Below, piece after piece: positions 1 through 64,000 of a stretch of 64,000 nucleotides of DNA. The notes beneath the pieces were generated by a model that did no database searches, was not told the origin of the DNA, and saw nothing but the letters and a program-made list of their open reading frames with translations. The DNA comes from a virus. The DNA lies in the IMG/VR virus record IMGVR_UViG_3300042887_001883, positions 10,198-74,197 of that record; one strand, given 5' to 3'. Numbering within the stretch: the stretch's first letter is position 1; each line of letters starts with the position of its first letter. A program made the translations under genes and the position numbers.

Positions 1-200
1 TCTAATTTTGAGATGACATCTGTACTGGCGAATGTATTAGATTTTACATCTTCGGACAGTTTTGTAATTTTTGGAATTTTTTTAAATTTGGTACCTTTTG
101 TAGTTCTTTTAATGATACCGCCAAATAGTGAGCCACGAGCACCGGCTACATTAGCTGTGCTAATTTCACCATCTTCTTGTAAAAAATCAATAAATTTCAT
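1..200 (-). CDS. Hypothetical protein running off the window edge; possible internal head protein (MKFIDFLQEDGE...)
   Basis: ATG at 200 on minus strand, open to position 1; TATAAATA on minus strand at 240-247; N-terminus resembles MKxxE/DxLxE leaders of T4-like internal proteins. Not in the ORF track. Confidence 0.7.
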   Translation of the reverse strand, partial: MKFIDFLQEDGEISTANVAGARGSLFGGIIKRTTKGTKFKKIPKITKLSEDVKSNTFASTDVISKL

Positions 201-238
201 GTGTATACCTTATATTATGTATTACCAACAGGGTCAAT

Positions 239-254
239 ATATTTATATAAATAT
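239..254. promoter_or_regulatory. Palindromic bidirectional T4-type late promoter (TATAAATA on + at 246-253 and on - at 240-247)
   Basis: ATATTTATATAAATAT is a perfect 16-bp palindrome between two divergent genes. Confidence 0.6.
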
Positions 255-284
255 TCATGCTTAATTTTAATAGGATTATAAAGA

Positions 285-3200
285 ATGTATCACCCATCAA
301 ACACCCCATATAATACTATAGCTGAAGGAATCGTACATGATACCAATGACCCACAACGTAGAGGCAGAATTAAAGTTTTTTGTCCAGTATTTGGGGATAT
401 TCCGGGTACCTTAGTAGAAGATTTACCATGGTGTAGATATATTACCCCATATGGAGGCATGGTAAATTCTGATGTAATGGGTAGAGGGCCTTCTGATACC
501 CCAACTGATGGTAGTGTAGCTTATGGAATGTGGGCTATCCCTAAAATTGGGACGATGGTGGCGGTAATGTGTTTAAATGGAGATGCCTCCCGTAGGGTAT
601 ATATTGGATGTATGCCACCAGCATATTCTGAACATACTTTACCACATGGTAGATTTATTGAAAATGATGGCCCATTATCATCATCAGAAAAACCCATTCA
701 GCCATTATATGATAATATGAAGAAGGCTTTTGGTAAGGATAGGGCAAAATTTGAATATCAAACCAGAGGTATGGATTATAGTGTTACTGGATTATCCCAA
801 AAGAATATTGATGCAGGATTAACTAATTCTAAGAAAAAGGATGAAAAAATAGGATATAAGAAATCTAGGATTCAACCTGATTTAAAATATAATGATAGGG
901 AGGATGATACTAATTATGATAGTCAAACATGGTCCTTTACTACCCCAGGATTCCATTCTATATCAATGGATGATAGTCAGGACAATAGTAGAATAAGAAT
1001 AAGAACATCTAGTGGGCACAATATTATATTTGATGATACTAATGAGAGGATTTATATTAACACTGCCGAAGGCAATAATTGGATAGAATTGGACCAAAAT
1101 GGTTCTATTGACATTTATTCTAGTAAATCAATATCTATCAATTCTGATGAGGATATTAATTTAAATGCTAAGAAAGCTATTAGGATGCATGCTAATGATA
1201 TTCATATTAATGCGGATAATGATGTAAATGTAACAGCAGTTAAGGATATTAATATAAATGCTGAAAATATTGCATCGACAGCTAAAGAAGAATATTCTAT
1301 AAAAACCAAAAATTTGGATATGTTTATCAAGAATGCTTTGAAGGTTACTGCAAAAACCATTGGTATACGTGGTAAAGATGCAATGAGTTTATCTAGTAAG
1401 AAAAGTATATTAAAAGGTACTGATACCTTATTCATGAAAGGTGATAAAACTAGTGTTACTGGTTCGAGTATCATGGATGTGTTTGGTAAAAAAATAAATA
1501 TTAAGGGTGAAACTATTGTTAATATGAATGGTAAGGTGGTGGATGTTTCTGCATCACAATCATTGATAACAACAGGTCCTAAAATTGTATCTACTGTTAA
1601 AACGGTAGAAATACCGGCTGCTGACCCGAATGCCTCTGCGGATGCTGCACCTATTGAGCAACCAGTTACCGAAACACCAGATGTTTTGGGTTCTATGACT
1701 GATGATGCTAAACAAACAATTACTGATGAAACCGGATTGACTGAGGATGACTTTGGTGGAATGTCTGGTTCTGATTTTAGTGATGCTATTCAAGGTATGA
1801 TGGCTATTCCAGAATCTGGTACTGCTATGAATAATGTTTTATCATCATTATCCCCAGAAGAATTAAACAATGTATTACAAAATACTACAGATTTATCACA
1901 ATTAATTAATAATGTTCCTGATATTGCGAATATATTAAATTCTATGAATCCAGCAGATTTAGAAAATTTAATAAAAGATAATCCTGATGTTGCAGATACC
2001 TTAGCAAACTTAGATTCTGGTGGAGATGTATTGAAAAATATCCCGGATATTGGTGATACCTTAGAAAATATGGATGACCTTAATAATATGGTTGATAATA
2101 TGAATAGTGATTCCGTTGGTGATTTGTTATCAAATGTATCTAGTGCTAATATGGATAATGTATTTGATAAATCATCTGACACTAATACCTTATTATCAAA
2201 AATACCTAGTAAGGATATGGGGAAAATATTAAGTAATGCCACCCCATCAAAGGCAGCATCATTATTGATGAATAGTTCTGATACCAATAATATTATTTCT
2301 AATATTCCATCATCCGATAGAGCTTCATTATTTGAACGGATGGATTCTGATACTATTGGTCAAATAATGGGTAATGTATCTGATGATAATATAGGGGAAA
2401 CACTATCAACATTATCATCTAGTAAAGTTAATGAAGTTGTTCAACAGTTACCAGTATCAGTATTTGGTAATGCACTATCAAAAATATCCACTAATAAATT
2501 AGATAATTTGGATGATATTGATAATGTGAATATGGATGATATTAAATCTAGTATTGCTACTGAATCATTTAATGATGAAAATATGACGAAGGCAGATATT
2601 GGTGAAACATTAGCTAATATGGATGTTGATGAGTTAGAAAATACATTAGATAATTTAGATGATGTTGGTGAAACATTATCCACTATTCCAGGATGTCATG
2701 CTGGTAGTGTTTTACGAAAAATAAATGACCCTAATTCATTATTAAAAACATTATCTAGTAAACATGTTGGTAATATTCTCACAAATGCCCCTGGTGGGGA
2801 TGTAACAGAAATTAGTGATAATGGTACGGGTGAGGTGTTATCTAATCTTGATGGTGATGATTTGGGTAATATTATGAATAATATGACTGGTGCTGATGTT
2901 AGTAGCATGTTGAACAGTATGCCAGATTATAGTAGTAAAGTATTTTCAAATATTCCGGGTTCTGCATTAGCTGAGATTGTTGGTAAAATACCAGAACAAG
3001 ATATTAATGATATCATATCTAATATGTCAGATAATGAAATAATAGATAAAGTATCATCTTTGAGTCCTACAGAAATGGGAGATTTTTTGGCAGCATTACC
3101 AAGTAATTTAGCATCAGATATTTTAGATAAGATGAACAATAGCAATATAGATAATTTATCATCATCTATTTCCCCTGATGCATTAGGTAATATGGTTAGT

Positions 3201-3383
3201 GGTATGGAATATGATAGTGATGCTATTTCTATTACTGCAAAAATTGCAGCATATCCTTCAAGAATCCCACTTCATGAACCATGGGGACGAACAGATACTA
3301 AGAGTGATGATGATATGTCACCTAAATATGATTATGATTCTATAGAAAAAGATTCAACCCGTAACAAATATTGGAAAAGATAA
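285..3383 (+). CDS. gp5: Baseplate hub/central spike, gp5/VgrG-like, with long acidic helical insertion
   Basis: N-terminal OB-fold motif (DTNDPQRRGRIKVFCP, LPWC, GMWAIPKIGTMVAV), IRIRTSSGHNIIFDD, beta-helix-like repeats, C-terminal RIPLHEPW; directly upstream of gp25. Confidence 0.85.
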   Translation: MYHPSNTPYNTIAEGIVHDTNDPQRRGRIKVFCPVFGDIPGTLVEDLPWCRYITPYGGMVNSDVMGRGPSDTPTDGSVAYGMWAIPKIGTMVAVMCLNGDASRRVYIGCMPPAYSEHTLPHGRFIENDGPLSSSEKPIQPLYDNMKKAFGKDRAKFEYQTRGMDYSVTGLSQKNIDAGLTNSKKKDEKIGYKKSRIQPDLKYNDREDDTNYDSQTWSFTTPGFHSISMDDSQDNSRIRIRTSSGHNIIFDDTNERIYINTAEGNNWIELDQNGSIDIYSSKSISINSDEDINLNAKKAIRMHANDIHINADNDVNVTAVKDININAENIASTAKEEYSIKTKNLDMFIKNALKVTAKTIGIRGKDAMSLSSKKSILKGTDTLFMKGDKTSVTGSSIMDVFGKKINIKGETIVNMNGKVVDVSASQSLITTGPKIVSTVKTVEIPAADPNASADAAPIEQPVTETPDVLGSMTDDAKQTITDETGLTEDDFGGMSGSDFSDAIQGMMAIPESGTAMNNVLSSLSPEELNNVLQNTTDLSQLINNVPDIANILNSMNPADLENLIKDNPDVADTLANLDSGGDVLKNIPDIGDTLENMDDLNNMVDNMNSDSVGDLLSNVSSANMDNVFDKSSDTNTLLSKIPSKDMGKILSNATPSKAASLLMNSSDTNNIISNIPSSDRASLFERMDSDTIGQIMGNVSDDNIGETLSTLSSSKVNEVVQQLPVSVFGNALSKISTNKLDNLDDIDNVNMDDIKSSIATESFNDENMTKADIGETLANMDVDELENTLDNLDDVGETLSTIPGCHAGSVLRKINDPNSLLKTLSSKHVGNILTNAPGGDVTEISDNGTGEVLSNLDGDDLGNIMNNMTGADVSSMLNSMPDYSSKVFSNIPGSALAEIVGKIPEQDINDIISNMSDNEIIDKVSSLSPTEMGDFLAALPSNLASDILDKMNNSNIDNLSSSISPDALGNMVSGMEYDSDAISITAKIAAYPSRIPLHEPWGRTDTKSDDDMSPKYDYDSIEKDSTRNKYWKR

Positions 3384-3841
3384 TGGCATTATATAAAGGT
3401 TTTTCAAGTATCGATTATAAATCTGGTACAATTGCAAAAGGGGTATTCCCATCTAGTAATGAATTGAAGACGATGGCACCTATAGAAACATCATTAGGAT
3501 TAGAATATTCTGGTAATAATACATTTATATTAACAGATATTCAATTAGTAGAACGAAATATCATGAATCATATATTTACAAAGAAGGGTTCAAGATTAAT
3601 GATGCCCAAATTTGGTTCAATAATTCCAGATTTATTATTTGAACCTATGGACGAAGATACTATTTTTAGATGTAAATCAGAATTGGAAAAAGTGGTTAAT
3701 TATGACCCTAGGGTAAAATTAAATGGTATTATTGTGACACCGGTATATGATTCTAATGTATTAAATGTCACACTTAATCTATATTATATAGAATTAAATG
3801 TGACACAAAATATGAATTTTAATTTAGAATTTTTAGGATAG
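3383..3841 (+). CDS. gp25: Baseplate wedge subunit gp25-like
   Basis: NHIFTKKGSRLMMPKFGSIIPDLLFEP and VVNYDPRV motifs; start reset to ATG 3383 (TAATG overlap). Confidence 0.9.
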   Translation: MALYKGFSSIDYKSGTIAKGVFPSSNELKTMAPIETSLGLEYSGNNTFILTDIQLVERNIMNHIFTKKGSRLMMPKFGSIIPDLLFEPMDEDTIFRCKSELEKVVNYDPRVKLNGIIVTPVYDSNVLNVTLNLYYIELNVTQNMNFNLEFLG

Positions 3842-4876
3842 ACCTAACGATGCTAGAGTATCATTTAATGCAAATGCTGCTCTAACACCAGGTTTAGAAT
3901 TTAATAATGTTTGTTGTGATTTATATGTCCAACCGGATGGAGTACGGGTGAATTGTCCAATTATATAAGTAGTATTTGGAGTGTTTGACACATTTTTAGT
4001 TATTGTATTAAGGTTAAAATTTGCAATATCTACATTAGGATTTACCGTAGTATCAACAATTCTTGAAGTTAATGATGTCATCAGACCAAAAGAATCACTG
4101 GTATATTCAAGCATTCCCAATAATATAGTATCATATGGTATTATAGTTAAATCAATATCATATGATTCTTCTGTTCCCCCTTGTTGTATATCACCATTAT
4201 AAGTTAATCCGGTATAAGAACCAAATGCACCCCCTACTGCTGTTTTATACATCTCACATAACCCAGTTGAGCCATAACCAACAACTACAGAATCTAAATC
4301 TACGGCCCCACCCCAAGTCATACCAAATTTAATAGTGTTGTAGTTGATGGCAACTACTCCTGGTGGTAATGCAGCAGTGGTGGTAGTAGTAGGAGCTTCT
4401 GTTGATGTAGTTGTGGTTGGTGCAGCAGTAGTTGTGGTAGTAGGAGCTGCTGTCGATGTAGTTGTGGTTGGTGCAGCAGTAGTTGTGGTAGTAGGAGCTG
4501 CTGTCGATGTAGTTGTGGTTGGTGCAGCAGTAGTTGTGGTAGTAGGAGCTGCTGTCGATGTAGTTGTGGTAGTAGGCATCTCTTCATATGATACTTGCAT
4601 CCACGGACCATCTGGATATTCCTTACCAGTATACAGTTTTAACATATCCTTACTATTATCATACCAAAGCATCCCAATTATCGGGTGTGGTGGAGCTTCC
4701 CCACTACAAAAGTTCTCTAATAGGTAATATAAGTTGTTTTGAAATTGTTGACCATATTCTCTAAAATTTTTACCATAAAGTGTTATTGGTAAATTACTAT
4801 CAGTATCATATGGTTCTATAATATCATTTTGTGCTACTTGTAGTGTAGCACTACCAGAGGTTTTTAACTTATACAT
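3833..4876 (-). CDS. Fibre/appendage protein: shared N-terminal module + Thr-rich linker + TerD-like domain
   Basis: LYGKNFREYG...LLENFC...GMLWYD; (T4-5AAP)n; WGGAVDLD...GD...EESYDIDL...RIVD...GQFTRTPSGW. Confidence 0.7.
   Translation of the reverse strand: MYKLKTSGSATLQVAQNDIIEPYDTDSNLPITLYGKNFREYGQQFQNNLYYLLENFCSGEAPPHPIIGMLWYDNSKDMLKLYTGKEYPDGPWMQVSYEEMPTTTTTSTAAPTTTTTAAPTTTTSTAAPTTTTTAAPTTTTSTAAPTTTTTAAPTTTTSTEAPTTTTTAALPPGVVAINYNTIKFGMTWGGAVDLDSVVVGYGSTGLCEMYKTAVGGAFGSYTGLTYNGDIQQGGTEESYDIDLTIIPYDTILLGMLEYTSDSFGLMTSLTSRIVDTTVNPNVDIANFNLNTITKNVSNTPNTTYIIGQFTRTPSGWTYKSQQTLLNSKPGVRAAFALNDTLASLGLS
4407..4559. repeat. 3 x 51-bp tandem repeat encoding TTTTSTAAPTTTTTAAP
   Basis: Copies start at 4407, 4458, 4509. 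Confidence 0.9.
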
Positions 4877-4881
4877 TATTA

Positions 4882-6726
4882 TTACTCATTAAAAAATCTA
4901 CCAGATTGGCCAGTGACATAATTATAATATAATTTATACAAGGTAGCCGTCGAACTAGCTGCTGGATATGTTATTGATTGTATTCCGGAAATAGGACTAC
5001 CTGCAATTATTGCAGAAATATCAGAAACACCAGTTATTGTATTTTTAACATTTATTAAACTATATGTATACGTTTGTGCGAGTTTTTTATTATTATTCAT
5101 AGTTAATAACAAATACATATCATCAGTAGTATTAGTAATTTTCCCACAATAAATAACATCTAATATTACGGTAGCACTTAATGTAGGAGTAGGTACTCTT
5201 TCATCGGTAACAGATGTAGGTTTATCAATACTTGTTCCTATATTCGAAGTAAGACCAGTTACTGAAGTTCCCGTGGAACTTATTGCATGGCAACGTAATT
5301 CTACATCCATAATAGTAAAACATACCTGATTTTGTGATATTCTACTATTTGATTTAAAATGTATAGGAAATGTATTATTTAATATCAAATAACCTTTATT
5401 TGATAGGTTATAAGTAATTTGGTCACCTGCGAGATTAACACCATAAAAATTAATATCATAATTGGTGTTTTTAGATATAAAAATTTGTTTTTGTAGGTTA
5501 TAACCATCATTTGGTGTGTCTAAAATGGTGATATTAGATGAAGATAATGCATTGGTAGGATAGGTAGTTGTTGTTTTAGCCACACTATCGTATATTTTAA
5601 CTTGTTGAGCATTATTACCGTTGGCGATAGTATCAACAATATAACCAGTATCATCAATTTTTTTAGTATTTGCAGTTATGGTAATATCAGATAATGATGT
5701 GTCTATTGATGATGATAAATTGCCATCAACATTAACAATATATTTCACTAATTTGTATTCTGTTATCCCTATATTCTTAGGTGGTAATGTCATTATTTGC
5801 GAGAATGACATATAATCTGATGATACTATCAAACTATTAGGTATATTGGTACATGCATAGTTACCTAATGCATTATTTAACGTTATTAAACTTCCGGTGG
5901 ATTTAACGGTTTTTGTAGAATCATATACAATATAAGAACCATAATTATAAGTATCGATGAAAATATCATATACATTATTAACAAAATCTTTTAATGCTAT
6001 GTGTGTTAAACGGTCAAACGAATTTATAATTTTTGGTACAATCGCGGGAGGCGGTATAAAGGTGATAGTTGCATCATATGATGGACTACTAACCATATCA
6101 GCAATATTTCCAGTTAGACCAGTAAATGCACTAATATTAAATGATACTTTGAAAATGGTCGTATTCATATTAAATAATGGTGACGAACCAGTAAATGATA
6201 TTTCTACAGTAGATGATGTAACATCAACTTTTGGTATTAACCCAGTAGGGACATTAGTAATATTATAATCGGTACCATTAACTAATGTTGTTTTAAAGGT
6301 AGTACCAGATAAAGTGGCTGTTAGCTTTCCAACTACTATTCCAGTATTTGCCGAAGTTTCTGCAAAATCTACTACGGTCCATGTTATTTTATTAGCTGAA
6401 GATAATGGTGGGGCAGATGATGCTAATGATGGTATATAATCCACTTTTAACCATGGTCCCCTAGGGTAGGATTCACCGGTGAACAATTTTAAATATTTTA
6501 GTGCTGAATCGTACCATAACATTCCTACGGCAGGATTTAACGGTGCATCTTCTCCACAAAAATTTTCTAATAGATAGAAAAAATTGTTTTGTAATTCTTG
6601 ACCATAATTTGGTCTACCTTGCCCATATAAAGTTAATGGTAATTTTGCATTTTTTGCTACTGATGTTAATTGTTTAACAACAATTTCAGCATCAGCATCT
6701 CTATCTAGTTGTAAATTATATTGCAT
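4882..6726 (-). CDS. Fibre/appendage protein: shared N-terminal module, Ig-like domain, unknown beta-rich C-terminus
   Basis: LTLYGQGRPNYG...LLENFC...GMLWYD; start reset to 6726 (MQYNLQ) by alignment with paralogs and promoter position. Confidence 0.7.
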   Translation of the reverse strand: MQYNLQLDRDADAEIVVKQLTSVAKNAKLPLTLYGQGRPNYGQELQNNFFYLLENFCGEDAPLNPAVGMLWYDSALKYLKLFTGESYPRGPWLKVDYIPSLASSAPPLSSANKITWTVVDFAETSANTGIVVGKLTATLSGTTFKTTLVNGTDYNITNVPTGLIPKVDVTSSTVEISFTGSSPLFNMNTTIFKVSFNISAFTGLTGNIADMVSSPSYDATITFIPPPAIVPKIINSFDRLTHIALKDFVNNVYDIFIDTYNYGSYIVYDSTKTVKSTGSLITLNNALGNYACTNIPNSLIVSSDYMSFSQIMTLPPKNIGITEYKLVKYIVNVDGNLSSSIDTSLSDITITANTKKIDDTGYIVDTIANGNNAQQVKIYDSVAKTTTTYPTNALSSSNITILDTPNDGYNLQKQIFISKNTNYDINFYGVNLAGDQITYNLSNKGYLILNNTFPIHFKSNSRISQNQVCFTIMDVELRCHAISSTGTSVTGLTSNIGTSIDKPTSVTDERVPTPTLSATVILDVIYCGKITNTTDDMYLLLTMNNNKKLAQTYTYSLINVKNTITGVSDISAIIAGSPISGIQSITYPAASSTATLYKLYYNYVTGQSGRFFNE

Positions 6727-6755
6727 TATAGAAATCCTCAGAATTATCTCTGCAT

Positions 6756-6770
6756 TATTTATTATAAATA
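6756..6770. promoter_or_regulatory. Back-to-back late promoters (AATAAATA - strand 6756-6763; TATAAATA + strand 6763-6770)
   Basis: Located between divergent starts at 6726 and 6808. Confidence 0.55.
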
Positions 6771-6807
6771 TAGCATAATCCATTTTTTAGGAAATTGTTT
6801 AAATATT

Positions 6808-9800
6808 ATGGCTATCAATTTATCAAAAGCAGAGTCTTGGGACCAACGGTTTAAAACAAATAATTTTATCAATTTTGCCGCATATGACTATTCAACAGTT
6901 AAACAAGCATTAATTGACTATGTTAAATTATATCATCCAGAACAATTCCAAAATTTCATTGAAAGTGATGAATTAATTGCTATTTTAGAATCATTTGCAT
7001 ATATTTCGGAATTATATAGTTATCGATTAGATTCAGTGGCTAATGAAAATTTATTATCTACCGCCCAACGTAAAGATTCTATTTTAAATTTAGCAAAATT
7101 TATTTCCTATAACCCATCACGGAATATGCCTGGTGTGGGTTTGGTAAAAATAACATCAATTAGTACCACAGAAAACATTTATGATATTAATGGAACTAAT
7201 TTAGCTAATACTACGGTACTGTGGAACGATTCAAATAATTCAAATTGGAAATCCCAATTTTTTGCCATTATTGATTCAGTTATCAAATCTACCTTTGGTG
7301 ATGTAACACCTAACAATAGAGTTCAAGTATATGACCAGATTTTTGAATCATATACTCTTAATAATGTACCATTAACCAATGGTGTTATCCCATATCAAAT
7401 ACAGTACCAAAATAAAAATATTGCTTTTGAATTAGTATCATCATTATTAGATGAAAATGGGCCTTACGAACAAACTCCTACATCATATACTACTGGAAAC
7501 AATTTTAACATTATATATGGTACAGATGGTTTAGGTGATTCTTCAGATTATACTGGTTTCTTTATATTAACCAAACAAGGTACATTATCAAAAACCACTA
7601 CTATAAAATTTGATGGTGTTACCCCTCATCAAAAATATTCGCCAAATTTCACCAATGTTAATAATATTGATGTATGGTTAAACCAATTAAAAACTAATTC
7701 CGCACCAGTAACATGGTCAGCAGTAGAAACAGTAAATTCACAAAACATCATTTTTAATGATAATACGAAGAAAAATGTTTACCAAATTGAAACATTAGAC
7801 AATGATGCGATTAATCTAGTTTTTGGTGATGGTGAATTTTCTAATATTCCTAACGGTACTTTCGAATGTTGGGCTAGACTTTCTGACCCAGACCCAATAC
7901 CTATTCCAAAATCTGCTATCAGTGAAATTAAGACAAATATTACATATCTTGATGGTTTAGATAATATACAAAATGTTATCTTAACTTTTTCGGCGGTACA
8001 TGCCATTCAAAACTCTTCCGCCAGTGAAGATGCCAGTCATATCAAAATCAATGCACCAGCCGTCTATTCTACACAAAATAGAATGGTTAATGGTTCTGAC
8101 TATAATTCATTTTTATTGCAAGATAATACCATATTAAAATTGAATTCGGTTAATAGAACATATTCAGGACAATCAAAATATACTGATTTTAATGACCCTA
8201 GTGATACTTATCATAATATAAACCACTTTGGTACCGATTTATCAATCTATGTTGAGGATGAAGTTAAAAACATTTCTAACATTAAAATATCATCAGCTTT
8301 AACTATTCTTAATAATATTGAAGCAGAATTATTACCGTTAAAAGAATGTGAATTATATAGAACATCACATGGTTTAACAGTAAGAAGAACATTAACAGAT
8401 GTTGAAAAACATAATATTTTATTTAATTATATGGGACAAAAATATTGGGCTACCGATAATAATCCCAGCAATCCAGTATATCCAATCATCATTAAATTGG
8501 AAAATGATACCTACCTTGCAAAAAATTATAGTTCGGTAGATGACAATTGGCTATTTTATATTGATTATAAAAATGAAAAATATGAAATAAAATATAAAGT
8601 TACTAATATTAATGTTAATAGTAAATCTACTAAATTTTGGAATAATAATATAGATTCTGATAATATTACTATATTACATACCAATACGTCTAATGTACGT
8701 ACAAAAAATAATACTACCCTATTAAAATCTAATATTGTTTTACCAGTAATTAAAGAAGTTTTATATAAAACTCCTATAAAATTAAAAGGGTCATTGGATG
8801 TACATAGTTTAAATGTAGAATTACCTAATAATGATTATAACCAAATATTACCATTATTAAATAATGCTATTTCCTTAACTATTCCAGAGGTAGAAAATTA
8901 TTTTGATGGTGCCGAATATTATAGATTGTTTGGTAGAGTGTTTGATGTTCCATTTGATTCATATGATGTAAAATTTCCCACTATTGAACTAGATTATTCA
9001 TTCTTAACAATGGATGTAGATGTGGTTAGCACATCAGCATCATCTAGTAATACATTACAGTGGCATACTGAAAAACCATTAGCAGTTATTGATGTTTTTG
9101 ATAATGCATTTGTTGGGCAAATATCAATAACATCAGAAAAATCAATATTTAATACTGATTACCCATTTACTACAACAACTGGAAAATCTAATCTATTATC
9201 AATTATGGCAACTGACCATACTGATGCAGAAGCTATTATTAAGAATATTACCACTACTAAAATATCTGCCACACAAAATAAATTAGTATTAGAAGTATCT
9301 ATTACAGTAATGAATAATGATTTTAAAACTGGAATATTAACACTATCACAAGATGCATTATTAGAAACCATAGCAGATTTGGACCGTAGTTATGCAATGC
9401 CGATATGGTCAAATTTATCTGGATTATCTAATAGTATTACAGTCACCAATCTTGGTGATTCTGCGACTATTAATATTTTGATTAAGGATTATGTCTATTT
9501 TCATAGACCATCTATAGATGATGCTTTTGAAATTGTTACTGAAGATACTCATAAAATTGGTTGGTATAATGAATATATGAATAAGGTTTCATCAGTAACT
9601 GCATTATATAAAAGATGTCCAGGACGAAGTAATATAAATTATGTTTGGCAACATTCACCAACAATAGATAATAGAATTAATCCATCATCATCAAATATTA
9701 TTGATTGTTTTGTTATTACTAATGGTTATTATAAAAGCATGATTAATTGGATTAAAGGTTCATTAGCTACTAAACCTTCTCAACCATTACCACATGAATT

Positions 9801-10236
9801 AAGAGCTGCTTATAGTTCATTAATGAATAAAAAAATGATATCTGATGAATTAGTTATTAAATCTGGAAAATTGAAAATATTGTTTGGTTCACAAGCATCA
9901 GCAGATTTACAAGCAAAATTCATTATTATTAAGTCTAATAATGCTTATTATAATGATAATCAAATAAAGTCTATTATTGTTAGTTCAGTATATGAATTCT
10001 TTGATATTAATTTATGGAATTTTGGGGATACTTTTAATTTTACGGAATTATCTACTTATATTCATAATAAATTAAATTCGAACGTTAGTTCAGTTCTTAT
10101 TAGACCAAAAAATGATTTACAACATTTTGGTGAATTATTCCAAGTATTTTCCATGGAAGATGAAATATTAATTCCATCAATTACTGTTGATGATATCGAA
10201 ATTGTCCCATACTTAGCCGCATCATATCTATCATGA
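6808..10236 (+). CDS. gp6: Baseplate wedge protein gp6-like
   Basis: NFAAYDYSTVKQALIDY, NENLLSTAQRKDSILNLAKFISYNP, LVFGDGEF, APAVYSTQNRMVNGSDY; start reset to MAINLSK at 6808. Confidence 0.85.
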   Translation: MAINLSKAESWDQRFKTNNFINFAAYDYSTVKQALIDYVKLYHPEQFQNFIESDELIAILESFAYISELYSYRLDSVANENLLSTAQRKDSILNLAKFISYNPSRNMPGVGLVKITSISTTENIYDINGTNLANTTVLWNDSNNSNWKSQFFAIIDSVIKSTFGDVTPNNRVQVYDQIFESYTLNNVPLTNGVIPYQIQYQNKNIAFELVSSLLDENGPYEQTPTSYTTGNNFNIIYGTDGLGDSSDYTGFFILTKQGTLSKTTTIKFDGVTPHQKYSPNFTNVNNIDVWLNQLKTNSAPVTWSAVETVNSQNIIFNDNTKKNVYQIETLDNDAINLVFGDGEFSNIPNGTFECWARLSDPDPIPIPKSAISEIKTNITYLDGLDNIQNVILTFSAVHAIQNSSASEDASHIKINAPAVYSTQNRMVNGSDYNSFLLQDNTILKLNSVNRTYSGQSKYTDFNDPSDTYHNINHFGTDLSIYVEDEVKNISNIKISSALTILNNIEAELLPLKECELYRTSHGLTVRRTLTDVEKHNILFNYMGQKYWATDNNPSNPVYPIIIKLENDTYLAKNYSSVDDNWLFYIDYKNEKYEIKYKVTNINVNSKSTKFWNNNIDSDNITILHTNTSNVRTKNNTTLLKSNIVLPVIKEVLYKTPIKLKGSLDVHSLNVELPNNDYNQILPLLNNAISLTIPEVENYFDGAEYYRLFGRVFDVPFDSYDVKFPTIELDYSFLTMDVDVVSTSASSSNTLQWHTEKPLAVIDVFDNAFVGQISITSEKSIFNTDYPFTTTTGKSNLLSIMATDHTDAEAIIKNITTTKISATQNKLVLEVSITVMNNDFKTGILTLSQDALLETIADLDRSYAMPIWSNLSGLSNSITVTNLGDSATINILIKDYVYFHRPSIDDAFEIVTEDTHKIGWYNEYMNKVSSVTALYKRCPGRSNINYVWQHSPTIDNRINPSSSNIIDCFVITNGYYKSMINWIKGSLATKPSQPLPHELRAAYSSLMNKKMISDELVIKSGKLKILFGSQASADLQAKFIIIKSNNAYYNDNQIKSIIVSSVYEFFDINLWNFGDTFNFTELSTYIHNKLNSNVSSVLIRPKNDLQHFGELFQVFSMEDEILIPSITVDDIEIVPYLAASYLS

Positions 10237-11111
10237 CATATAATTTGAAAAAAACGGCATCCACATCAACTGATTATGTTGTTGCTAATCATAAATTAAA
10301 TACAGATACTATGTTATCGTTTGTTGGTAAATCCTATGTTGGATATGGTGATGAATTACAACAAAATACGTTAGATTTGTTGTGTAATTTCCATACCCAA
10401 TTCGATGATTATTCCAAAGCTATTCCTGGCCAATTAATCTACGATGGTACTAATTTAAAATTATGTACTGGGGATAAGTCTTTTGTTAATTTATTATTAC
10501 TACCGTGTGATAAAGCCGTAAATAGTGCTCCTACTGGTACCGTTACAATATCCGGTAGTTTAAGAGTTGGTGAAGTATTGACTGCTTCTAACACCATTAA
10601 TGATGCTGATGGAATAGAAGGAAGTATAATATATGATTGGTTCTTAAATGGTTCAACTGTTGGAACTGGGAACACGTATACTCCATTGGCTACTGGTGCG
10701 GTAATAGTAAAAGCATCGTATAAAGATGGTTTAAGTAATTCTCAATCTGTTAATAGTGCCCCTAGAACTGTTGCCGCAGCAAATAATAAACTCACTTGGA
10801 CCATTACCTCTCCATTTGAAGAAACTGCTGCTAATGATGGGACTATTATGGGTGAATTAACCATTAATGCACATAATTGTACCTTTAGTAGTACGTATCC
10901 ATATAATGCATCTATCGGTAAAAGTGCATTATTGCGTCTTACTGGGGTGGTAGATGTTATGGAAAATCCTATTACTATATCCACCGTAGATTCAACTATT
11001 GTTTCCAAAACATCAACACAATTAGTGGTAAAAGTCATTTTTAAAACAAATAGTAACTATGATTTTACTAACGGTACATTTATATTAACCACCGATGCAG
11101 TAGGATATTAA
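10233..11111 (+). CDS. Fibre protein, N-terminal part (shared module + Ig-like repeats); possibly continuous with 11115-12560
   Basis: LSFVGKSYVGYG..LQQN..LLCNF..GQLIYD; NSAPTGTVTISG..LTASNTINDADG repeat; stop in frame with next ORF. Confidence 0.7.
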   Translation: MTYNLKKTASTSTDYVVANHKLNTDTMLSFVGKSYVGYGDELQQNTLDLLCNFHTQFDDYSKAIPGQLIYDGTNLKLCTGDKSFVNLLLLPCDKAVNSAPTGTVTISGSLRVGEVLTASNTINDADGIEGSIIYDWFLNGSTVGTGNTYTPLATGAVIVKASYKDGLSNSQSVNSAPRTVAAANNKLTWTITSPFEETAANDGTIMGELTINAHNCTFSSTYPYNASIGKSALLRLTGVVDVMENPITISTVDSTIVSKTSTQLVVKVIFKTNSNYDFTNGTFILTTDAVGY

Positions 11112-11114
11112 ATA

Positions 11115-12560
11115 ATGGCGACTCTAACATTGGCTGAACGTACTTTTACTATTGGTGATAATTTCGTATCTATGGTAGATGATTCAATTACCGATACCAC
11201 TGGGACAGATACCACTGGGACAGATACCACTGGTACGGGAACTACTGGTACGGGAACTACTGCTGATGCAGTAAAAGTGACAGAATTAATAATATCTGGT
11301 ACTGGGGAAGTTGGAAAAAAATTAACATCTAATGCTACCAATCTTTATGATAAAGATGGTATTGGGTCTCTGACTTATCAGTGGAAGATTCAAGGGACTG
11401 ATATTCCAAAGGCTACGAAAGAAACATATACCATAACAAAAACAGATTATGGAAAATCTATTACTTTAAAAGTTTCATATACTAATCTATATGGTAAAGT
11501 AGTTAAAGAAAGTAATACCATTATAGCATTGATTTTCACCTCAACCCCAACATCTACTACACTAACTAACCAATTAAAAATTTCTGGTGTTCCAGAAATA
11601 GGGAAAGTTTTAACTGCCGATGTCACCCAATTATATGACCAGTTTGACATGGGTCCACTTACCTATCAATGGCAAGCTCAAGGCGTTAATATTCTAAATG
11701 CTACAAAAAAAACATATACCATAGTAAAAGCAGATTATGGGAAAACTATTAAATTAAAAGTTTCATATATGAATAAAAAAGCAATTACGGTGGTTAAAGA
11801 AAGTAATGAACTGGTAGTAATGCATGGTACGTTTATTAATGATATTGTTGAATTTAAATTATCATGGGAAACATTATTTGTTCCTAAAACTATTTTACCA
11901 AAAAATACAACAACTTATGAAAAATTAGATGCCATATTGTTGGTTTATGATATTACTGGTAACCTTATTAAACAAATCAAATCATCAGATTCTACTTTAT
12001 TAACAACAAAAACATCTACATTGGATTCAGTTGGTTCATTACCAACGTATGCTACTACTGATAAGGATAATAACGTAAAATCAAGTGTTATTACATACCA
12101 GGTTGATTTTTCAAAATTAGATAAAAAATATAATAAATTAGTATATTGTGTATGCGAAGTTACCACTCCACCTAACGTATCTATTGCCCCAACCGATTTA
12201 TATCCAAGAGTGAATTGGGCAGATTCTGCAGATTTAACCAAAAAAATATCAATTCTAGGTACAGTATCACCATTTAAAACAGTATTCAATAATAAAGGAT
12301 TGTTTGTATTAGATATCAATACCTTAGGTACTACTAAATACCCAAAATCAATAATATCATTTGGTGAAGAAGCTAGAATACATTCCGCCAGTACAGATAC
12401 TAAAGAACGATTATGCGTTTTTTGTGTTTTCACTCGGTCACCAGATAATAATGGTTGGTATGTGGAAAAACAATATAAATTAAAAACACAATTGAAAGGT
12501 GTTAAACCTTTAGATTATTTGGTACCACCACTTTCAAAATATACAGATTTGGGGATATAA
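11115..12560 (+). CDS. Fibre protein, C-terminal part: DTTGT linker, two Ig-like repeats, divergent TerD-like domain
   Basis: ISGTGEVGKKLT..DKDGIGSLTYQW repeats; KLSW..LDAILLVYD..VDFSKL..VFTRSPDNNGW. Confidence 0.65.
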   Translation: MATLTLAERTFTIGDNFVSMVDDSITDTTGTDTTGTDTTGTGTTGTGTTADAVKVTELIISGTGEVGKKLTSNATNLYDKDGIGSLTYQWKIQGTDIPKATKETYTITKTDYGKSITLKVSYTNLYGKVVKESNTIIALIFTSTPTSTTLTNQLKISGVPEIGKVLTADVTQLYDQFDMGPLTYQWQAQGVNILNATKKTYTIVKADYGKTIKLKVSYMNKKAITVVKESNELVVMHGTFINDIVEFKLSWETLFVPKTILPKNTTTYEKLDAILLVYDITGNLIKQIKSSDSTLLTTKTSTLDSVGSLPTYATTDKDNNVKSSVITYQVDFSKLDKKYNKLVYCVCEVTTPPNVSIAPTDLYPRVNWADSADLTKKISILGTVSPFKTVFNNKGLFVLDINTLGTTKYPKSIISFGEEARIHSASTDTKERLCVFCVFTRSPDNNGWYVEKQYKLKTQLKGVKPLDYLVPPLSKYTDLGI

Positions 12561-14359
12561 TGAGCAATTATGACATTTATAAAACAGATGGTGTAACAAA
12601 ATATACTATTCCAGAAAAAAGTTTCAATAATGAAACTGACGTTACTTTTATTGGTAATAATGCGCAAAAATATGGTGAAGCATTACAGCAAAATTTTATT
12701 AATTTATTAACTAATTTTTATGCATTACAAATAGATTTACAACCTGCATCATCACCATCATTGTATAAAGCTAAAGCCATACCAGGACAAATGATATATG
12801 ATAGTAGTTTAACTTTATTATTATGTACCGAACCGTCCCCAAATGGTACCGATAGTGCAGTATTTTCAAAATTAGCATTATTACCATGTTCGGCATATAT
12901 ACAATTTGAAAATAAAAATTTATCAGAAAACAAATACATTGAGGGGCAACTATCAGGATATATTCTAGTTACTTCGGGAAATTGTCATTTTAAAAAAAAT
13001 ATAGCTTCCTTGCCAATTTCAGATATTCTAAGAATAGCTAACTTAAAAAATTCTAATAATATTGAAATTACTGGGATAACACCCGTTATAAATTATATTG
13101 ATGCTACTCATATTGCTATTACGTTTTCTGGTACCGCAAATGCAACAGATGCGGATATAAATTCGGGTTCTATTTCTATATTACCATCAGCATTAAAAGA
13201 ATTTTATTCACCATCATTACAATCTAATTCATATAGTTTCCGTGTCCTACCAATACCATTTTTCTCTAGTACTCTATCATCATATGTATATCCTAATGTT
13301 AATGAATTCGAACAATACAATACATTACAACATATTGATTTGAGTGGATATGAAATTTTTGTAAACTTAGTAGATGGTGCTGGTTTTTATATTAGTAAAT
13401 ATATTATAGTTAATACTACAGATGATAAAATTTGTGATATTAATACTTTATATTCCTTACCATCTGGGTCGTATACATTCTTTAAAGGACTACAATCACA
13501 TGTTGGTACTACCGAATTTAAATATAGACTTATTACCTATTCTACTACCATGGCCGGAGTTTTTACAGATACTTCCACTGGTAAAAATACTATAATCGAA
13601 TATAATATTGTATCAAATAAGTTAACTGCAACATTAAAAGCATTACCGACAGCTTGTCAAGATACTGCAAATTCAAAAATTGTGTTCTTATTAACGCAAA
13701 ATCTAGTAGTTAGAGTTGATTTTGAAAATAAAATATATGTCCATAATTTAGGAAATGGTAATGTAACTACGGTGGGGTATTATTATAGTCCAGATATGTC
13801 TGATGCCTCACAACAATACAACCTAGTTGATATTTTCTATATTAATAATGCGGTATACTATGTTTGGGGATATGATGGTAAAATTAATATTACTAATTCT
13901 ACTACAAGTACTAAACTATTACCTAATGATATTGAAATTCTTAAAACCTCAAAATATGATACCTATTTCTATAATAATCCTTTTGGTACAGCATTAGCAG
14001 CATCTTCAACATATATTTCATTCTGTGGAATATCTGATTCTAATATTGTAGCTTATAAATTTGATGGTACTACATTATCAAATCGCACTATTGGTACAAA
14101 GGCATCATTTGGGACTACGGTATATTGTGAAGATGTTATAATTGATACTGATATACATTATATTATTAAAGGTACCATAGTATCGGATGTAACAGTTAAT
14201 ACTGCATTATCATCTCATACGGTAACTGAATTATCACCAAATATTCCTAAAGTTACATATACTGTATTAAATGGTACTACTGCTCTTGGAGCAACGTCTA
14301 ACATTTGTAAATATTTCTATTATAATAAAAAATATTTGTTAAATCTTAATAATACTTAA
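12560..14359 (+). CDS. Fibre/appendage protein with shared N-terminal module
   Basis: VTFIGNNAQKYGEALQQN..LLTNF..GQMIYD; C-terminal half loosely resembles 4882-6726. Confidence 0.7.
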   Translation: MSNYDIYKTDGVTKYTIPEKSFNNETDVTFIGNNAQKYGEALQQNFINLLTNFYALQIDLQPASSPSLYKAKAIPGQMIYDSSLTLLLCTEPSPNGTDSAVFSKLALLPCSAYIQFENKNLSENKYIEGQLSGYILVTSGNCHFKKNIASLPISDILRIANLKNSNNIEITGITPVINYIDATHIAITFSGTANATDADINSGSISILPSALKEFYSPSLQSNSYSFRVLPIPFFSSTLSSYVYPNVNEFEQYNTLQHIDLSGYEIFVNLVDGAGFYISKYIIVNTTDDKICDINTLYSLPSGSYTFFKGLQSHVGTTEFKYRLITYSTTMAGVFTDTSTGKNTIIEYNIVSNKLTATLKALPTACQDTANSKIVFLLTQNLVVRVDFENKIYVHNLGNGNVTTVGYYYSPDMSDASQQYNLVDIFYINNAVYYVWGYDGKINITNSTTSTKLLPNDIEILKTSKYDTYFYNNPFGTALAASSTYISFCGISDSNIVAYKFDGTTLSNRTIGTKASFGTTVYCEDVIIDTDIHYIIKGTIVSDVTVNTALSSHTVTELSPNIPKVTYTVLNGTTALGATSNICKYFYYNKKYLLNLNNT

Positions 14360-14360
14360 T

Positions 14361-14391
14361 AAAAAAAGCCACCCGAAGGGTGGCTTTTTTT
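14361..14391. terminator. Bidirectional intrinsic terminator
   Basis: A7-GCCACCC-GAA-GGGTGGC-T7 between convergent genes. Confidence 0.9.
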
Positions 14392-14668
14392 ATCGTACTG
14401 TAAATTTCTTATTACAGAATTTACATTCTACATAATCATCATATTCTACTAAATGGTCGAGAGGATGGATACATTCATCGACCATAGTTTTACGTAACAC
14501 CGAAATTTCATCAAATATTGGTATTCTTTTCTTATCAATTTCAGTAATTTCTTCAGCATATGCATTAACGGTTTCAATCAATTTTTGCATATTTTCATAT
14601 TTTCGTAACCATGAATTTTTATCAGAAATATTTGTAAATCCTGAAATAATTTTTTTATCAGATTTCAT
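14390..14668 (-). CDS. Small coiled-coil protein with C-terminal Zn-ribbon (CxH...CxxC)
   Basis: ECIHP...ECKFCNK; GGAG SD; own sigma70-like promoter. Confidence 0.75.
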   Translation of the reverse strand: MKSDKKIISGFTNISDKNSWLRKYENMQKLIETVNAYAEEITEIDKKRIPIFDEISVLRKTMVDECIHPLDHLVEYDDYVECKFCNKKFTVR

Positions 14669-14695
14669 TTTAAAATCTCCATATTATAAAAATTA

Positions 14696-14724
14696 ACTAT
14701 ACCACGATTAATAATATGTTGCAA
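14696..14724 (-). promoter_or_regulatory. sigma70-like promoter TTGCAA-N17-TATAGT with extended -10
   Basis: Read directly; 17-nt spacer; TGG before the -10 box. Confidence 0.65.
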
Positions 14725-14732
14725 TCATTTTG

Positions 14733-14740
14733 TATAAATA
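14733..14740 (+). promoter_or_regulatory. Late promoter TATAAATA
   Basis: Exact T4 late consensus 27 nt upstream of the lysozyme ATG. Confidence 0.6.
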
Positions 14741-14767
14741 TAGATTTTAATACGTTGGAAACATTTT

Positions 14768-15205
14768 ATGATTAATGAAGATTCTGAAAATTTAATAAAA
14801 TTCTTTGAAAGCTGTTCTTTAACTGCATATCAATGTCCGGCAAACATATGGACAATCGGTTGGGGTTCAACTAAGTATTCTAATGGTACCAAAGTTAAAA
14901 AGGGTGATAAAATTACCCAACAACAAGCAGATGAATTGTTTGATGTTATGATTAAAGAATTCGAAGCAGGTGTTAAAAAATTAGTAAAAGTTAAAATAAA
15001 TGAAAATCAATTAGGAGCATTAGTATCCTTTGCATATAATTGCGGTTTAGGTAATTTAGCATCTAGTACATTATTGAAAAAAATAAATGCCTCTGATTTT
15101 GATGGTGCAGATAATGAATTTAAAAAATGGAACAAAGGCGGTGGTAAAGTATTACCGGGATTAGTTAAAAGACGTTTGCAAGAAGCTGCTTTGTTTAACA
15201 AATAA
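14768..15205 (+). CDS. Lysozyme/endolysin, GH24 family
   Basis: FES..AYQCPANIWTIGWG (E-x8-C-x5-T), ALVSFAYNCG, WNKGGGKVLPGLVKRR. Confidence 0.95.
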   Translation: MINEDSENLIKFFESCSLTAYQCPANIWTIGWGSTKYSNGTKVKKGDKITQQQADELFDVMIKEFEAGVKKLVKVKINENQLGALVSFAYNCGLGNLASSTLLKKINASDFDGADNEFKKWNKGGGKVLPGLVKRRLQEAALFNK

Positions 15206-15211
15206 TATAAT

Positions 15212-17041
15212 ATGTCATATACCATTCGTCATTTCGATAAATCGAATACCACCCCAGCATTAGTGGTCAATGATAAAAAAACTGATAATGTTACTACCAC
15301 TTTATCATTTTATGGGGTAAATAGTGTTGATTTTGGTCAAGGATTAAATGAAAACTATTTACATTTGATGGAACATTTTTGTAATAAAGATATTGCTATT
15401 GCAAAATTAGTTCCTGGACAATTATGGTTTGATAAACCATTGAAAAAGATGAAAATATGGAATGGTAGTAGATGGCATATATTAAAAGAATATACTACAA
15501 ATAAATTACCAAAAGGATTTGTTACTATTGTAGGTAATATTGTTAATGGTTCTACTGTATCAACAGCAAATACGTTAGTTGATGAGGATGGTCTAGGAGA
15601 TTTTTCATATCAATGGTATTTGGATGCAGTTGCCATTAGAAATGCTACTGATGATACTTATAATATCGCATTATCAGATGTTGGGCATACTTTAGCCGTA
15701 TCATTGACCTATGTTGATGGTAATAATAATAAAGAAACCGTATATAGTAGACAATATCCAGTTAATGCGGCTGTTAATCATTTACCAACAGGTTCATTAA
15801 CCATTGATGGTGTTGTGGCAATTGGTGAATTATTGACAGCTACTATTAATAATATCGAAGATTCTGATGGTTTTATTGGTGGTAATTTTGGATGGTTGTT
15901 AAATGGTGTAGATATTTCTGGTGAAAATAACCCCACCTATACCATTCAACCCGGTGATGGTGGTGCAACACTAAAAGCAAAATACTATTTTGTGGATTTG
16001 AATAATAATAGTGAAACGGTATTTAGTAATGCAGTTGTGGTTCCATATGCAGTAACTACAACAACACAAGAGCCTACTACTACCACGACACAAGAGCCTA
16101 CTACCACAACTACATTACCTGGTGCCGCTGCATCTACTACCACAACCTCTACTACCACTACTGAAGTACCTACCACTACGACTACAACAGCTCGTCCAGA
16201 TACCTCGGAATTAGATGGTAAAATATCGTTATGTAATGCTATGGTCCCTGCATTAAAAGACCTGTGGTTTGAAGCAGTAACAGCTAGAATCACAACTGCA
16301 CAGAATCTAGCGGATATCGAAAAATCCAGTGGTGACGACATTAATACATTGTCTCGAAGAATTGCATTACGTAACGCAGATTCCACAGCTATTGCTAAAG
16401 TTAATTCAACATATGCTGCTTGGTTAAATGGTATAAATGCATGTATTCAAAATAAACAGGAGTTATTTAATCTTTTACAAAATAAATCATCGGCATTATC
16501 ATTAACTCAAGCATATCAAACTAAATTAGAAATATTAAAATCTTCTATTGATGCAGCAATTGCCGCATATGATATTTCGGTAAATGATTATAGTTCGCAA
16601 ATAGGAAAGAACACTAGTGATTACAATAGTACATTGGCCTCTCGACTGCAGTTGGAGTATTTAATAAATGATGCAGAGTCATTCGTTAATAAATATCAAA
16701 CAGCTTGGTCTACTACATTTACGAATGCAGCATCAGTACATTTAAACATAGTAGCTATAATAAATGATAACTCATCAGTATCTGCGGTTACTGCATTATC
16801 CCAATATAAAACCACTACTTTAAAAGATACTTACGATAAATTTAAAGCAATAAGTGATACGGCGGTGGCAAAATATGCATCGGTAGATGGTAATCGTAGT
16901 ATTGACTTAGCTGCTAGATTTCAGTGGGATAAGTTGGCTGAGGACACGTTGGTATTTACAAACGCCTCAAAAACTAAATGGTTTAATTCTATTACTGAGG
17001 GTGCCACCCTTAACTCAGATGCACAAGACCTATTAACCTAA
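15212..17041 (+). CDS. Fibre protein: shared module, two Ig-like repeats, Thr linker, alpha-helical C-terminal domain
   Basis: LSFYGVNSVDFG..LMEHFC..GQLWFD; NTLVDEDGLGDFSYQW; Ala/Leu-rich heptad-like tail. Confidence 0.7.
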   Translation: MSYTIRHFDKSNTTPALVVNDKKTDNVTTTLSFYGVNSVDFGQGLNENYLHLMEHFCNKDIAIAKLVPGQLWFDKPLKKMKIWNGSRWHILKEYTTNKLPKGFVTIVGNIVNGSTVSTANTLVDEDGLGDFSYQWYLDAVAIRNATDDTYNIALSDVGHTLAVSLTYVDGNNNKETVYSRQYPVNAAVNHLPTGSLTIDGVVAIGELLTATINNIEDSDGFIGGNFGWLLNGVDISGENNPTYTIQPGDGGATLKAKYYFVDLNNNSETVFSNAVVVPYAVTTTTQEPTTTTTQEPTTTTTLPGAAASTTTTSTTTTEVPTTTTTTARPDTSELDGKISLCNAMVPALKDLWFEAVTARITTAQNLADIEKSSGDDINTLSRRIALRNADSTAIAKVNSTYAAWLNGINACIQNKQELFNLLQNKSSALSLTQAYQTKLEILKSSIDAAIAAYDISVNDYSSQIGKNTSDYNSTLASRLQLEYLINDAESFVNKYQTAWSTTFTNAASVHLNIVAIINDNSSVSAVTALSQYKTTTLKDTYDKFKAISDTAVAKYASVDGNRSIDLAARFQWDKLAEDTLVFTNASKTKWFNSITEGATLNSDAQDLLT

Positions 17042-17053
17042 TGTTAAGTAAAT

Positions 17054-18325
17054 ATGACCAATTATAAAATAAAAAAATATAATGGTGTAGATGCTCCAAT
17101 TCCAGAATTGGTGGAGCATTCTAATACTGCTGATACGTCAACCAGCCTTACTTTTTATAGTAAAGGATATGATAATGGTTCTGCATTAAATACTAACATT
17201 TTGCGATTAATGGAACATTTCCATTCTTTAACAAAACCAACAAATCCAGTAATGGGACAATTATGGTTTGATGGTCTTAATAGAAAAATGGCAGTCTATA
17301 ATGGTAAGGTTTGGGATTATTTGAAATTTGGTGTTATTATACCAAAAGAATTACAGTGGACTGGTACATTATCACAAAATACCGTTGGTCAAGATTCTAC
17401 TATTTCTGGTACTATTACGGTAACAGCAACAGCATGTACATTTAACAACATATTATCTACTAATATTAATCAATCATTATCCGATTATATTATTACTGGT
17501 TCTATACCATCAGGACTATCATTAAACGTAACGTCGCATAATGTAATAGATAGTACTGTTGATATTACTGTATCTGGTACCGTTCCATCATCAACAACAT
17601 CATTTAATTTTAAAATAGCCTTTACCGCTAACGCATTTTCAGATGTTTTAGATATTTCAGAAGTATCTAATCCAGATAATACCATTGTTATTCCTATGGT
17701 ATATAATCCACCAACAACTACTTCTACTACGGCAGCACCGACGACTACTACAACCGTAGCTCCAACTACCACTACTACGGCTGCCCCTATTACTACCACT
17801 ACCACCGTAGCGGGAACTGTTCCATTAACTACGTTTAGTAGTATTAAACTTGGTGTAACTTGGGGTGGGGCAGTCGATTTAGATACCGTAGTAGCAGCAT
17901 ATGATGCTAATGGAGTCTGTACAGCCATGAAAACGGCAGTATCCCCAGCTACTATTGCTGGTGTTACATATGGTGGGGATATTACCACTGGTGGGATTGA
18001 AGAATACTACAATATTGATTTAACACAATTAACGTGTAGTAGATTGGTTCTAGGTATTTTGGAATATACTGATAATTCATTTACCAGTATGTCTAGTTTA
18101 TCTACTAGAATCGTAGATAATACCTCATCTACTAATATTGCCAACTTTAATTTAACTACTATTGCAAAAACTCCATCAAATACTCCTAATACCACATGTA
18201 TAGTTGGGGTATTTACAAAAACTGGTTCATCATGGAGCTTTGTATCTTATCAAAAATTGATAAATTCTCATAGTGGTAAACATGCCATTGTTGCTGGCGA
18301 TTTATATACTTCTTTAGGATTGTAA
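17054..18325 (+). CDS. Fibre protein: shared module, Ig-like domain, Thr linker, TerD-like domain
   Basis: LMEHF..PTNPVMGQLWFD; IKLGVTWGGAVDLD..GGDITTGGIEEYYNIDL. Confidence 0.72.
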   Translation: MTNYKIKKYNGVDAPIPELVEHSNTADTSTSLTFYSKGYDNGSALNTNILRLMEHFHSLTKPTNPVMGQLWFDGLNRKMAVYNGKVWDYLKFGVIIPKELQWTGTLSQNTVGQDSTISGTITVTATACTFNNILSTNINQSLSDYIITGSIPSGLSLNVTSHNVIDSTVDITVSGTVPSSTTSFNFKIAFTANAFSDVLDISEVSNPDNTIVIPMVYNPPTTTSTTAAPTTTTTVAPTTTTTAAPITTTTTVAGTVPLTTFSSIKLGVTWGGAVDLDTVVAAYDANGVCTAMKTAVSPATIAGVTYGGDITTGGIEEYYNIDLTQLTCSRLVLGILEYTDNSFTSMSSLSTRIVDNTSSTNIANFNLTTIAKTPSNTPNTTCIVGVFTKTGSSWSFVSYQKLINSHSGKHAIVAGDLYTSLGL

Positions 18326-18327
18326 TT

Positions 18328-20910
18328 ATGCATAAATCATATAACCTTAAAAAATATAATGGTGATAATGCTCCTATTACACATATAGAAGATGTCACTG
18401 GTGTAGATACTTCTACCAGTCTAACCTTTTATGGTAAAAATTTTCAACATTACGGAAAAGGATTTAATGAAAATTTCTTACACCTAATGGAAAAATTTCG
18501 GTCTAATTCTGCATCAGCACCTACCAATCCCATGATGGGGCAAATGTGGTTTGATGATACATTAAAACAGATGATGGTATATAATGGTACTGTCTGGGAT
18601 ATCTTAATTACTGTATTACCACAACAATTAAATTGGTCTGGTAGTTTTACACAAGTAATATCTGGTAACAATTCATCATTCTCTGGTACCGTAATTGCGC
18701 AAGGTAGTAATTGTAAATTTAATACCATTATTACTCCTTTTGATTATACTATTACTAATTTATTACCAAATTTTACTCCAACAATTGCTGTAGATACAAC
18801 AACAAACCAAATCAGCATTACCTTATCGGGAAGTATTGTAAAAACTACACCATCATTTACTTTTAATATAGCTTTTAAGCAATCAGCCTTCACTAATGTT
18901 TATGATATTGTTGATTTATTATATAACCCAAAAGCTATAGCATTAAATTTTGCATCAGTTACTAATAATTTACCTGGTGGTGACGTTATTATTACTGGTA
19001 TACCAACTGTTGATGAAACACTAACAGCTTCTAATAATCTTACTGATGCTGATGGTATCGGGACGATATATTACCAATGGATGAAAAATGGAATTAATAT
19101 CAATAGTGCTACATATCCTAATTATACAGTAGCATCATCAGATGTTAGTTCTGTCATTACTGTAAAAGCCTTCTATACTGACGATTTAGGATTTTATAAT
19201 AGTAAAACTAGTGCTGGTGTTACTATTGCAGTACCATTAGTACCATCAGTAGCATTATCTATTGTCACCCCATTTATCGAAAAATCTACAAATGTTGGTG
19301 AATTTGAAGGTAAAATTAAAATTACCACTACTGATTGTACAATCAAGTCAATATATGATTATGCTACACAAATTGCAGCAGCATTTAATAATATTAAAGA
19401 TTCTAGTAATGGCCCAGCATCAATCGACCCAGTAGTTATAGTTAAAGATATTGCATCAACCAGTACCGAATTATTATTAACTATTACGGCAACATCTGAT
19501 ATTCATCAAACTAATCTTTCTGGTAATATAATCATAGATTCTTTGTTACTATCAGCTACCGTAGATTCTTCTCAATTGTTATTACCTATTACGATAACCA
19601 TGCGACCAGCATCGGTAGATATTGTGTGGGATAATACAAATATGCTTCAAGAGGAATTGAATTTAAATGATGGTACAATGACTGGACAATTATTGGTAAA
19701 TCTGCCTACCGATTTCACATTTGTTGCATCCCCATCAATAACTATGACACCGATAGCAGGATTAACACCAGTTATAACATTAAATACCGCAAAAACAGTA
19801 GGAACCATCACCTTAACTGGACAAGCTACTACTCACGATGTTGATTATACTAATATCACGTTTACCGTATTAGCTTCTGATATAACCACAACAACATTAG
19901 GCTCGATAACACCAGCATCATTAGCACACACTATTGATATCGGTATGACCGCACCAGTGTATAATGTTACCTGGGATAATTCAAATCCATTAATTGAAGA
20001 TATTTCTTTAAATGATGGAACCATTTCTGGACAATTGAAAGCAATATTACCAACAGGATTTACTTTTAATAGTGCTTTGGTGACTATGACACCCACTATA
20101 GCCGGTACCACAGTAGTACCAACATTAAATGTAGCAACCAATGAATTAACTATTACCTTAACCGGACAAGCAACTACTCATGATACCACATATTCTAATA
20201 TTACCTTCGATTTAGGGGTAACAAATACGTCTAATACCATACCAGGAACATTAGATGTTACTACTTTATCACATACTGTTGATATTACTATGTATCCTGT
20301 TCCTACTACAACTACTACCACTGTCGTACCAACTACAACTACCACTGTCGTACCAACTACAACTACTACTGTCGTACCAACTACTACCACAACAACAGTA
20401 GCACCAGTAATATTGAATTATAGTAGTATTAAATTAGGGGTTACTTGGGGTGGAGCAGTCGATTTAGATACTGTCGTCGCCGCATATGATTCATCTGGCA
20501 TTTGTACAAAAATGAAAACGGCAGTACACCCAGATGCTATTACCGGTGTGGTTTATGGTGGTGATGTTACAACAGGTGGTATAGAAGAATACTATAATAT
20601 TGATTTAACTGCCGTTACCGATGATAAATTAGTATTAGGTATTTTAGAATATACTGCTAACTCGTTTACATCTATGACTAGCTTAACAAGCCGAATAGTA
20701 GATAACAGTACCAGTACTAACATTGTTCAAACTATCATCCCAACCGTTACTAAGAGTGTATCAAATACTGCAAATACCACATATATTGTCGGAGTATTTA
20801 CAAAATCTGGTGGGAATTGGAGCTTCACCCCTTATCAAAAATTATTAAATTCACACAATGGTATCCATGCCATCTGGCCAGGAGACACGTTTGCATCATT
20901 AGGATTATAA
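18328..20910 (+). CDS. Long fibre protein: shared module, about five Ig-like domains, Thr linker, TerD-like domain
   Basis: Paralog of 17054-18325 with extra repeats (NDGTxxGQL...LTGQATTHD twice). Confidence 0.72.
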   Translation: MHKSYNLKKYNGDNAPITHIEDVTGVDTSTSLTFYGKNFQHYGKGFNENFLHLMEKFRSNSASAPTNPMMGQMWFDDTLKQMMVYNGTVWDILITVLPQQLNWSGSFTQVISGNNSSFSGTVIAQGSNCKFNTIITPFDYTITNLLPNFTPTIAVDTTTNQISITLSGSIVKTTPSFTFNIAFKQSAFTNVYDIVDLLYNPKAIALNFASVTNNLPGGDVIITGIPTVDETLTASNNLTDADGIGTIYYQWMKNGININSATYPNYTVASSDVSSVITVKAFYTDDLGFYNSKTSAGVTIAVPLVPSVALSIVTPFIEKSTNVGEFEGKIKITTTDCTIKSIYDYATQIAAAFNNIKDSSNGPASIDPVVIVKDIASTSTELLLTITATSDIHQTNLSGNIIIDSLLLSATVDSSQLLLPITITMRPASVDIVWDNTNMLQEELNLNDGTMTGQLLVNLPTDFTFVASPSITMTPIAGLTPVITLNTAKTVGTITLTGQATTHDVDYTNITFTVLASDITTTTLGSITPASLAHTIDIGMTAPVYNVTWDNSNPLIEDISLNDGTISGQLKAILPTGFTFNSALVTMTPTIAGTTVVPTLNVATNELTITLTGQATTHDTTYSNITFDLGVTNTSNTIPGTLDVTTLSHTVDITMYPVPTTTTTTVVPTTTTTVVPTTTTTVVPTTTTTTVAPVILNYSSIKLGVTWGGAVDLDTVVAAYDSSGICTKMKTAVHPDAITGVVYGGDVTTGGIEEYYNIDLTAVTDDKLVLGILEYTANSFTSMTSLTSRIVDNSTSTNIVQTIIPTVTKSVSNTANTTYIVGVFTKSGGNWSFTPYQKLLNSHNGIHAIWPGDTFASLGL

Positions 20911-21147
20911 TTATTCCCAATGGTCATCAATAACTTCTTCGTCTCTTGCTATAATATAAGTACGGTTATCGTGTTTCACACGATAACCTACATCATTTAA
21001 ATGGTCTTTAAAGAATTCATAAAATTTATTCTGAAAATGATAATCAATTTTATCATTTAATTCTTGTTCTGTTATTACTATCCCTTCGGGAGATATTATC
21101 AATAATTTTAAATATTTAGATAATATTTTGTAAAAATTTTGTTTCAT
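20911..21147 (-). CDS. Small hypothetical protein (early-type unit)
   Basis: AGGAGA SD and sigma70 promoter upstream. Confidence 0.7.
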   Translation of the reverse strand: MKQNFYKILSKYLKLLIISPEGIVITEQELNDKIDYHFQNKFYEFFKDHLNDVGYRVKHDNRTYIIARDEEVIDDHWE

Positions 21148-21173
21148 TTTTTCTCCTATATGTTATTATCAAA

Positions 21174-21202
21174 ATTATAATAAATATTGTATCTTCCGTC
21201 AA
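21174..21202 (-). promoter_or_regulatory. sigma70-like promoter TTGACG-N17-TATAAT, overlapping a + strand AATAAATA at 21179-21186
   Basis: Near-consensus boxes with 17-nt spacer. Confidence 0.75.
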
Positions 21203-21217
21203 GAAATTTCTTAATAT

Positions 21218-21742
21218 ATGTTACTAATAGAATTACATAATCCTAATGTACAGTCACTGATATATAAGGATATTCCACCAGAATTATACCATCTTTCTAA
21301 GGATGCTAATCTTAAAAAATTATCACCTAGAATACCTAAAGATGTTACAAATACTGAAAATCCATTTGAAGAAAATACCATTCCTAGAATATCATTTTCA
21401 GAATCTATCAATGGTTGCATTCTTGGCTTACAATTAAAAAAATCACAATTTGAAAAAGGTATTTGTCGATTCTATGTATATCAACCTATAATAATGGAAC
21501 ATACTCATTTAGTATCTAATGATAACATAAACAATAATAGATTAGTATTTGATTCTATGATAACCAAAGAATGGTGGGGATTGAATACAGTACATGTTAA
21601 AAAAATAGGAATTATTGAAGTACAAGAAAAACCTTTTAAAACAATAGAATTTACACCATTAAGAATTGGTGATAAGAAATTTTTAAAACCTAATGGTAAA
21701 TTAGATACCTTTCAATATGATTTCAAGTGGGTTAAACAATGA
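21218..21742 (+). CDS. Putative ADP-ribosyltransferase-fold protein
   Basis: LYHLS..LSPRIP..PRISFSESI..FYVY..DSMITKEWW resembles Arr-like ART strands. Confidence 0.45.
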   Translation: MLLIELHNPNVQSLIYKDIPPELYHLSKDANLKKLSPRIPKDVTNTENPFEENTIPRISFSESINGCILGLQLKKSQFEKGICRFYVYQPIIMEHTHLVSNDNINNNRLVFDSMITKEWWGLNTVHVKKIGIIEVQEKPFKTIEFTPLRIGDKKFLKPNGKLDTFQYDFKWVKQ

Positions 21743-22791
21743 AATTAGTAGAATTATTTGAAGCTAGAAAAAATCCAGAATTGAACCTAAGATTGTCAGC
21801 ATATGAACAATTATCCGATTATAAAAGTGACCCGCATGCCTATATTCATTTTTCAAATCAAAATAAATTGGGTATCAATCCTAATGAAAAAGTATATAAT
21901 GGTGAAAAGGTATCAGAAACACCATTAGGGATATATGCATACCCATTGAAAGAATCTTGGAAACATTATAAAGTAGACCATTCCCAATCCTTTATGGAAT
22001 TTCCACATTCTAAAAAGAAACCATTCATATTATTGTTTAAATATGATAAACCATTAGTAGATGTATCAAAATATAAAAATTTAGAAGAAGATACTGCAAA
22101 TTTACATGCAAAATATTCTCATCTTATTGATGTTGATGCAGCCTTAGAAAAAGCTAAACATGAAGTGTATAATCCAACACAGTTTCAAGTATTTTGGAGA
22201 TTAACCCATAATGTTGCTCAACAGTTACATCCAGAACATGTTTCACATCAATGGAATACCGTTCTAAGAGCATTAGGGTATGATGGTTTCCATGATAAGT
22301 ACGGTAAAGGATGGTTGCACCATAGTGAACCAATACAATCAGTATTATTAAAATACCAAAATATTGAAGTATTAGATATGGTTCTTAATAAAGATTATAG
22401 AAATCTAAAAACAGAATTGATGGATATTGATTCTCCTACAGAATTGGTAGAAGTTATTAAAGATAAAACAGTAAAAATTAGAAATGTATTAATATCTATA
22501 GACCATACATTAGTAACATACCTTCATAAATATCTACAACAAGTTAGTGATAGTGGTAGATTGATGCAATTTATTAATAATAGACCACCTACTGATATGA
22601 AATTATTATTATTAATATGGTTAAATGGTCATGCCAATATTAGCCATCAAGACCATCATATGATTGAACATATTAAAAAAACCTTCGATGCATCATCTGA
22701 TAAAATTTTAGCCTATGCTAAACATATTGCAAAAATTAAATGGAATGAGGATATTCTTGTCCATAATTTAGATTTATTAAAAACATTATGA
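21739..22791 (+). CDS. Putative ART-fold (ART-PolyVal-like) internal virion protein
   Basis: MKLVELFE leader; YIHFS..TPLGIYAYP..LGYDGF..HSEPIQSVLL. Confidence 0.45.
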   Translation: MKLVELFEARKNPELNLRLSAYEQLSDYKSDPHAYIHFSNQNKLGINPNEKVYNGEKVSETPLGIYAYPLKESWKHYKVDHSQSFMEFPHSKKKPFILLFKYDKPLVDVSKYKNLEEDTANLHAKYSHLIDVDAALEKAKHEVYNPTQFQVFWRLTHNVAQQLHPEHVSHQWNTVLRALGYDGFHDKYGKGWLHHSEPIQSVLLKYQNIEVLDMVLNKDYRNLKTELMDIDSPTELVEVIKDKTVKIRNVLISIDHTLVTYLHKYLQQVSDSGRLMQFINNRPPTDMKLLLLIWLNGHANISHQDHHMIEHIKKTFDASSDKILAYAKHIAKIKWNEDILVHNLDLLKTL

Positions 22792-22792
22792 T

Positions 22793-22819
22793 AAAACCCC
22801 TCCTTCGGAGGGGTTTTTT
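22793..22819. terminator. Bidirectional intrinsic terminator
   Basis: AAAACCCCTC-CTTCG-GAGGGGTTTT. Confidence 0.9.
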
Positions 22820-23213
22820 ATACCCTTTCAAATATTTTTACAAAGTATAAGGTATAAGGTAATTTTAAAAAGTATCCAATATTGAAATTATCATAATCAT
22901 AGAATCGTTCAACCACTTGTGTTATTAATGTATCCTCTACTATTCCTTCATATTCATAATGTTTTTCATATCCTTGAATAATAGTAATGTTTTTAGGTTC
23001 ATAATAAGACCATTCATCAAAGGTGTCACCATCAGGGTAATATTTTAACAAATCCGTTCTTGTTAATTTTTTAAAATCATCCTCATCATTGATGATAATT
23101 TTATCATAGGATAATATTTTTAATTCTGAAATATCACCATCCGATGCTGGGTAAGTAGAATAATATTTACCGTTGGATTGTGTATATATTTCATATAAAT
23201 TTATGTTTTTCAT
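22818..23213 (-). CDS. Hypothetical acidic Tyr-rich protein (early-type unit)
   Basis: Start reset to MKNINLYE at 23213 with AGGAG SD at 23221-23225; the longer ORF overlaps the next gene. Confidence 0.65.
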   Translation of the reverse strand: MKNINLYEIYTQSNGKYYSTYPASDGDISELKILSYDKIIINDEDDFKKLTRTDLLKYYPDGDTFDEWSYYEPKNITIIQGYEKHYEYEGIVEDTLITQVVERFYDYDNFNIGYFLKLPYTLYFVKIFERV

Positions 23214-23292
23214 ATATTTTCTCCTATTTGGAGACAATATCATATCATATTTTTCAAAAAAGTAAATAATATATTTAAAAGGAGAAACATTA

Positions 23293-23652
23293 ATGGCAAT
23301 TCGTAATCCTACCTCATTAGTAGTAAAATTCAATGCCGATTTACAATACGATATTGGTGGTGGTGGTAAAGTGAATTCAGTAGCATTATTATCAGATGAA
23401 ACTACGTTACCATTCAATTCTTATATACATGGTAGTTTAGATATTTCAAATGCTACTGCTGAAATCACATTAGGTAAGGCTACTACCGTAGTATTAATTG
23501 CTGATGATATTGTATCTGTGAACAATGATAATATGACAAATGCTATTGAGACCAAGTTATTTTCATATAGTGGAGCATTAGATACTTTCTACGTTTCCAC
23601 CACATCTACAACACCTGTCACTATTGAATATGTTTTAGGTACCAGCGATTAA
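23293..23652 (+). CDS. Small beta-rich putative virion structural protein
   Basis: Strong AAGGAG SD; precedes neck genes; Thr/Ser/Val-rich. Confidence 0.6.
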   Translation: MAIRNPTSLVVKFNADLQYDIGGGGKVNSVALLSDETTLPFNSYIHGSLDISNATAEITLGKATTVVLIADDIVSVNNDNMTNAIETKLFSYSGALDTFYVSTTSTTPVTIEYVLGTSD

Positions 23653-23670
23653 TCAACGGTTCCATTTTTT

Positions 23671-23678
23671 CATAAATA
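23671..23678 (+). promoter_or_regulatory. Late promoter CATAAATA embedded in an inverted repeat (23664-23704)
   Basis: 30 nt upstream of the neck gene ATG. Confidence 0.5.
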
Positions 23679-23708
23679 TTTATTTTTAATATCTATGAAA
23701 AAATACCT

Positions 23709-26492
23709 ATGATTAATTCACCATATAAAGATTCGCCTAACAGTTTAACGGATGATAGCAACCGTATAGACTTATCATTCAACAGAAATGGTACCACCGG
23801 TACCATTTCTTGGACTATTCCCCAGAATTTAGACAATCCTACGGCTCCGCCATTATATTATAATGGTATTTTATTACTATTAGATAATAAACCAATAACT
23901 ATTAAACCTATTAATCATCAAAAATATCAAGATGATAATACCGTAGATATTAGTAAACATGTTGGTGACCGTATTGGTGATTCATTAGTCATAGGTAGTT
24001 TCTATAATGATAAAACTACTAATTCTATTACCATTACCGATTTATCTGATAATGTAGATTATTATATTGCTGGTTTTGGTATTGATAATGTTACCAATTA
24101 TAGTGCCCCAATATTCTCATATCAGTTACCATTAAAATTAAACATTGATGCCAATAATACAGCAGGATATCATATTGTTAAATTAGGTGTTTTACCTGCA
24201 GATGTTATTGATATTGATACCAATTTATATGTTTATATCGATACTAAAGATTATACTTTACCCATTAACGCCACCACATATGCAGAATTAGTTGATAGCA
24301 TCAATACTAAAATAGCACAAGTGGATAATCCATATATTGGTAATGAACCTAAGAATAAAAATGGTTTATCTATATTAAACAATACCTTATATAAATTTGA
24401 TGGTATTAATGATATATCCCAAGAATGCTCTTTTGGGAATATTCCACCTAATCAAATATCTGATGGTACTTATTGGATTACGGATGATACCTTATCACAG
24501 TGGAATAATGGTTCTTGGAACGAATTAGATGTTATTAAATATAACAAACCTACATTAGATTTAGTAGATGGTGATTATTGGTATGATGGTACTAATGCTT
24601 ACCGATATGATGGATATATTTGGAAATCGGTTACCACCTATGAGGGAAAAGACCCTAGTTTAACCAAAACATTGAAAAATAATGCTATTTGGTATAACGG
24701 TACTAAATTTTCCAAATATTCTAAAGATAAATGTAATGTCATCTGGAAAGATATTGATTTCTTCTATAATGAAAATAATCCATTAACATTCCTAAATGGT
24801 TATTATTGGTTAAAAGATAATAAAATTTATCAATTAACTAATAAAAAATGGGTTTTGACAGATATTATTACTGGTACTAAGCCTGTTACTAGTGTCACCA
24901 AAAATTGGTATGATGGTAAAAATGTTTACCAATATAACACGTTAACAGCAGTATGGGACTTATTACCAATTTCTGTTATTACCTTTAAATATGATGTTAC
25001 TATCGGTGATGAATGGTATTGGTATGATGGTAAAAAATTATATACGTATGATAAGTTAAACACCCAATGGGTCAGTATTTCATTCACGACTAATAGTGAA
25101 GACCCTACCCTATCAAAAGTCAAAAAAGGTGATGCTTGGTTTGACACCTCTTTGAAAATTTGGGATGGTACCCAATGGCAAGCCATTGATTATATTGATA
25201 ATTCTGCAGAACCAAAATTAGAAAGTGGTGTGTATTATCAAAATACCATAAATAAGCTGTATAAGCTGTATAATGGATTGTCATGGATTGACTTACAGGG
25301 ATGTAACCTATCCTATGACCCAACTACTCTATTGCCTGGTCAATACTGGTTTACTACCTCAACAAATACATTATCTGTCTGGAATGGTATTAGCTGGCAA
25401 TCCTTAATGTATTCTACATCATCACTAAAACCTAATCTAAATGATTTATGGTTTAACACCACTACAAAAAAATTATTAAAATTCAATAAATCTTGGGAAG
25501 AAATTCTACCTAAGGCTATCTGTACTTTAGAAAATGGTGATATTAAAATTTCTAGTACCTCGGTAGGTAGTACCTCTATCCTATATATGCTAGATACTTT
25601 TGAAAATAATTCTAATCTTTTCCACTATACCTCACCCAGAGGACAATATCAAGAACCTGTTAAAGGTACTGATAGTATTAAATCAGAACCATTATATAAA
25701 CAAGTCGGTGTAGGTACAGATGGTTCATATGATGAAAGACGTAATACTATTGATAATATTATGAGATTATTAGGATACCCCTCAGTATCAGTAGAATTAG
25801 ATAAATCTCAATTAGAATTAGCCGTGGACTTAGGTCTATCATCATTTAGAAAATTATCTGGTAGTGCTTATGAACGTGCCCTATTTTTCTTAGATTTAAA
25901 AAACAATGTTCAACAATATTATTTAACGGATGCTACTATTGGTTATAATAAGATTGTGGATGTACAAGCTGTTTATCGTAGAAATAGTTCATATATGAGT
26001 TCAGCCAGTGGTAATGGTATCTATGCTCAACAATTATTACAATGGATGTATAATCCTACAATGGGTTTTGATTTAACATCATATCATATTGTCAGTGAAT
26101 ATACTGAATTGATGGATACTTTATTTGCTACTAGAATTGTTAGTAGATTTAATGAACGTTCAAGAAGATTGGATGTCTATCAAAATGTTGGTGGTGTTGA
26201 AAGAGTTATATTAGATACAACCATCGAACGTACAGAAAATGAATTATTGGTAGATAGAATAGCAGGAACATGGATATTACATTGGAGTCTTGGGGAAGCA
26301 TGTTTAATGCTTGCCAATATTCGTGGAAAATATTCAAATGTTCCAGGTGCAGGAGGTTCAGTTAGTCTCAATAGTGGGGATTTAGTGGCAAGAGCCAATG
26401 ACTTGTTTGAAAAATGCCGTTACGATATTGATAATTTCATTGCTAATGAGCCTGAAAATATCGGGTTAGAATCAACCATCGTTTGGGGTTAA
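23709..26492 (+). CDS. gp13: Neck protein gp13-like with ~640-aa Trp-rich N-terminal extension
   Basis: C-terminus RLLGYPSVSVELDKSQLELAVD..LANIRGKYSNVPGAGGSVSLNSGDL; repeated G(D/Y)xW..WxG.xW units. Confidence 0.75.
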   Translation: MINSPYKDSPNSLTDDSNRIDLSFNRNGTTGTISWTIPQNLDNPTAPPLYYNGILLLLDNKPITIKPINHQKYQDDNTVDISKHVGDRIGDSLVIGSFYNDKTTNSITITDLSDNVDYYIAGFGIDNVTNYSAPIFSYQLPLKLNIDANNTAGYHIVKLGVLPADVIDIDTNLYVYIDTKDYTLPINATTYAELVDSINTKIAQVDNPYIGNEPKNKNGLSILNNTLYKFDGINDISQECSFGNIPPNQISDGTYWITDDTLSQWNNGSWNELDVIKYNKPTLDLVDGDYWYDGTNAYRYDGYIWKSVTTYEGKDPSLTKTLKNNAIWYNGTKFSKYSKDKCNVIWKDIDFFYNENNPLTFLNGYYWLKDNKIYQLTNKKWVLTDIITGTKPVTSVTKNWYDGKNVYQYNTLTAVWDLLPISVITFKYDVTIGDEWYWYDGKKLYTYDKLNTQWVSISFTTNSEDPTLSKVKKGDAWFDTSLKIWDGTQWQAIDYIDNSAEPKLESGVYYQNTINKLYKLYNGLSWIDLQGCNLSYDPTTLLPGQYWFTTSTNTLSVWNGISWQSLMYSTSSLKPNLNDLWFNTTTKKLLKFNKSWEEILPKAICTLENGDIKISSTSVGSTSILYMLDTFENNSNLFHYTSPRGQYQEPVKGTDSIKSEPLYKQVGVGTDGSYDERRNTIDNIMRLLGYPSVSVELDKSQLELAVDLGLSSFRKLSGSAYERALFFLDLKNNVQQYYLTDATIGYNKIVDVQAVYRRNSSYMSSASGNGIYAQQLLQWMYNPTMGFDLTSYHIVSEYTELMDTLFATRIVSRFNERSRRLDVYQNVGGVERVILDTTIERTENELLVDRIAGTWILHWSLGEACLMLANIRGKYSNVPGAGGSVSLNSGDLVARANDLFEKCRYDIDNFIANEPENIGLESTIVWG

Positions 26493-26494
26493 TA

Positions 26495-27220
26495 ATGGAA
26501 TATTTCTATAGTCAACAGTTTAAAAGAAATATTATCCAATTCATGGAAATCTTCCGTGGGATAATTGTAAAGACTGGAAAATCGTCCGATGGAACAATAA
26601 AAGATATTATTGTTCCCATAAGATATGGTAGTATGGATAGGGTAGCTGAATCCATAGCTGCAAATAACACCCAGAACCTCCCTACCAGGCTTCCTATCAT
26701 GGCGGCATACCTTAGTACCATATCGATGGCTTCAGACCGTTACAAGGGCATAGACACCATTAAAACGATGGCTTATACTCCTCGTGGTGGAGTATTCCCA
26801 GATGATACCAAAACTGTCAACCAAGTTATGCCAATGCCGTTCAAATTATCACTAGATTTACACATATATTCTAGTAATATGGAACAACAATTACAAATAT
26901 TAGAACAAATTCTATTATTGTTTAATCCTTCTATTCAAATCCAAACTTCTAATGCCCTTTATGATGGTGGTAGAATTACTAATGTTGAATTAGTAGGTAT
27001 CAATAATGATGAAAACTATCCTATGGGTACTGACCGTAGAATGGTTATGCATACTTTGAATTTTGATATGATTTTATATTTAACAGCCCCTGCAAAGCTA
27101 AGAGATAATCTTATTAAACAAATTAATATCAGAATTTCAGAATTAGATGTTACCAATACTGATATAATCTCTACCGATTTAGACGATATTATGTTATCTA
27201 TTAATGATGTAATAGGATAA
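26495..27220 (+). CDS. gp15: Tail terminator/sheath stabiliser gp15-like
   Basis: YFYSQQFKR..F, VPIRYG, PMPFKL, QILEQILLLFNP; start reset to 26495. Confidence 0.85.
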   Translation: MEYFYSQQFKRNIIQFMEIFRGIIVKTGKSSDGTIKDIIVPIRYGSMDRVAESIAANNTQNLPTRLPIMAAYLSTISMASDRYKGIDTIKTMAYTPRGGVFPDDTKTVNQVMPMPFKLSLDLHIYSSNMEQQLQILEQILLLFNPSIQIQTSNALYDGGRITNVELVGINNDENYPMGTDRRMVMHTLNFDMILYLTAPAKLRDNLIKQINIRISELDVTNTDIISTDLDDIMLSINDVIG

Positions 27221-27222
27221 TT

Positions 27223-28731
27223 ATGACAAATTATAATAGATATATCCCCGAACCAATACTCCAAAATAGTGCTTTTCAATTATCAAATGATGATAAAGCT
27301 AATAGATTAATGAATGATTATGTCACTGAAGGTCTTATCATCGGTGGCACCCCTATTAAAGTATTTAAATTATTAGGAATTCATGAACAAAAATCATTAA
27401 CCGCATTAGATGGTAAATTAATAACTAATGGTGAATATCCTGATTATCCTATCCTAAATCTAAAATCTGATGATTGTACCGAATGGCGTTCTATTAAATA
27501 TTGTGGGACCCGTTCACCAGATACCTTTATAGGGTATGATTTTGGTCCTATCCTTTATGAAGATGGTGGTACAAAATATGCCATTGATACACAGAAAAAA
27601 TATCATGTCACCTCTATATTCATTCAACAAGGTGAACTATCTAAAAATAGAATAACTAAAGCTAGAATAGAAAATTCGGAAGATGGTAAATCATGGAAAG
27701 GTGTTTCATTAGTTAACCTTCATGATGATGAAAATGAACATTGGCTAGATATTAAACAATCATTTCCTGCTAGATACTGGAGAATAGTTCCTATTGTTTA
27801 TATTGGTACCGAAAATGATTTGTGGATTGTTAAAAAATTTGCATTATCCGAATATCTAAAAACAAGTATTACCAATATCCAAGATAGTATCTTTATGGAA
27901 AATAGAGACCGTGCCTATTCTATGGACCCCATTGATATTAAAGCATATTATAGTTTAATAGATATTACCACAGATTTAACACAATATGGTATTCAATTAT
28001 CTGACCAATATACTTTTAAATTTGGGTTTAATTTAACCATCAATAAATTAAAAAGACCTATCGTCATTGGTGATATTTTAGAAATACCATGTGAAGTACA
28101 ATTTGATATCAATATGAATCCTGTTAGAAAATATCTTGAAATTACAGATGTTGGTTGGGATAGTGCAGGATTTACTCCAGGTTGGCAATCTACAATATAC
28201 TCAGTTATTGCAAAACCTATGTTAGCATCTCAAGAAACTATGGATATTGTTGGTGACTTAAATAATGATTTCTTTGAAAATGTACTAGATACCTATAATT
28301 CAACAGCTTTGAAAGTATCTAATAATGTTAAAGCTGAAGCTAATACCAATGTCCCCGAATTTGGGGCAAATATTAATGATACCATAACAATTCCTACTAA
28401 TATTATTGATAATGCTGCTAAATTTGGTGTTAATCTTAATAAATTAAATCCTGACCCATTAGGGTATGGTTTAGAAGATGCTATGCCTCCCAATAATGCC
28501 CCATATACGGAAGGTGATGAATATCCTAAAAAACCTAATAGTGGTGATTATCATAGATTAACCTATAGTAAATTATCTGACCCTATCCCACCTAGATTAT
28601 ATCAATATAGTTCTATTAAAAATAGATGGATATTCCTAGAATCGGATAAACGGTTTTCCTCTAATAGTAAAAAACCACAATTAAATGAATATTTGAATAG
28701 TGGCGTAGATATTACAAAAATTGTAAAGTAA
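27223..28731 (+). CDS. Neck/head-closure protein gp14-like with inserted discoidin (F5/8 type C)-like domain
   Basis: FMENRDRAY, DLTQYGI, RPIVIGDILEIP; insert FIGYDFG..ENSEDGKSW..ARYWRIVP. Confidence 0.6.
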   Translation: MTNYNRYIPEPILQNSAFQLSNDDKANRLMNDYVTEGLIIGGTPIKVFKLLGIHEQKSLTALDGKLITNGEYPDYPILNLKSDDCTEWRSIKYCGTRSPDTFIGYDFGPILYEDGGTKYAIDTQKKYHVTSIFIQQGELSKNRITKARIENSEDGKSWKGVSLVNLHDDENEHWLDIKQSFPARYWRIVPIVYIGTENDLWIVKKFALSEYLKTSITNIQDSIFMENRDRAYSMDPIDIKAYYSLIDITTDLTQYGIQLSDQYTFKFGFNLTINKLKRPIVIGDILEIPCEVQFDINMNPVRKYLEITDVGWDSAGFTPGWQSTIYSVIAKPMLASQETMDIVGDLNNDFFENVLDTYNSTALKVSNNVKAEANTNVPEFGANINDTITIPTNIIDNAAKFGVNLNKLNPDPLGYGLEDAMPPNNAPYTEGDEYPKKPNSGDYHRLTYSKLSDPIPPRLYQYSSIKNRWIFLESDKRFSSNSKKPQLNEYLNSGVDITKIVK

Positions 28732-28759
28732 AAAAAACCCCGCCTTGGCGGGGTTTTTT
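28731..28759. terminator. Bidirectional intrinsic terminator
   Basis: A-tract CCCCGCC-TT-GGCGGGG T-tract between convergent genes. Confidence 0.9.
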
Positions 28760-28771
28760 ATGACTATCTAC

Positions 28772-31423
28772 TTAGTTTGAAATAGAATCGCCAGTTCTTA
28801 CTAATGTGATTGGAATGTAAATGAATTCCACTGTTTTAGTAGGTTTCAATGCAATTTGAACTTCTAATTCATTTCTGTCAATCATATCGGCAGTATTGTT
28901 AGAAGAATCACATAGTACCGCAAATTCATATAATCCACGACCTACTTGAATACTATGTAAGAATGATGTTACAACTGATGTCAATCCTTTTCTAGTAATA
29001 TCATCATTAGGTTGCATTAAATAATTATATGCTATTTTTCTAACACCACGTCTAATATAGGCAACCATTCGGGAAACATTCAAACGGTCTAAAGATGAAT
29101 TGAATGCTAAATTAACTCTGGTTTTTTGACCCCAAACAGCAATACCATATTGTACCGAATCATGAATAGGATTGATATTACATGCATTATACAAACTATC
29201 TCTCATACCTTGATTCAATCGTACACGTTCGAAGGTTGCCGCAGATGTACCGATTGCACCATTTGCAGTATTAACATAACCTACCGCAGATACACTGGAA
29301 ATACCAGATAATGAACCACGGTTAGGACCAGCAGGTGCGGCCCATACATTACCAATACTATCACTATACGCCATGACAGTTAACGCCATTGCTGATGATG
29401 GACATAACACATCATAACCATCTAAATTAGATGTATAACCATGTGGATAGTAATATGCAATCAAACCACGGTTATCAGAACGAATATTATTACCAGTAGA
29501 AACAACAGAACTTTCATTAACTTGTTGTCCCCATCTAATAGCATCTCTTGGTGATAAGTCCATAGGAACATCACCAATAACAATAGTTTCTTGATTAACT
29601 CTATCAGCTAATGTCAATAATTCATCCGCTACTTCAGGAAAACCGGGGCATAACATGATATTGAATTCATAACCTTCAGAGGCAATATCACTACCAAATT
29701 CAGGTTTAATATCCATATTCAAACTAGCATTATCTTGAATTACTTGTGCTAAACGTCTAACTACTTCTAATCTACGGGTAGCATCGGTATTATTAGATGT
29801 TAAATTAAAACTACCAGATTGCAATGCATTAGATGGATGTGTAACAAAAAACCAACTATCAGTTTTAATATAATCACGGAATGCAGTATCTACCAAACTA
29901 CCAAATTGTGCAACACTCAAACCTTGTTTAGTATTAACAAAATTAGTAATATTTAATGAGCCGCCAAAGTTTGAAGTACCATTACCAACTAATGGCGATG
30001 ATGTGTTTGCTGCAACAGTTAATTCACCAATATTGGTCGTTACTGAAGTTAGTGTATCTGTATAGAAAATAGTGAATACTTTTCCATCAGTATTGGTAAA
30101 ATTGAATACATTGCCAGTTACTTCTTTGGCATATAACAAACTTTTCGTTACATCTTTGATAATACCAGTAAATTTACCAACAATGGTAGTACCGTGATAT
30201 CTGTTACCAGATACAACATAATCTACTGTTGCTACAGATTGTGTTGTAGCATTAGGTAATGATGCATCAGCAGGTGGTAAAAATACATTTTTTACATAAC
30301 CAGTGATTTGTAAAACATCATTATAACCAGAAGGTAATGATAATGTTAATGATGATGGTAATGTATTATAACTAACTGTTACTGAACCCAATGAATATGG
30401 ATGTAATTTAGATTCTAATAAACCTTTAGTACCAAAGAATGGAGTAGTTTTTGAAGAGTCATTAGTTAAAATGTCAGAAATAGCTGTTCTTACTTGGGTG
30501 TGAATAGTTCTAGCACCTTCTAATAAGATATCATGAACTTTTACATCTGATGTATATGATGATGCAGAACTACCGGTCAATGTTGTAGAATAGATAGGGT
30601 CTTGATATTTGAAATAAGTATATTTCATTCCATCAGGATTAGAACCATCTTTTGATATAGTATTGTAGAAATTACCACCTAGTACTGCTGATAAATTGAA
30701 TTTTAAATTAGCTGAATTGGTATATCTATCTTTGAATGAACTTGTTGATTGTGAATATTGTTCAATAGCTACATCAATAATTTCATCTAAAATATCATTA
30801 TAATATTCTTTACTAGCTACACCGGCATGATATGCTACGATGCTTGCTTTTTGTGCTGCCGATAATGTTGAGTCCGCAGTAGTACGAATTTCGCCAGTAG
30901 TGGTATCAATCAAATCTGATGTCAAGGTGAATAATTCATGCCCACCTAAGAATTGTTTTTCTGGGGATGTATCACCATTGTTACGTTGACTTAACTCTTG
31001 ACCAGCCAATTGTTTAGCAACATTTACTGCATCAACCGTAGATTTTTCCCATAATAATTGCAAACTTTCAACGTCATCATCCAAATCAATATTTGCACGA
31101 ATAACGTATGCACGACTACCAACTTTTAAAAATTGATTTAATGCTAATAAACCATATTCGTTTCTGCAATCACCATGATAAGGTTGGTCATAAACATCAC
31201 GATAAAAAACTGGTACACCATATAATTCAATACTTTCTCTTAATGATGTTACTAATCTCGGAACCCCAGCTTCAATCGTACCTTGCGCTAGGACGTTTGA
31301 ATTTGGTTGGGTCTTTCCATATTTGGTTGCGATAAAAAATAGAGGCACAGTATTGGAGGTGGTAGCAGTATAAATAGATTTATCTGTTACCGTCACCTGT
31401 ACGCCTGGGCTTAATAATGCCAT
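28772..31423 (-). CDS. gp18: Tail sheath protein
   Basis: LLSPGVQVTVTDKS, WAAPAGPNRG, WGQKT..SSLDRLNVSR, CDSSNNTADMIDRNEL..KPTKTVEFIYIP. Confidence 0.95.
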   Translation of the reverse strand: MALLSPGVQVTVTDKSIYTATTSNTVPLFFIATKYGKTQPNSNVLAQGTIEAGVPRLVTSLRESIELYGVPVFYRDVYDQPYHGDCRNEYGLLALNQFLKVGSRAYVIRANIDLDDDVESLQLLWEKSTVDAVNVAKQLAGQELSQRNNGDTSPEKQFLGGHELFTLTSDLIDTTTGEIRTTADSTLSAAQKASIVAYHAGVASKEYYNDILDEIIDVAIEQYSQSTSSFKDRYTNSANLKFNLSAVLGGNFYNTISKDGSNPDGMKYTYFKYQDPIYSTTLTGSSASSYTSDVKVHDILLEGARTIHTQVRTAISDILTNDSSKTTPFFGTKGLLESKLHPYSLGSVTVSYNTLPSSLTLSLPSGYNDVLQITGYVKNVFLPPADASLPNATTQSVATVDYVVSGNRYHGTTIVGKFTGIIKDVTKSLLYAKEVTGNVFNFTNTDGKVFTIFYTDTLTSVTTNIGELTVAANTSSPLVGNGTSNFGGSLNITNFVNTKQGLSVAQFGSLVDTAFRDYIKTDSWFFVTHPSNALQSGSFNLTSNNTDATRRLEVVRRLAQVIQDNASLNMDIKPEFGSDIASEGYEFNIMLCPGFPEVADELLTLADRVNQETIVIGDVPMDLSPRDAIRWGQQVNESSVVSTGNNIRSDNRGLIAYYYPHGYTSNLDGYDVLCPSSAMALTVMAYSDSIGNVWAAPAGPNRGSLSGISSVSAVGYVNTANGAIGTSAATFERVRLNQGMRDSLYNACNINPIHDSVQYGIAVWGQKTRVNLAFNSSLDRLNVSRMVAYIRRGVRKIAYNYLMQPNDDITRKGLTSVVTSFLHSIQVGRGLYEFAVLCDSSNNTADMIDRNELEVQIALKPTKTVEFIYIPITLVRTGDSISN

Positions 31424-31426
31424 AAT

Positions 31427-31518
31427 AAAACTCCTGAAAAATTGTACAATTTTTAATATTACTTATTTATGCAATTTTTCATAAATATGATTTATATAAT
31501 TATATTTTCAGGAGTTTT
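31427..31518. promoter_or_regulatory. Symmetric divergent control region: two CATAAATA late promoters and identical 14-nt SD boxes (TTTTCAGGAGTTTT)
   Basis: 31427-31440 and 31505-31518 are perfect inverted repeats; promoters at 31464-31471 (-) and 31480-31487 (+). Confidence 0.75.
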
Positions 31519-31524
31519 TTTAAT

Positions 31525-32142
31525 ATGGCAACTATACTCGATATCGGTATTGATAGTGCAAATATGGGTGTGTATCACCCAAAAATGAAAAATAGATGGA
31601 AAGTGGTTTTTTATCAACCTGGTATATCATCTGCAACCAATTCAGATGCATCTGTTCGTGATGCATTCACTATGCAATGTACAAAATTTGATAGACCAAA
31701 AGTATCTATGGAAGAAGTACAATTACATAGATATAACTCAGTTGTTAAAGTAGCACAATCAAAATATTCATTCGGTGATATTAATATGACCATTGAAGAT
31801 GATGTTACCAACAATGCAGCTAAAAAATTGCAAGGTTTATTTGAAAATCAACAAATGTTGATTGGCCAACGTTCTAATCCTTTAATGCGTACTGCTAGAA
31901 CCGCTAGTGAATATAAATTTGGTTGTTCTTTTCAAATGTTGGATGGTGGTGATGATTATGTAGAACAATGGAACCTTTCAGGTTGCTGGTTCAAAAATAT
32001 TGATTGGGGCGATATGGATTATTCTGATGGTGGTATTGTTACTATTAGTATCACATTGTCTATTGACCATGCGCAACAAATATTTGGTAACCTACTCACC
32101 TCTAATGGCCAATCTAGTAATTCGGCAATCGGCGGATTATAA
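31525..32142 (+). CDS. gp19: Tail tube protein
   Basis: PKMKNRWKV, DRPKVSMEEV, EQWNLSGCW..IDWGDMDYSD..ISITLSID. Confidence 0.88.
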   Translation: MATILDIGIDSANMGVYHPKMKNRWKVVFYQPGISSATNSDASVRDAFTMQCTKFDRPKVSMEEVQLHRYNSVVKVAQSKYSFGDINMTIEDDVTNNAAKKLQGLFENQQMLIGQRSNPLMRTARTASEYKFGCSFQMLDGGDDYVEQWNLSGCWFKNIDWGDMDYSDGGIVTISITLSIDHAQQIFGNLLTSNGQSSNSAIGGL

Positions 32143-32148
32143 AATTTT

Positions 32149-33390
32149 ATGAGCATGTTTAGTTTACTTAACAATTTTGAAAAAGATATTGTTCAACAAA
32201 CTACCAATGCTGCTGTACTTGGCGTTGTTAATAATACTATACCAAATAATAGTCAACAATTATTAGAGACTGATAAAACTACTTACACCAATACAGCCTC
32301 GAAAGAAATGTTGGAATATCTTGGTATCAATACTAATAACGCCAAATATTTAACCGTTACACAACAAACTATTATTGATGATGCAAAGAATGCAGCCTCA
32401 AGAATCGTTGATGCAAAAGTAAATGGGTCATTGACAGAAAATAATGTTCAACAAATATCTAGTTATATTAGCAATGAAGCATTAAAATATAATACCTCAC
32501 CATTAGGTCAAGTTGCCAATGATGTGAATATCATTTCAGATGCCCAAGCAACTCTAATAAAGTCAGTGACACCCACTACTTTAGCATATGCCAATCCTAC
32601 ACAACCACCTGCCGATTCTACCAATACTAATAAACCAGATGCTGCGAATGATTATACCAGTGCAAATGGAACTATTGGATTATTATCTAGTAGTTTTAAT
32701 TATGCCCAAGTATTAAATAGTTTCCCACCTAAGGCAAAATTTACATATATTGTAGAATTTATATTCTATTCAGAATATGACCAAGATGTACCTAGTAATT
32801 TTGTATCATTAACAAAAAAATTCGATAGACCAGAAATCTCTATAGAATATGAAGAAGTTAATTATTATAACTTCAGAACAAATGTTCCAAAGAAAACAAA
32901 TTATGGTCCAGTATCCGTAGAATTACATGATGATGTACAAAATGAATCAATGAATTTTGTCGTTTCCTATTTAAGACGAATTAGTCCATTATTCAATCAA
33001 CAATATACTACAACACTAGAACAAAATGGTATGAATCCTGAAAATTCGTCAGCTTCATATGGACTTTACACCCAATACGATAATACTAATATTATTCAAT
33101 CTATTAACGTTTATCATCTATACAACATGTCTAATACCATGGATAAACATACATTCAATAATCCAAAAATCGAAAAGGTGTCTATGTCAGAATTAAATAT
33201 GGCAGAAACTGATGGTAGCACAATTTCTTTATCTTTCATATATGATAACTATTTCTTAAATACTGGTATTAAAACAGATATTCCAAATAATCCATTAGAC
33301 TTCCCAGAATTAAAAGCATTGTATCCAGATTCTAAAACATTCCACGGGGCACAATATGATAAAAAGTTTACAAATTATACAAATAGATAA
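32149..33390 (+). CDS. Tube-fold protein (tube initiator/second tube paralog) with N-terminal extension
   Basis: PKAKFTYIVEF, FDRPEISIEYEEVNYYN, YGPVSVELHDD, ISLSFIYD. Confidence 0.7.
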   Translation: MSMFSLLNNFEKDIVQQTTNAAVLGVVNNTIPNNSQQLLETDKTTYTNTASKEMLEYLGINTNNAKYLTVTQQTIIDDAKNAASRIVDAKVNGSLTENNVQQISSYISNEALKYNTSPLGQVANDVNIISDAQATLIKSVTPTTLAYANPTQPPADSTNTNKPDAANDYTSANGTIGLLSSSFNYAQVLNSFPPKAKFTYIVEFIFYSEYDQDVPSNFVSLTKKFDRPEISIEYEEVNYYNFRTNVPKKTNYGPVSVELHDDVQNESMNFVVSYLRRISPLFNQQYTTTLEQNGMNPENSSASYGLYTQYDNTNIIQSINVYHLYNMSNTMDKHTFNNPKIEKVSMSELNMAETDGSTISLSFIYDNYFLNTGIKTDIPNNPLDFPELKALYPDSKTFHGAQYDKKFTNYTNR

Positions 33391-33824
33391 TGGCCAGATT
33401 CCAACAAGGTCTATACGTACCTAAAAATCCCGAAAAATATATCGGCGATGTTACCAAAATTAGATATATGTCTTCCTGGGAATTATCTATGCATAAATTC
33501 CTTGATAATAATATTAGAATTCTAAAATGGTCTTCTGAAACTATCGCAATACCCTATATAAAACCCACCGATAATAAAATTCACAAATATTATCCAGATT
33601 ACTTCGTAGAATATGTTGATAAATCTAATAAAATTAGAAGAATCATCATAGAAGTTAAACCACATGCCCAAACCAGAAAGACTAGAGCACGTTCAGAAAA
33701 AAATAGACTATATGAAAATGTTCAATATAGTGTCAATATTGCCAAATGGGCGGCAGCCAAAGACTTCTGTAAACAACATGGTTTAGAATTCCAAATTGTT
33801 ACAGAAAAAAATATGTTTTCATAA
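33390..33824 (+). CDS. gp4: Head completion nuclease gp4-like (TnsA-like PD-(D/E)XK)
   Basis: PKNPEKYIGD..SSWE..WSSE..YYPDY..IEVKP..KWAAA. Confidence 0.92.
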   Translation: MARFQQGLYVPKNPEKYIGDVTKIRYMSSWELSMHKFLDNNIRILKWSSETIAIPYIKPTDNKIHKYYPDYFVEYVDKSNKIRRIIIEVKPHAQTRKTRARSEKNRLYENVQYSVNIAKWAAAKDFCKQHGLEFQIVTEKNMFS

Positions 33825-33872
33825 TCACTATTTTTACAGATAAATATTCATTTTACTTACTAATGTATTATT

Positions 33873-34283
33873 ATGTCTGAAAAATTTGTAAATCATTCAT
33901 TTGAATCTCTATTTGATATTGAAGATGGTACTACCGTCATCGAACAAGAATCGTTACCCGTTGTACATAATTCAGAATGTGAATTATACGATAACAAAGA
34001 TTCTGAAATAGAAGAACAATATCAAATCATCTTTAATGCTGCCTTACAGGCATACTCTAATCAAATTGTAGCTATTGAACGTGGCGGTGACCCGGCTACT
34101 AATCATAAGGTATTAGATGTTGCTAATAACTTTTTAAAAACTGCACTAGAATCTACCAAAGCTAAAGCAGAATTGAAAAAATCTAAAGATAAAAATATTA
34201 TTGCATCATCTACCAAAAATATTACCAATAATAATCTTATCATTGACCGTAACGAATTGTTAAAACAATTACTTAATAATTGA
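33873..34283 (+). CDS. terS: Terminase small subunit
   Basis: Size, helical core, C-terminal ITNNNLII..ELLKQL as in T4 gp16; upstream of TerL; GATAAATA at 33839-33846. Confidence 0.6.
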   Translation: MSEKFVNHSFESLFDIEDGTTVIEQESLPVVHNSECELYDNKDSEIEEQYQIIFNAALQAYSNQIVAIERGGDPATNHKVLDVANNFLKTALESTKAKAELKKSKDKNIIASSTKNITNNNLIIDRNELLKQLLNN

Positions 34284-34302
34284 TAATGGTAGAAATATTG
34301 TT

Positions 34303-34330
34303 GAAAAGCCTCCCCGAAGGGAGGCTTTTC
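34303..34330. terminator. Bidirectional intrinsic terminator
   Basis: GAAAAGCCTCCC-CGAA-GGGAGGCTTTTC. Confidence 0.85.
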
Positions 34331-34372
34331 TTATAGTTGTTAGCCTTTAATAATAGTAAATCTTATTAAAGG

Positions 34373-35863
34373 CTATCCATAATTTGCAAACTCACCATGA
34401 TATGCTGAAGCAGCCTCACAGTAGGCTTGGTGAGCATCTTCAGGAGTTGGGAAGAATCCTAGACTAACTGTTTTTCCATTATTATCTCTAATGACAGATT
34501 TCCAAGTATTATTATCAACTTTCTGGACACCTTTATATCCTGTGGTATTATGTGATTTCTTACCAATATTTTGCACATTTTGACGAGGGGTGGCTTCTCT
34601 CAAATTATCCCAATTATTATTAAGTTTATCACCATCAATATGGTCAATAAATTTATCCGTGTCCTTACCTGTCATTAATTTCCAAATAACTCTATGTAAG
34701 AGATATGTGCTATAATTAATAGTAAATCTATAATATCCATGCGAATTAATGGTATTAATTTCTTTACCAGCCGTTTGTGAATTGGTAGTAATCATATTAC
34801 TACTATTTTTAAAATGGTGTAATGGGCGTTCTTTCCATACTGCTATACCAGTTTCTGGATTGTAATCAATACATTCTTTTAAATATTCTAATGATAAATC
34901 AGCTAATTCTGTTTTTTTAGCATCATTTGTTCTACCTACTGATGCTTCACGCAAATTTTCGAATCTATTGTTTAGTTTATTACCATCAATATGTTCAATT
35001 GTATTAGTAGGATATTCACCATTCATCAATTTCCAAATAACGCGATGTGCATAATTTTTTATACCATTAACTTTAAATGAAATATACCCATTACCAGAAA
35101 TTCCAACAATAATGGTTCCGGGATACTTATTATTAAACTCATTACATTTACCAACAGTATTAAAATGGTGTACTGGTCTTGTTTTCCATATCAATTCACC
35201 AGTTTCTTTGTTATATTCCACACATTCATTTATATAATCTAATGATAATTCATTAGATGTTTTTTTCTTTTTATCGAAAATACTACCTGCATTTTCATTA
35301 AATATTGGCATATGATTTCCATAATTCGCAAATTTCCCATGCAATTCTCTTGCAGCAGTACAATATGCTGCATATGCTTCATCTTCTGTACGATATGTAC
35401 CTAATTCATAAGTAACACCGTTATTTTTAATTTGTGCTCGATAACGATTAGTGGATTTTTTATATGACACACCTTTCTTTTTATCACTATTCAATTGTGT
35501 ATTTCTATTACTGTTGTTATTAGATGATGATGCTTCTCTCAAATTATCCCATTTATTATTTAATGGGTCATTATCAATATGGTCGATACTATCGGTAGGG
35601 TCACTATGTGTCACATATTTCCAAATCAATCTATGTAATGAATACCGTTGACCGTTTAATACAATGTGTACATAACCATTGGCATGTGGTTGAACATCAA
35701 TAACAGTATTAGCACGTTTTTTATTTTCTCGTTCCATGACATGTTCATTCGCATAATGATGTAATGGACGCGATTTCCATGTGCAAAGACCTGTATTTTT
35801 ATCATAATCGAAACATTCGTGAATAAATTCTACTGATGGTATTTTTTTTACTATTGTTGCCAT
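34373..35863 (-). mobile_element. Free-standing homing endonuclease gene, HNH-AP2-HNH-HNH-AP2
   Basis: Three HR(L/V)IWK..(D/E)HID...NN...NLREA motifs, two KGV..LG...EDxAxxAYCxAA..HGxFANYG AP2 domains; start reset to MATIVKK (AAGGA SD). Confidence 0.88.
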
Positions 35864-35900
35864 AATTTTAAATCCTTTGTATCTAGTTAAATGAGATTTC

Positions 35901-35928
35901 ATTATACCATATTTATTTTGTTTGTCAA
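35901..35928 (-). promoter_or_regulatory. sigma70 consensus promoter TTGACA-N16-TATAAT (extended -10) for the HNH gene
   Basis: Perfect hexamers read directly. Confidence 0.8.
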
Positions 35929-36025
35929 TCGGGGAAGAGTACGGTTAATAAAAAATATTATGTTGGTAATTTATGAAAATAAATATTGTTTTATAAATCA
36001 ATAAATTACGAAAAGGAATTAATTT

Positions 36026-37672
36026 ATGTCATCCAATATTTTGTTAAAAAAATCAGGCATCGTTGACGAATATTCACGAGACCAAGTAAAAGAAATGCTG
36101 TTATGTGCTACCGACCCTAAATATTTCATAGAAACATATTGCAAAATCGTACATCCAATTAAAGGTTTAGTACCATTTGCATTATATGATTACCAAAAAG
36201 AAATGGTGGATATGTTTCATCACAATCGTTATTTCATTGGAGTCCTCAGCAGACAAATGGGGAAAAGTCAGCTCTCATGTGCATATATGTTGTGGTATGC
36301 TATCTTCAGCCCACTCAAAACTATTTTAATCGTTTCTAATAAATCAGCAGGTAGTAAAGAAATGATTAATCGTATAATTTTCATGTATGAACATTTACCA
36401 CATTGGTTAAAACCCGGCATTAATGAAAATAATTGGAATAAAACATCGATAGCATTCGATAATGGTAGTAAAATTATCGCTGAAGCTACTACAGAAAACT
36501 CTGGTCGTGGTTTCGCTATTAGTATGGTATACATGGACGAATTTGCATTCGTTAATCCAAATATTGCAGAATTGTTCTGGACATCTATTTCCCCAGTAAT
36601 TAATTCTGGTGGTAAATGTATTATCACATCTACTCCTAATGGTTCAGATAATTTATTTGCGGAATTGTATAGAGGGTCAGAAAACGGTTCTAATGGATTC
36701 GTGAATCTATTTGTCACTTGGGATAAAATGCCTGGAAGGGATGCTAAATTTAGAGAAGATGAGATTGCCAAAATCGGTGATTTAAAATTCCGCCAAGAAT
36801 ATGAATGTGAATTCATCTCCTCAGACCCTCTCTTATTCTCCTCTATATTTGTAGCATCTTATAAGGTACCACAGCAACCTTCTCCTGATGCTAGAGGAAT
36901 ATTGTGGTACGAAGAATTAGAAAGGAATAATACCTATTTGATAGCTATGGACCCGGCTACCGGGTCAGGGTCAGATTTTACAGTAATGGTCATGTATAGT
37001 TTTCCAGAATTGAAACAGGTTGCAGAATTTCGTTCTAATACAACATCAACCTCTGCAGTATATAACATATTGAAATATATGTTAAAATGTTTAATGGCTA
37101 AGAGGGTCGAGAATGTTTATTGGAGTTTTGAAAATAATGGATTGGGTGAATCTATTATTGCATTATATGAGGCTGATGAAAATCCAGTAGACTGTGGTGA
37201 ATTATTGTCCGAATCTGGTAAGAAACGGATAGGGTTTGCTACTACTGGAAAATCTAAACCTAAACACTGTATGAACTTGAAAAATCTTTTTGAAGGTGGT
37301 AAACTTAAAGTACGGTCTGCACAGACTGTTACAGAGATGAAACATTTCATACGTCGAAATGGTTCTTATGCTGCCAGAAATGGTAGTACTGATGATACTA
37401 TTTCAGCACATATCATATTATTGAGAATTTTAGAAGAATTGGTACAATATGAAGATAAGGCATATGCTTTAATGTATGAAGATGATTTTATAAATGAATT
37501 TGAAAATGAAGACTCTTATGATGCTCCCCCAGCTATTGTAGGTAGTGGTGATGGTGAAGATTTTATGGATTATAGAAATCCTTGGGGGAATATGGAAGAT
37601 AAATGGAAAGATGACGCATCCGAGTATCATGAAAATTATAATAATGCTTTGGTTAATAATCCTTACCTGTAA
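36026..37672 (+). CDS. terL: Terminase large subunit (T4 gp17-like)
   Basis: PFALYDYQ, Walker A SRQMGKS, Walker B VYMDEFAF, TSTPNG, FRQEYECEF, nuclease MDPATG and DDTI. Confidence 0.97.
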   Translation: MSSNILLKKSGIVDEYSRDQVKEMLLCATDPKYFIETYCKIVHPIKGLVPFALYDYQKEMVDMFHHNRYFIGVLSRQMGKSQLSCAYMLWYAIFSPLKTILIVSNKSAGSKEMINRIIFMYEHLPHWLKPGINENNWNKTSIAFDNGSKIIAEATTENSGRGFAISMVYMDEFAFVNPNIAELFWTSISPVINSGGKCIITSTPNGSDNLFAELYRGSENGSNGFVNLFVTWDKMPGRDAKFREDEIAKIGDLKFRQEYECEFISSDPLLFSSIFVASYKVPQQPSPDARGILWYEELERNNTYLIAMDPATGSGSDFTVMVMYSFPELKQVAEFRSNTTSTSAVYNILKYMLKCLMAKRVENVYWSFENNGLGESIIALYEADENPVDCGELLSESGKKRIGFATTGKSKPKHCMNLKNLFEGGKLKVRSAQTVTEMKHFIRRNGSYAARNGSTDDTISAHIILLRILEELVQYEDKAYALMYEDDFINEFENEDSYDAPPAIVGSGDGEDFMDYRNPWGNMEDKWKDDASEYHENYNNALVNNPYL

Positions 37673-37681
37673 ATAGGATAA

Positions 37682-37710
37682 TAGCAATCCTCCCGAAGGG
37701 AGGATTGCTA
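37682..37710. terminator. Stem-loop after terL (no U tract); 3' arm doubles as the -35 box of the next promoter
   Basis: TAGCAATCCTCCC-GAA-GGGAGGATTGCTA. Confidence 0.65.
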
Positions 37711-37733
37711 AATGGTAGTAATAGTTTTATAAT
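37705..37733 (+). promoter_or_regulatory. sigma70-like promoter TTGCTA-N17-TATAAT
   Basis: Read directly; upstream of the 37779 ORF. Confidence 0.6.
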
Positions 37734-37778
37734 GTAACAGATTTTAATAATTTATGAATTTAATAATGGTAATTAATT

Positions 37779-39287
37779 ATGATAACAACCAAGAATTATG
37801 GGATGGTAGTTAATACATCCAAAGAAATTAAAATAACTGATATTTTTGATTTTAGTAAGAGTACGGAAAAATATTTAATAATCAATGCATGTAATCAAGA
37901 AAGTCCATCATATGGTTATTTTACTTATGGTGGGAATAAGGTCACACCTACTAATTTTCCTAATACCATTACCGGTAGCAGTATCATGTATACCTATAAT
38001 AATGGTACTTATTATAATGCAAAATATGGATATTTGAACAATTTAAAATTTCAAACTAGCAGTATGAAAAATAATTTAAGTGTATTAACTGTTGGTGTAT
38101 CCAATACATTTAATGTTTCATATGCTAACTCATTAGATTGGATGAATGTATATTTACATAGTTTAGATTTGACTGAATATAGTGCTTCTATAGCTACACA
38201 ACCAGATTATATCAACAATACTAAAAATATTGTGGATATTGCCAAATCATTTGTTGGTAAGACATGGAGTATGGATAATTATTGGTCATTGATGGATACG
38301 ATTGCTACCATTAATAAAACATCATTACCATTATGTAGCATAAATCCTAATGCTAATATGGTAGGGAATGGTGATTGGATGTTAAAATATAATGGAAATA
38401 AACCTGTAGGGGATTGGCATAATTTAATAAATGTTGGAGATATTGTATTTTTGAATAGTTCTAATTATTCTAGTGGTGCGGCGATATGTGTATCGGGTTC
38501 TGGTAAGAATGCAATGGTTATTAGTAATGTAGTAGGTAAGTATAATGTTATTGATAATAATACCATAACCATTATGGATTCTCATTTATTATCTACTGAA
38601 GATGTTTATAAGTATGCATCATCTGATATGGTTTATATATTTTCTTTAAAGACATATAAGTCTAACGTGAATACTGTTACTCCACCAGTTACTACGGTTT
38701 CATCATATCCTACGGATACTGTCAATACTGTTTATAAAGTTAATGGTGTTACTGTTAATCCACCAGAAGATTTAAAATTTGGTATTAATCAATTAGTATC
38801 GTATAAACTAACCAATATTTTTAGTCTTCCTAATACTGCTATTAAAATGACTATGGTTAATTTACCATCATGGTTGAAATATGATGGGTATTCATTAACT
38901 GGAAAATCACCATTAGTACCATCAGATAATAAAGTAACTATAAAAGGTGAATATAATGGGAACATTGTTTACGATTATATGAATATTGTCGTGGATAAAT
39001 CGGTATCATTAGATATTGTGGAAGTTCCCTGGGTAGCTGGCAAGAATAATACATTATCATTATTGAAGTATAATTATGATAAATTTTATATTACGGATAA
39101 TGATAAATTAGGATTGGTATGGTTAAGAATTGACCAGAATACCGGAACATTATCGGGTATCCCACCAGTTAAATTATTGGGTCAATCCATTAATGTTACT
39201 GCATATCAACAAAAGGTATCTTATGAACCAAAACATGATATTGATTCATTTATTATAGATATTGTGGGGGTTAATAATTTTTCATAA
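37779..39287 (+). CDS. Bacterial-type secreted/surface protein homologue: degenerate NlpC/P60-like domain + two putative-Ig (He_PIG) repeats
   Basis: IVDIAKSFVGKTW, VGDIVFL; LPSWLKYDGYSLTG and WLRIDQNTGTLSGIPP; C-terminal IDIVGV. Confidence 0.5.
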   Translation: MITTKNYGMVVNTSKEIKITDIFDFSKSTEKYLIINACNQESPSYGYFTYGGNKVTPTNFPNTITGSSIMYTYNNGTYYNAKYGYLNNLKFQTSSMKNNLSVLTVGVSNTFNVSYANSLDWMNVYLHSLDLTEYSASIATQPDYINNTKNIVDIAKSFVGKTWSMDNYWSLMDTIATINKTSLPLCSINPNANMVGNGDWMLKYNGNKPVGDWHNLINVGDIVFLNSSNYSSGAAICVSGSGKNAMVISNVVGKYNVIDNNTITIMDSHLLSTEDVYKYASSDMVYIFSLKTYKSNVNTVTPPVTTVSSYPTDTVNTVYKVNGVTVNPPEDLKFGINQLVSYKLTNIFSLPNTAIKMTMVNLPSWLKYDGYSLTGKSPLVPSDNKVTIKGEYNGNIVYDYMNIVVDKSVSLDIVEVPWVAGKNNTLSLLKYNYDKFYITDNDKLGLVWLRIDQNTGTLSGIPPVKLLGQSINVTAYQQKVSYEPKHDIDSFIIDIVGVNNFS

Positions 39288-39323
39288 ATATACAAAGTTA
39301 ACTAACCTATACTTTGTAGAAAT

Positions 39324-40670
39324 ATGACAGACCCTATACTTAATATTCAATTTACTGATAGTTCAGTAGCCAATAAGAATCCTATTGTAATATCGGCTAC
39401 TGAAACTAATACTTCAACATCATTAAGATTGCACGGAATTGGCTCATTAACATATGGAACCGATTTATGGGGCAATATGGTAAAACTATTAGAGAATTTT
39501 TGTTCTGATACAAGACCTAATAATGCCACAGAAGGGCAATTATGGTATAAACCATCAACTAAATCATTACAATTATATATTAGAGATAATAATTCTTATT
39601 TTTGGAAAAGTGTTCTTACCGAAGGTTCATCAGTTGGCTTAGTATCACAATCTGATTTAGATACTGAATTAACAAATTATCTCAATAAGACTTCGCCATC
39701 ATTGACACAGCCATTAACAATACCATCTGAATTTACTAACAATACATTAAATAGTCCTACCAGTAGTACTAATTCTAACTATGCTGTTACACGTAAATAT
39801 GTAGATGCTGCAGTTGCCAATAATACAGCCACCAGTTTACCATATATTGACAGAAGTTCAGATGCAAATGCTACTAATAGAACTATGTTGAAAGATTTAA
39901 TAATCCCATCAGAATTCAAAAACACATCATCGACAGAACTGGTTGCTGCTGACGCAGTAGGCAATTTTAATAATGCGGCAACACGTAGATATGTTATTGA
40001 AAAATCATCTGCTGCATTATCAGATGCTAAAAGTTATGTAGATGGTAAATTACCTACTGGTGATAACGTATATGATAAAACCAAAGTAGTAAAGGTAGAT
40101 GGTTCTAATGCTATGACCAGTCAATTGGTATTGCCTAGATACAATGGTTATACTACTGCTACAGTTATTAATGCAGGTGATGCTAGATTACATGCAGCAT
40201 CTCGTGAGTATGTTGAAGATAAAATTGCAAATAATAATTCAAATTTATCAACGGTTTTTACTAATAAAGGACAAGTATTTAATAATACCTATAGAATAGG
40301 ATATTTTAAAAATCCTACCTTTATGAATTCATTATTAACTCAATGGTTGACTTTGTACACTTCTACTGATAGTGGCATATTACAAAATTATGTTGCAAAT
40401 GCTGGTTGGGCAGTAGGGAAGCAATGGATGGTTAGTAATGATAACAATAATAAAATAATTAGAATAAAATTACCACAACCATATACTTCACTATTGCATT
40501 GTTCACTAACACTAGTTAATCCAACTGGTATTATTTTTGAATATTCTTTACAGTTTGTAGAATTAGAGATTGATATGCAAACCATAAAATGTGTAGTAAA
40601 TCATATTACTGGTGGTTCTACATCATTCCCAACAGATTGGGGTATTATGGTTTATACGGTAGGAGTTTAA
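39324..40670 (+). CDS. Fibre protein with shared module and AxTRxYV fibre repeats
   Basis: LRLHGIGSLTYG..LLENFC..EGQLWY; AVTRKYVD, AATRRYV, AASREYVE; CATAAATA at 39283-39290. Confidence 0.75.
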   Translation: MTDPILNIQFTDSSVANKNPIVISATETNTSTSLRLHGIGSLTYGTDLWGNMVKLLENFCSDTRPNNATEGQLWYKPSTKSLQLYIRDNNSYFWKSVLTEGSSVGLVSQSDLDTELTNYLNKTSPSLTQPLTIPSEFTNNTLNSPTSSTNSNYAVTRKYVDAAVANNTATSLPYIDRSSDANATNRTMLKDLIIPSEFKNTSSTELVAADAVGNFNNAATRRYVIEKSSAALSDAKSYVDGKLPTGDNVYDKTKVVKVDGSNAMTSQLVLPRYNGYTTATVINAGDARLHAASREYVEDKIANNNSNLSTVFTNKGQVFNNTYRIGYFKNPTFMNSLLTQWLTLYTSTDSGILQNYVANAGWAVGKQWMVSNDNNNKIIRIKLPQPYTSLLHCSLTLVNPTGIIFEYSLQFVELEIDMQTIKCVVNHITGGSTSFPTDWGIMVYTVGV

Positions 40671-40673
40671 TAA

Positions 40674-42518
40674 ATGGCTTTAAGAGATTATACGATAAAA
40701 TTTACAGATAGTGCAATATCTGGAAAAAATGATATATTAGTTGGTGAAAATACTGTTAATAATAGTAATACCTCATTAACATTATATGGATATGGTCACA
40801 AAAATTATGGTACTGGGTTATGGGAAAATATGCTCCATATTATGGAGAATTTTGCATCATCAACTGAGGCTCCAGCTCATCCTACTATTGGTCAATTATG
40901 GTACCATTCTGGTAAAAAATCATTATTAATATTTGTTGGTACTGATGATACGGCGGCCAGTAATGGTTGGAAGAATATTGTTTCCAATTATGATTTTAGT
41001 AATAATATTGGTGGTGAGGTTGTACAATATTTGACTAAAAGTGATTTGGTAGGATATTTAACATCAGATGTAACGCCTCAATTAACTGGTGATTTAGTAT
41101 TAAAGAATAATGATTCATGGTACACCACCGTTGCTGGGGTAGTAAGATTAAGCACTAGTGTTACTATTCCTGGTAATTATGCGGCATCAGTAAGATATGT
41201 AAATACTAAAGTAGATACTGTCGTTACTGATAAAATTACTACAGCTTTAGCAGCTAATCCGGCAACTACTGGTACTAATACCGTCACTGGTGCGGTGTCT
41301 GCTGATTCAATTTCTGTAGCATTAGCTAATTATGATACTACTGGTTCTCCAGTAGGTGCAAATCACCCATATATTAGAAGAGCTTCCACTAGTCCAGAAG
41401 AATCTCGGACAATGTACAATAGTTTAATATTGCCTGCTCAAACTACTGCGGTAGTAGCTGGTGATGATAATTTTGCGGCTACCAAAGGATATGTTCGTGC
41501 AGTTTTGACGGCTGGTTTAATTACTAATACTGCTACGTCTACTATTACTGGGAGTTCCGGTACTGACACTATAACCGGCGCATCAACTAAAGATGTAATA
41601 GGTACACCAAGTTATTTACCATTAGCTGGTGGGACATTAAATGGTAAACTATATTTGGCATCTGATGAAACTGGATATTCTGATACTAATAAAAACAGAG
41701 CCGCAACCAGGGCATATGTAGATTATAAATTTGGTTTAGTTGAAACTACTACTGCTAGTGACACCATAACATCTGTTACCTCTAGTGACACCATAACATC
41801 TGTTACCGCTACCGATATTATTTCATCACCTGATAAAACGTTCACCGATGGTGAAAAATTAAATAATAAAGATAGAGAATTGATATCATATACTAAATTC
41901 CCAGATGGTACATTAATGGTATACGGATTTTATAGAAATTTTGGTGTTTCATATAAAGACGATGGACGATGGGCATCATCATTATCAAAAATAACATTTC
42001 CAGATGGTATTAAATTTACAAATAATTATTATTCTGTTTCTATTACTGAAGAAGTACCCACCGTTACATTGAGTCCAACTGTTCCTAGTGGTAAACCTGC
42101 AGTAGCACCATTCACATATAAATCATGTGATAATGTACGTAGAAGTGGGTTATGGAAAGATTTTAGTATAAAGTATCCAGGATTCTATAAATTTAGAGGT
42201 AGTGAGATTTTAAATAAAGAATCAGATTTAAAACTTACATATATTCCGTCAAAATATAACCAACCAGTATCTGAAAATTATAATGTTGCGAATACCTCTT
42301 TATGGAATGCGCATTGGACTGAAATGAGCAAAGTAACAACTGGTAATGATTTTACTGGTATAGCACCAACGACATTTAGTGTATTCGAAAAAGAAACTGA
42401 TGGTTTTAGATTATCTGCATATAATGATAATGGTGGTGGCTCTGGTGCCGGTTTGACATATCTATTTTGGCGTAATTTTATTGCCTGTAACTTCACAGCT
42501 ATTGGACGGTGGAAATAA
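40674..42518 (+). CDS. Fibre protein with shared module, AATxxYV repeats and gp53-like C-terminal domain with insert
   Basis: LTLYGYGHKNYG..IMENF..GQLWY; YTKFPDGTLMVYG..FTAIGRWK. Confidence 0.75.
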   Translation: MALRDYTIKFTDSAISGKNDILVGENTVNNSNTSLTLYGYGHKNYGTGLWENMLHIMENFASSTEAPAHPTIGQLWYHSGKKSLLIFVGTDDTAASNGWKNIVSNYDFSNNIGGEVVQYLTKSDLVGYLTSDVTPQLTGDLVLKNNDSWYTTVAGVVRLSTSVTIPGNYAASVRYVNTKVDTVVTDKITTALAANPATTGTNTVTGAVSADSISVALANYDTTGSPVGANHPYIRRASTSPEESRTMYNSLILPAQTTAVVAGDDNFAATKGYVRAVLTAGLITNTATSTITGSSGTDTITGASTKDVIGTPSYLPLAGGTLNGKLYLASDETGYSDTNKNRAATRAYVDYKFGLVETTTASDTITSVTSSDTITSVTATDIISSPDKTFTDGEKLNNKDRELISYTKFPDGTLMVYGFYRNFGVSYKDDGRWASSLSKITFPDGIKFTNNYYSVSITEEVPTVTLSPTVPSGKPAVAPFTYKSCDNVRRSGLWKDFSIKYPGFYKFRGSEILNKESDLKLTYIPSKYNQPVSENYNVANTSLWNAHWTEMSKVTTGNDFTGIAPTTFSVFEKETDGFRLSAYNDNGGGSGAGLTYLFWRNFIACNFTAIGRWK

Positions 42519-43174
42519 TGGAAATTACACTGTCGGATACATCAAAAAGTACATATGATATTACTTCATTATTTGATATGAATAATATCTACCAAGATGA
42601 TTATAGTTTCAATTATCCATTTTGGCAAAACATTGTACAGTTAACAGAAAATTATTGTAATTATAATTTCCCATATCCCTCATTAGAAGGACAATTATGG
42701 TATAATTCCGATAATAAAACCTTAAATATTGCACCAGAAAATAATGCATCATCATGGAATCAAGTTGTTGCGGCTGATGGTACGTCTACTAAAAATTATT
42801 TAAATGTATATAGTTCAAATGTAATAGGCTCATTAACATTAGTTGATGATATTCCAGGAACTACCATTTATGATGGTTTTAGTAAGAATAGTGACCATGC
42901 GGTTACTAAAAAATATGTTGATAATTTCCATGGTGGAATTATTTCTGGAAGTAATGATTATTGCAACTGGCAAATATATCCTAACAATTATGTCATAATT
43001 CAAGGATTGAATAGTGGAAATATTAGTATACCTGTTGTTATGAAAGATACTAATTATGTCGTAGTTACTACCAACAATACAAATTCTAATAAACTCTATT
43101 CTATCACGAATAAAACAACATCATCATTTACTGTTGATGGTAATGCTTGGATATTGTTAGGGTGGACAAAATGA
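42518..43174 (+). CDS. Short fibre protein (degenerate shared module + gp53-like tip)
   Basis: LTENYC..EGQLWY; AVTKKYVD; WQIYPNNYVIIQG; start reset to 42518. Confidence 0.7.
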   Translation: MEITLSDTSKSTYDITSLFDMNNIYQDDYSFNYPFWQNIVQLTENYCNYNFPYPSLEGQLWYNSDNKTLNIAPENNASSWNQVVAADGTSTKNYLNVYSSNVIGSLTLVDDIPGTTIYDGFSKNSDHAVTKKYVDNFHGGIISGSNDYCNWQIYPNNYVIIQGLNSGNISIPVVMKDTNYVVVTTNNTNSNKLYSITNKTTSSFTVDGNAWILLGWTK

Positions 43175-43854
43175 AATATATTTTAAAACATGCAGATGGT
43201 AGACAATTAATACTTACTAGTGGAATAGTAAACGAAGATACTTCACTATCATTGTTTGTCTTTAGTAATACTGAAGTTGGTAAACTATTCTTTACCGATT
43301 TAGCACACATGGTGGAAAATTTCTCCGGTCCATATTCACCATATAAACCTACTAAGGGTCAAATATGGTACGATAACAAAGAAAAACTATTGAAGTTTTT
43401 TAATGGTACCATATGGAAAGAATTTAATCCAGCTATTCCTAATGTATCACAATATGTAACCTCTGGTGATACCATGACTGGTATTTTAAAATTACCTGAC
43501 CTTACAACAACTACTAATTATAAATTAGCTGCTAATAGAAGTTATGTTGATTCTAAAAAATATAAATTTTCGGCAGAACTGAATAGAAGTATATCATATA
43601 TTAAATATGACACCGGTTATACAATAATGCATGGTTTAATATATCCAGAAGCAGGGGCATTAACAGCATCTATATCATTTCCTCTGTCTATGGCAAATAC
43701 CAATTATGCAATTATATTATCATTAAATAGTACCGGAGGAGAATCTTCAGTATTAAATTATAATTCATATGCTAAAACAATTAATGGATTTAAAGTTATT
43801 GTAGATAATACATATGATTCATTGGCATTTGTCGTTATGGGATTTTCATCATGA
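43171..43854 (+). CDS. Short fibre protein (shared module + gp53-like tip)
   Basis: MVENFS..KGQIWYD; AANRSYVD; YIKYDTGYTIMHG; start reset to 43171. Confidence 0.7.
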   Translation: MKYILKHADGRQLILTSGIVNEDTSLSLFVFSNTEVGKLFFTDLAHMVENFSGPYSPYKPTKGQIWYDNKEKLLKFFNGTIWKEFNPAIPNVSQYVTSGDTMTGILKLPDLTTTTNYKLAANRSYVDSKKYKFSAELNRSISYIKYDTGYTIMHGLIYPEAGALTASISFPLSMANTNYAIILSLNSTGGESSVLNYNSYAKTINGFKVIVDNTYDSLAFVVMGFSS

Positions 43855-44576
43855 GTTATACTAAAGTAGATTTTTCAAATATATCAAAACCTCCATTATT
43901 TTTAATGGATGGTGAATATAATTTTAATACCTGTTTAACATTATTTGGTAAAAATGTGTCTAATTTTGGACCATCATTTTGGACAAATATTTTAAGAAAA
44001 TTAGAAAACTATTCTAATGCTACTGCACCTGAAAATGCATTAGAGGGTCAATTATGGTACGATAGTCAAAATGGTGTTATGAAAATTAACACTGGTAAAA
44101 ATTATGATACTCCTAATTGGGTAGCAGTTTCTCATGAAGCAGTATCCATTGATGGTTTATTATCAAAATCTGGTGGAACGTTAAATAACTCATTAGAAAT
44201 ATCTAATGATGTTAAAGATGATAATCATGCGGCAACCGTAGATTATGTTAATAATAATTCATCAACGTCATTTACTGGTTCAAATGCCAAATATCAATAC
44301 AACGTAACCGCATTTAATAATTTTATTACTCTTAATGGGGTTGCTAAAAGTGAAGATATGGTGAGTGGCAAAATTGTGATAATGTTACCTAAAGTTATGA
44401 GTAATGATAGTTATACTGTTACCTTATCATCATCAACATCTGCAAATACCGCAACCACCCACAAATACTACTATTATGTTACTGATAAAAAAGTAAATTC
44501 TTTTACTATTGTATTAGATAAAACATTAACCGATACTACCGAAATAGATTTTTGTGTAATTGGTTTCTGCCAATGA
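43851..44576 (+). CDS. Short fibre protein (shared module + gp53-like tip)
   Basis: LTLFGKNVSNFG..LENYS..EGQLWYD; AATVDYVN. Confidence 0.7.
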   Translation: MSYTKVDFSNISKPPLFLMDGEYNFNTCLTLFGKNVSNFGPSFWTNILRKLENYSNATAPENALEGQLWYDSQNGVMKINTGKNYDTPNWVAVSHEAVSIDGLLSKSGGTLNNSLEISNDVKDDNHAATVDYVNNNSSTSFTGSNAKYQYNVTAFNNFITLNGVAKSEDMVSGKIVIMLPKVMSNDSYTVTLSSSTSANTATTHKYYYYVTDKKVNSFTIVLDKTLTDTTEIDFCVIGFCQ

Positions 44577-44611
44577 TAAATATAGATTTCAGTTAACATT
44601 ATAGAAAAACT

Positions 44612-46294
44612 ATGACATATACTATTACATTTTCTGACACATCCAAAACATCATTTACTATCGAAGAATTAAAAAAAGATGGACCAGGTAGTTTAGATGG
44701 TACCCATACCGATTTAGTATTTTATGGTAAAGGAAATTCTGATTATGGTGAGGATTTATGGAATAATCTAATACATATGTTAGAGAATTTTAGTAGTGCT
44801 GGTCCAGGCCCTAATAATCCAATTGAAGGTCAATTATGGTATAATAATGTTGATAGATTATTATCAATATATAAAGCAGTAGCTCCTGCGACAAATCCAA
44901 AAACCTATGCATGGTCTGTTATATTAGATGCTAATTCATTATCTAATCCTACCGTTATTAATTCCATTATTTCAGGTTTGACCGCAGCATTATCTGACCC
45001 TACTAATACAGCAACTAGTTCATTGTTGACGGCATTGGGTGATTCATATATTAAAACTACTGGTGGAACATTAACCGGACCTTTAAATATTCATCCATAT
45101 AATACTGATGCTACTAATGACCCATTACAAAATGATAAATTAGCTGTATCTGTATCCTATTTAAAAAGTTATGTTGCTAATAAATTGAATACTTTAGATT
45201 TATCAACATTAATCGGTTTTGATATTCCTCCATTTGATGCAACCTTAGATGCTGGTTATGGTGGTTATTATTTAAAAAAAGTATTAGATGCTACCTATGT
45301 TGACGGGACTGCGGCCAGTGCCCAAATATCACAATCCAATATTATATTACCAACATATAACACAGATGTCCAAAATCCTAAATTTGCAGCATCAAGAGAA
45401 TATGTAGATGCTAAAATTTTAGAATTTTCTAAAACATTTGTGAAAAAAATCATATGGACAGATACTCTAAACCTCGCAAATGGTTTAATCACCGGAACAT
45501 TAACGGCATCATTACCAACTGGTTTTAACTATATTGCTATACCATCTGTGACGATGACACCATCATTATCAGATGCAACATTGCATGTTAATTCTAATGC
45601 TACCAATAATACAATAACTATCTCATATTCTGGTACTACTAGTGCTACTAGAGTATTATCGAAAATTAGTATTGCTAGTTCACAAATAACTGGGGTAGCA
45701 GGTTATATAGATTCGGATTCCTTAGTTTATAATATTAATATTGTATCATCTACCATTCCAGCTACAACTACTACTCGTGCTCCAACTACTACCACAACAG
45801 TAGCAGGTTCTACTACCACTACCACGGCAGTAGCTACTAGTACAACAACTGCAGTACCTACTAGTACAACTACCATAGCACCAACTACATCAACAACGGC
45901 TGTCCCAACACCTACCTTATTTGAGGGTGGATATTGGTTTGGGCAAGATGCAACATATAATTATTATGTTTCCCCCAATAGTTCAGAATCAGGAAGAATC
46001 ACGTATTCTGCTGCAGTTACTCATTGTGATAATTTGGCGGTCTCCGGCAATGCATTATATAAATGGGTAATTCCGTCAGTAGCTGAATTTACCATGTTAT
46101 ACAATTATAAAAATAATTTAGCTAGTGTGGTTTCCTTCCCTCTAGTATATTGGACTACAGATACTGATTCAAATAATTATTGGAAAAAAATATTTAGTAT
46201 GGCTGATGGCTCAACAACGTTTTTTAATCCTACCAATGGTGTTGCGGATAGTAATACAATGTGGACAAGACCTATAAGAAAGGTGCCTAAATAA
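44612..46294 (+). CDS. Fibre protein with Thr linker and DUF1566/Lcl-like C-type-lectin tip
   Basis: Shared module; FEGGYWFG..HCDNL..WVIPSVAEF..YWT..TRPIRK; GATAAATA at 44575-44582. Confidence 0.72.
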   Translation: MTYTITFSDTSKTSFTIEELKKDGPGSLDGTHTDLVFYGKGNSDYGEDLWNNLIHMLENFSSAGPGPNNPIEGQLWYNNVDRLLSIYKAVAPATNPKTYAWSVILDANSLSNPTVINSIISGLTAALSDPTNTATSSLLTALGDSYIKTTGGTLTGPLNIHPYNTDATNDPLQNDKLAVSVSYLKSYVANKLNTLDLSTLIGFDIPPFDATLDAGYGGYYLKKVLDATYVDGTAASAQISQSNIILPTYNTDVQNPKFAASREYVDAKILEFSKTFVKKIIWTDTLNLANGLITGTLTASLPTGFNYIAIPSVTMTPSLSDATLHVNSNATNNTITISYSGTTSATRVLSKISIASSQITGVAGYIDSDSLVYNINIVSSTIPATTTTRAPTTTTTVAGSTTTTTAVATSTTTAVPTSTTTIAPTTSTTAVPTPTLFEGGYWFGQDATYNYYVSPNSSESGRITYSAAVTHCDNLAVSGNALYKWVIPSVAEFTMLYNYKNNLASVVSFPLVYWTTDTDSNNYWKKIFSMADGSTTFFNPTNGVADSNTMWTRPIRKVPK

Positions 46295-46325
46295 TTATCA
46301 TGCCTAATTATTCAACTATTCAATC

Positions 46326-48719
46326 ATGACAAAAAAAACATATTATATTAATTATACAGATGGTTTAAACAAACCATCTTTTAATATCCCTTTCGATGAG
46401 GTTGATAATAGTACATCATTGGTATTATATGGACAAGGTAGAAAAGAATATGCACAAGGCTTGTGGAATAATCTACTACATTTATTAGAGAATTTTGCTA
46501 ATGGTAGTCCTAATTATACTGGACCAGATAATCCTACCGAAGGTCAATTATGGTACGATAGTTTTAATAAAATATTAAAAATATATAAAAAAGTAAACAA
46601 ATCTCCATTAACTTTAGATATTGCAACACCAGAAAATACCAATGTATCTACTAAAGATGAGTATATTTGGGTGGAAATTGTTGATATTGAATACCTAGAA
46701 GCCATGTTTGGTTTAGATGGTATGGATGGTCTAATCGGAAAATTGGTTGAATTATTAAAAGATAATAACCAATTATTAGATGCTTTAACATTATATTATG
46801 TTCCTTTTACTGGAGCACAATTATCAGGACAATTATATCTATCGAATGACCCATATGTAAAATATGATAATCCACCGGAATTATATGAAGCATTTTCAGT
46901 AGGATATTTAAAAAGTTACTTAGATTATTTTGCAAAAACATACAAACCAGAAGAAGGATACTTTGATATTTTTGGAAATTCTTCTAGGGAAGATGATTCT
47001 GTTGGTACCTATGTTCCATTAAATTTAACCAGTGCTAAAACAGTTTCTGGTAATAAAATAACTATTGACAATACCGTATCATTTGATAATAGTTTAGTCG
47101 TTCCTTCAGCCGTTAATGATACTGATTTAGTTAAACGGTTAGATTATGATACTTCATTATCAACAGCATCGATTGTATCTAAAATCAAAGGTAATGAGGA
47201 TTTCAAAAAATTAGTAACTGATGCAGTAACTACAGAATTGGTAAAACCTGAAAATACAACTGTGGTATTAACACCAACACCTGCAGTATTATCATCTTAT
47301 TGTGTAGTTAATTCTAATCAACTATCTGGTAATGATACTACTCCCCATACAGTACTATCACAAACAGTTAAACCCCATTCCATCAATTCTAAATTCTTAA
47401 TTACAATATCCTTAGTATTATCTAATGGGAGTAAAGCTGGCCAAGCTGTTGCCGGTCTTTATAAAAATAATACTGCACTAGTAGATAAATTTGCAATAGT
47501 AGAGAAAACTGACAATGATGCATTTCCAACATTTTATACATTTGTTGATTCGGCTACTGGTACCGGTGATATGACATATGATATAAAAGTTAATGGTACT
47601 AAAAGTGGAACAGATATTTGGTTAGTTAATCAATCTGCAAATAAGAAGAATTTTGTAACTTCTACCATGACAATTTTAGAATTTAATCAAGTATCTCAAC
47701 CATCATTATTCTGGACGGTTGTAACTGATTTTACTGAAATATCGGCAAATAATAATGTATTCTCTGGAACTATAAAATTATCTTGCTCTAATTGTATCAT
47801 TAATAATAATTTCGTATTTGGTTCTAACGTTGGTAATATTTTTAAAATTGAATCCATTGGGACAAATACTGTAACTGATGTAGTTGCCCTAAAAACATCT
47901 AGTACCGATACAGAGATAACATTTGATGTTAGTGGAAAATTATCACCTAGTAATGGTAATGTTGTCTGTGCATTTACCGTTAATAGTAATATTTTTACAC
48001 TCCCACCAGATTATCCAACAATTTTAAATAGTTTTAAACATATTGATATTCAATGTGTGGATACTGTTACTTCTACTACAACTGCGGCGGGAACCACAAC
48101 TACGCAAGCTCCTACAACCACTACTACGGTGGCCGGTAATACCACTAGTACAACAACGGCGGCTCCTACCACAACATCAACTACTAAAGCCCCAACCACC
48201 ACGACAACAACGTTATATTCCCCCAAAATCGGGGAAGAATTCAAGGGTGGATTCTATTTAGGTGATATTACCGATAATGGGGTTAAATATAGACTTATCG
48301 TGGCTAATAAATCTGTAGGTAGTGGTCTAGCTAAATGGCGAGGTTTTACTGTAAGTAATACTAAGATGGGGGTTACATCATTAACTGATGGTCCCGGAAA
48401 TACCGCAATATTAATAGCATCGCCAGGTCATATAGCTGCTGAATTCTGTGCTAATTTATCACTTAATGGATATACCGATTGGTATTTGCCAGCACATGAT
48501 GAATTAAAAGTAATGTATACCAATCGTACTGCTACACCATTTGCAACCAATAATGGTTTTGCAAGTATTCTTAGGTCTATCCATTGGTCATCATCAGAGG
48601 ATAGTAACGGAGCTGCGTGGGAAGTTCATCTTTTATCTAATGAAGCACATACCGACAATCCAGAAACCACCGAATTTAATGTTCGAGCGGTAAGAAGAGA
48701 ACCATATAATGTCTTATAA
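46326..48719 (+). CDS. Fibre protein with DUF1566/Lcl-like tip
   Basis: Shared module; IGEEFKGGFYLG..FCANL..DWYLPAHDEL..HWSSSE..VRAVRR. Confidence 0.78.
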   Translation: MTKKTYYINYTDGLNKPSFNIPFDEVDNSTSLVLYGQGRKEYAQGLWNNLLHLLENFANGSPNYTGPDNPTEGQLWYDSFNKILKIYKKVNKSPLTLDIATPENTNVSTKDEYIWVEIVDIEYLEAMFGLDGMDGLIGKLVELLKDNNQLLDALTLYYVPFTGAQLSGQLYLSNDPYVKYDNPPELYEAFSVGYLKSYLDYFAKTYKPEEGYFDIFGNSSREDDSVGTYVPLNLTSAKTVSGNKITIDNTVSFDNSLVVPSAVNDTDLVKRLDYDTSLSTASIVSKIKGNEDFKKLVTDAVTTELVKPENTTVVLTPTPAVLSSYCVVNSNQLSGNDTTPHTVLSQTVKPHSINSKFLITISLVLSNGSKAGQAVAGLYKNNTALVDKFAIVEKTDNDAFPTFYTFVDSATGTGDMTYDIKVNGTKSGTDIWLVNQSANKKNFVTSTMTILEFNQVSQPSLFWTVVTDFTEISANNNVFSGTIKLSCSNCIINNNFVFGSNVGNIFKIESIGTNTVTDVVALKTSSTDTEITFDVSGKLSPSNGNVVCAFTVNSNIFTLPPDYPTILNSFKHIDIQCVDTVTSTTTAAGTTTTQAPTTTTTVAGNTTSTTTAAPTTTSTTKAPTTTTTTLYSPKIGEEFKGGFYLGDITDNGVKYRLIVANKSVGSGLAKWRGFTVSNTKMGVTSLTDGPGNTAILIASPGHIAAEFCANLSLNGYTDWYLPAHDELKVMYTNRTATPFATNNGFASILRSIHWSSSEDSNGAAWEVHLLSNEAHTDNPETTEFNVRAVRREPYNVL

Positions 48720-51318
48720 AATTGATTATTCTAATGATACAAAAACATCATTAACAATCCTTCCTGATAGTGTTGATGATTCATTACCATTAATATTTTA
48801 TGGTTATAATCATAGTAACTATGGGGAAGGATTATGGACTGATTTATTACATTTATTAGAAAATTATGCCAGTGATGGTTCTACATTATTAAATCCGGTA
48901 GAGGGTATGCTATGGTACAATAATGTTAACAAAATATTAGGAATATATAAAACTACTGGATGGTCAGATATTATCGATTTAGAAAAATTCCAAGCTACAT
49001 ACGGCTCTGATATTGATAATTTATTATCTAATATTATTGCAGAATTAAAAAAATCACCACAAAGTGATAATATAAAAAAGTTAATAGCTGCATTATCTAA
49101 ATTATTTGTTCCATTGACCGGAGGGACATTAACCGGAAATTTATATTTACCTGATGAAATTTATGCCGATTATAAAAAATTACCAAACAATACCCAAAAG
49201 GTAATAACCAATGGTTTTTTAGAATGGTTTGTGGATGATTATATAACACATTATCAAAAACCATTATCCGCAGGATTTGATGATGGTGGTTTTGGGATAG
49301 GATTTGATGATGGTGTGATTAATGCTTCAAATCTTGGGGATTTCTTACCGTTGAACGTTGCAGAAGATACTATTATATCTGGAGAGACTTTAAATATATC
49401 TGCAGATTTAGCTTTTGCCAAAGTATTAGTACCGACATCAGTTTCTAATAATTGTGCAATTAATAAAGAATATGCTGATAGTTTATTAACAGAAACTAGC
49501 CTATTTTCAAAAATTAATAATACTGCTGACTTTATATCAGCTATAGATAATTTGGCAATATATCCAGATAATTCTTCAGATACTACTGCATCTACTGTAA
49601 ATGTCAGTGAAGTATTATCTTATATGTCAATATATGATAAATCTGAACAATCTACTGCACCATCTACAACCTTATATACTACCCCATTAAGCATAACCAT
49701 TACCCCGGCATCTATAAATTCTAAATTTTATATTAATGTATCGTTATTATTATCTAACGGCACAACACCTGGGGCGACAATATGTGGATTATATAAAAAT
49801 GGTAATGCATTAATTGAAAAATTTAGCATTATTGATAGAGGGTCTGATTCAGATTTGATTGCATCATGTACTACTTTTATTGATTCTACAACCGATATAT
49901 CCCCAGTAACATATGATGTTCGAGTTTATAATGAACTGTCTACTGGTAAATGGTATACCAATAAATCTGCCGATGGTTCTAAGACTGGCATATCATATAT
50001 GACTATTTTAGAATACCAAGATACTAATTTTATTAATAATACGTCTGCATATGTTGCACCGACTGTCAATGTACCATTTACATCATCTACCATTGAATAT
50101 AAAATACCTAACCCAACAGCAGAATATTATGAATATACTGTTCCCGATGGTGTCACTAAACTTTCTGTTGATATTATTGGTGCTGGCGGAGGAGCTGGTG
50201 GTCATGGTGGTGGTTCTAAAAAAGGTGGTAATGGTGGACATGGTGTTAAAATGTCAGCTACTATTACGGTAACACCAAAAGAAGTATTAAAAATATATGT
50301 AGGTTGTGGTGGTGTTGGTGGTGGCTCCTCTAATAAGGATTACAAGTCTACACAGAAAAGTATTTTTAGAAATCCTGATGATTCTACGTTACCAAATATT
50401 ATTAATAAACCCAAATTATTAGCTACTGGTTTATTCACCGGAAGCCCTGCAACAAATACCAATTGGTCAAAGTTTATAAACACCAATAATGTTTGGGGTA
50501 GTAACATGTCAACAAAAATAGACAATGTTAATTTTTTGGCATCATTCCCTAGAAATGCACCATATATAGTTTCATCATCTATCGATAATTATGGGACCAT
50601 CAAAATTGATGATGTATTAATTGTAGATGTACCTACTTATAAATTTGTATTTTCTAAATGTACTAATATTTCTAAAGGTAATCATTATGTTAAATTATAT
50701 GCCTATAATTCCGATGTTCTACAAGCATTTTCCTTAGATATTAGAGAATCCAGTAGTGGTTTTAATAATGGGGGGGATGGTGGGTCATCTGGTCCAGATG
50801 GTTTTAGTGGTGAAGGTGGCTATGGTGGTGGTTCTTCAGCAATTGTAAAATCTGATGGAACTGTATTATTAGTAGCTGCCGGTGGCGGTGGAGGCGGTGG
50901 GGCAGATTCAAATGGTATACCTACAGGATTAATTATTAATGGTATCCCAAAACCAACTACTGGTACTGTCACATATACTGATAATGGAAATGGGAAAACC
51001 CCAGGTACCGGGTTAGATGGTGGGGGCGGTGGGGGCGGTGGCGGTGGATATGCTACTGATGGGAAAGGTATGGGTATTGGTGGTAATTTTACTACCACGT
51101 CTGCTAATAAAAACACATATGGCGGTGGCGGTAGTGAAGGCGCATCATATATAAATACCGGTTTGGTTACGGTATCATTAAATATGTACCCATCTTTAAA
51201 AGGAACACCAGGATATGGTGGTATTGCTAAAACTAGTACCACCTATGTCGCATCTACAGTTGGCATCAATGAAGATGGTCAATGTGGATATATAAAAATT
51301 ACCACCGTCAATGCATAA
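48709..51318 (+). CDS. Fibre protein with glycine-rich C-terminal domain
   Basis: Shared module; YTVPDGVTKLSVDIIGAGGGAGG..LLVAAGGGGGGG..GYIKIT. Confidence 0.78.
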   Translation: MSYKIDYSNDTKTSLTILPDSVDDSLPLIFYGYNHSNYGEGLWTDLLHLLENYASDGSTLLNPVEGMLWYNNVNKILGIYKTTGWSDIIDLEKFQATYGSDIDNLLSNIIAELKKSPQSDNIKKLIAALSKLFVPLTGGTLTGNLYLPDEIYADYKKLPNNTQKVITNGFLEWFVDDYITHYQKPLSAGFDDGGFGIGFDDGVINASNLGDFLPLNVAEDTIISGETLNISADLAFAKVLVPTSVSNNCAINKEYADSLLTETSLFSKINNTADFISAIDNLAIYPDNSSDTTASTVNVSEVLSYMSIYDKSEQSTAPSTTLYTTPLSITITPASINSKFYINVSLLLSNGTTPGATICGLYKNGNALIEKFSIIDRGSDSDLIASCTTFIDSTTDISPVTYDVRVYNELSTGKWYTNKSADGSKTGISYMTILEYQDTNFINNTSAYVAPTVNVPFTSSTIEYKIPNPTAEYYEYTVPDGVTKLSVDIIGAGGGAGGHGGGSKKGGNGGHGVKMSATITVTPKEVLKIYVGCGGVGGGSSNKDYKSTQKSIFRNPDDSTLPNIINKPKLLATGLFTGSPATNTNWSKFINTNNVWGSNMSTKIDNVNFLASFPRNAPYIVSSSIDNYGTIKIDDVLIVDVPTYKFVFSKCTNISKGNHYVKLYAYNSDVLQAFSLDIRESSSGFNNGGDGGSSGPDGFSGEGGYGGGSSAIVKSDGTVLLVAAGGGGGGGADSNGIPTGLIINGIPKPTTGTVTYTDNGNGKTPGTGLDGGGGGGGGGGYATDGKGMGIGGNFTTTSANKNTYGGGGSEGASYINTGLVTVSLNMYPSLKGTPGYGGIAKTSTTYVASTVGINEDGQCGYIKITTVNA

Positions 51319-53239
51319 TACCAATATGAAATATTCTATACCATACACTGATACATCAAAAAGTCCCATTGAAATAGAAACCAACACCATTAATACTGAT
51401 ACCATATTAAAATTATATGGTCAGGGTTCAGTAAACTATGGGGCGGAATTATGGATTAATTTATTAAAACTTTTAGACCATACATGTAGTGGTGGTGTTA
51501 ATAATTCTGGACCATTGAAACCCATTGAGGGTCAATTATGGTATAATAATTATTCAACCACCTTAAATTTATATAAAACTAACAAATGGGTTCCTATTGT
51601 AGATAGCCAATATTTGGAAAGTCTTTATGGTACCGGTGGACTTGATGGATTATTGAAAAAAATCGCAGATGCATTATTAGACGATACTACCCCAATGGTT
51701 AAAAGTCTCATAGCAGAATTAAATAAATATTTATTACCATTAACTGGTGGTACAGTATCTGGAAAATTATACTTACCTAAAATAAGTTCGTTAGCAACAT
51801 TCTATGATAAAGCAAAACTCACTGATAAAAATAAGGTTTGTACAATAGAATATCTAAAATGGTTTGTACTAGAATTTGCTAAAAATTATGTACCGCCAAA
51901 TTCCCCAGGATTTGATGATAGTCCATTTGGTATAGGGTACGATACGGACCCGACATTATTAGCCGAAGTTTCACCATATGTACCATTAAACATTGTATTA
52001 CCTACTGTTATTACTGGAAGTAATATTACTTTTAGTAATAATGTAATAGCTAATAAGGCTACCGTAGATTTAGTAACAACTAATAATGATGCTATTAATA
52101 AAAAATATTCTGATGACCATACATCAGCATCAGCATTAATGGATATTTTTAAGAATTCAACACCATTCAAAAATGCAATTTCTGGCGAAATTGATAAATT
52201 AATTAATGCTCCGGCAAACCAATCTACATCAACATCTCCTACTTTAAAATCATATAGCATAACCGATGATGCTATTAAAAATGGTAAAGGTATCACCCCT
52301 ACTGATACTGGATTGTCCCTTGCTATAACCCCCCAATCCATAAAATCTAAATTTTTAATAAACATATCATTAACATTATCAAATGGTGATAAACCTGGTA
52401 CTGCAATAGGAACATTATATAAAAACAATACCATATTATTACCAAATTTTTGTGTAGTAGATGGGACTAAATTCGATTCTATGCCATATGGTGTCACTTT
52501 TATAGATAGTGTCACTTCCACTGATAAAGTAACATATGTTGTAAAAGTAAATGGGAACGATGCTAGTGGTGAATGGTTCGTAAATCAATCATCTGATATT
52601 ACCAATAAATCAATATCATCGATGACTATTATGGAATTTATTGGAGATACTATAATAACTAAAGGTACTAGTAATTCTGTGGCTTCTATCCTACCAACTA
52701 CTATTGGTGACGTTTATAACGGTGGCGTTTATATAGGTGATATTACAGATGGTGGTGTTAAATATAGATTAATACTATCACCAAAATCAACTGAACTTAA
52801 TATGCAATATATAACTAATAAAGGTTCATCGGTAGGTAATAGAACAAATAATACGATTTCACGTACAAATGGTCCAGAAAATACGAGAATTACATCACAG
52901 AGTATATTAGATGGATTCTTAGCAGCATGGTATTGTTCAAGATTAGACATAAATGGATATTCTGATTGGTATTTACCAGCAGCAGATGAATTAGTAGTTA
53001 TGAGTGTGAATCGAAAAGCACTGTTGACTGGTCCCAATAAAATGGAATGGCTTACCACTTTTAATGGTGGTACTGGAAGTTATACTGCATATTCTGGTGG
53101 GTTTTATTGGTCTTCTACCGATGATGGTAGTGTTCTAACTGCTCTAAAGGTACATTGTCGTGATTATGCATCGAGTGCGGTAACAGAGGTCAAAGAAACT
53201 GTTTGTCATGTTAGAGCAATCAGACGTGAACCATATTAA
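51311..53239 (+). CDS. Fibre protein with DUF1566/Lcl-like tip
   Basis: Shared module; IGDVYNGGVYIG..YCSRL..DWYLPAADEL..YWSST..VRAIRREPY; alternative start 51326. Confidence 0.78.
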   Translation: MHNTNMKYSIPYTDTSKSPIEIETNTINTDTILKLYGQGSVNYGAELWINLLKLLDHTCSGGVNNSGPLKPIEGQLWYNNYSTTLNLYKTNKWVPIVDSQYLESLYGTGGLDGLLKKIADALLDDTTPMVKSLIAELNKYLLPLTGGTVSGKLYLPKISSLATFYDKAKLTDKNKVCTIEYLKWFVLEFAKNYVPPNSPGFDDSPFGIGYDTDPTLLAEVSPYVPLNIVLPTVITGSNITFSNNVIANKATVDLVTTNNDAINKKYSDDHTSASALMDIFKNSTPFKNAISGEIDKLINAPANQSTSTSPTLKSYSITDDAIKNGKGITPTDTGLSLAITPQSIKSKFLINISLTLSNGDKPGTAIGTLYKNNTILLPNFCVVDGTKFDSMPYGVTFIDSVTSTDKVTYVVKVNGNDASGEWFVNQSSDITNKSISSMTIMEFIGDTIITKGTSNSVASILPTTIGDVYNGGVYIGDITDGGVKYRLILSPKSTELNMQYITNKGSSVGNRTNNTISRTNGPENTRITSQSILDGFLAAWYCSRLDINGYSDWYLPAADELVVMSVNRKALLTGPNKMEWLTTFNGGTGSYTAYSGGFYWSSTDDGSVLTALKVHCRDYASSAVTEVKETVCHVRAIRREPY

Positions 53240-53250
53240 TAGTTATGGAT

Positions 53251-53280
53251 AAAAAAGCCCCTCTTCGAGGGGCTTTTTTT
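53251..53280. terminator. Bidirectional intrinsic terminator
   Basis: A6-GCCCCTC-TTC-GAGGGGC-T7 between convergent operons. Confidence 0.92.
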
Positions 53281-53290
53281 ATCATATTTT

Positions 53291-54385
53291 TTAGTATAAT
53301 CTAGCCATACCCATCTTTGTAGTATTAAATTTTATAACAGTTGTATTATTATCAATATGTGTTACTGATAATGGAGTATAGATTACATTATTAATAAACA
53401 CTTCTACTGTTGGTATAAATCCTAATTGGTGATGAATAGTCCATATGGTTGAAGATATAGTAGAATTATACTCAAATATATTAGTTGTTGATGGTGATGC
53501 AATATGAGTAACATCTAATTTATCGGTGCTTTCTACTTCAATTTCTAAAGTATATGTCAAATACCATGTGCTAACGGCAGGTTTATCCAATGGGTCGAAT
53601 ATTAAATGGGTTAATAATCGTGGTGCTTCTTTATCCGGTTTATTAGGATTATTCTTATCTTTACGCAAATTATCGGCAAGCCAGTTGTCCATATTTTTAA
53701 CATTATGTGGTTTTTCGACAACGGTAAATGCTTTTAAATTTTTGAACAACCAATTGCTTGGTGGGGTTTTAGGTATTTGAATATCTATTTTATTTTGTTC
53801 ACATACAAATCTTAATTTTTTAGCACGATTTCTGGATGTTTCTGTACCACATTGATTATCATTTATTAACTTATTATCAGCAATACCAATACCAAGATGT
53901 CTGCTTGCTAATGATGATACATTATTAACAACTGATTTAGCATCGGCTACACCAATACCTAAATATGATGGAGCTAAGGTGGCAATATTATTGAATTTTG
54001 TTAATTCATCAACAATACTTATACCAAGATATGCTGGTGCTAAAGACGAAAAATTATTGAATATGGTTGGTTCATCAACTATACCAATACCTAAATATGG
54101 TGGTGTTAATGCCCCAAAGTTAATATTAACTATAGGTTCATCAACTATACCAATACCTAGTTTATTAGCTGATATTCTAGCAGGTATGATAGTATTAATA
54201 GGTTCATTTACTATACCAATACCCAAATGAGGGTCAGCTATTATTGATGTACTATTTTGAATTATTGGTAAATCAATTATACCAATACCAAGATAACTAG
54301 ATGGTTCGTGAAGACTAAAAGGGGTTATGGTACCGTCAAATAATTCAAATTTGTACGGTAAATCAACTATAAAACCATCACTCAT
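53291..54385 (-). CDS. Structural protein: seven 22-aa LGIG repeats + C-terminal half of the 60242/62518 family + small beta domain
   Basis: RLLTHLIFDPLDK..YTLEIEV matches the paralog C-termini; WTIHHQLG domain shared with 63495. Confidence 0.75.
   Translation of the reverse strand: MSDGFIVDLPYKFELFDGTITPFSLHEPSSYLGIGIIDLPIIQNSTSIIADPHLGIGIVNEPINTIIPARISANKLGIGIVDEPIVNINFGALTPPYLGIGIVDEPTIFNNFSSLAPAYLGISIVDELTKFNNIATLAPSYLGIGVADAKSVVNNVSSLASRHLGIGIADNKLINDNQCGTETSRNRAKKLRFVCEQNKIDIQIPKTPPSNWLFKNLKAFTVVEKPHNVKNMDNWLADNLRKDKNNPNKPDKEAPRLLTHLIFDPLDKPAVSTWYLTYTLEIEVESTDKLDVTHIASPSTTNIFEYNSTISSTIWTIHHQLGFIPTVEVFINNVIYTPLSVTHIDNNTTVIKFNTTKMGMARLY
53860..54310 (-). repeat. Seven degenerate 66-bp (22-aa) repeats, consensus (Y/H)LGIGIVDEP..N...L
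   Basis: Visible in the translation and as recurring ATACCAATACC on the + strand. Confidence 0.85.
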
Positions 54386-55872
54386 CAGGTCACCTTCACT
54401 GCATGATACTTAAATTTAATATATTTACTACCATCAGCTAATGTTATTTCATTACCATCTTTAATTGTGGTTTTACCAACACCTACCAGGTTATATACAT
54501 TACTATATGTTGATACATTACCAAAAACACCAACATCATCAGATTTTATTAATATTGGTAACAATATAAATTGTTTAGTATTGGTACTGTCTACATAAAT
54601 TAAGGTAGTATCACCTAATGTTTTTTGACTGTACATATCAAACCGTGCAGATGATGCATATGTTGCAGAACCATCAAAAGGATTATAAAAACGACCAGTA
54701 TATGCCATAGAATCCATTTGTGGATAAATCTTAATACCAACTAAGGGTTTTGAATTAGTGTCCAACCATGGGCAAGTATGAGCAAATTTTGAAATTAAAT
54801 AGGTATAATAATAATTTGTTATGGATGTAGGCAAATTTTTCCATTTGCTGGTAATTGCTACATGATTATCAGATGCACTAATATATAATGTACCGGTGTC
54901 TTGATTAGTTTTAGTTAATGTAGAATTTCCACCAATATTAGGCATATACTGAGGATAATTTATAGAATCAGAATACAATTGTTTACTACCAGAACTAGTC
55001 GGGTCACCATCCCATGCTTCAATATATAAAATATGTTGTGAACCAGATGGGGCAATATTAGAACCAGTCGAGGTACCTAATTTATAATAATATTTTACAT
55101 ATATGTTTGATGCACTATTTTTTACTGTTACTTTTTTCGTTACAGTTGATGAGGTTTTTCCAGATAATGTAGCTGTTGTTTGAGCTAATGATGTGTATTT
55201 TTTCCCAGGTACAGGGGCATATTCTAAACCAGCACCATATGGTATTATAGGATACGTAGATTTAACGGTTGGCCAATCTTCCATAACAGTTTCAGAATAA
55301 GTATACTTTGTTGTTACAGTTTTCCCATATTGCGGGGAACTTGCCGTATATGTTTCTTCCCTAACTTTTGTCCACGTACATGGAACAGTATTAGTTTTAT
55401 TATTTACAATAGCTTGGGATGATAATGAATTATTATTTGATAAAATATTAGTAATATCAGATAATAAATTATTAATAGAATCAGCATTCATTTGAATAGT
55501 ATCATTATATTTTGATGTTTTTTCTACTGTTTGGTAAGCTACTGCAAAACTAATCTTTACATCTACCCAGGTTGCACTCCATACTTTTACAATATCAACT
55601 TTTAAAAAACTTGGCATTGGGTTAGGAATGGTATCTCGTTTAACCATAAAATTATACGTTGGTTGTCCCAAACCAATTCTGGTATATACTCTATACCATG
55701 AAGGGGTTCCGGTACCAGTTACTTTATCAGGAATGGTACCATCAAAAGCATAACCGTTAGCATCAACCCACTCCCCAATAGTAGTATTATTTTTTAATGT
55801 TGGTAATGTACCTACTTCGCTACCAGCAATAGTACTATCATATATACTGTTAAATTGATATTCGGTATACAT
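54385..55872 (-). CDS. Putative virion protein, MY(I/T)xY family member 4
   Basis: MYTEYQF; LYISASDNHVAI; GNVS..VY..EITL. Confidence 0.6.
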   Translation of the reverse strand: MYTEYQFNSIYDSTIAGSEVGTLPTLKNNTTIGEWVDANGYAFDGTIPDKVTGTGTPSWYRVYTRIGLGQPTYNFMVKRDTIPNPMPSFLKVDIVKVWSATWVDVKISFAVAYQTVEKTSKYNDTIQMNADSINNLLSDITNILSNNNSLSSQAIVNNKTNTVPCTWTKVREETYTASSPQYGKTVTTKYTYSETVMEDWPTVKSTYPIIPYGAGLEYAPVPGKKYTSLAQTTATLSGKTSSTVTKKVTVKNSASNIYVKYYYKLGTSTGSNIAPSGSQHILYIEAWDGDPTSSGSKQLYSDSINYPQYMPNIGGNSTLTKTNQDTGTLYISASDNHVAITSKWKNLPTSITNYYYTYLISKFAHTCPWLDTNSKPLVGIKIYPQMDSMAYTGRFYNPFDGSATYASSARFDMYSQKTLGDTTLIYVDSTNTKQFILLPILIKSDDVGVFGNVSTYSNVYNLVGVGKTTIKDGNEITLADGSKYIKFKYHAVKVT

Positions 55873-55876
55873 TATT

Positions 55877-56887
55877 TTAACCTTTTAATAATAGTAATCG
55901 CATATAGGACGTTGAGAAATCATTATTTTGTATAGGCCATATTATATATGTTGTACCGTTCATAGTAATTTCATCATATATTTTTGCAGAAATAGAACTG
56001 CTAGGAAGAGCATAAAATTTGCCTAATTCCGATATTGAGCCACCAAATAAATAATTAGATGACTGTTTATCACTAACGTACACATGATTACCATAATAAT
56101 ATTTATGGGATGCTGAATCTGGATTATAAAAATTTATAATTCCCACCTTGTCGTAAATATCTACTTCATATTCGTTATCATTAGATATTGCGGCACCATA
56201 TGTGGTAGTAGAGGATTTTCTGGTAGAATATACTGGAGTGGGTAAAGTAGCAGTGTATCCCCATGTATTACAGGTAAAAAATATAAATCTAGGAAAGGCA
56301 CTTTGTAATATATCGGTAGAAGCTATATCTGCAACACCAATAGGTGAAGAATACTTATCATTAGATGTATTAATACTACTCATCATTAAATGGTTTTTAT
56401 TTAAATGAATATGTATAGTTCCACCTTCAGCATATATTTTTAATGGTCTTGATTTTGATTGTGTACACAAAGTATCAGTACTATCATACATCTGTAATGT
56501 TAAATTTAACGTTACTAAATTTTTAGTATCCGAATATGATGTGGTTCCATCAGCATTAGAAATTCTAGTAAAACCATATGTATCAGTAGTAGTATCATCT
56601 AACGTACTAATAGTAATAAATTTTTGATAATATTCTTCACTATTAGTAGATTTTATATGATATTCATAATCGATATCTTCTTTATCAGTATCAGTAACCC
56701 ACCCACTATCAGTACCATAATAATTAACATTTAAACAAGCATCTGATAAATCATATTTAGATGATATACTGGTTATAATAGTAGCCAAATCTTGCACAAC
56801 AAGATTTTTGACCCTAGTGATAGTTAATGCATCACTATTAAAAGGGTCGGGTGGTAAGGCTGCTTTATATTGATAAGCAATATACAT
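55877..56887 (-). CDS. Putative virion protein, MY(I/T)xY family member 3
   Basis: MYIAYQY; GGTIHIHLNKNHLMMSSIN; GGSIS..YDEIT..YIIW. Confidence 0.6.
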   Translation of the reverse strand: MYIAYQYKAALPPDPFNSDALTITRVKNLVVQDLATIITSISSKYDLSDACLNVNYYGTDSGWVTDTDKEDIDYEYHIKSTNSEEYYQKFITISTLDDTTTDTYGFTRISNADGTTSYSDTKNLVTLNLTLQMYDSTDTLCTQSKSRPLKIYAEGGTIHIHLNKNHLMMSSINTSNDKYSSPIGVADIASTDILQSAFPRFIFFTCNTWGYTATLPTPVYSTRKSSTTTYGAAISNDNEYEVDIYDKVGIINFYNPDSASHKYYYGNHVYVSDKQSSNYLFGGSISELGKFYALPSSSISAKIYDEITMNGTTYIIWPIQNNDFSTSYMRLLLLKG

Positions 56888-56889
56888 AA

Positions 56890-58167
56890 TTAGAACATTG
56901 GTATAGCTAATTTAGGATATGTAATCTTTTTAGTATCAGCAGGACTTCCAGAAATTGGGGATAACGTCATAGCCGTACTATTACTATAATTAACTAATAA
57001 TAATTTATATGACCGACCAAATACATCAGTAATAATATCCTCAAACTGTCCAGACATGCCATGCATCCAATAAATATTATTTTCGGATGTTATATCACCA
57101 GTGAAATTTAAACCACTAGCACTAGTAATATTAAGATGTTGCATATACATAGCTTGTTGTTTAGCTTCATCAGACATTAAAAATATTGGTAATTTTCCTT
57201 GGTCCGATGTTGATGAATGCATAATATTCATAGTAGATGACCATTTAATTTTACACGATGGTATATCTGATACTAATGTTTTTGATTTATTACTAAAAAT
57301 GTTTAATACTGACCCATATGTTGGAGTTGATTTTGGAGTCTGGGTATATACTCGCATAAATGCCCATCGTTTCCAACCAGCCATCAATTCTTGATTTGCT
57401 GTAACTGGAGTATTATACCATACATCCATAGGTTTATATTTTGTTAATAACAATGCCGCATGTGCATATGATGTTTCTGTTGCAAGGATACTTTTACTTT
57501 TAGAAATGCCCGTCATATAAAGGTGATTAGATGATAATGAGATAATCAATTTGAAAGATGTGGTATCAAAAGTAACATTGCCAACCGACAATGTACCTTT
57601 ATGAGAGTCAATGGTTCCGGTCAAATCTGGAGCTAAAGTGGTAGGCTTGGTAGTCCCATTATTCAATAATGATAATGTCATAGCAATAGGTAAATCATAT
57701 ACCCCATCAACAGTATATGTCATTTTGACATATAAAAATGCTGGAATACTGTTTGTAGTATTTACAGTACCATCTTCGTTGTACACAGTATCTTGAGTAT
57801 CAAATTGCAAAATAGTATCACAAACTCTAGTAGTAATATTTTGGCATGTTGTCCATCCTTCATAATCATATACACCATCCGTTAAAGTTGGACCAAATGA
57901 GGTATGTTTTAAAAATGAAGTAAGGGCTGGATTTTTTGCATCATCTTGTACAAATACTGAAGTATCACGTACATTAGCACTAAGACCCAATGTGGATGAA
58001 CTCCCATCAAAACTTACACAGGTCAAACATTTAATAATATCTTTAAAAGTATCTAATGCTCGTGCATGTGTAGCTATTTTACCAGCAGCATTTTCTGGTG
58101 TATTATCCGGTGTTCCATGTCCCGTTACAAACCCGTCAAAATCATTGAAAACTAATTCTATATACAT
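56890..58167 (-). CDS. Putative virion protein, MY(I/T)xY family member 2
   Basis: MYIELVF; LIISLSSNHLYM; GDIT..IY..EDIIT. Confidence 0.6.
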   Translation of the reverse strand: MYIELVFNDFDGFVTGHGTPDNTPENAAGKIATHARALDTFKDIIKCLTCVSFDGSSSTLGLSANVRDTSVFVQDDAKNPALTSFLKHTSFGPTLTDGVYDYEGWTTCQNITTRVCDTILQFDTQDTVYNEDGTVNTTNSIPAFLYVKMTYTVDGVYDLPIAMTLSLLNNGTTKPTTLAPDLTGTIDSHKGTLSVGNVTFDTTSFKLIISLSSNHLYMTGISKSKSILATETSYAHAALLLTKYKPMDVWYNTPVTANQELMAGWKRWAFMRVYTQTPKSTPTYGSVLNIFSNKSKTLVSDIPSCKIKWSSTMNIMHSSTSDQGKLPIFLMSDEAKQQAMYMQHLNITSASGLNFTGDITSENNIYWMHGMSGQFEDIITDVFGRSYKLLLVNYSNSTAMTLSPISGSPADTKKITYPKLAIPMF

Positions 58168-58171
58168 ATTA

Positions 58172-59416
58172 TTAACCTAATCTTACAATATATTTAAATG
58201 TTGATGATGTATTCAACTGTGTTTTTGATGACGATGCTGAATCCCACACCACATAATTACCATATTTTAAGGTATCATATGCTAATTTATCGTCAGGCGC
58301 AGTCGTATCAATAGTATCCTGTTTAGGTAGTACAATATCAATAGTATCCAATGCTTTACCCAATCCAATCATATATATTGGACATTTTGTGGATACATCA
58401 CCACCAATATCATAATATAAAGGGTCGTATTTATCCGGGTCATTGTCTACTTTTACCAATTTATTATGAATCCCTACTCTTGCACAAACAATAGCAGGAG
58501 TAAAATTATAATTCATTGTTTTTTTAGGAATCGTCATACCAGATGGTGACAAGACAGAATTAATATATTGGCTTTTTAATTGGAATATATTTTTTGCGGG
58601 AGGATATGATGATGGTTTTGTAGCTGTTCCAATATAGGCACTATCATCAAACCATACCAAATCGGTAGTATGTTTAATATCATATGTTCTAGGTGTTGAA
58701 ATATTAGTAGCACCATTCATCGATAAGAATACCCATTTTGGATATTGATTCGATTGCAAATATGAACCAACACTTACCCCCTCATATTCAAATACATATG
58801 GGTCAAAATCTACTATACCCAGCCCAGGAGTCCAACCATATTTGTTACTATTAACACTAGATATTAATAAATGTGATTCATCTGCGGATATGAATAATAT
58901 TCCACCGGCAACATATATTACTGGTTGAATAAAATTCTTATCTGCAAATCCATATGAACTATTTAATTTACCATCAGATGTTTTTTCATAGGCTTTAATA
59001 GATACGGTAGAAGCTATTTTATCAACAGCAATAGCACCCGTACCGAAAAGTAATGGTGATGTTAAACCAATAACTAAATTTTTTCCATTAGAACCACTTA
59101 TATAGAATTCAACATCAGTACTAGTTAATCCAGTAGTTTCTGTCCACCCAGGAAAGGTTTTAACATAACTATTTGCCGGAATAATTTGGTCGGCTAACGG
59201 TGGATTAGAAATCGTATTTGAGGTAGTCTTTAAAGTATAAGTTTTATCACATATATCTGATAATTGTGATGTCATCTCATCGTGAAAGATGGTATTAAAA
59301 TATCCATCAGCATCAAATGTCCCTGCAGAATATGTTAGTATCATCTTTAAATCTGCTAAAACTTTTTTTACATCAGAAGCAGTTGTTAATTGATTGTATT
59401 TGTAGGCAATATACAT
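58172..59416 (-). CDS. Putative virion protein, MY(I/T)xY family member 1
   Basis: MYIAYKY; GGILFISADESHLLISSVN; GGDVS..IY..DTID..YVVW. Confidence 0.6.
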   Translation of the reverse strand: MYIAYKYNQLTTASDVKKVLADLKMILTYSAGTFDADGYFNTIFHDEMTSQLSDICDKTYTLKTTSNTISNPPLADQIIPANSYVKTFPGWTETTGLTSTDVEFYISGSNGKNLVIGLTSPLLFGTGAIAVDKIASTVSIKAYEKTSDGKLNSSYGFADKNFIQPVIYVAGGILFISADESHLLISSVNSNKYGWTPGLGIVDFDPYVFEYEGVSVGSYLQSNQYPKWVFLSMNGATNISTPRTYDIKHTTDLVWFDDSAYIGTATKPSSYPPAKNIFQLKSQYINSVLSPSGMTIPKKTMNYNFTPAIVCARVGIHNKLVKVDNDPDKYDPLYYDIGGDVSTKCPIYMIGLGKALDTIDIVLPKQDTIDTTAPDDKLAYDTLKYGNYVVWDSASSSKTQLNTSSTFKYIVRLG

Positions 59417-59428
59417 ATGTTTGTTTCT

Positions 59429-60232
59429 CTATAGTTTAATTGGTGTAATGACATTATTTTTAAATTCTACCACGTCAACAGCAACAGTATTAATAAAAGT
59501 TGTTGTATCTTGCATAGCATCATTTAACAATAATAACAAATCATGATAGGATATTTTTGCATCATTACCAGTTCCTATTTTGGGTGTCGTTATATTTATA
59601 GTTTTTATATCGTCACCTAATTTTACATCAAAGGTATATGTTTTATCGTTATCTAATCCAGTATCTTCAGAATCATAATTTTTACTAACATCCACATATT
59701 GAACCCCCGAAAATGCACTTTTTGATATTCCCGAAAATAAAGCAATTTCATCAAATGTAAAAACTGGACCAGTGGTGAATTGATTATTAGGTTCATTATT
59801 ATTTAAAATTACATTAATAAAAACTGTGGTTTTGGTACCATCTTCTACACTAACAACTCCAGGACCATTAATATCATTTGGCATGCTGCTGGGGTCTGAG
59901 GTATAATCAGCTTTAGAACCCTTACTAACTGAGGTTGGTACATAATCATCTAAATATTCACGATATATTTCATGATATAAATCAGATTTCCATCCATAAT
60001 AATCTGGAACTATCCCATCATTAGGTGTTTTATGAACAACAGTACCTTCAACATTTTTATATGTTCCCAAATCACCAAATTTTATACTGTTAATCCAATA
60101 ATTTGATTCGTGTGCTAACCCTCTAGCAATCATTCTAGCCATATTACCAGGATGGATATCATTACATTGGTCTAAAATTATAGTACCATTTTCATCTTTT
60201 ATTATACAACGACCTTTAATTTTTAAACCCAT
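59429..60232 (-). CDS. Structural protein, N-terminal part only of the 60242/62518 paralog family
   Basis: IKGRCII.D..G..ILDQ.NDIHP.NMAR, FDEIALFS; lacks the RLLTHLIF C-terminus. Confidence 0.75.
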   Translation of the reverse strand: MGLKIKGRCIIKDENGTIILDQCNDIHPGNMARMIARGLAHESNYWINSIKFGDLGTYKNVEGTVVHKTPNDGIVPDYYGWKSDLYHEIYREYLDDYVPTSVSKGSKADYTSDPSSMPNDINGPGVVSVEDGTKTTVFINVILNNNEPNNQFTTGPVFTFDEIALFSGISKSAFSGVQYVDVSKNYDSEDTGLDNDKTYTFDVKLGDDIKTINITTPKIGTGNDAKISYHDLLLLLNDAMQDTTTFINTVAVDVVEFKNNVITPIKL

Positions 60233-60241
60233 AATTATATC

Positions 60242-62521
60242 CTATGGAATGGCGTTTATAGCATCATACACTAATGATGCATCAGTTATAGGAGTTGATA
60301 CCCTACCCCCGGTTCTAACAGCCATATTAACGTAAGATTGGTCTGCATTATTTTTTATGTTGGATGTAGTTAATAACAATACCCGTATGTTTTTATTGTA
60401 ATAGTTTTGAGTAATGGCTTTCATAACCGTAATATCTGCTAAAGTATTGGCATCATCAGTACCACTTGCAGTAGCATCTGTAATTAAAACTACCATTTTT
60501 GCAACATTATCTCGCCACGTTCCAGCAAAATCATTATACGTTTTATCTAATGCAATATCCCCTGGCTCTGGTCCACCAGCTCCATAACCAATAACAAAAG
60601 TAGATTTATTAATTTTGTTAAGTTGTGTTATGAAAGATGATTTGTTATTGGAGTCCATCATTTCCATAGCAGTAATAACTTGTACTCTACCACCTAATGC
60701 AGAACTACTATTAACATATTTTTGAGATGATGGTAATCCGGTATACTCAGGACTGCTTAGACATCCTGCACTTTTACCATAATCGAATGAAGTATATTCA
60801 TCAAATAATACTAATCCTAATCTATAGTTAATATTAGATTTACTAGAAATTAAATTAACAATATTCGAGATATTTGTTTTCACATTTTCAATAACACCAC
60901 CCATACTCGATGTATAATCTATAACAAATACGATATCGATACCTTCTTCTGTTAACACTGGATTCCCTGGTGAATCAGGAACTGCAGTAGTTGTGGTAGT
61001 AGGTGCCCGTGTAGTTGTTGTAGTTGGAGCCTTCGTAGTTGTGGTTGTTGGAGCCTTCGTAGTTGTTGTAGTGGTAGTTGGGGCCTTAGTGGTTGTTGTA
61101 GTCGGAGCTTTAGTAGTTGTTGTTACCGGAGCTTTTGTGGTCGTAGTTACTGGCTTTCTAGTGGTCGTAGTAGATGGTCCAACATATAAGGTAGTGGTAG
61201 TGACTGCCTTAGTGGTAGTCGTTGTCGATGCCTTAGTAGTTGTTGGAGCCTGTGTTGTCGTAGTTACTGGCTTTCTAGTAGTCGTAGTAGATGGTCCAAC
61301 ATATAAGGTAGTGGTAGTGACTGCCTTAGTGGTAGTCGTTGTCGATGCCTTGGTAGTTGTAGTTGTTGGAGCCTGTGTTGTCGTAGTTACTGGCTTTCTA
61401 GTAGTCGTAGTTGTGGGAGCTTTTGTTGTCGTAGTTGTTGGTGCTCTAGTGGTAGTAGTGGCATTAGGTGGCAATATAATATCAATAGCTACTTTTTCAT
61501 ATGTACGATTTACATATACTGTTAATGTATAAATGATATTAAAAATTCTATTAGCTGATTTTAACACTGGTGAAAAAATCAAATGTGTTAATAGTCTTTC
61601 TTGTTCTAAACTTCCATCACAATGATTATTCCTAAAACCCATATAACTACCATTAACTGGTTTCTCGATACTAACAAAACCAGGTATTTTGTCAAATATC
61701 CAAGTTACCGTTGGGGTGCCCTGCTTTATGATATTAATTTTAGATGCTTCACCTTCTTTACGACTTTCAATTTTTATGTTACCATATTCCAAAAATACAT
61801 TAACATTGTGAACCGCCATAGCCTGTTGAAAAGCTGTTAATAACCCGGTAAACGTAGAATCATTTGGTGAAAATTTTATAGAAATTGGTGCTTTGTCATC
61901 TATAGCTATAACAAAATCATATATTTTGACCGGTACACCTTTATCATCATTAGCATCTAATTTAATTATTTGATAACCATGTGTTGGTTTATTAGTCAAT
62001 CCACGAGAATATAAACCTATTTCGTCAAATATAAAGGTGTTATCATTTGTATTATAATCAGTTTTTAATTGTCCAGAAGGTTCACCTAAATCTAATCTAG
62101 CATGAACGACTACTTGCGAAATCCTATCCTTATCTACACTAGAACAACCTATGCCCGAATCAGTATGGTCGGTACTAATAAATTGTGGAATTATACTACC
62201 ATTTCCAGAACCATCAGCTACTTTTTCAGAATAGGTTTCATTATATAATTTCGATTGCCATTCGGCAGTATCTGGGGCTATACCATCATTAACTGGTCTT
62301 AATTTTAAATATGAAACACTAGCTTGTGTTTCATAATAAGTACCACCATTACCAAATGCGATACGGTCTATCCAAAAATTATCTTCATGTGCCAAAATTC
62401 TACCAATAATCCTAGACATATTACTAGGATGAATAGCATTTGTTTGGTTTAAATGTGTATTACCTAAATCATCGGTAATTAAACAATGTCCAGAAATAGT
62501 TATTGGTAATTTTTGTTTCAT
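60242..62521 (-). CDS. Structural protein + ~160-aa Thr-rich stalk + von Willebrand factor A domain
   Basis: NAIHPSNMSR..FDEIGLYS..RLLTHLIF; vWA DIVFVIDYTSSM (MIDAS DxTxS), GGPEP, WRDNVAKMVVLITDA. Confidence 0.8.
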   Translation of the reverse strand: MKQKLPITISGHCLITDDLGNTHLNQTNAIHPSNMSRIIGRILAHEDNFWIDRIAFGNGGTYYETQASVSYLKLRPVNDGIAPDTAEWQSKLYNETYSEKVADGSGNGSIIPQFISTDHTDSGIGCSSVDKDRISQVVVHARLDLGEPSGQLKTDYNTNDNTFIFDEIGLYSRGLTNKPTHGYQIIKLDANDDKGVPVKIYDFVIAIDDKAPISIKFSPNDSTFTGLLTAFQQAMAVHNVNVFLEYGNIKIESRKEGEASKINIIKQGTPTVTWIFDKIPGFVSIEKPVNGSYMGFRNNHCDGSLEQERLLTHLIFSPVLKSANRIFNIIYTLTVYVNRTYEKVAIDIILPPNATTTTRAPTTTTTKAPTTTTTRKPVTTTTQAPTTTTTKASTTTTTKAVTTTTLYVGPSTTTTRKPVTTTTQAPTTTKASTTTTTKAVTTTTLYVGPSTTTTRKPVTTTTKAPVTTTTKAPTTTTTKAPTTTTTTTKAPTTTTTKAPTTTTTRAPTTTTTAVPDSPGNPVLTEEGIDIVFVIDYTSSMGGVIENVKTNISNIVNLISSKSNINYRLGLVLFDEYTSFDYGKSAGCLSSPEYTGLPSSQKYVNSSSALGGRVQVITAMEMMDSNNKSSFITQLNKINKSTFVIGYGAGGPEPGDIALDKTYNDFAGTWRDNVAKMVVLITDATASGTDDANTLADITVMKAITQNYYNKNIRVLLLTTSNIKNNADQSYVNMAVRTGGRVSTPITDASLVYDAINAIP
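60985..61460. repeat. Thr-rich low-complexity tract with a ~120-bp internal direct duplication
   Basis: KASTTTTTKAVTTTTLYVGPSTTTTRKPVTTTT occurs twice with near-identical DNA. Confidence 0.85.
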
Positions 62522-63495
62522 GCTTGAACAACATTAATATTTAAAATGTAATCAACGGTGTAAATCCTATCATATGGTTTTGTGATAGGATTAAAGATTA
62601 AATGTGTAAGCATTCTTGAATATTCAGCATCCGGATTATTAGGATTATTCTGTAAACCAGAATCTTTACCATTAACAGCAGTATCTATTTTTTGATAAGT
62701 GGTGATATTTTTAAACAACCATAATGCATTATCAGAAGAATCTACAACTTCTATAGAGGATTGTGATGATGACGTTTTGCTAGTAAATTTAAGATATCCT
62801 TGTGACATAGATACAGTCATATAATTTTTTAAACCAGGAATATCATTAATATATGTTACTAATTTGGCAAATGATAATGTACTAAGGTCGGTACTAGGCA
62901 TATTTAATGTATAATCAAATTTGGTACCATCTACAAAAATAGAGAAAACATAATTGGTATCTTTTAATAATCCAGTATCAATAGTGATATTAGGAGTATT
63001 AAATACCACTGATTGATACCCACTAGTTGGGGAATCATCCGATACCCCAGAAGAAAATAATGCTATCTCGTCAAACGTATAAGAACTATCGGCAGGGATA
63101 CTATAACTCTGAGACAAATATTCATTAGATGGTTGGTTTTTATCCAAATATATTGTTACCACAGTCTGTGAATATGATGCTAATTCTTTACTAACTAATG
63201 TGGAATTATTTGTACCATCCAATATTTGTAAATAGGTTTCATTATATAACTTAGTTTTATAATTACTAATATTCGGGGATTTATATTTTATATTATTTGC
63301 AGGGTCAACAAACGTACCCCCATTCCCAATAGCGATTTTGTGTATAAAACTATTTTTCTCTTTTGATAATGCTCTTGAAAAAATACGAGATAAATTAATA
63401 GGGTGAATAGCATTTGTTTTATCTAAAATGATATTTCCCAAATCATCAGAAATTATACATCTACCAGTAACGGCAATAGGGATACGTTTTTGCAT
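62518..63495 (-). CDS. Structural protein, intact member of the IHP/FDEI/LTHLIF family
   Basis: NAIHPINLSR..FDEIALFS..RMLTHLIFNPITK. Confidence 0.75.
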   Translation of the reverse strand: MQKRIPIAVTGRCIISDDLGNIILDKTNAIHPINLSRIFSRALSKEKNSFIHKIAIGNGGTFVDPANNIKYKSPNISNYKTKLYNETYLQILDGTNNSTLVSKELASYSQTVVTIYLDKNQPSNEYLSQSYSIPADSSYTFDEIALFSSGVSDDSPTSGYQSVVFNTPNITIDTGLLKDTNYVFSIFVDGTKFDYTLNMPSTDLSTLSFAKLVTYINDIPGLKNYMTVSMSQGYLKFTSKTSSSQSSIEVVDSSDNALWLFKNITTYQKIDTAVNGKDSGLQNNPNNPDAEYSRMLTHLIFNPITKPYDRIYTVDYILNINVVQA

Positions 63496-63914
63496 TATTT
63501 ACTAACTCTAGCAAGTCCTGACATTGGTGTACTAAAATAAACATTAACTTGATTATTATTAATGCTGGTAATGTTATGTGGAGTAATACTTTCTAATACT
63601 CCGTTAAATTGTACCATAACTTCAATATTTACAAATTTGGTACCTAAATTATGGAGGATACTCCATTGATTACTAGTTGTTGGTTGATTATGTGTATATG
63701 CATCACTGGACGTTGAATTAACTACCACCGTACCGGAAATAGGTACTGAAAATGAAATATTTAAATTATTATTATCTACCAATTGAATTTGCTTAGGCAT
63801 TATTGCTGTTGTGACACCATTGTCATCCACCCAAACGTCAACTGCTGGTTGTGTTGTATTGAGGTTATGTGCTACTGCCCAAATACTGGATGGTGTTGAT
63901 TGATTAATCTCCAT
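63495..63914 (-). CDS. Small virion protein of two WxIxHNL beta domains
   Basis: NQSTPSSIWAVAHNL and NQPTTSNQWSILHNLG tandem repeats. Confidence 0.7.
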   Translation of the reverse strand: MEINQSTPSSIWAVAHNLNTTQPAVDVWVDDNGVTTAIMPKQIQLVDNNNLNISFSVPISGTVVVNSTSSDAYTHNQPTTSNQWSILHNLGTKFVNIEVMVQFNGVLESITPHNITSINNNQVNVYFSTPMSGLARVSK

Positions 63915-63961
63915 GAAAACCCCTATTAATTATTCATTATGTATTAAAAATTATACCACTA

Positions 63962-63980
63962 TATTTATATCATATTTATA
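63962..63980 (-). promoter_or_regulatory. Tandem TATAAATA late promoters for the 53.3-63.9 kb minus-strand operon
   Basis: TATTTATA at 63962-63969 and 63973-63980 on the + strand. Confidence 0.55.
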
Positions 63981-64000
63981 TTATAATAAAAAAGCCCACC

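What the first reader, a model, noticed from the sequence alone, without database searches (positions are those of the whole stretch)
53291..60232. Structural gene split in two by a ~5 kb cassette of four paralogous genes
Seen: 62518-63495 and 60242-62521 share a full domain running IHP..FDEI.L.S..G.Q..(L/I)K(F/I).S..W(L/I)F..NN....E..R(L/M)LTHLIF.P..K...Y.L. The third paralog 59429-60232 matches only up to 'LLNDAMQDTTTFIN' and stops 19 aa later. The missing part (KLRF..WLFKN..NNPNKPDKEAPRLLTHLIFDPLDK..YTLEI) reappears at ~53530-53860, inside ORF 53291-54385. Between them sit four MY(I/T)xY genes and seven 22-aa repeats. The candidate junctions read FIN|TV and LIN|DNQ. The N-half tail (VEFKNNVITPIKL) weakly echoes the start of 53291 (FELFDGTITPFSL). 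Inference: one protein is made as two complementing chains that may scaffold the four inserted proteins, or is rejoined by splicing or DNA excision. Both halves are open, which argues against simple decay.
Basis: partly seen in the sequence, partly recalled or inferred. Interest (0 to 1): 0.82.

Follow-up and report, generated by a model that had tools for sequence, protein, structure and literature searches.

The report
Phage baseplate gene split by fibre cassette
In this uncultured jumbo phage a tail/baseplate protein that related phages make as one chain is encoded as two conserved genes, with four to six genes for fibre-building subunits between them, so the protein probably reassembles from two chains and anchors a new fibre.

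Summary
59429-60232 (N-half) and 53291-54385 (C-half) are complementary pieces of the third paralog ("parC") of phage family phrog_11259. Related phages encode parC as one 420-426 aa chain: its residues 1-230 match the N-half and 226-425 match the C-half. Those phage records hold no cassette.

The split layout recurs in two close relatives and one distant relative. All genes are under purifying selection (omega 0.12-0.36). The distant relative has six cassette genes and 11 repeats; the window has four and 7.

The C-terminal beta-hairpin carried by the C-half belongs to the same core domain as the N-half's strands. This follows from the AlphaFold model, structural alignments and 191-aa minimal family members. 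Trans-complementation of two chains is therefore the best reading, but it is inferred, not shown.

The cassette proteins model onto JBD30 gp47, a tail-fibre-forming subunit (Z 14). The 22-aa repeats are part of the C-half.

I found no intron, no intein, no flanking repeats and no conserved readthrough.

This is a new variant of phage "genes in pieces". This scan has noted similar split baseplate genes bracketing cargo on other DNA.

The parts
59429..60232 (-). parC N-half (267 aa). It holds the N-terminal core strands plus the first part of the insertion domain. The conserved tail ...VVDVVEFKNNVITPIKL lies at 59432-59509.
   Evidence: 39% identical to residues 2-230 of fused ortholog P0038. 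Covers positions 2-214/246 of the fused-only HMM. omega 0.12-0.21.
58172..59416 (-). M1, class A fibre-subunit-like protein (414 aa)
   Evidence: AF2 model has pLDDT 70 and pTM 0.78. Its only strong PDB match is JBD30 gp47, 8rk3_c: Z 14.0, 244 aligned, rmsd 4.0. omega 0.16-0.18.
56890..58167 (-). M2, class B paralog (425 aa)
   Evidence: Matches the M-family HMM at 1e-98. Class B clade has support 96. omega 0.21-0.29.
55877..56887 (-). M3, class C paralog (336 aa)
   Evidence: Matches the M-family HMM at 8e-69. Class C clade has support 97.
54385..55872 (-). M4, class D paralog (495 aa), the most diverged member. Its TGA stop overlaps the C-half ATG by one base.
   Evidence: 57% aa identity to L009 with omega 0.36.
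54299..54385 (-). C-half head (aa 1-29, MSDGFIVDLPYKFELFDG...), a new N-terminal element
   Evidence: The head pattern MsxsFIy..PP....G.W is conserved across C-half lineages. It is absent from fused orthologs.
53837..54298 (-). Seven 22-aa 'xYLGIGIVDxP...' repeats (aa 30-183 of the C-half)
   Evidence: Exact 22-aa spacing. 66-bp DNA period. 11 repeats in L011. Similar repeats occur in unrelated proteins.
53522..53824 (-). C-half family part (aa 188-288): the rest of the insertion domain (KLRFVCEQNKIDIQI, WLF helix) and the core-closing hairpin APRLLTHLIFDP...YTLEIEV
   Evidence: 37% identical to P0038 residues 226-425 (E 2e-32). Matches the Cdom HMM at 3e-39. The hairpin residues are invariant across lineages.
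53294..53494 (-). C-terminal Ig-like domain of the C-half (aa 298-364)
   Evidence: Matches the Ig HMM at 1e-30. Among the paralogs it is shared only with fused parC orthologs. VIA matches CBA120 TSP4 and phiKZ baseplate Ig-like domains at Z 6.5-6.6.
60242..62521 (-). parB: an intact paralog followed by a Thr-rich linker and a vWA domain
62518..63495 (-). parA: an intact paralog (325 aa)
63495..63914 (-). g139: a tandem Ig-like domain protein, the first gene of the operon visible in the window
53251..53279 (.). Bidirectional intrinsic terminator that ends the operon directly after the C-half
   Evidence: 13-bp GC-rich stem with T tracts on both sides.

Best explanation
The minus-strand operon g139-parA-parB-[parC-N | M1-M4 | parC-C] encodes peripheral tail or baseplate proteins of an uncultured jumbo phage.

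Ancestral parC was a single chain with three parts: a beta-sandwich core built from the first ~180 residues plus a C-terminal beta-hairpin, an alpha/beta insertion domain looped out between them, and a terminal Ig-like domain.

In this lineage the gene is interrupted inside the insertion domain. The upstream piece now ends in a conserved short tail. The downstream piece has its own start, a 29-aa head and seven 22-aa repeats. Between them lie four to six genes for globular subunits with the fold of JBD30 gp47/gp48, proteins that stack into an arm-like tail fibre.

Shown:
- The split, its complementarity and its orthology to one-piece genes.
- Its conservation and purifying selection.
- The fold assignments.

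Inferred:
- The two chains re-associate non-covalently, with the C-half hairpin completing the core of the N-half.
- The repeat array, which emerges exactly at the point of interruption, together with the reconstituted parC, ties an M-subunit fibre to the baseplate periphery.
For: 1. One-piece orthologs exist. P0038 residues 1-230 match the N-half and residues 226-425 match the C-half, including the Ig-like domain that parA and parB lack. L039 and L040 have the operon g139-parA-parB-fused parC with no M genes in those records.

2. On an HMM built only from fused orthologs, N-halves cover positions 2-246 and C-halves cover 225/239-423. The pieces therefore abut, with at most about 15 positions of overlap.

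3. N-halves and fused parC form one clade with support 100. Monophyly of the split forms is not rejected (p-AU 0.36).

4. The same layout occurs in L007, L009 and the distant L011, whose N-half is 57% identical. omega is 0.12-0.36 at dS 0.2-0.9 for every gene.

5. The core needs both pieces.
- In the AF2 model the N-terminal strands and the hairpin 304-332 both have pLDDT about 90.
- Small single-domain chains align across both segments: phi812 baseplate 9euf_b to model 43..333 (Z 6.8), GP4 fibre-tail adaptor 8jou_a to 24..329 (Z 6.0), phiKZ gp139 to 17..328 (Z 5.6).
- Minimal 191-aa family members consist of Ndom positions 1-175 plus Cdom positions 64-91 only.
- A 192-aa BFVD protein matches at TM 0.80.

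6. M1 matches JBD30 gp47 at Z 14.0, with the next hit at 4.2. gp47 and gp48 form heterodimers that build the lateral tail fibres (PMC11445458).

7. The M genes fall into four orthologous classes. L011 has an extra A-B pair and four more repeats.

8. The genes are packed with 1-nt overlaps or gaps of 2-12 nt, there is no credible internal terminator, and a strong terminator follows the C-half.
Against: - No co-fold or experiment shows that the halves bind each other or the M proteins.
- The gp47 similarity is structural only; hhalign finds nothing. The M1 model has pLDDT 70.
- The link between repeat number and M-gene number rests on two independent lineages. A 6-repeat C-half (P0070) does not fit a simple rule.
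- The parA tree places split L011 nearer the fused phages than the window, so the order of events (one split, or a split followed by re-fusion or module exchange) is unsettled.
- The record with a fused gene that lacks M genes is only 54% complete.
Confidence: 0.6

Rival explanations
1. Subfunctionalisation without reassembly. After the break the two pieces became independent proteins. The N-half would be a truncated baseplate protein stabilised some other way. The C-half would be a repeat-shaft fibre whose family remnant docks elsewhere, for example onto parA or parB.
For: - The family is modular. L011 has an ORF holding only the insertion domain, and its parB carries a second insertion domain.
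- Many phages match only the first ~150 residues.
- 22-aa LGIG repeats occur on unrelated proteins, so they could form a generic shaft.
Against: - Every other family member seen, including the 191-aa minimal forms, keeps the C-terminal hairpin.
- The record has exactly one orphan N piece and one orphan C piece.
- The hairpin is the most conserved stretch of the C-half.
- The halves always co-occur in one operon.
Confidence: 0.22
2. The halves are rejoined into one chain by RNA splicing, protein trans-splicing, DNA excision of the cassette or translational recoding.
For: The halves are collinear and on the same strand. The N-half stop and the M1 start are in frame in all four loci.
Against: - No Rfam group I/II intron or other relevant RNA match at E<=1 across 53000-60600.
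- No Pfam Hint/intein or endonuclease domain in any of the proteins.
- No direct repeats flank the cassette.
- The intervening 5 kb is four selected protein genes.
- The in-frame gap contains further stop codons in L007 and L011, so readthrough is not conserved.
- The C-half has a conserved start and head of its own.
Confidence: 0.03
3. Decay or artefact: a pseudogenised paralog, or a misassembly that placed a fibre cassette inside a gene.
For: The phage keeps two intact paralogs that could make a third dispensable. All data are metagenomic assemblies.
Against: - The same layout is found in independent contigs from different samples (L007, L009, L011, L042), and further protein clusters exist.
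- Both halves stay open at dS 0.5-0.8, with omega 0.12-0.28.
Confidence: 0.03

Closest known systems
Genes in pieces of T4-like phages: Aeromonas phage Aeh1 nrdA-a / mobE / nrdA-b (Crona et al. 2011, PMC3045599)
   Same: A gene that is contiguous in relatives is cut into two collinear genes by inserted DNA. Both pieces are kept. New terminal 'tails' arose at the break. In Aeh1 function is restored by non-covalent assembly rather than splicing.
   Different: - Here the protein is structural, not an enzyme.
- The insert is a 5-8 kb cassette of selected fibre-subunit genes, not a homing endonuclease.
- The downstream piece gained a 150-250 aa repeat array.
- Assembly of the pieces has not been shown.
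JBD30 tail-fibre-forming proteins gp47/gp48 (PDB 8rk3; Valentova et al. 2024, PMC11445458)
   Same: The M1 model superposes on gp47 over 244 residues (Z 14.0). Both sets are adjacent paralogous genes for globular subunits. The extra A-B pair in L011 mirrors the heterodimer building block of JBD30.
   Different: - No detectable sequence similarity.
- Four to six distinct paralogs instead of two.
- A jumbo phage rather than a 37-kb siphophage.
- The genes lie inside a split gene rather than after the tape-measure gene.
- No pilus-binding evidence.
phrog_11259 and single-copy homologs in jumbo phages (XacN1 ORF329, Xoo-sp13, CM1/RAS14; N-terminal part only in PA5oct and 121Q/PBECO4-like phages)
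   Same: parA, parB and both halves match this family. XacN1 ORF329 aligns over 98% of parA and lies four genes downstream of a gene annotated as baseplate wedge.
   Different: The family has no assigned function. All isolate-phage members found are contiguous, and none has the M cassette.
Peripheral baseplate and fibre adaptors with a similar core fold: phiKZ gp139 (PDB 9xpg; PMC13250141), GP4 fibre-tail adaptor (8jou_a), phi812 baseplate chain 9euf_b
   Same: A small beta-sandwich core aligns to both the N-terminal and the C-terminal segments of parC. phiKZ gp139 secures the fibre-attachment platform to the baseplate wedges.
   Different: Only Z 5.6-6.8, in the range where a shared arrangement may be common. 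There is no sequence relationship. These are leads for function, not membership.

Membership tests
phrog_11259 (jumbo-phage structural family, function unknown) | Significant match to the family profile | tested here: met
   parA 2.6e-44, parB 6e-39, N-half 1.8e-31 (profile positions 12-242), C-half 5e-4 (positions 327-373).
phrog_11259 (jumbo-phage structural family, function unknown) | One chain holds both the N-terminal core and the C-terminal LLTHLIF hairpin | tested here: not met
   Met by parA, parB and 40+ homologs. Not met by the N-half or the C-half singly; the two together cover the profile.
Genes in pieces (Aeh1 nrdA type) | Contiguous orthologs exist and the two pieces are collinear and complementary | tested here: met
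Genes in pieces (Aeh1 nrdA type) | The intervening DNA is a mobile homing-endonuclease gene | tested here: not met
   The four intervening proteins have no Pfam or PHROG hit and model as a fibre-subunit fold.
Genes in pieces (Aeh1 nrdA type) | The pieces assemble non-covalently into the functional protein | not testable with these tools
   Only single natural chains can be folded here. Inferred from fold topology.
Split intein / fractured gene | Hint-domain halves at the break (an N-intein after the N-extein; a C-intein ending in HN plus a nucleophile) | tested here: not met
   No Pfam intein/Hint match. The N-half ends within ~26 aa of its last aligned residue, and the C-half head consists of repeats.
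Group I / group II intron | Intron RNA structure at the boundaries | tested here: not met
   cmscan against Rfam 15 at E<=1 across 53000-60600 gives only terminator-like and chance hits.
JBD30 gp47/gp48 tail-fibre-forming proteins | Shared fold over most of the chain | tested here: met
   Z 14.0, rmsd 4.0, 244 of 317 residues aligned, next hit Z 4.2. The model has pLDDT 70 and pTM 0.78.
JBD30 gp47/gp48 tail-fibre-forming proteins | Detectable sequence homology | tested here: inconclusive
   hhalign of the M profile against gp47 and gp48 gives probability <1%. Neff is only 4.
JBD30 gp47/gp48 tail-fibre-forming proteins | Subunits polymerise into a lateral baseplate fibre | not testable with these tools
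   Indirect only: tandem paralogs, and a pairwise A-B duplication in L011.

The most novel reading that the evidence does not exclude
The split is an assembly device rather than damage that the phage tolerates. In this reading the 22-aa repeat array is a spine or ruler with about two repeats per M subunit: 7 repeats for 4 genes and 11 for 6, with an extra A-B pair matched by four extra repeats. A hetero-oligomeric fibre of different gp47-like subunits would be strung on this spine. The reconstituted jelly-roll of the N-half and C-half would lock the loaded spine onto the baseplate. The interrupted loop would then be a general slot where phages plug new fibre modules into a baseplate protein, by in-frame domain insertion in some relatives and by whole-gene cassettes in others.
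Probability: 0.2. Interest if true: 0.8.

Novelty: new variant of a known kind. Interest (0 to 1): 0.62.

Why it matters
Phage genes in pieces are known mainly for enzymes cut by selfish endonuclease genes. Here a virion protein is cut through its core fold by a cassette of useful structural genes, and the arrangement has been kept and expanded over long divergence.

If the two chains reassemble, this gives three things:
- a natural split-protein pair for a beta-sandwich adaptor;
- a concrete route by which large phages add a new multi-subunit fibre to an existing baseplate;
- a first functional handle on a widespread unannotated jumbo-phage family (phrog_11259) and on a previously unnamed family of gp47-like subunits.

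Similar "split baseplate gene bracketing cargo" notes from other genomes in this scan suggest the pattern may be general. I did not test whether those cases involve the same family.

Tried and rejected
- **Stop-codon readthrough fusing the N-half to M1.** The gap is in frame in all four loci, but L007 and L011 have further in-frame stops, and L011 ends its N-half with TAA. Rejected.
- **Readthrough from parB into the N-half.** In frame in the window and L009, but the gap is 10 nt in L007. Rejected.
- **Echo between the N-half tail and the C-half head.** p 0.02, 0.014 and 0.35 in three lineages, with different registers. Not robust.
- **N-half tail as a duplicate of the C-half hairpin.** There is positional overlap on the fused profile but no significant sequence similarity (p 0.08-0.9). 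Left open.
- **Introns and excision.** Rfam found nothing relevant and there are no flanking direct repeats.
- **Isolate phage genomes.** megablast of the region gave no match. tblastn of the C-half and of M1 against 50,697 phage records gave no match.
- **More split loci to test repeat number against M-gene number.** IMG/VR scans with P0078 and P0071 found nothing.
- **Function from neighbours.** PHROG and Pfam searches of flanking fibre genes and of proteins with similar repeats gave no functional names.
- **Foldseek against the PDB for the parC model.** Only weak FliD-type hits.
- **ESM Atlas search with M1.** Only unnamed viral clusters.
Full report
**Context**

The window is the last 64 kb of a 74,197-bp IMG/VR viral record estimated to be 21% complete. 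G+C is about 31%. parA has full-length homologs only in jumbo phages such as Xanthomonas phage XacN1 (385 kb), Xoo-sp13 and Stenotrophomonas phages CM1 and RAS14. PA5oct-like and 121Q/PBECO4-like phages share only the first ~150 residues. In XacN1 the homolog, ORF329, lies four genes downstream of a gene annotated as baseplate wedge.

The region of the finding is one tightly packed minus-strand operon. Reading in the direction of transcription it holds:
- g139, 63495-63914
- parA, 62518-63495
- parB, 60242-62521
- N-half, 59429-60232
- M1-M4, 58172-59416, 56890-58167, 55877-56887 and 54385-55872
- C-half, 53291-54385

Neighbouring genes overlap by 1 nt or are separated by 2-12 nt. There is no credible internal terminator. 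A strong bidirectional terminator at 53251-53279 closes the operon.

**Checking the observation**

- parA and parB align over the whole family region (32% identity, E 4e-51).
- The N-half aligns to parA residues 7-218 and to parB residues 5-193, then ends.
- The C-half matches the missing C-terminal part at residues ~190-288 (E 4e-13 and 1e-10).
- On the independent PHROG profile phrog_11259 (383 positions) the N-half covers 12-242 and the C-half covers 327-373.
- The four intervening proteins are mutually homologous.
- The seven 22-aa repeats are real, with exact 22-residue spacing and a 66-bp DNA period. They are the N-terminal part of the C-half ORF, not intergenic.

**One-piece orthologs**

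A protein search with parA returned P0038 (425 aa) and P0039 (420 aa). P0038 residues 1-230 match the N-half (39% identity, E 2e-48). Residues 226-425 match C-half residues 171-364 (37% identity, E 2e-32). This second match includes a C-terminal Ig-like domain that parA and parB lack.

Two IMG/VR records, L039 and L040, carry the same operon order with a single 426/422-aa parC: two upstream Ig-tailed proteins, g139-like, parA, parB, parC. After parC the operon ends. No M-family gene is found anywhere in those records, which are 147.6 kb (54% complete) and 46.7 kb.

On an HMM built only from the four fused proteins, N-halves cover positions 2-246 and C-halves cover 225/239-423. The pieces therefore abut, with at most about 15 positions of overlap. 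The overlap falls on a beta-hairpin of the insertion domain. The two copies of this hairpin are not significantly similar in sequence.

In a tree of the N-terminal domain, the N-halves and fused parC form one clade with support 100, separate from parA and parB. Holding the split forms together as one clade is not rejected (p-AU 0.36).

**The split is conserved and selected**

- Two close relatives (L007, L009) have the identical layout.
- Pairwise dS is 0.2-0.9. omega is 0.12-0.21 for the N-half, 0.21-0.28 for the C-half and 0.14-0.36 for M1-M4.
- A distant relative, L011, has an N-half 57% identical to the window's and a C-part 48% identical. It has the same break point.
- L011 carries six M genes and a 472-aa C-half with 11 repeats.
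- The M proteins fall into four orthologous classes: A-B-C-D in the window and A-B-A'-B'-C-D in L011. The cassette, with its four classes, therefore predates the divergence of these phages. L011 differs by one extra A-B pair and four extra repeats.
- Protein clusters for further C-halves of 342, 449-460, 472 and 487 aa exist. All have the same kind of head and repeats.

**Fold and topology**

I folded fused parC (P0038) with a 46-sequence alignment (pLDDT 77). The model has these parts:
- N-terminal strands, residues 2-181.
- An alpha/beta insertion domain, residues 194-271.
- A long C-terminal hairpin, residues 304-332, with pLDDT about 90.
- An Ig-like domain, residues 355-424.

The insertion domain resembles the outer domains of tail-sheath and FliD proteins (Z 9.0-9.3). 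Small single-domain chains align across both the N-terminal strands and the C-terminal hairpin: phi812 baseplate 9euf_b (model 43..333, Z 6.8), GP4 fibre-tail adaptor 8jou_a (24..329, Z 6.0) and phiKZ gp139 (17..328, Z 5.6). These Z values are middling.

Sequence agrees with this topology. The minimal 191-218-aa family members consist of N-domain positions 1-175 followed directly by the hairpin (C-domain positions 64-91). A 192-aa BFVD protein matches the model at TM 0.80.

The break therefore cuts through one fold. The N-half lacks two core strands, and the only orphan copy of these strands in the record sits on the C-half. This is the main basis for inferring trans-complementation. It has not been shown directly.

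**The cassette proteins**

The M proteins have no Pfam or PHROG match and no tblastn match in isolate phages. The M1 model (26 sequences, pLDDT 70, pTM 0.78) has a single outstanding PDB match: JBD30 baseplate chain 8rk3_c, at Z 14.0 with rmsd 4.0 and 244 of 317 residues aligned. The next hit has Z 4.2.

By its length this chain is gp47, which is 318 aa. In JBD30, gp47 and its paralog gp48 form heterodimers, and three heterodimers stack into each lateral tail fibre (PMC11445458). Profile comparison finds no sequence relationship, so this is a fold-level assignment. BFVD matches are "virion structural proteins" of several siphophages and jumbo phages.

**The repeats**

A full HMMER scan with the head-plus-repeat region found the same kind of 22-residue LGIG repeat at the C-termini of a few unrelated proteins. 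One of them has a weak concanavalin-like N-domain. The repeat is therefore a generic structural element of unknown structure. Whether it forms a shaft, a spine for the M subunits or something else is open.

**Rival mechanisms**

- Splicing and excision: there is no intron RNA match, no intein domain and no direct repeats flanking the cassette.
- Readthrough: the in-frame arrangement of the N-half and M1 is interrupted by further stops in L007 and L011.
- Decay or misassembly: both are contradicted by selection and by independent contigs from different samples.
- Independent function of the two pieces: this remains a real alternative, which I put at about 0.2.

**Direction of change**

All other family members are contiguous, so a contiguous parC is the parsimonious ancestor. 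However, the parA tree places L011 (split) nearer the fused phages than the window. These genomes are also mosaic: g139 is identical between the window and L009, while the neighbouring parA has dS 0.63. I cannot decide between a single split, a later re-fusion and exchange of the whole module.

**Comparison with what is known**

The closest precedent is Aeh1 nrdA, which is cut by mobE and reassembled through tails created at the break (PMC3045599). Here the protein is structural, the insert is a selected fibre-subunit cassette rather than a selfish nuclease gene, and the downstream piece gained a long repeat array.

Earlier notes of this scan describe split baseplate or tail genes bracketing other cargo in other genomes. 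Sequence look-ups with P0004 and P0038 found no look-alike there, so I did not test whether the family is the same.

**Verdict**

The two-chain reading is supported by comparative and fold evidence but is unproven. The splicing and excision readings are not supported.

Noticed in passing
window 63495-63914 vs L009 6325-6744: g139 is identical to the relative's copy (dN = dS = 0), while the adjacent parA has dS 0.63. This is a sharp recombination or mosaic boundary inside the operon.
   Followed up: partly
window 54385-55872 (M4) and 53837-54298 (repeats): M4 and the first 124 aa of the C-half (head plus first four repeats), the only part available in L009, are the most diverged parts against L009 (57% and 67% aa identity, omega 0.36 and 0.28). 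They are candidates for the host-facing, fast-evolving end of the module.
   Followed up: no
L011 9655-9999 and L011 7616-9658: The distant relative has a 114-aa ORF that is an insertion-domain-only fragment. Its parB carries a second insertion-domain copy. The family shuffles this domain freely.
   Followed up: partly
window 60242-62521: parB continues into a ~170-aa Thr-rich (TTTTTKAP) linker with 24-117-bp DNA repeats and then a von Willebrand A domain. In L039 and L040 parB is only ~240 aa.
   Followed up: no
proteins P0085, P0087, P0088 (not in window): 22-residue LGIG-type repeats like those of the C-half occur at the C-termini of unrelated proteins, one with a weak Laminin_G_3 match. 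This repeat class appears to be unnamed.
   Followed up: partly
protein P0083 (260 aa, 1.3-kb contig): A C-half-like protein that starts directly at the hairpin, with no head or repeats. It may be an intermediate or a third architecture. Its context could not be read.
   Followed up: no
window 53251-53279: A perfect 13-bp GC-rich hairpin with T tracts on both sides serves as a shared terminator for the convergent fibre gene 51311-53239 and the split-gene operon.
   Followed up: no
window 44612-53239: Four plus-strand fibre-like genes share an N-terminal module (phrog_15511, ~100 aa) with different C-terminal domains.
   Followed up: no
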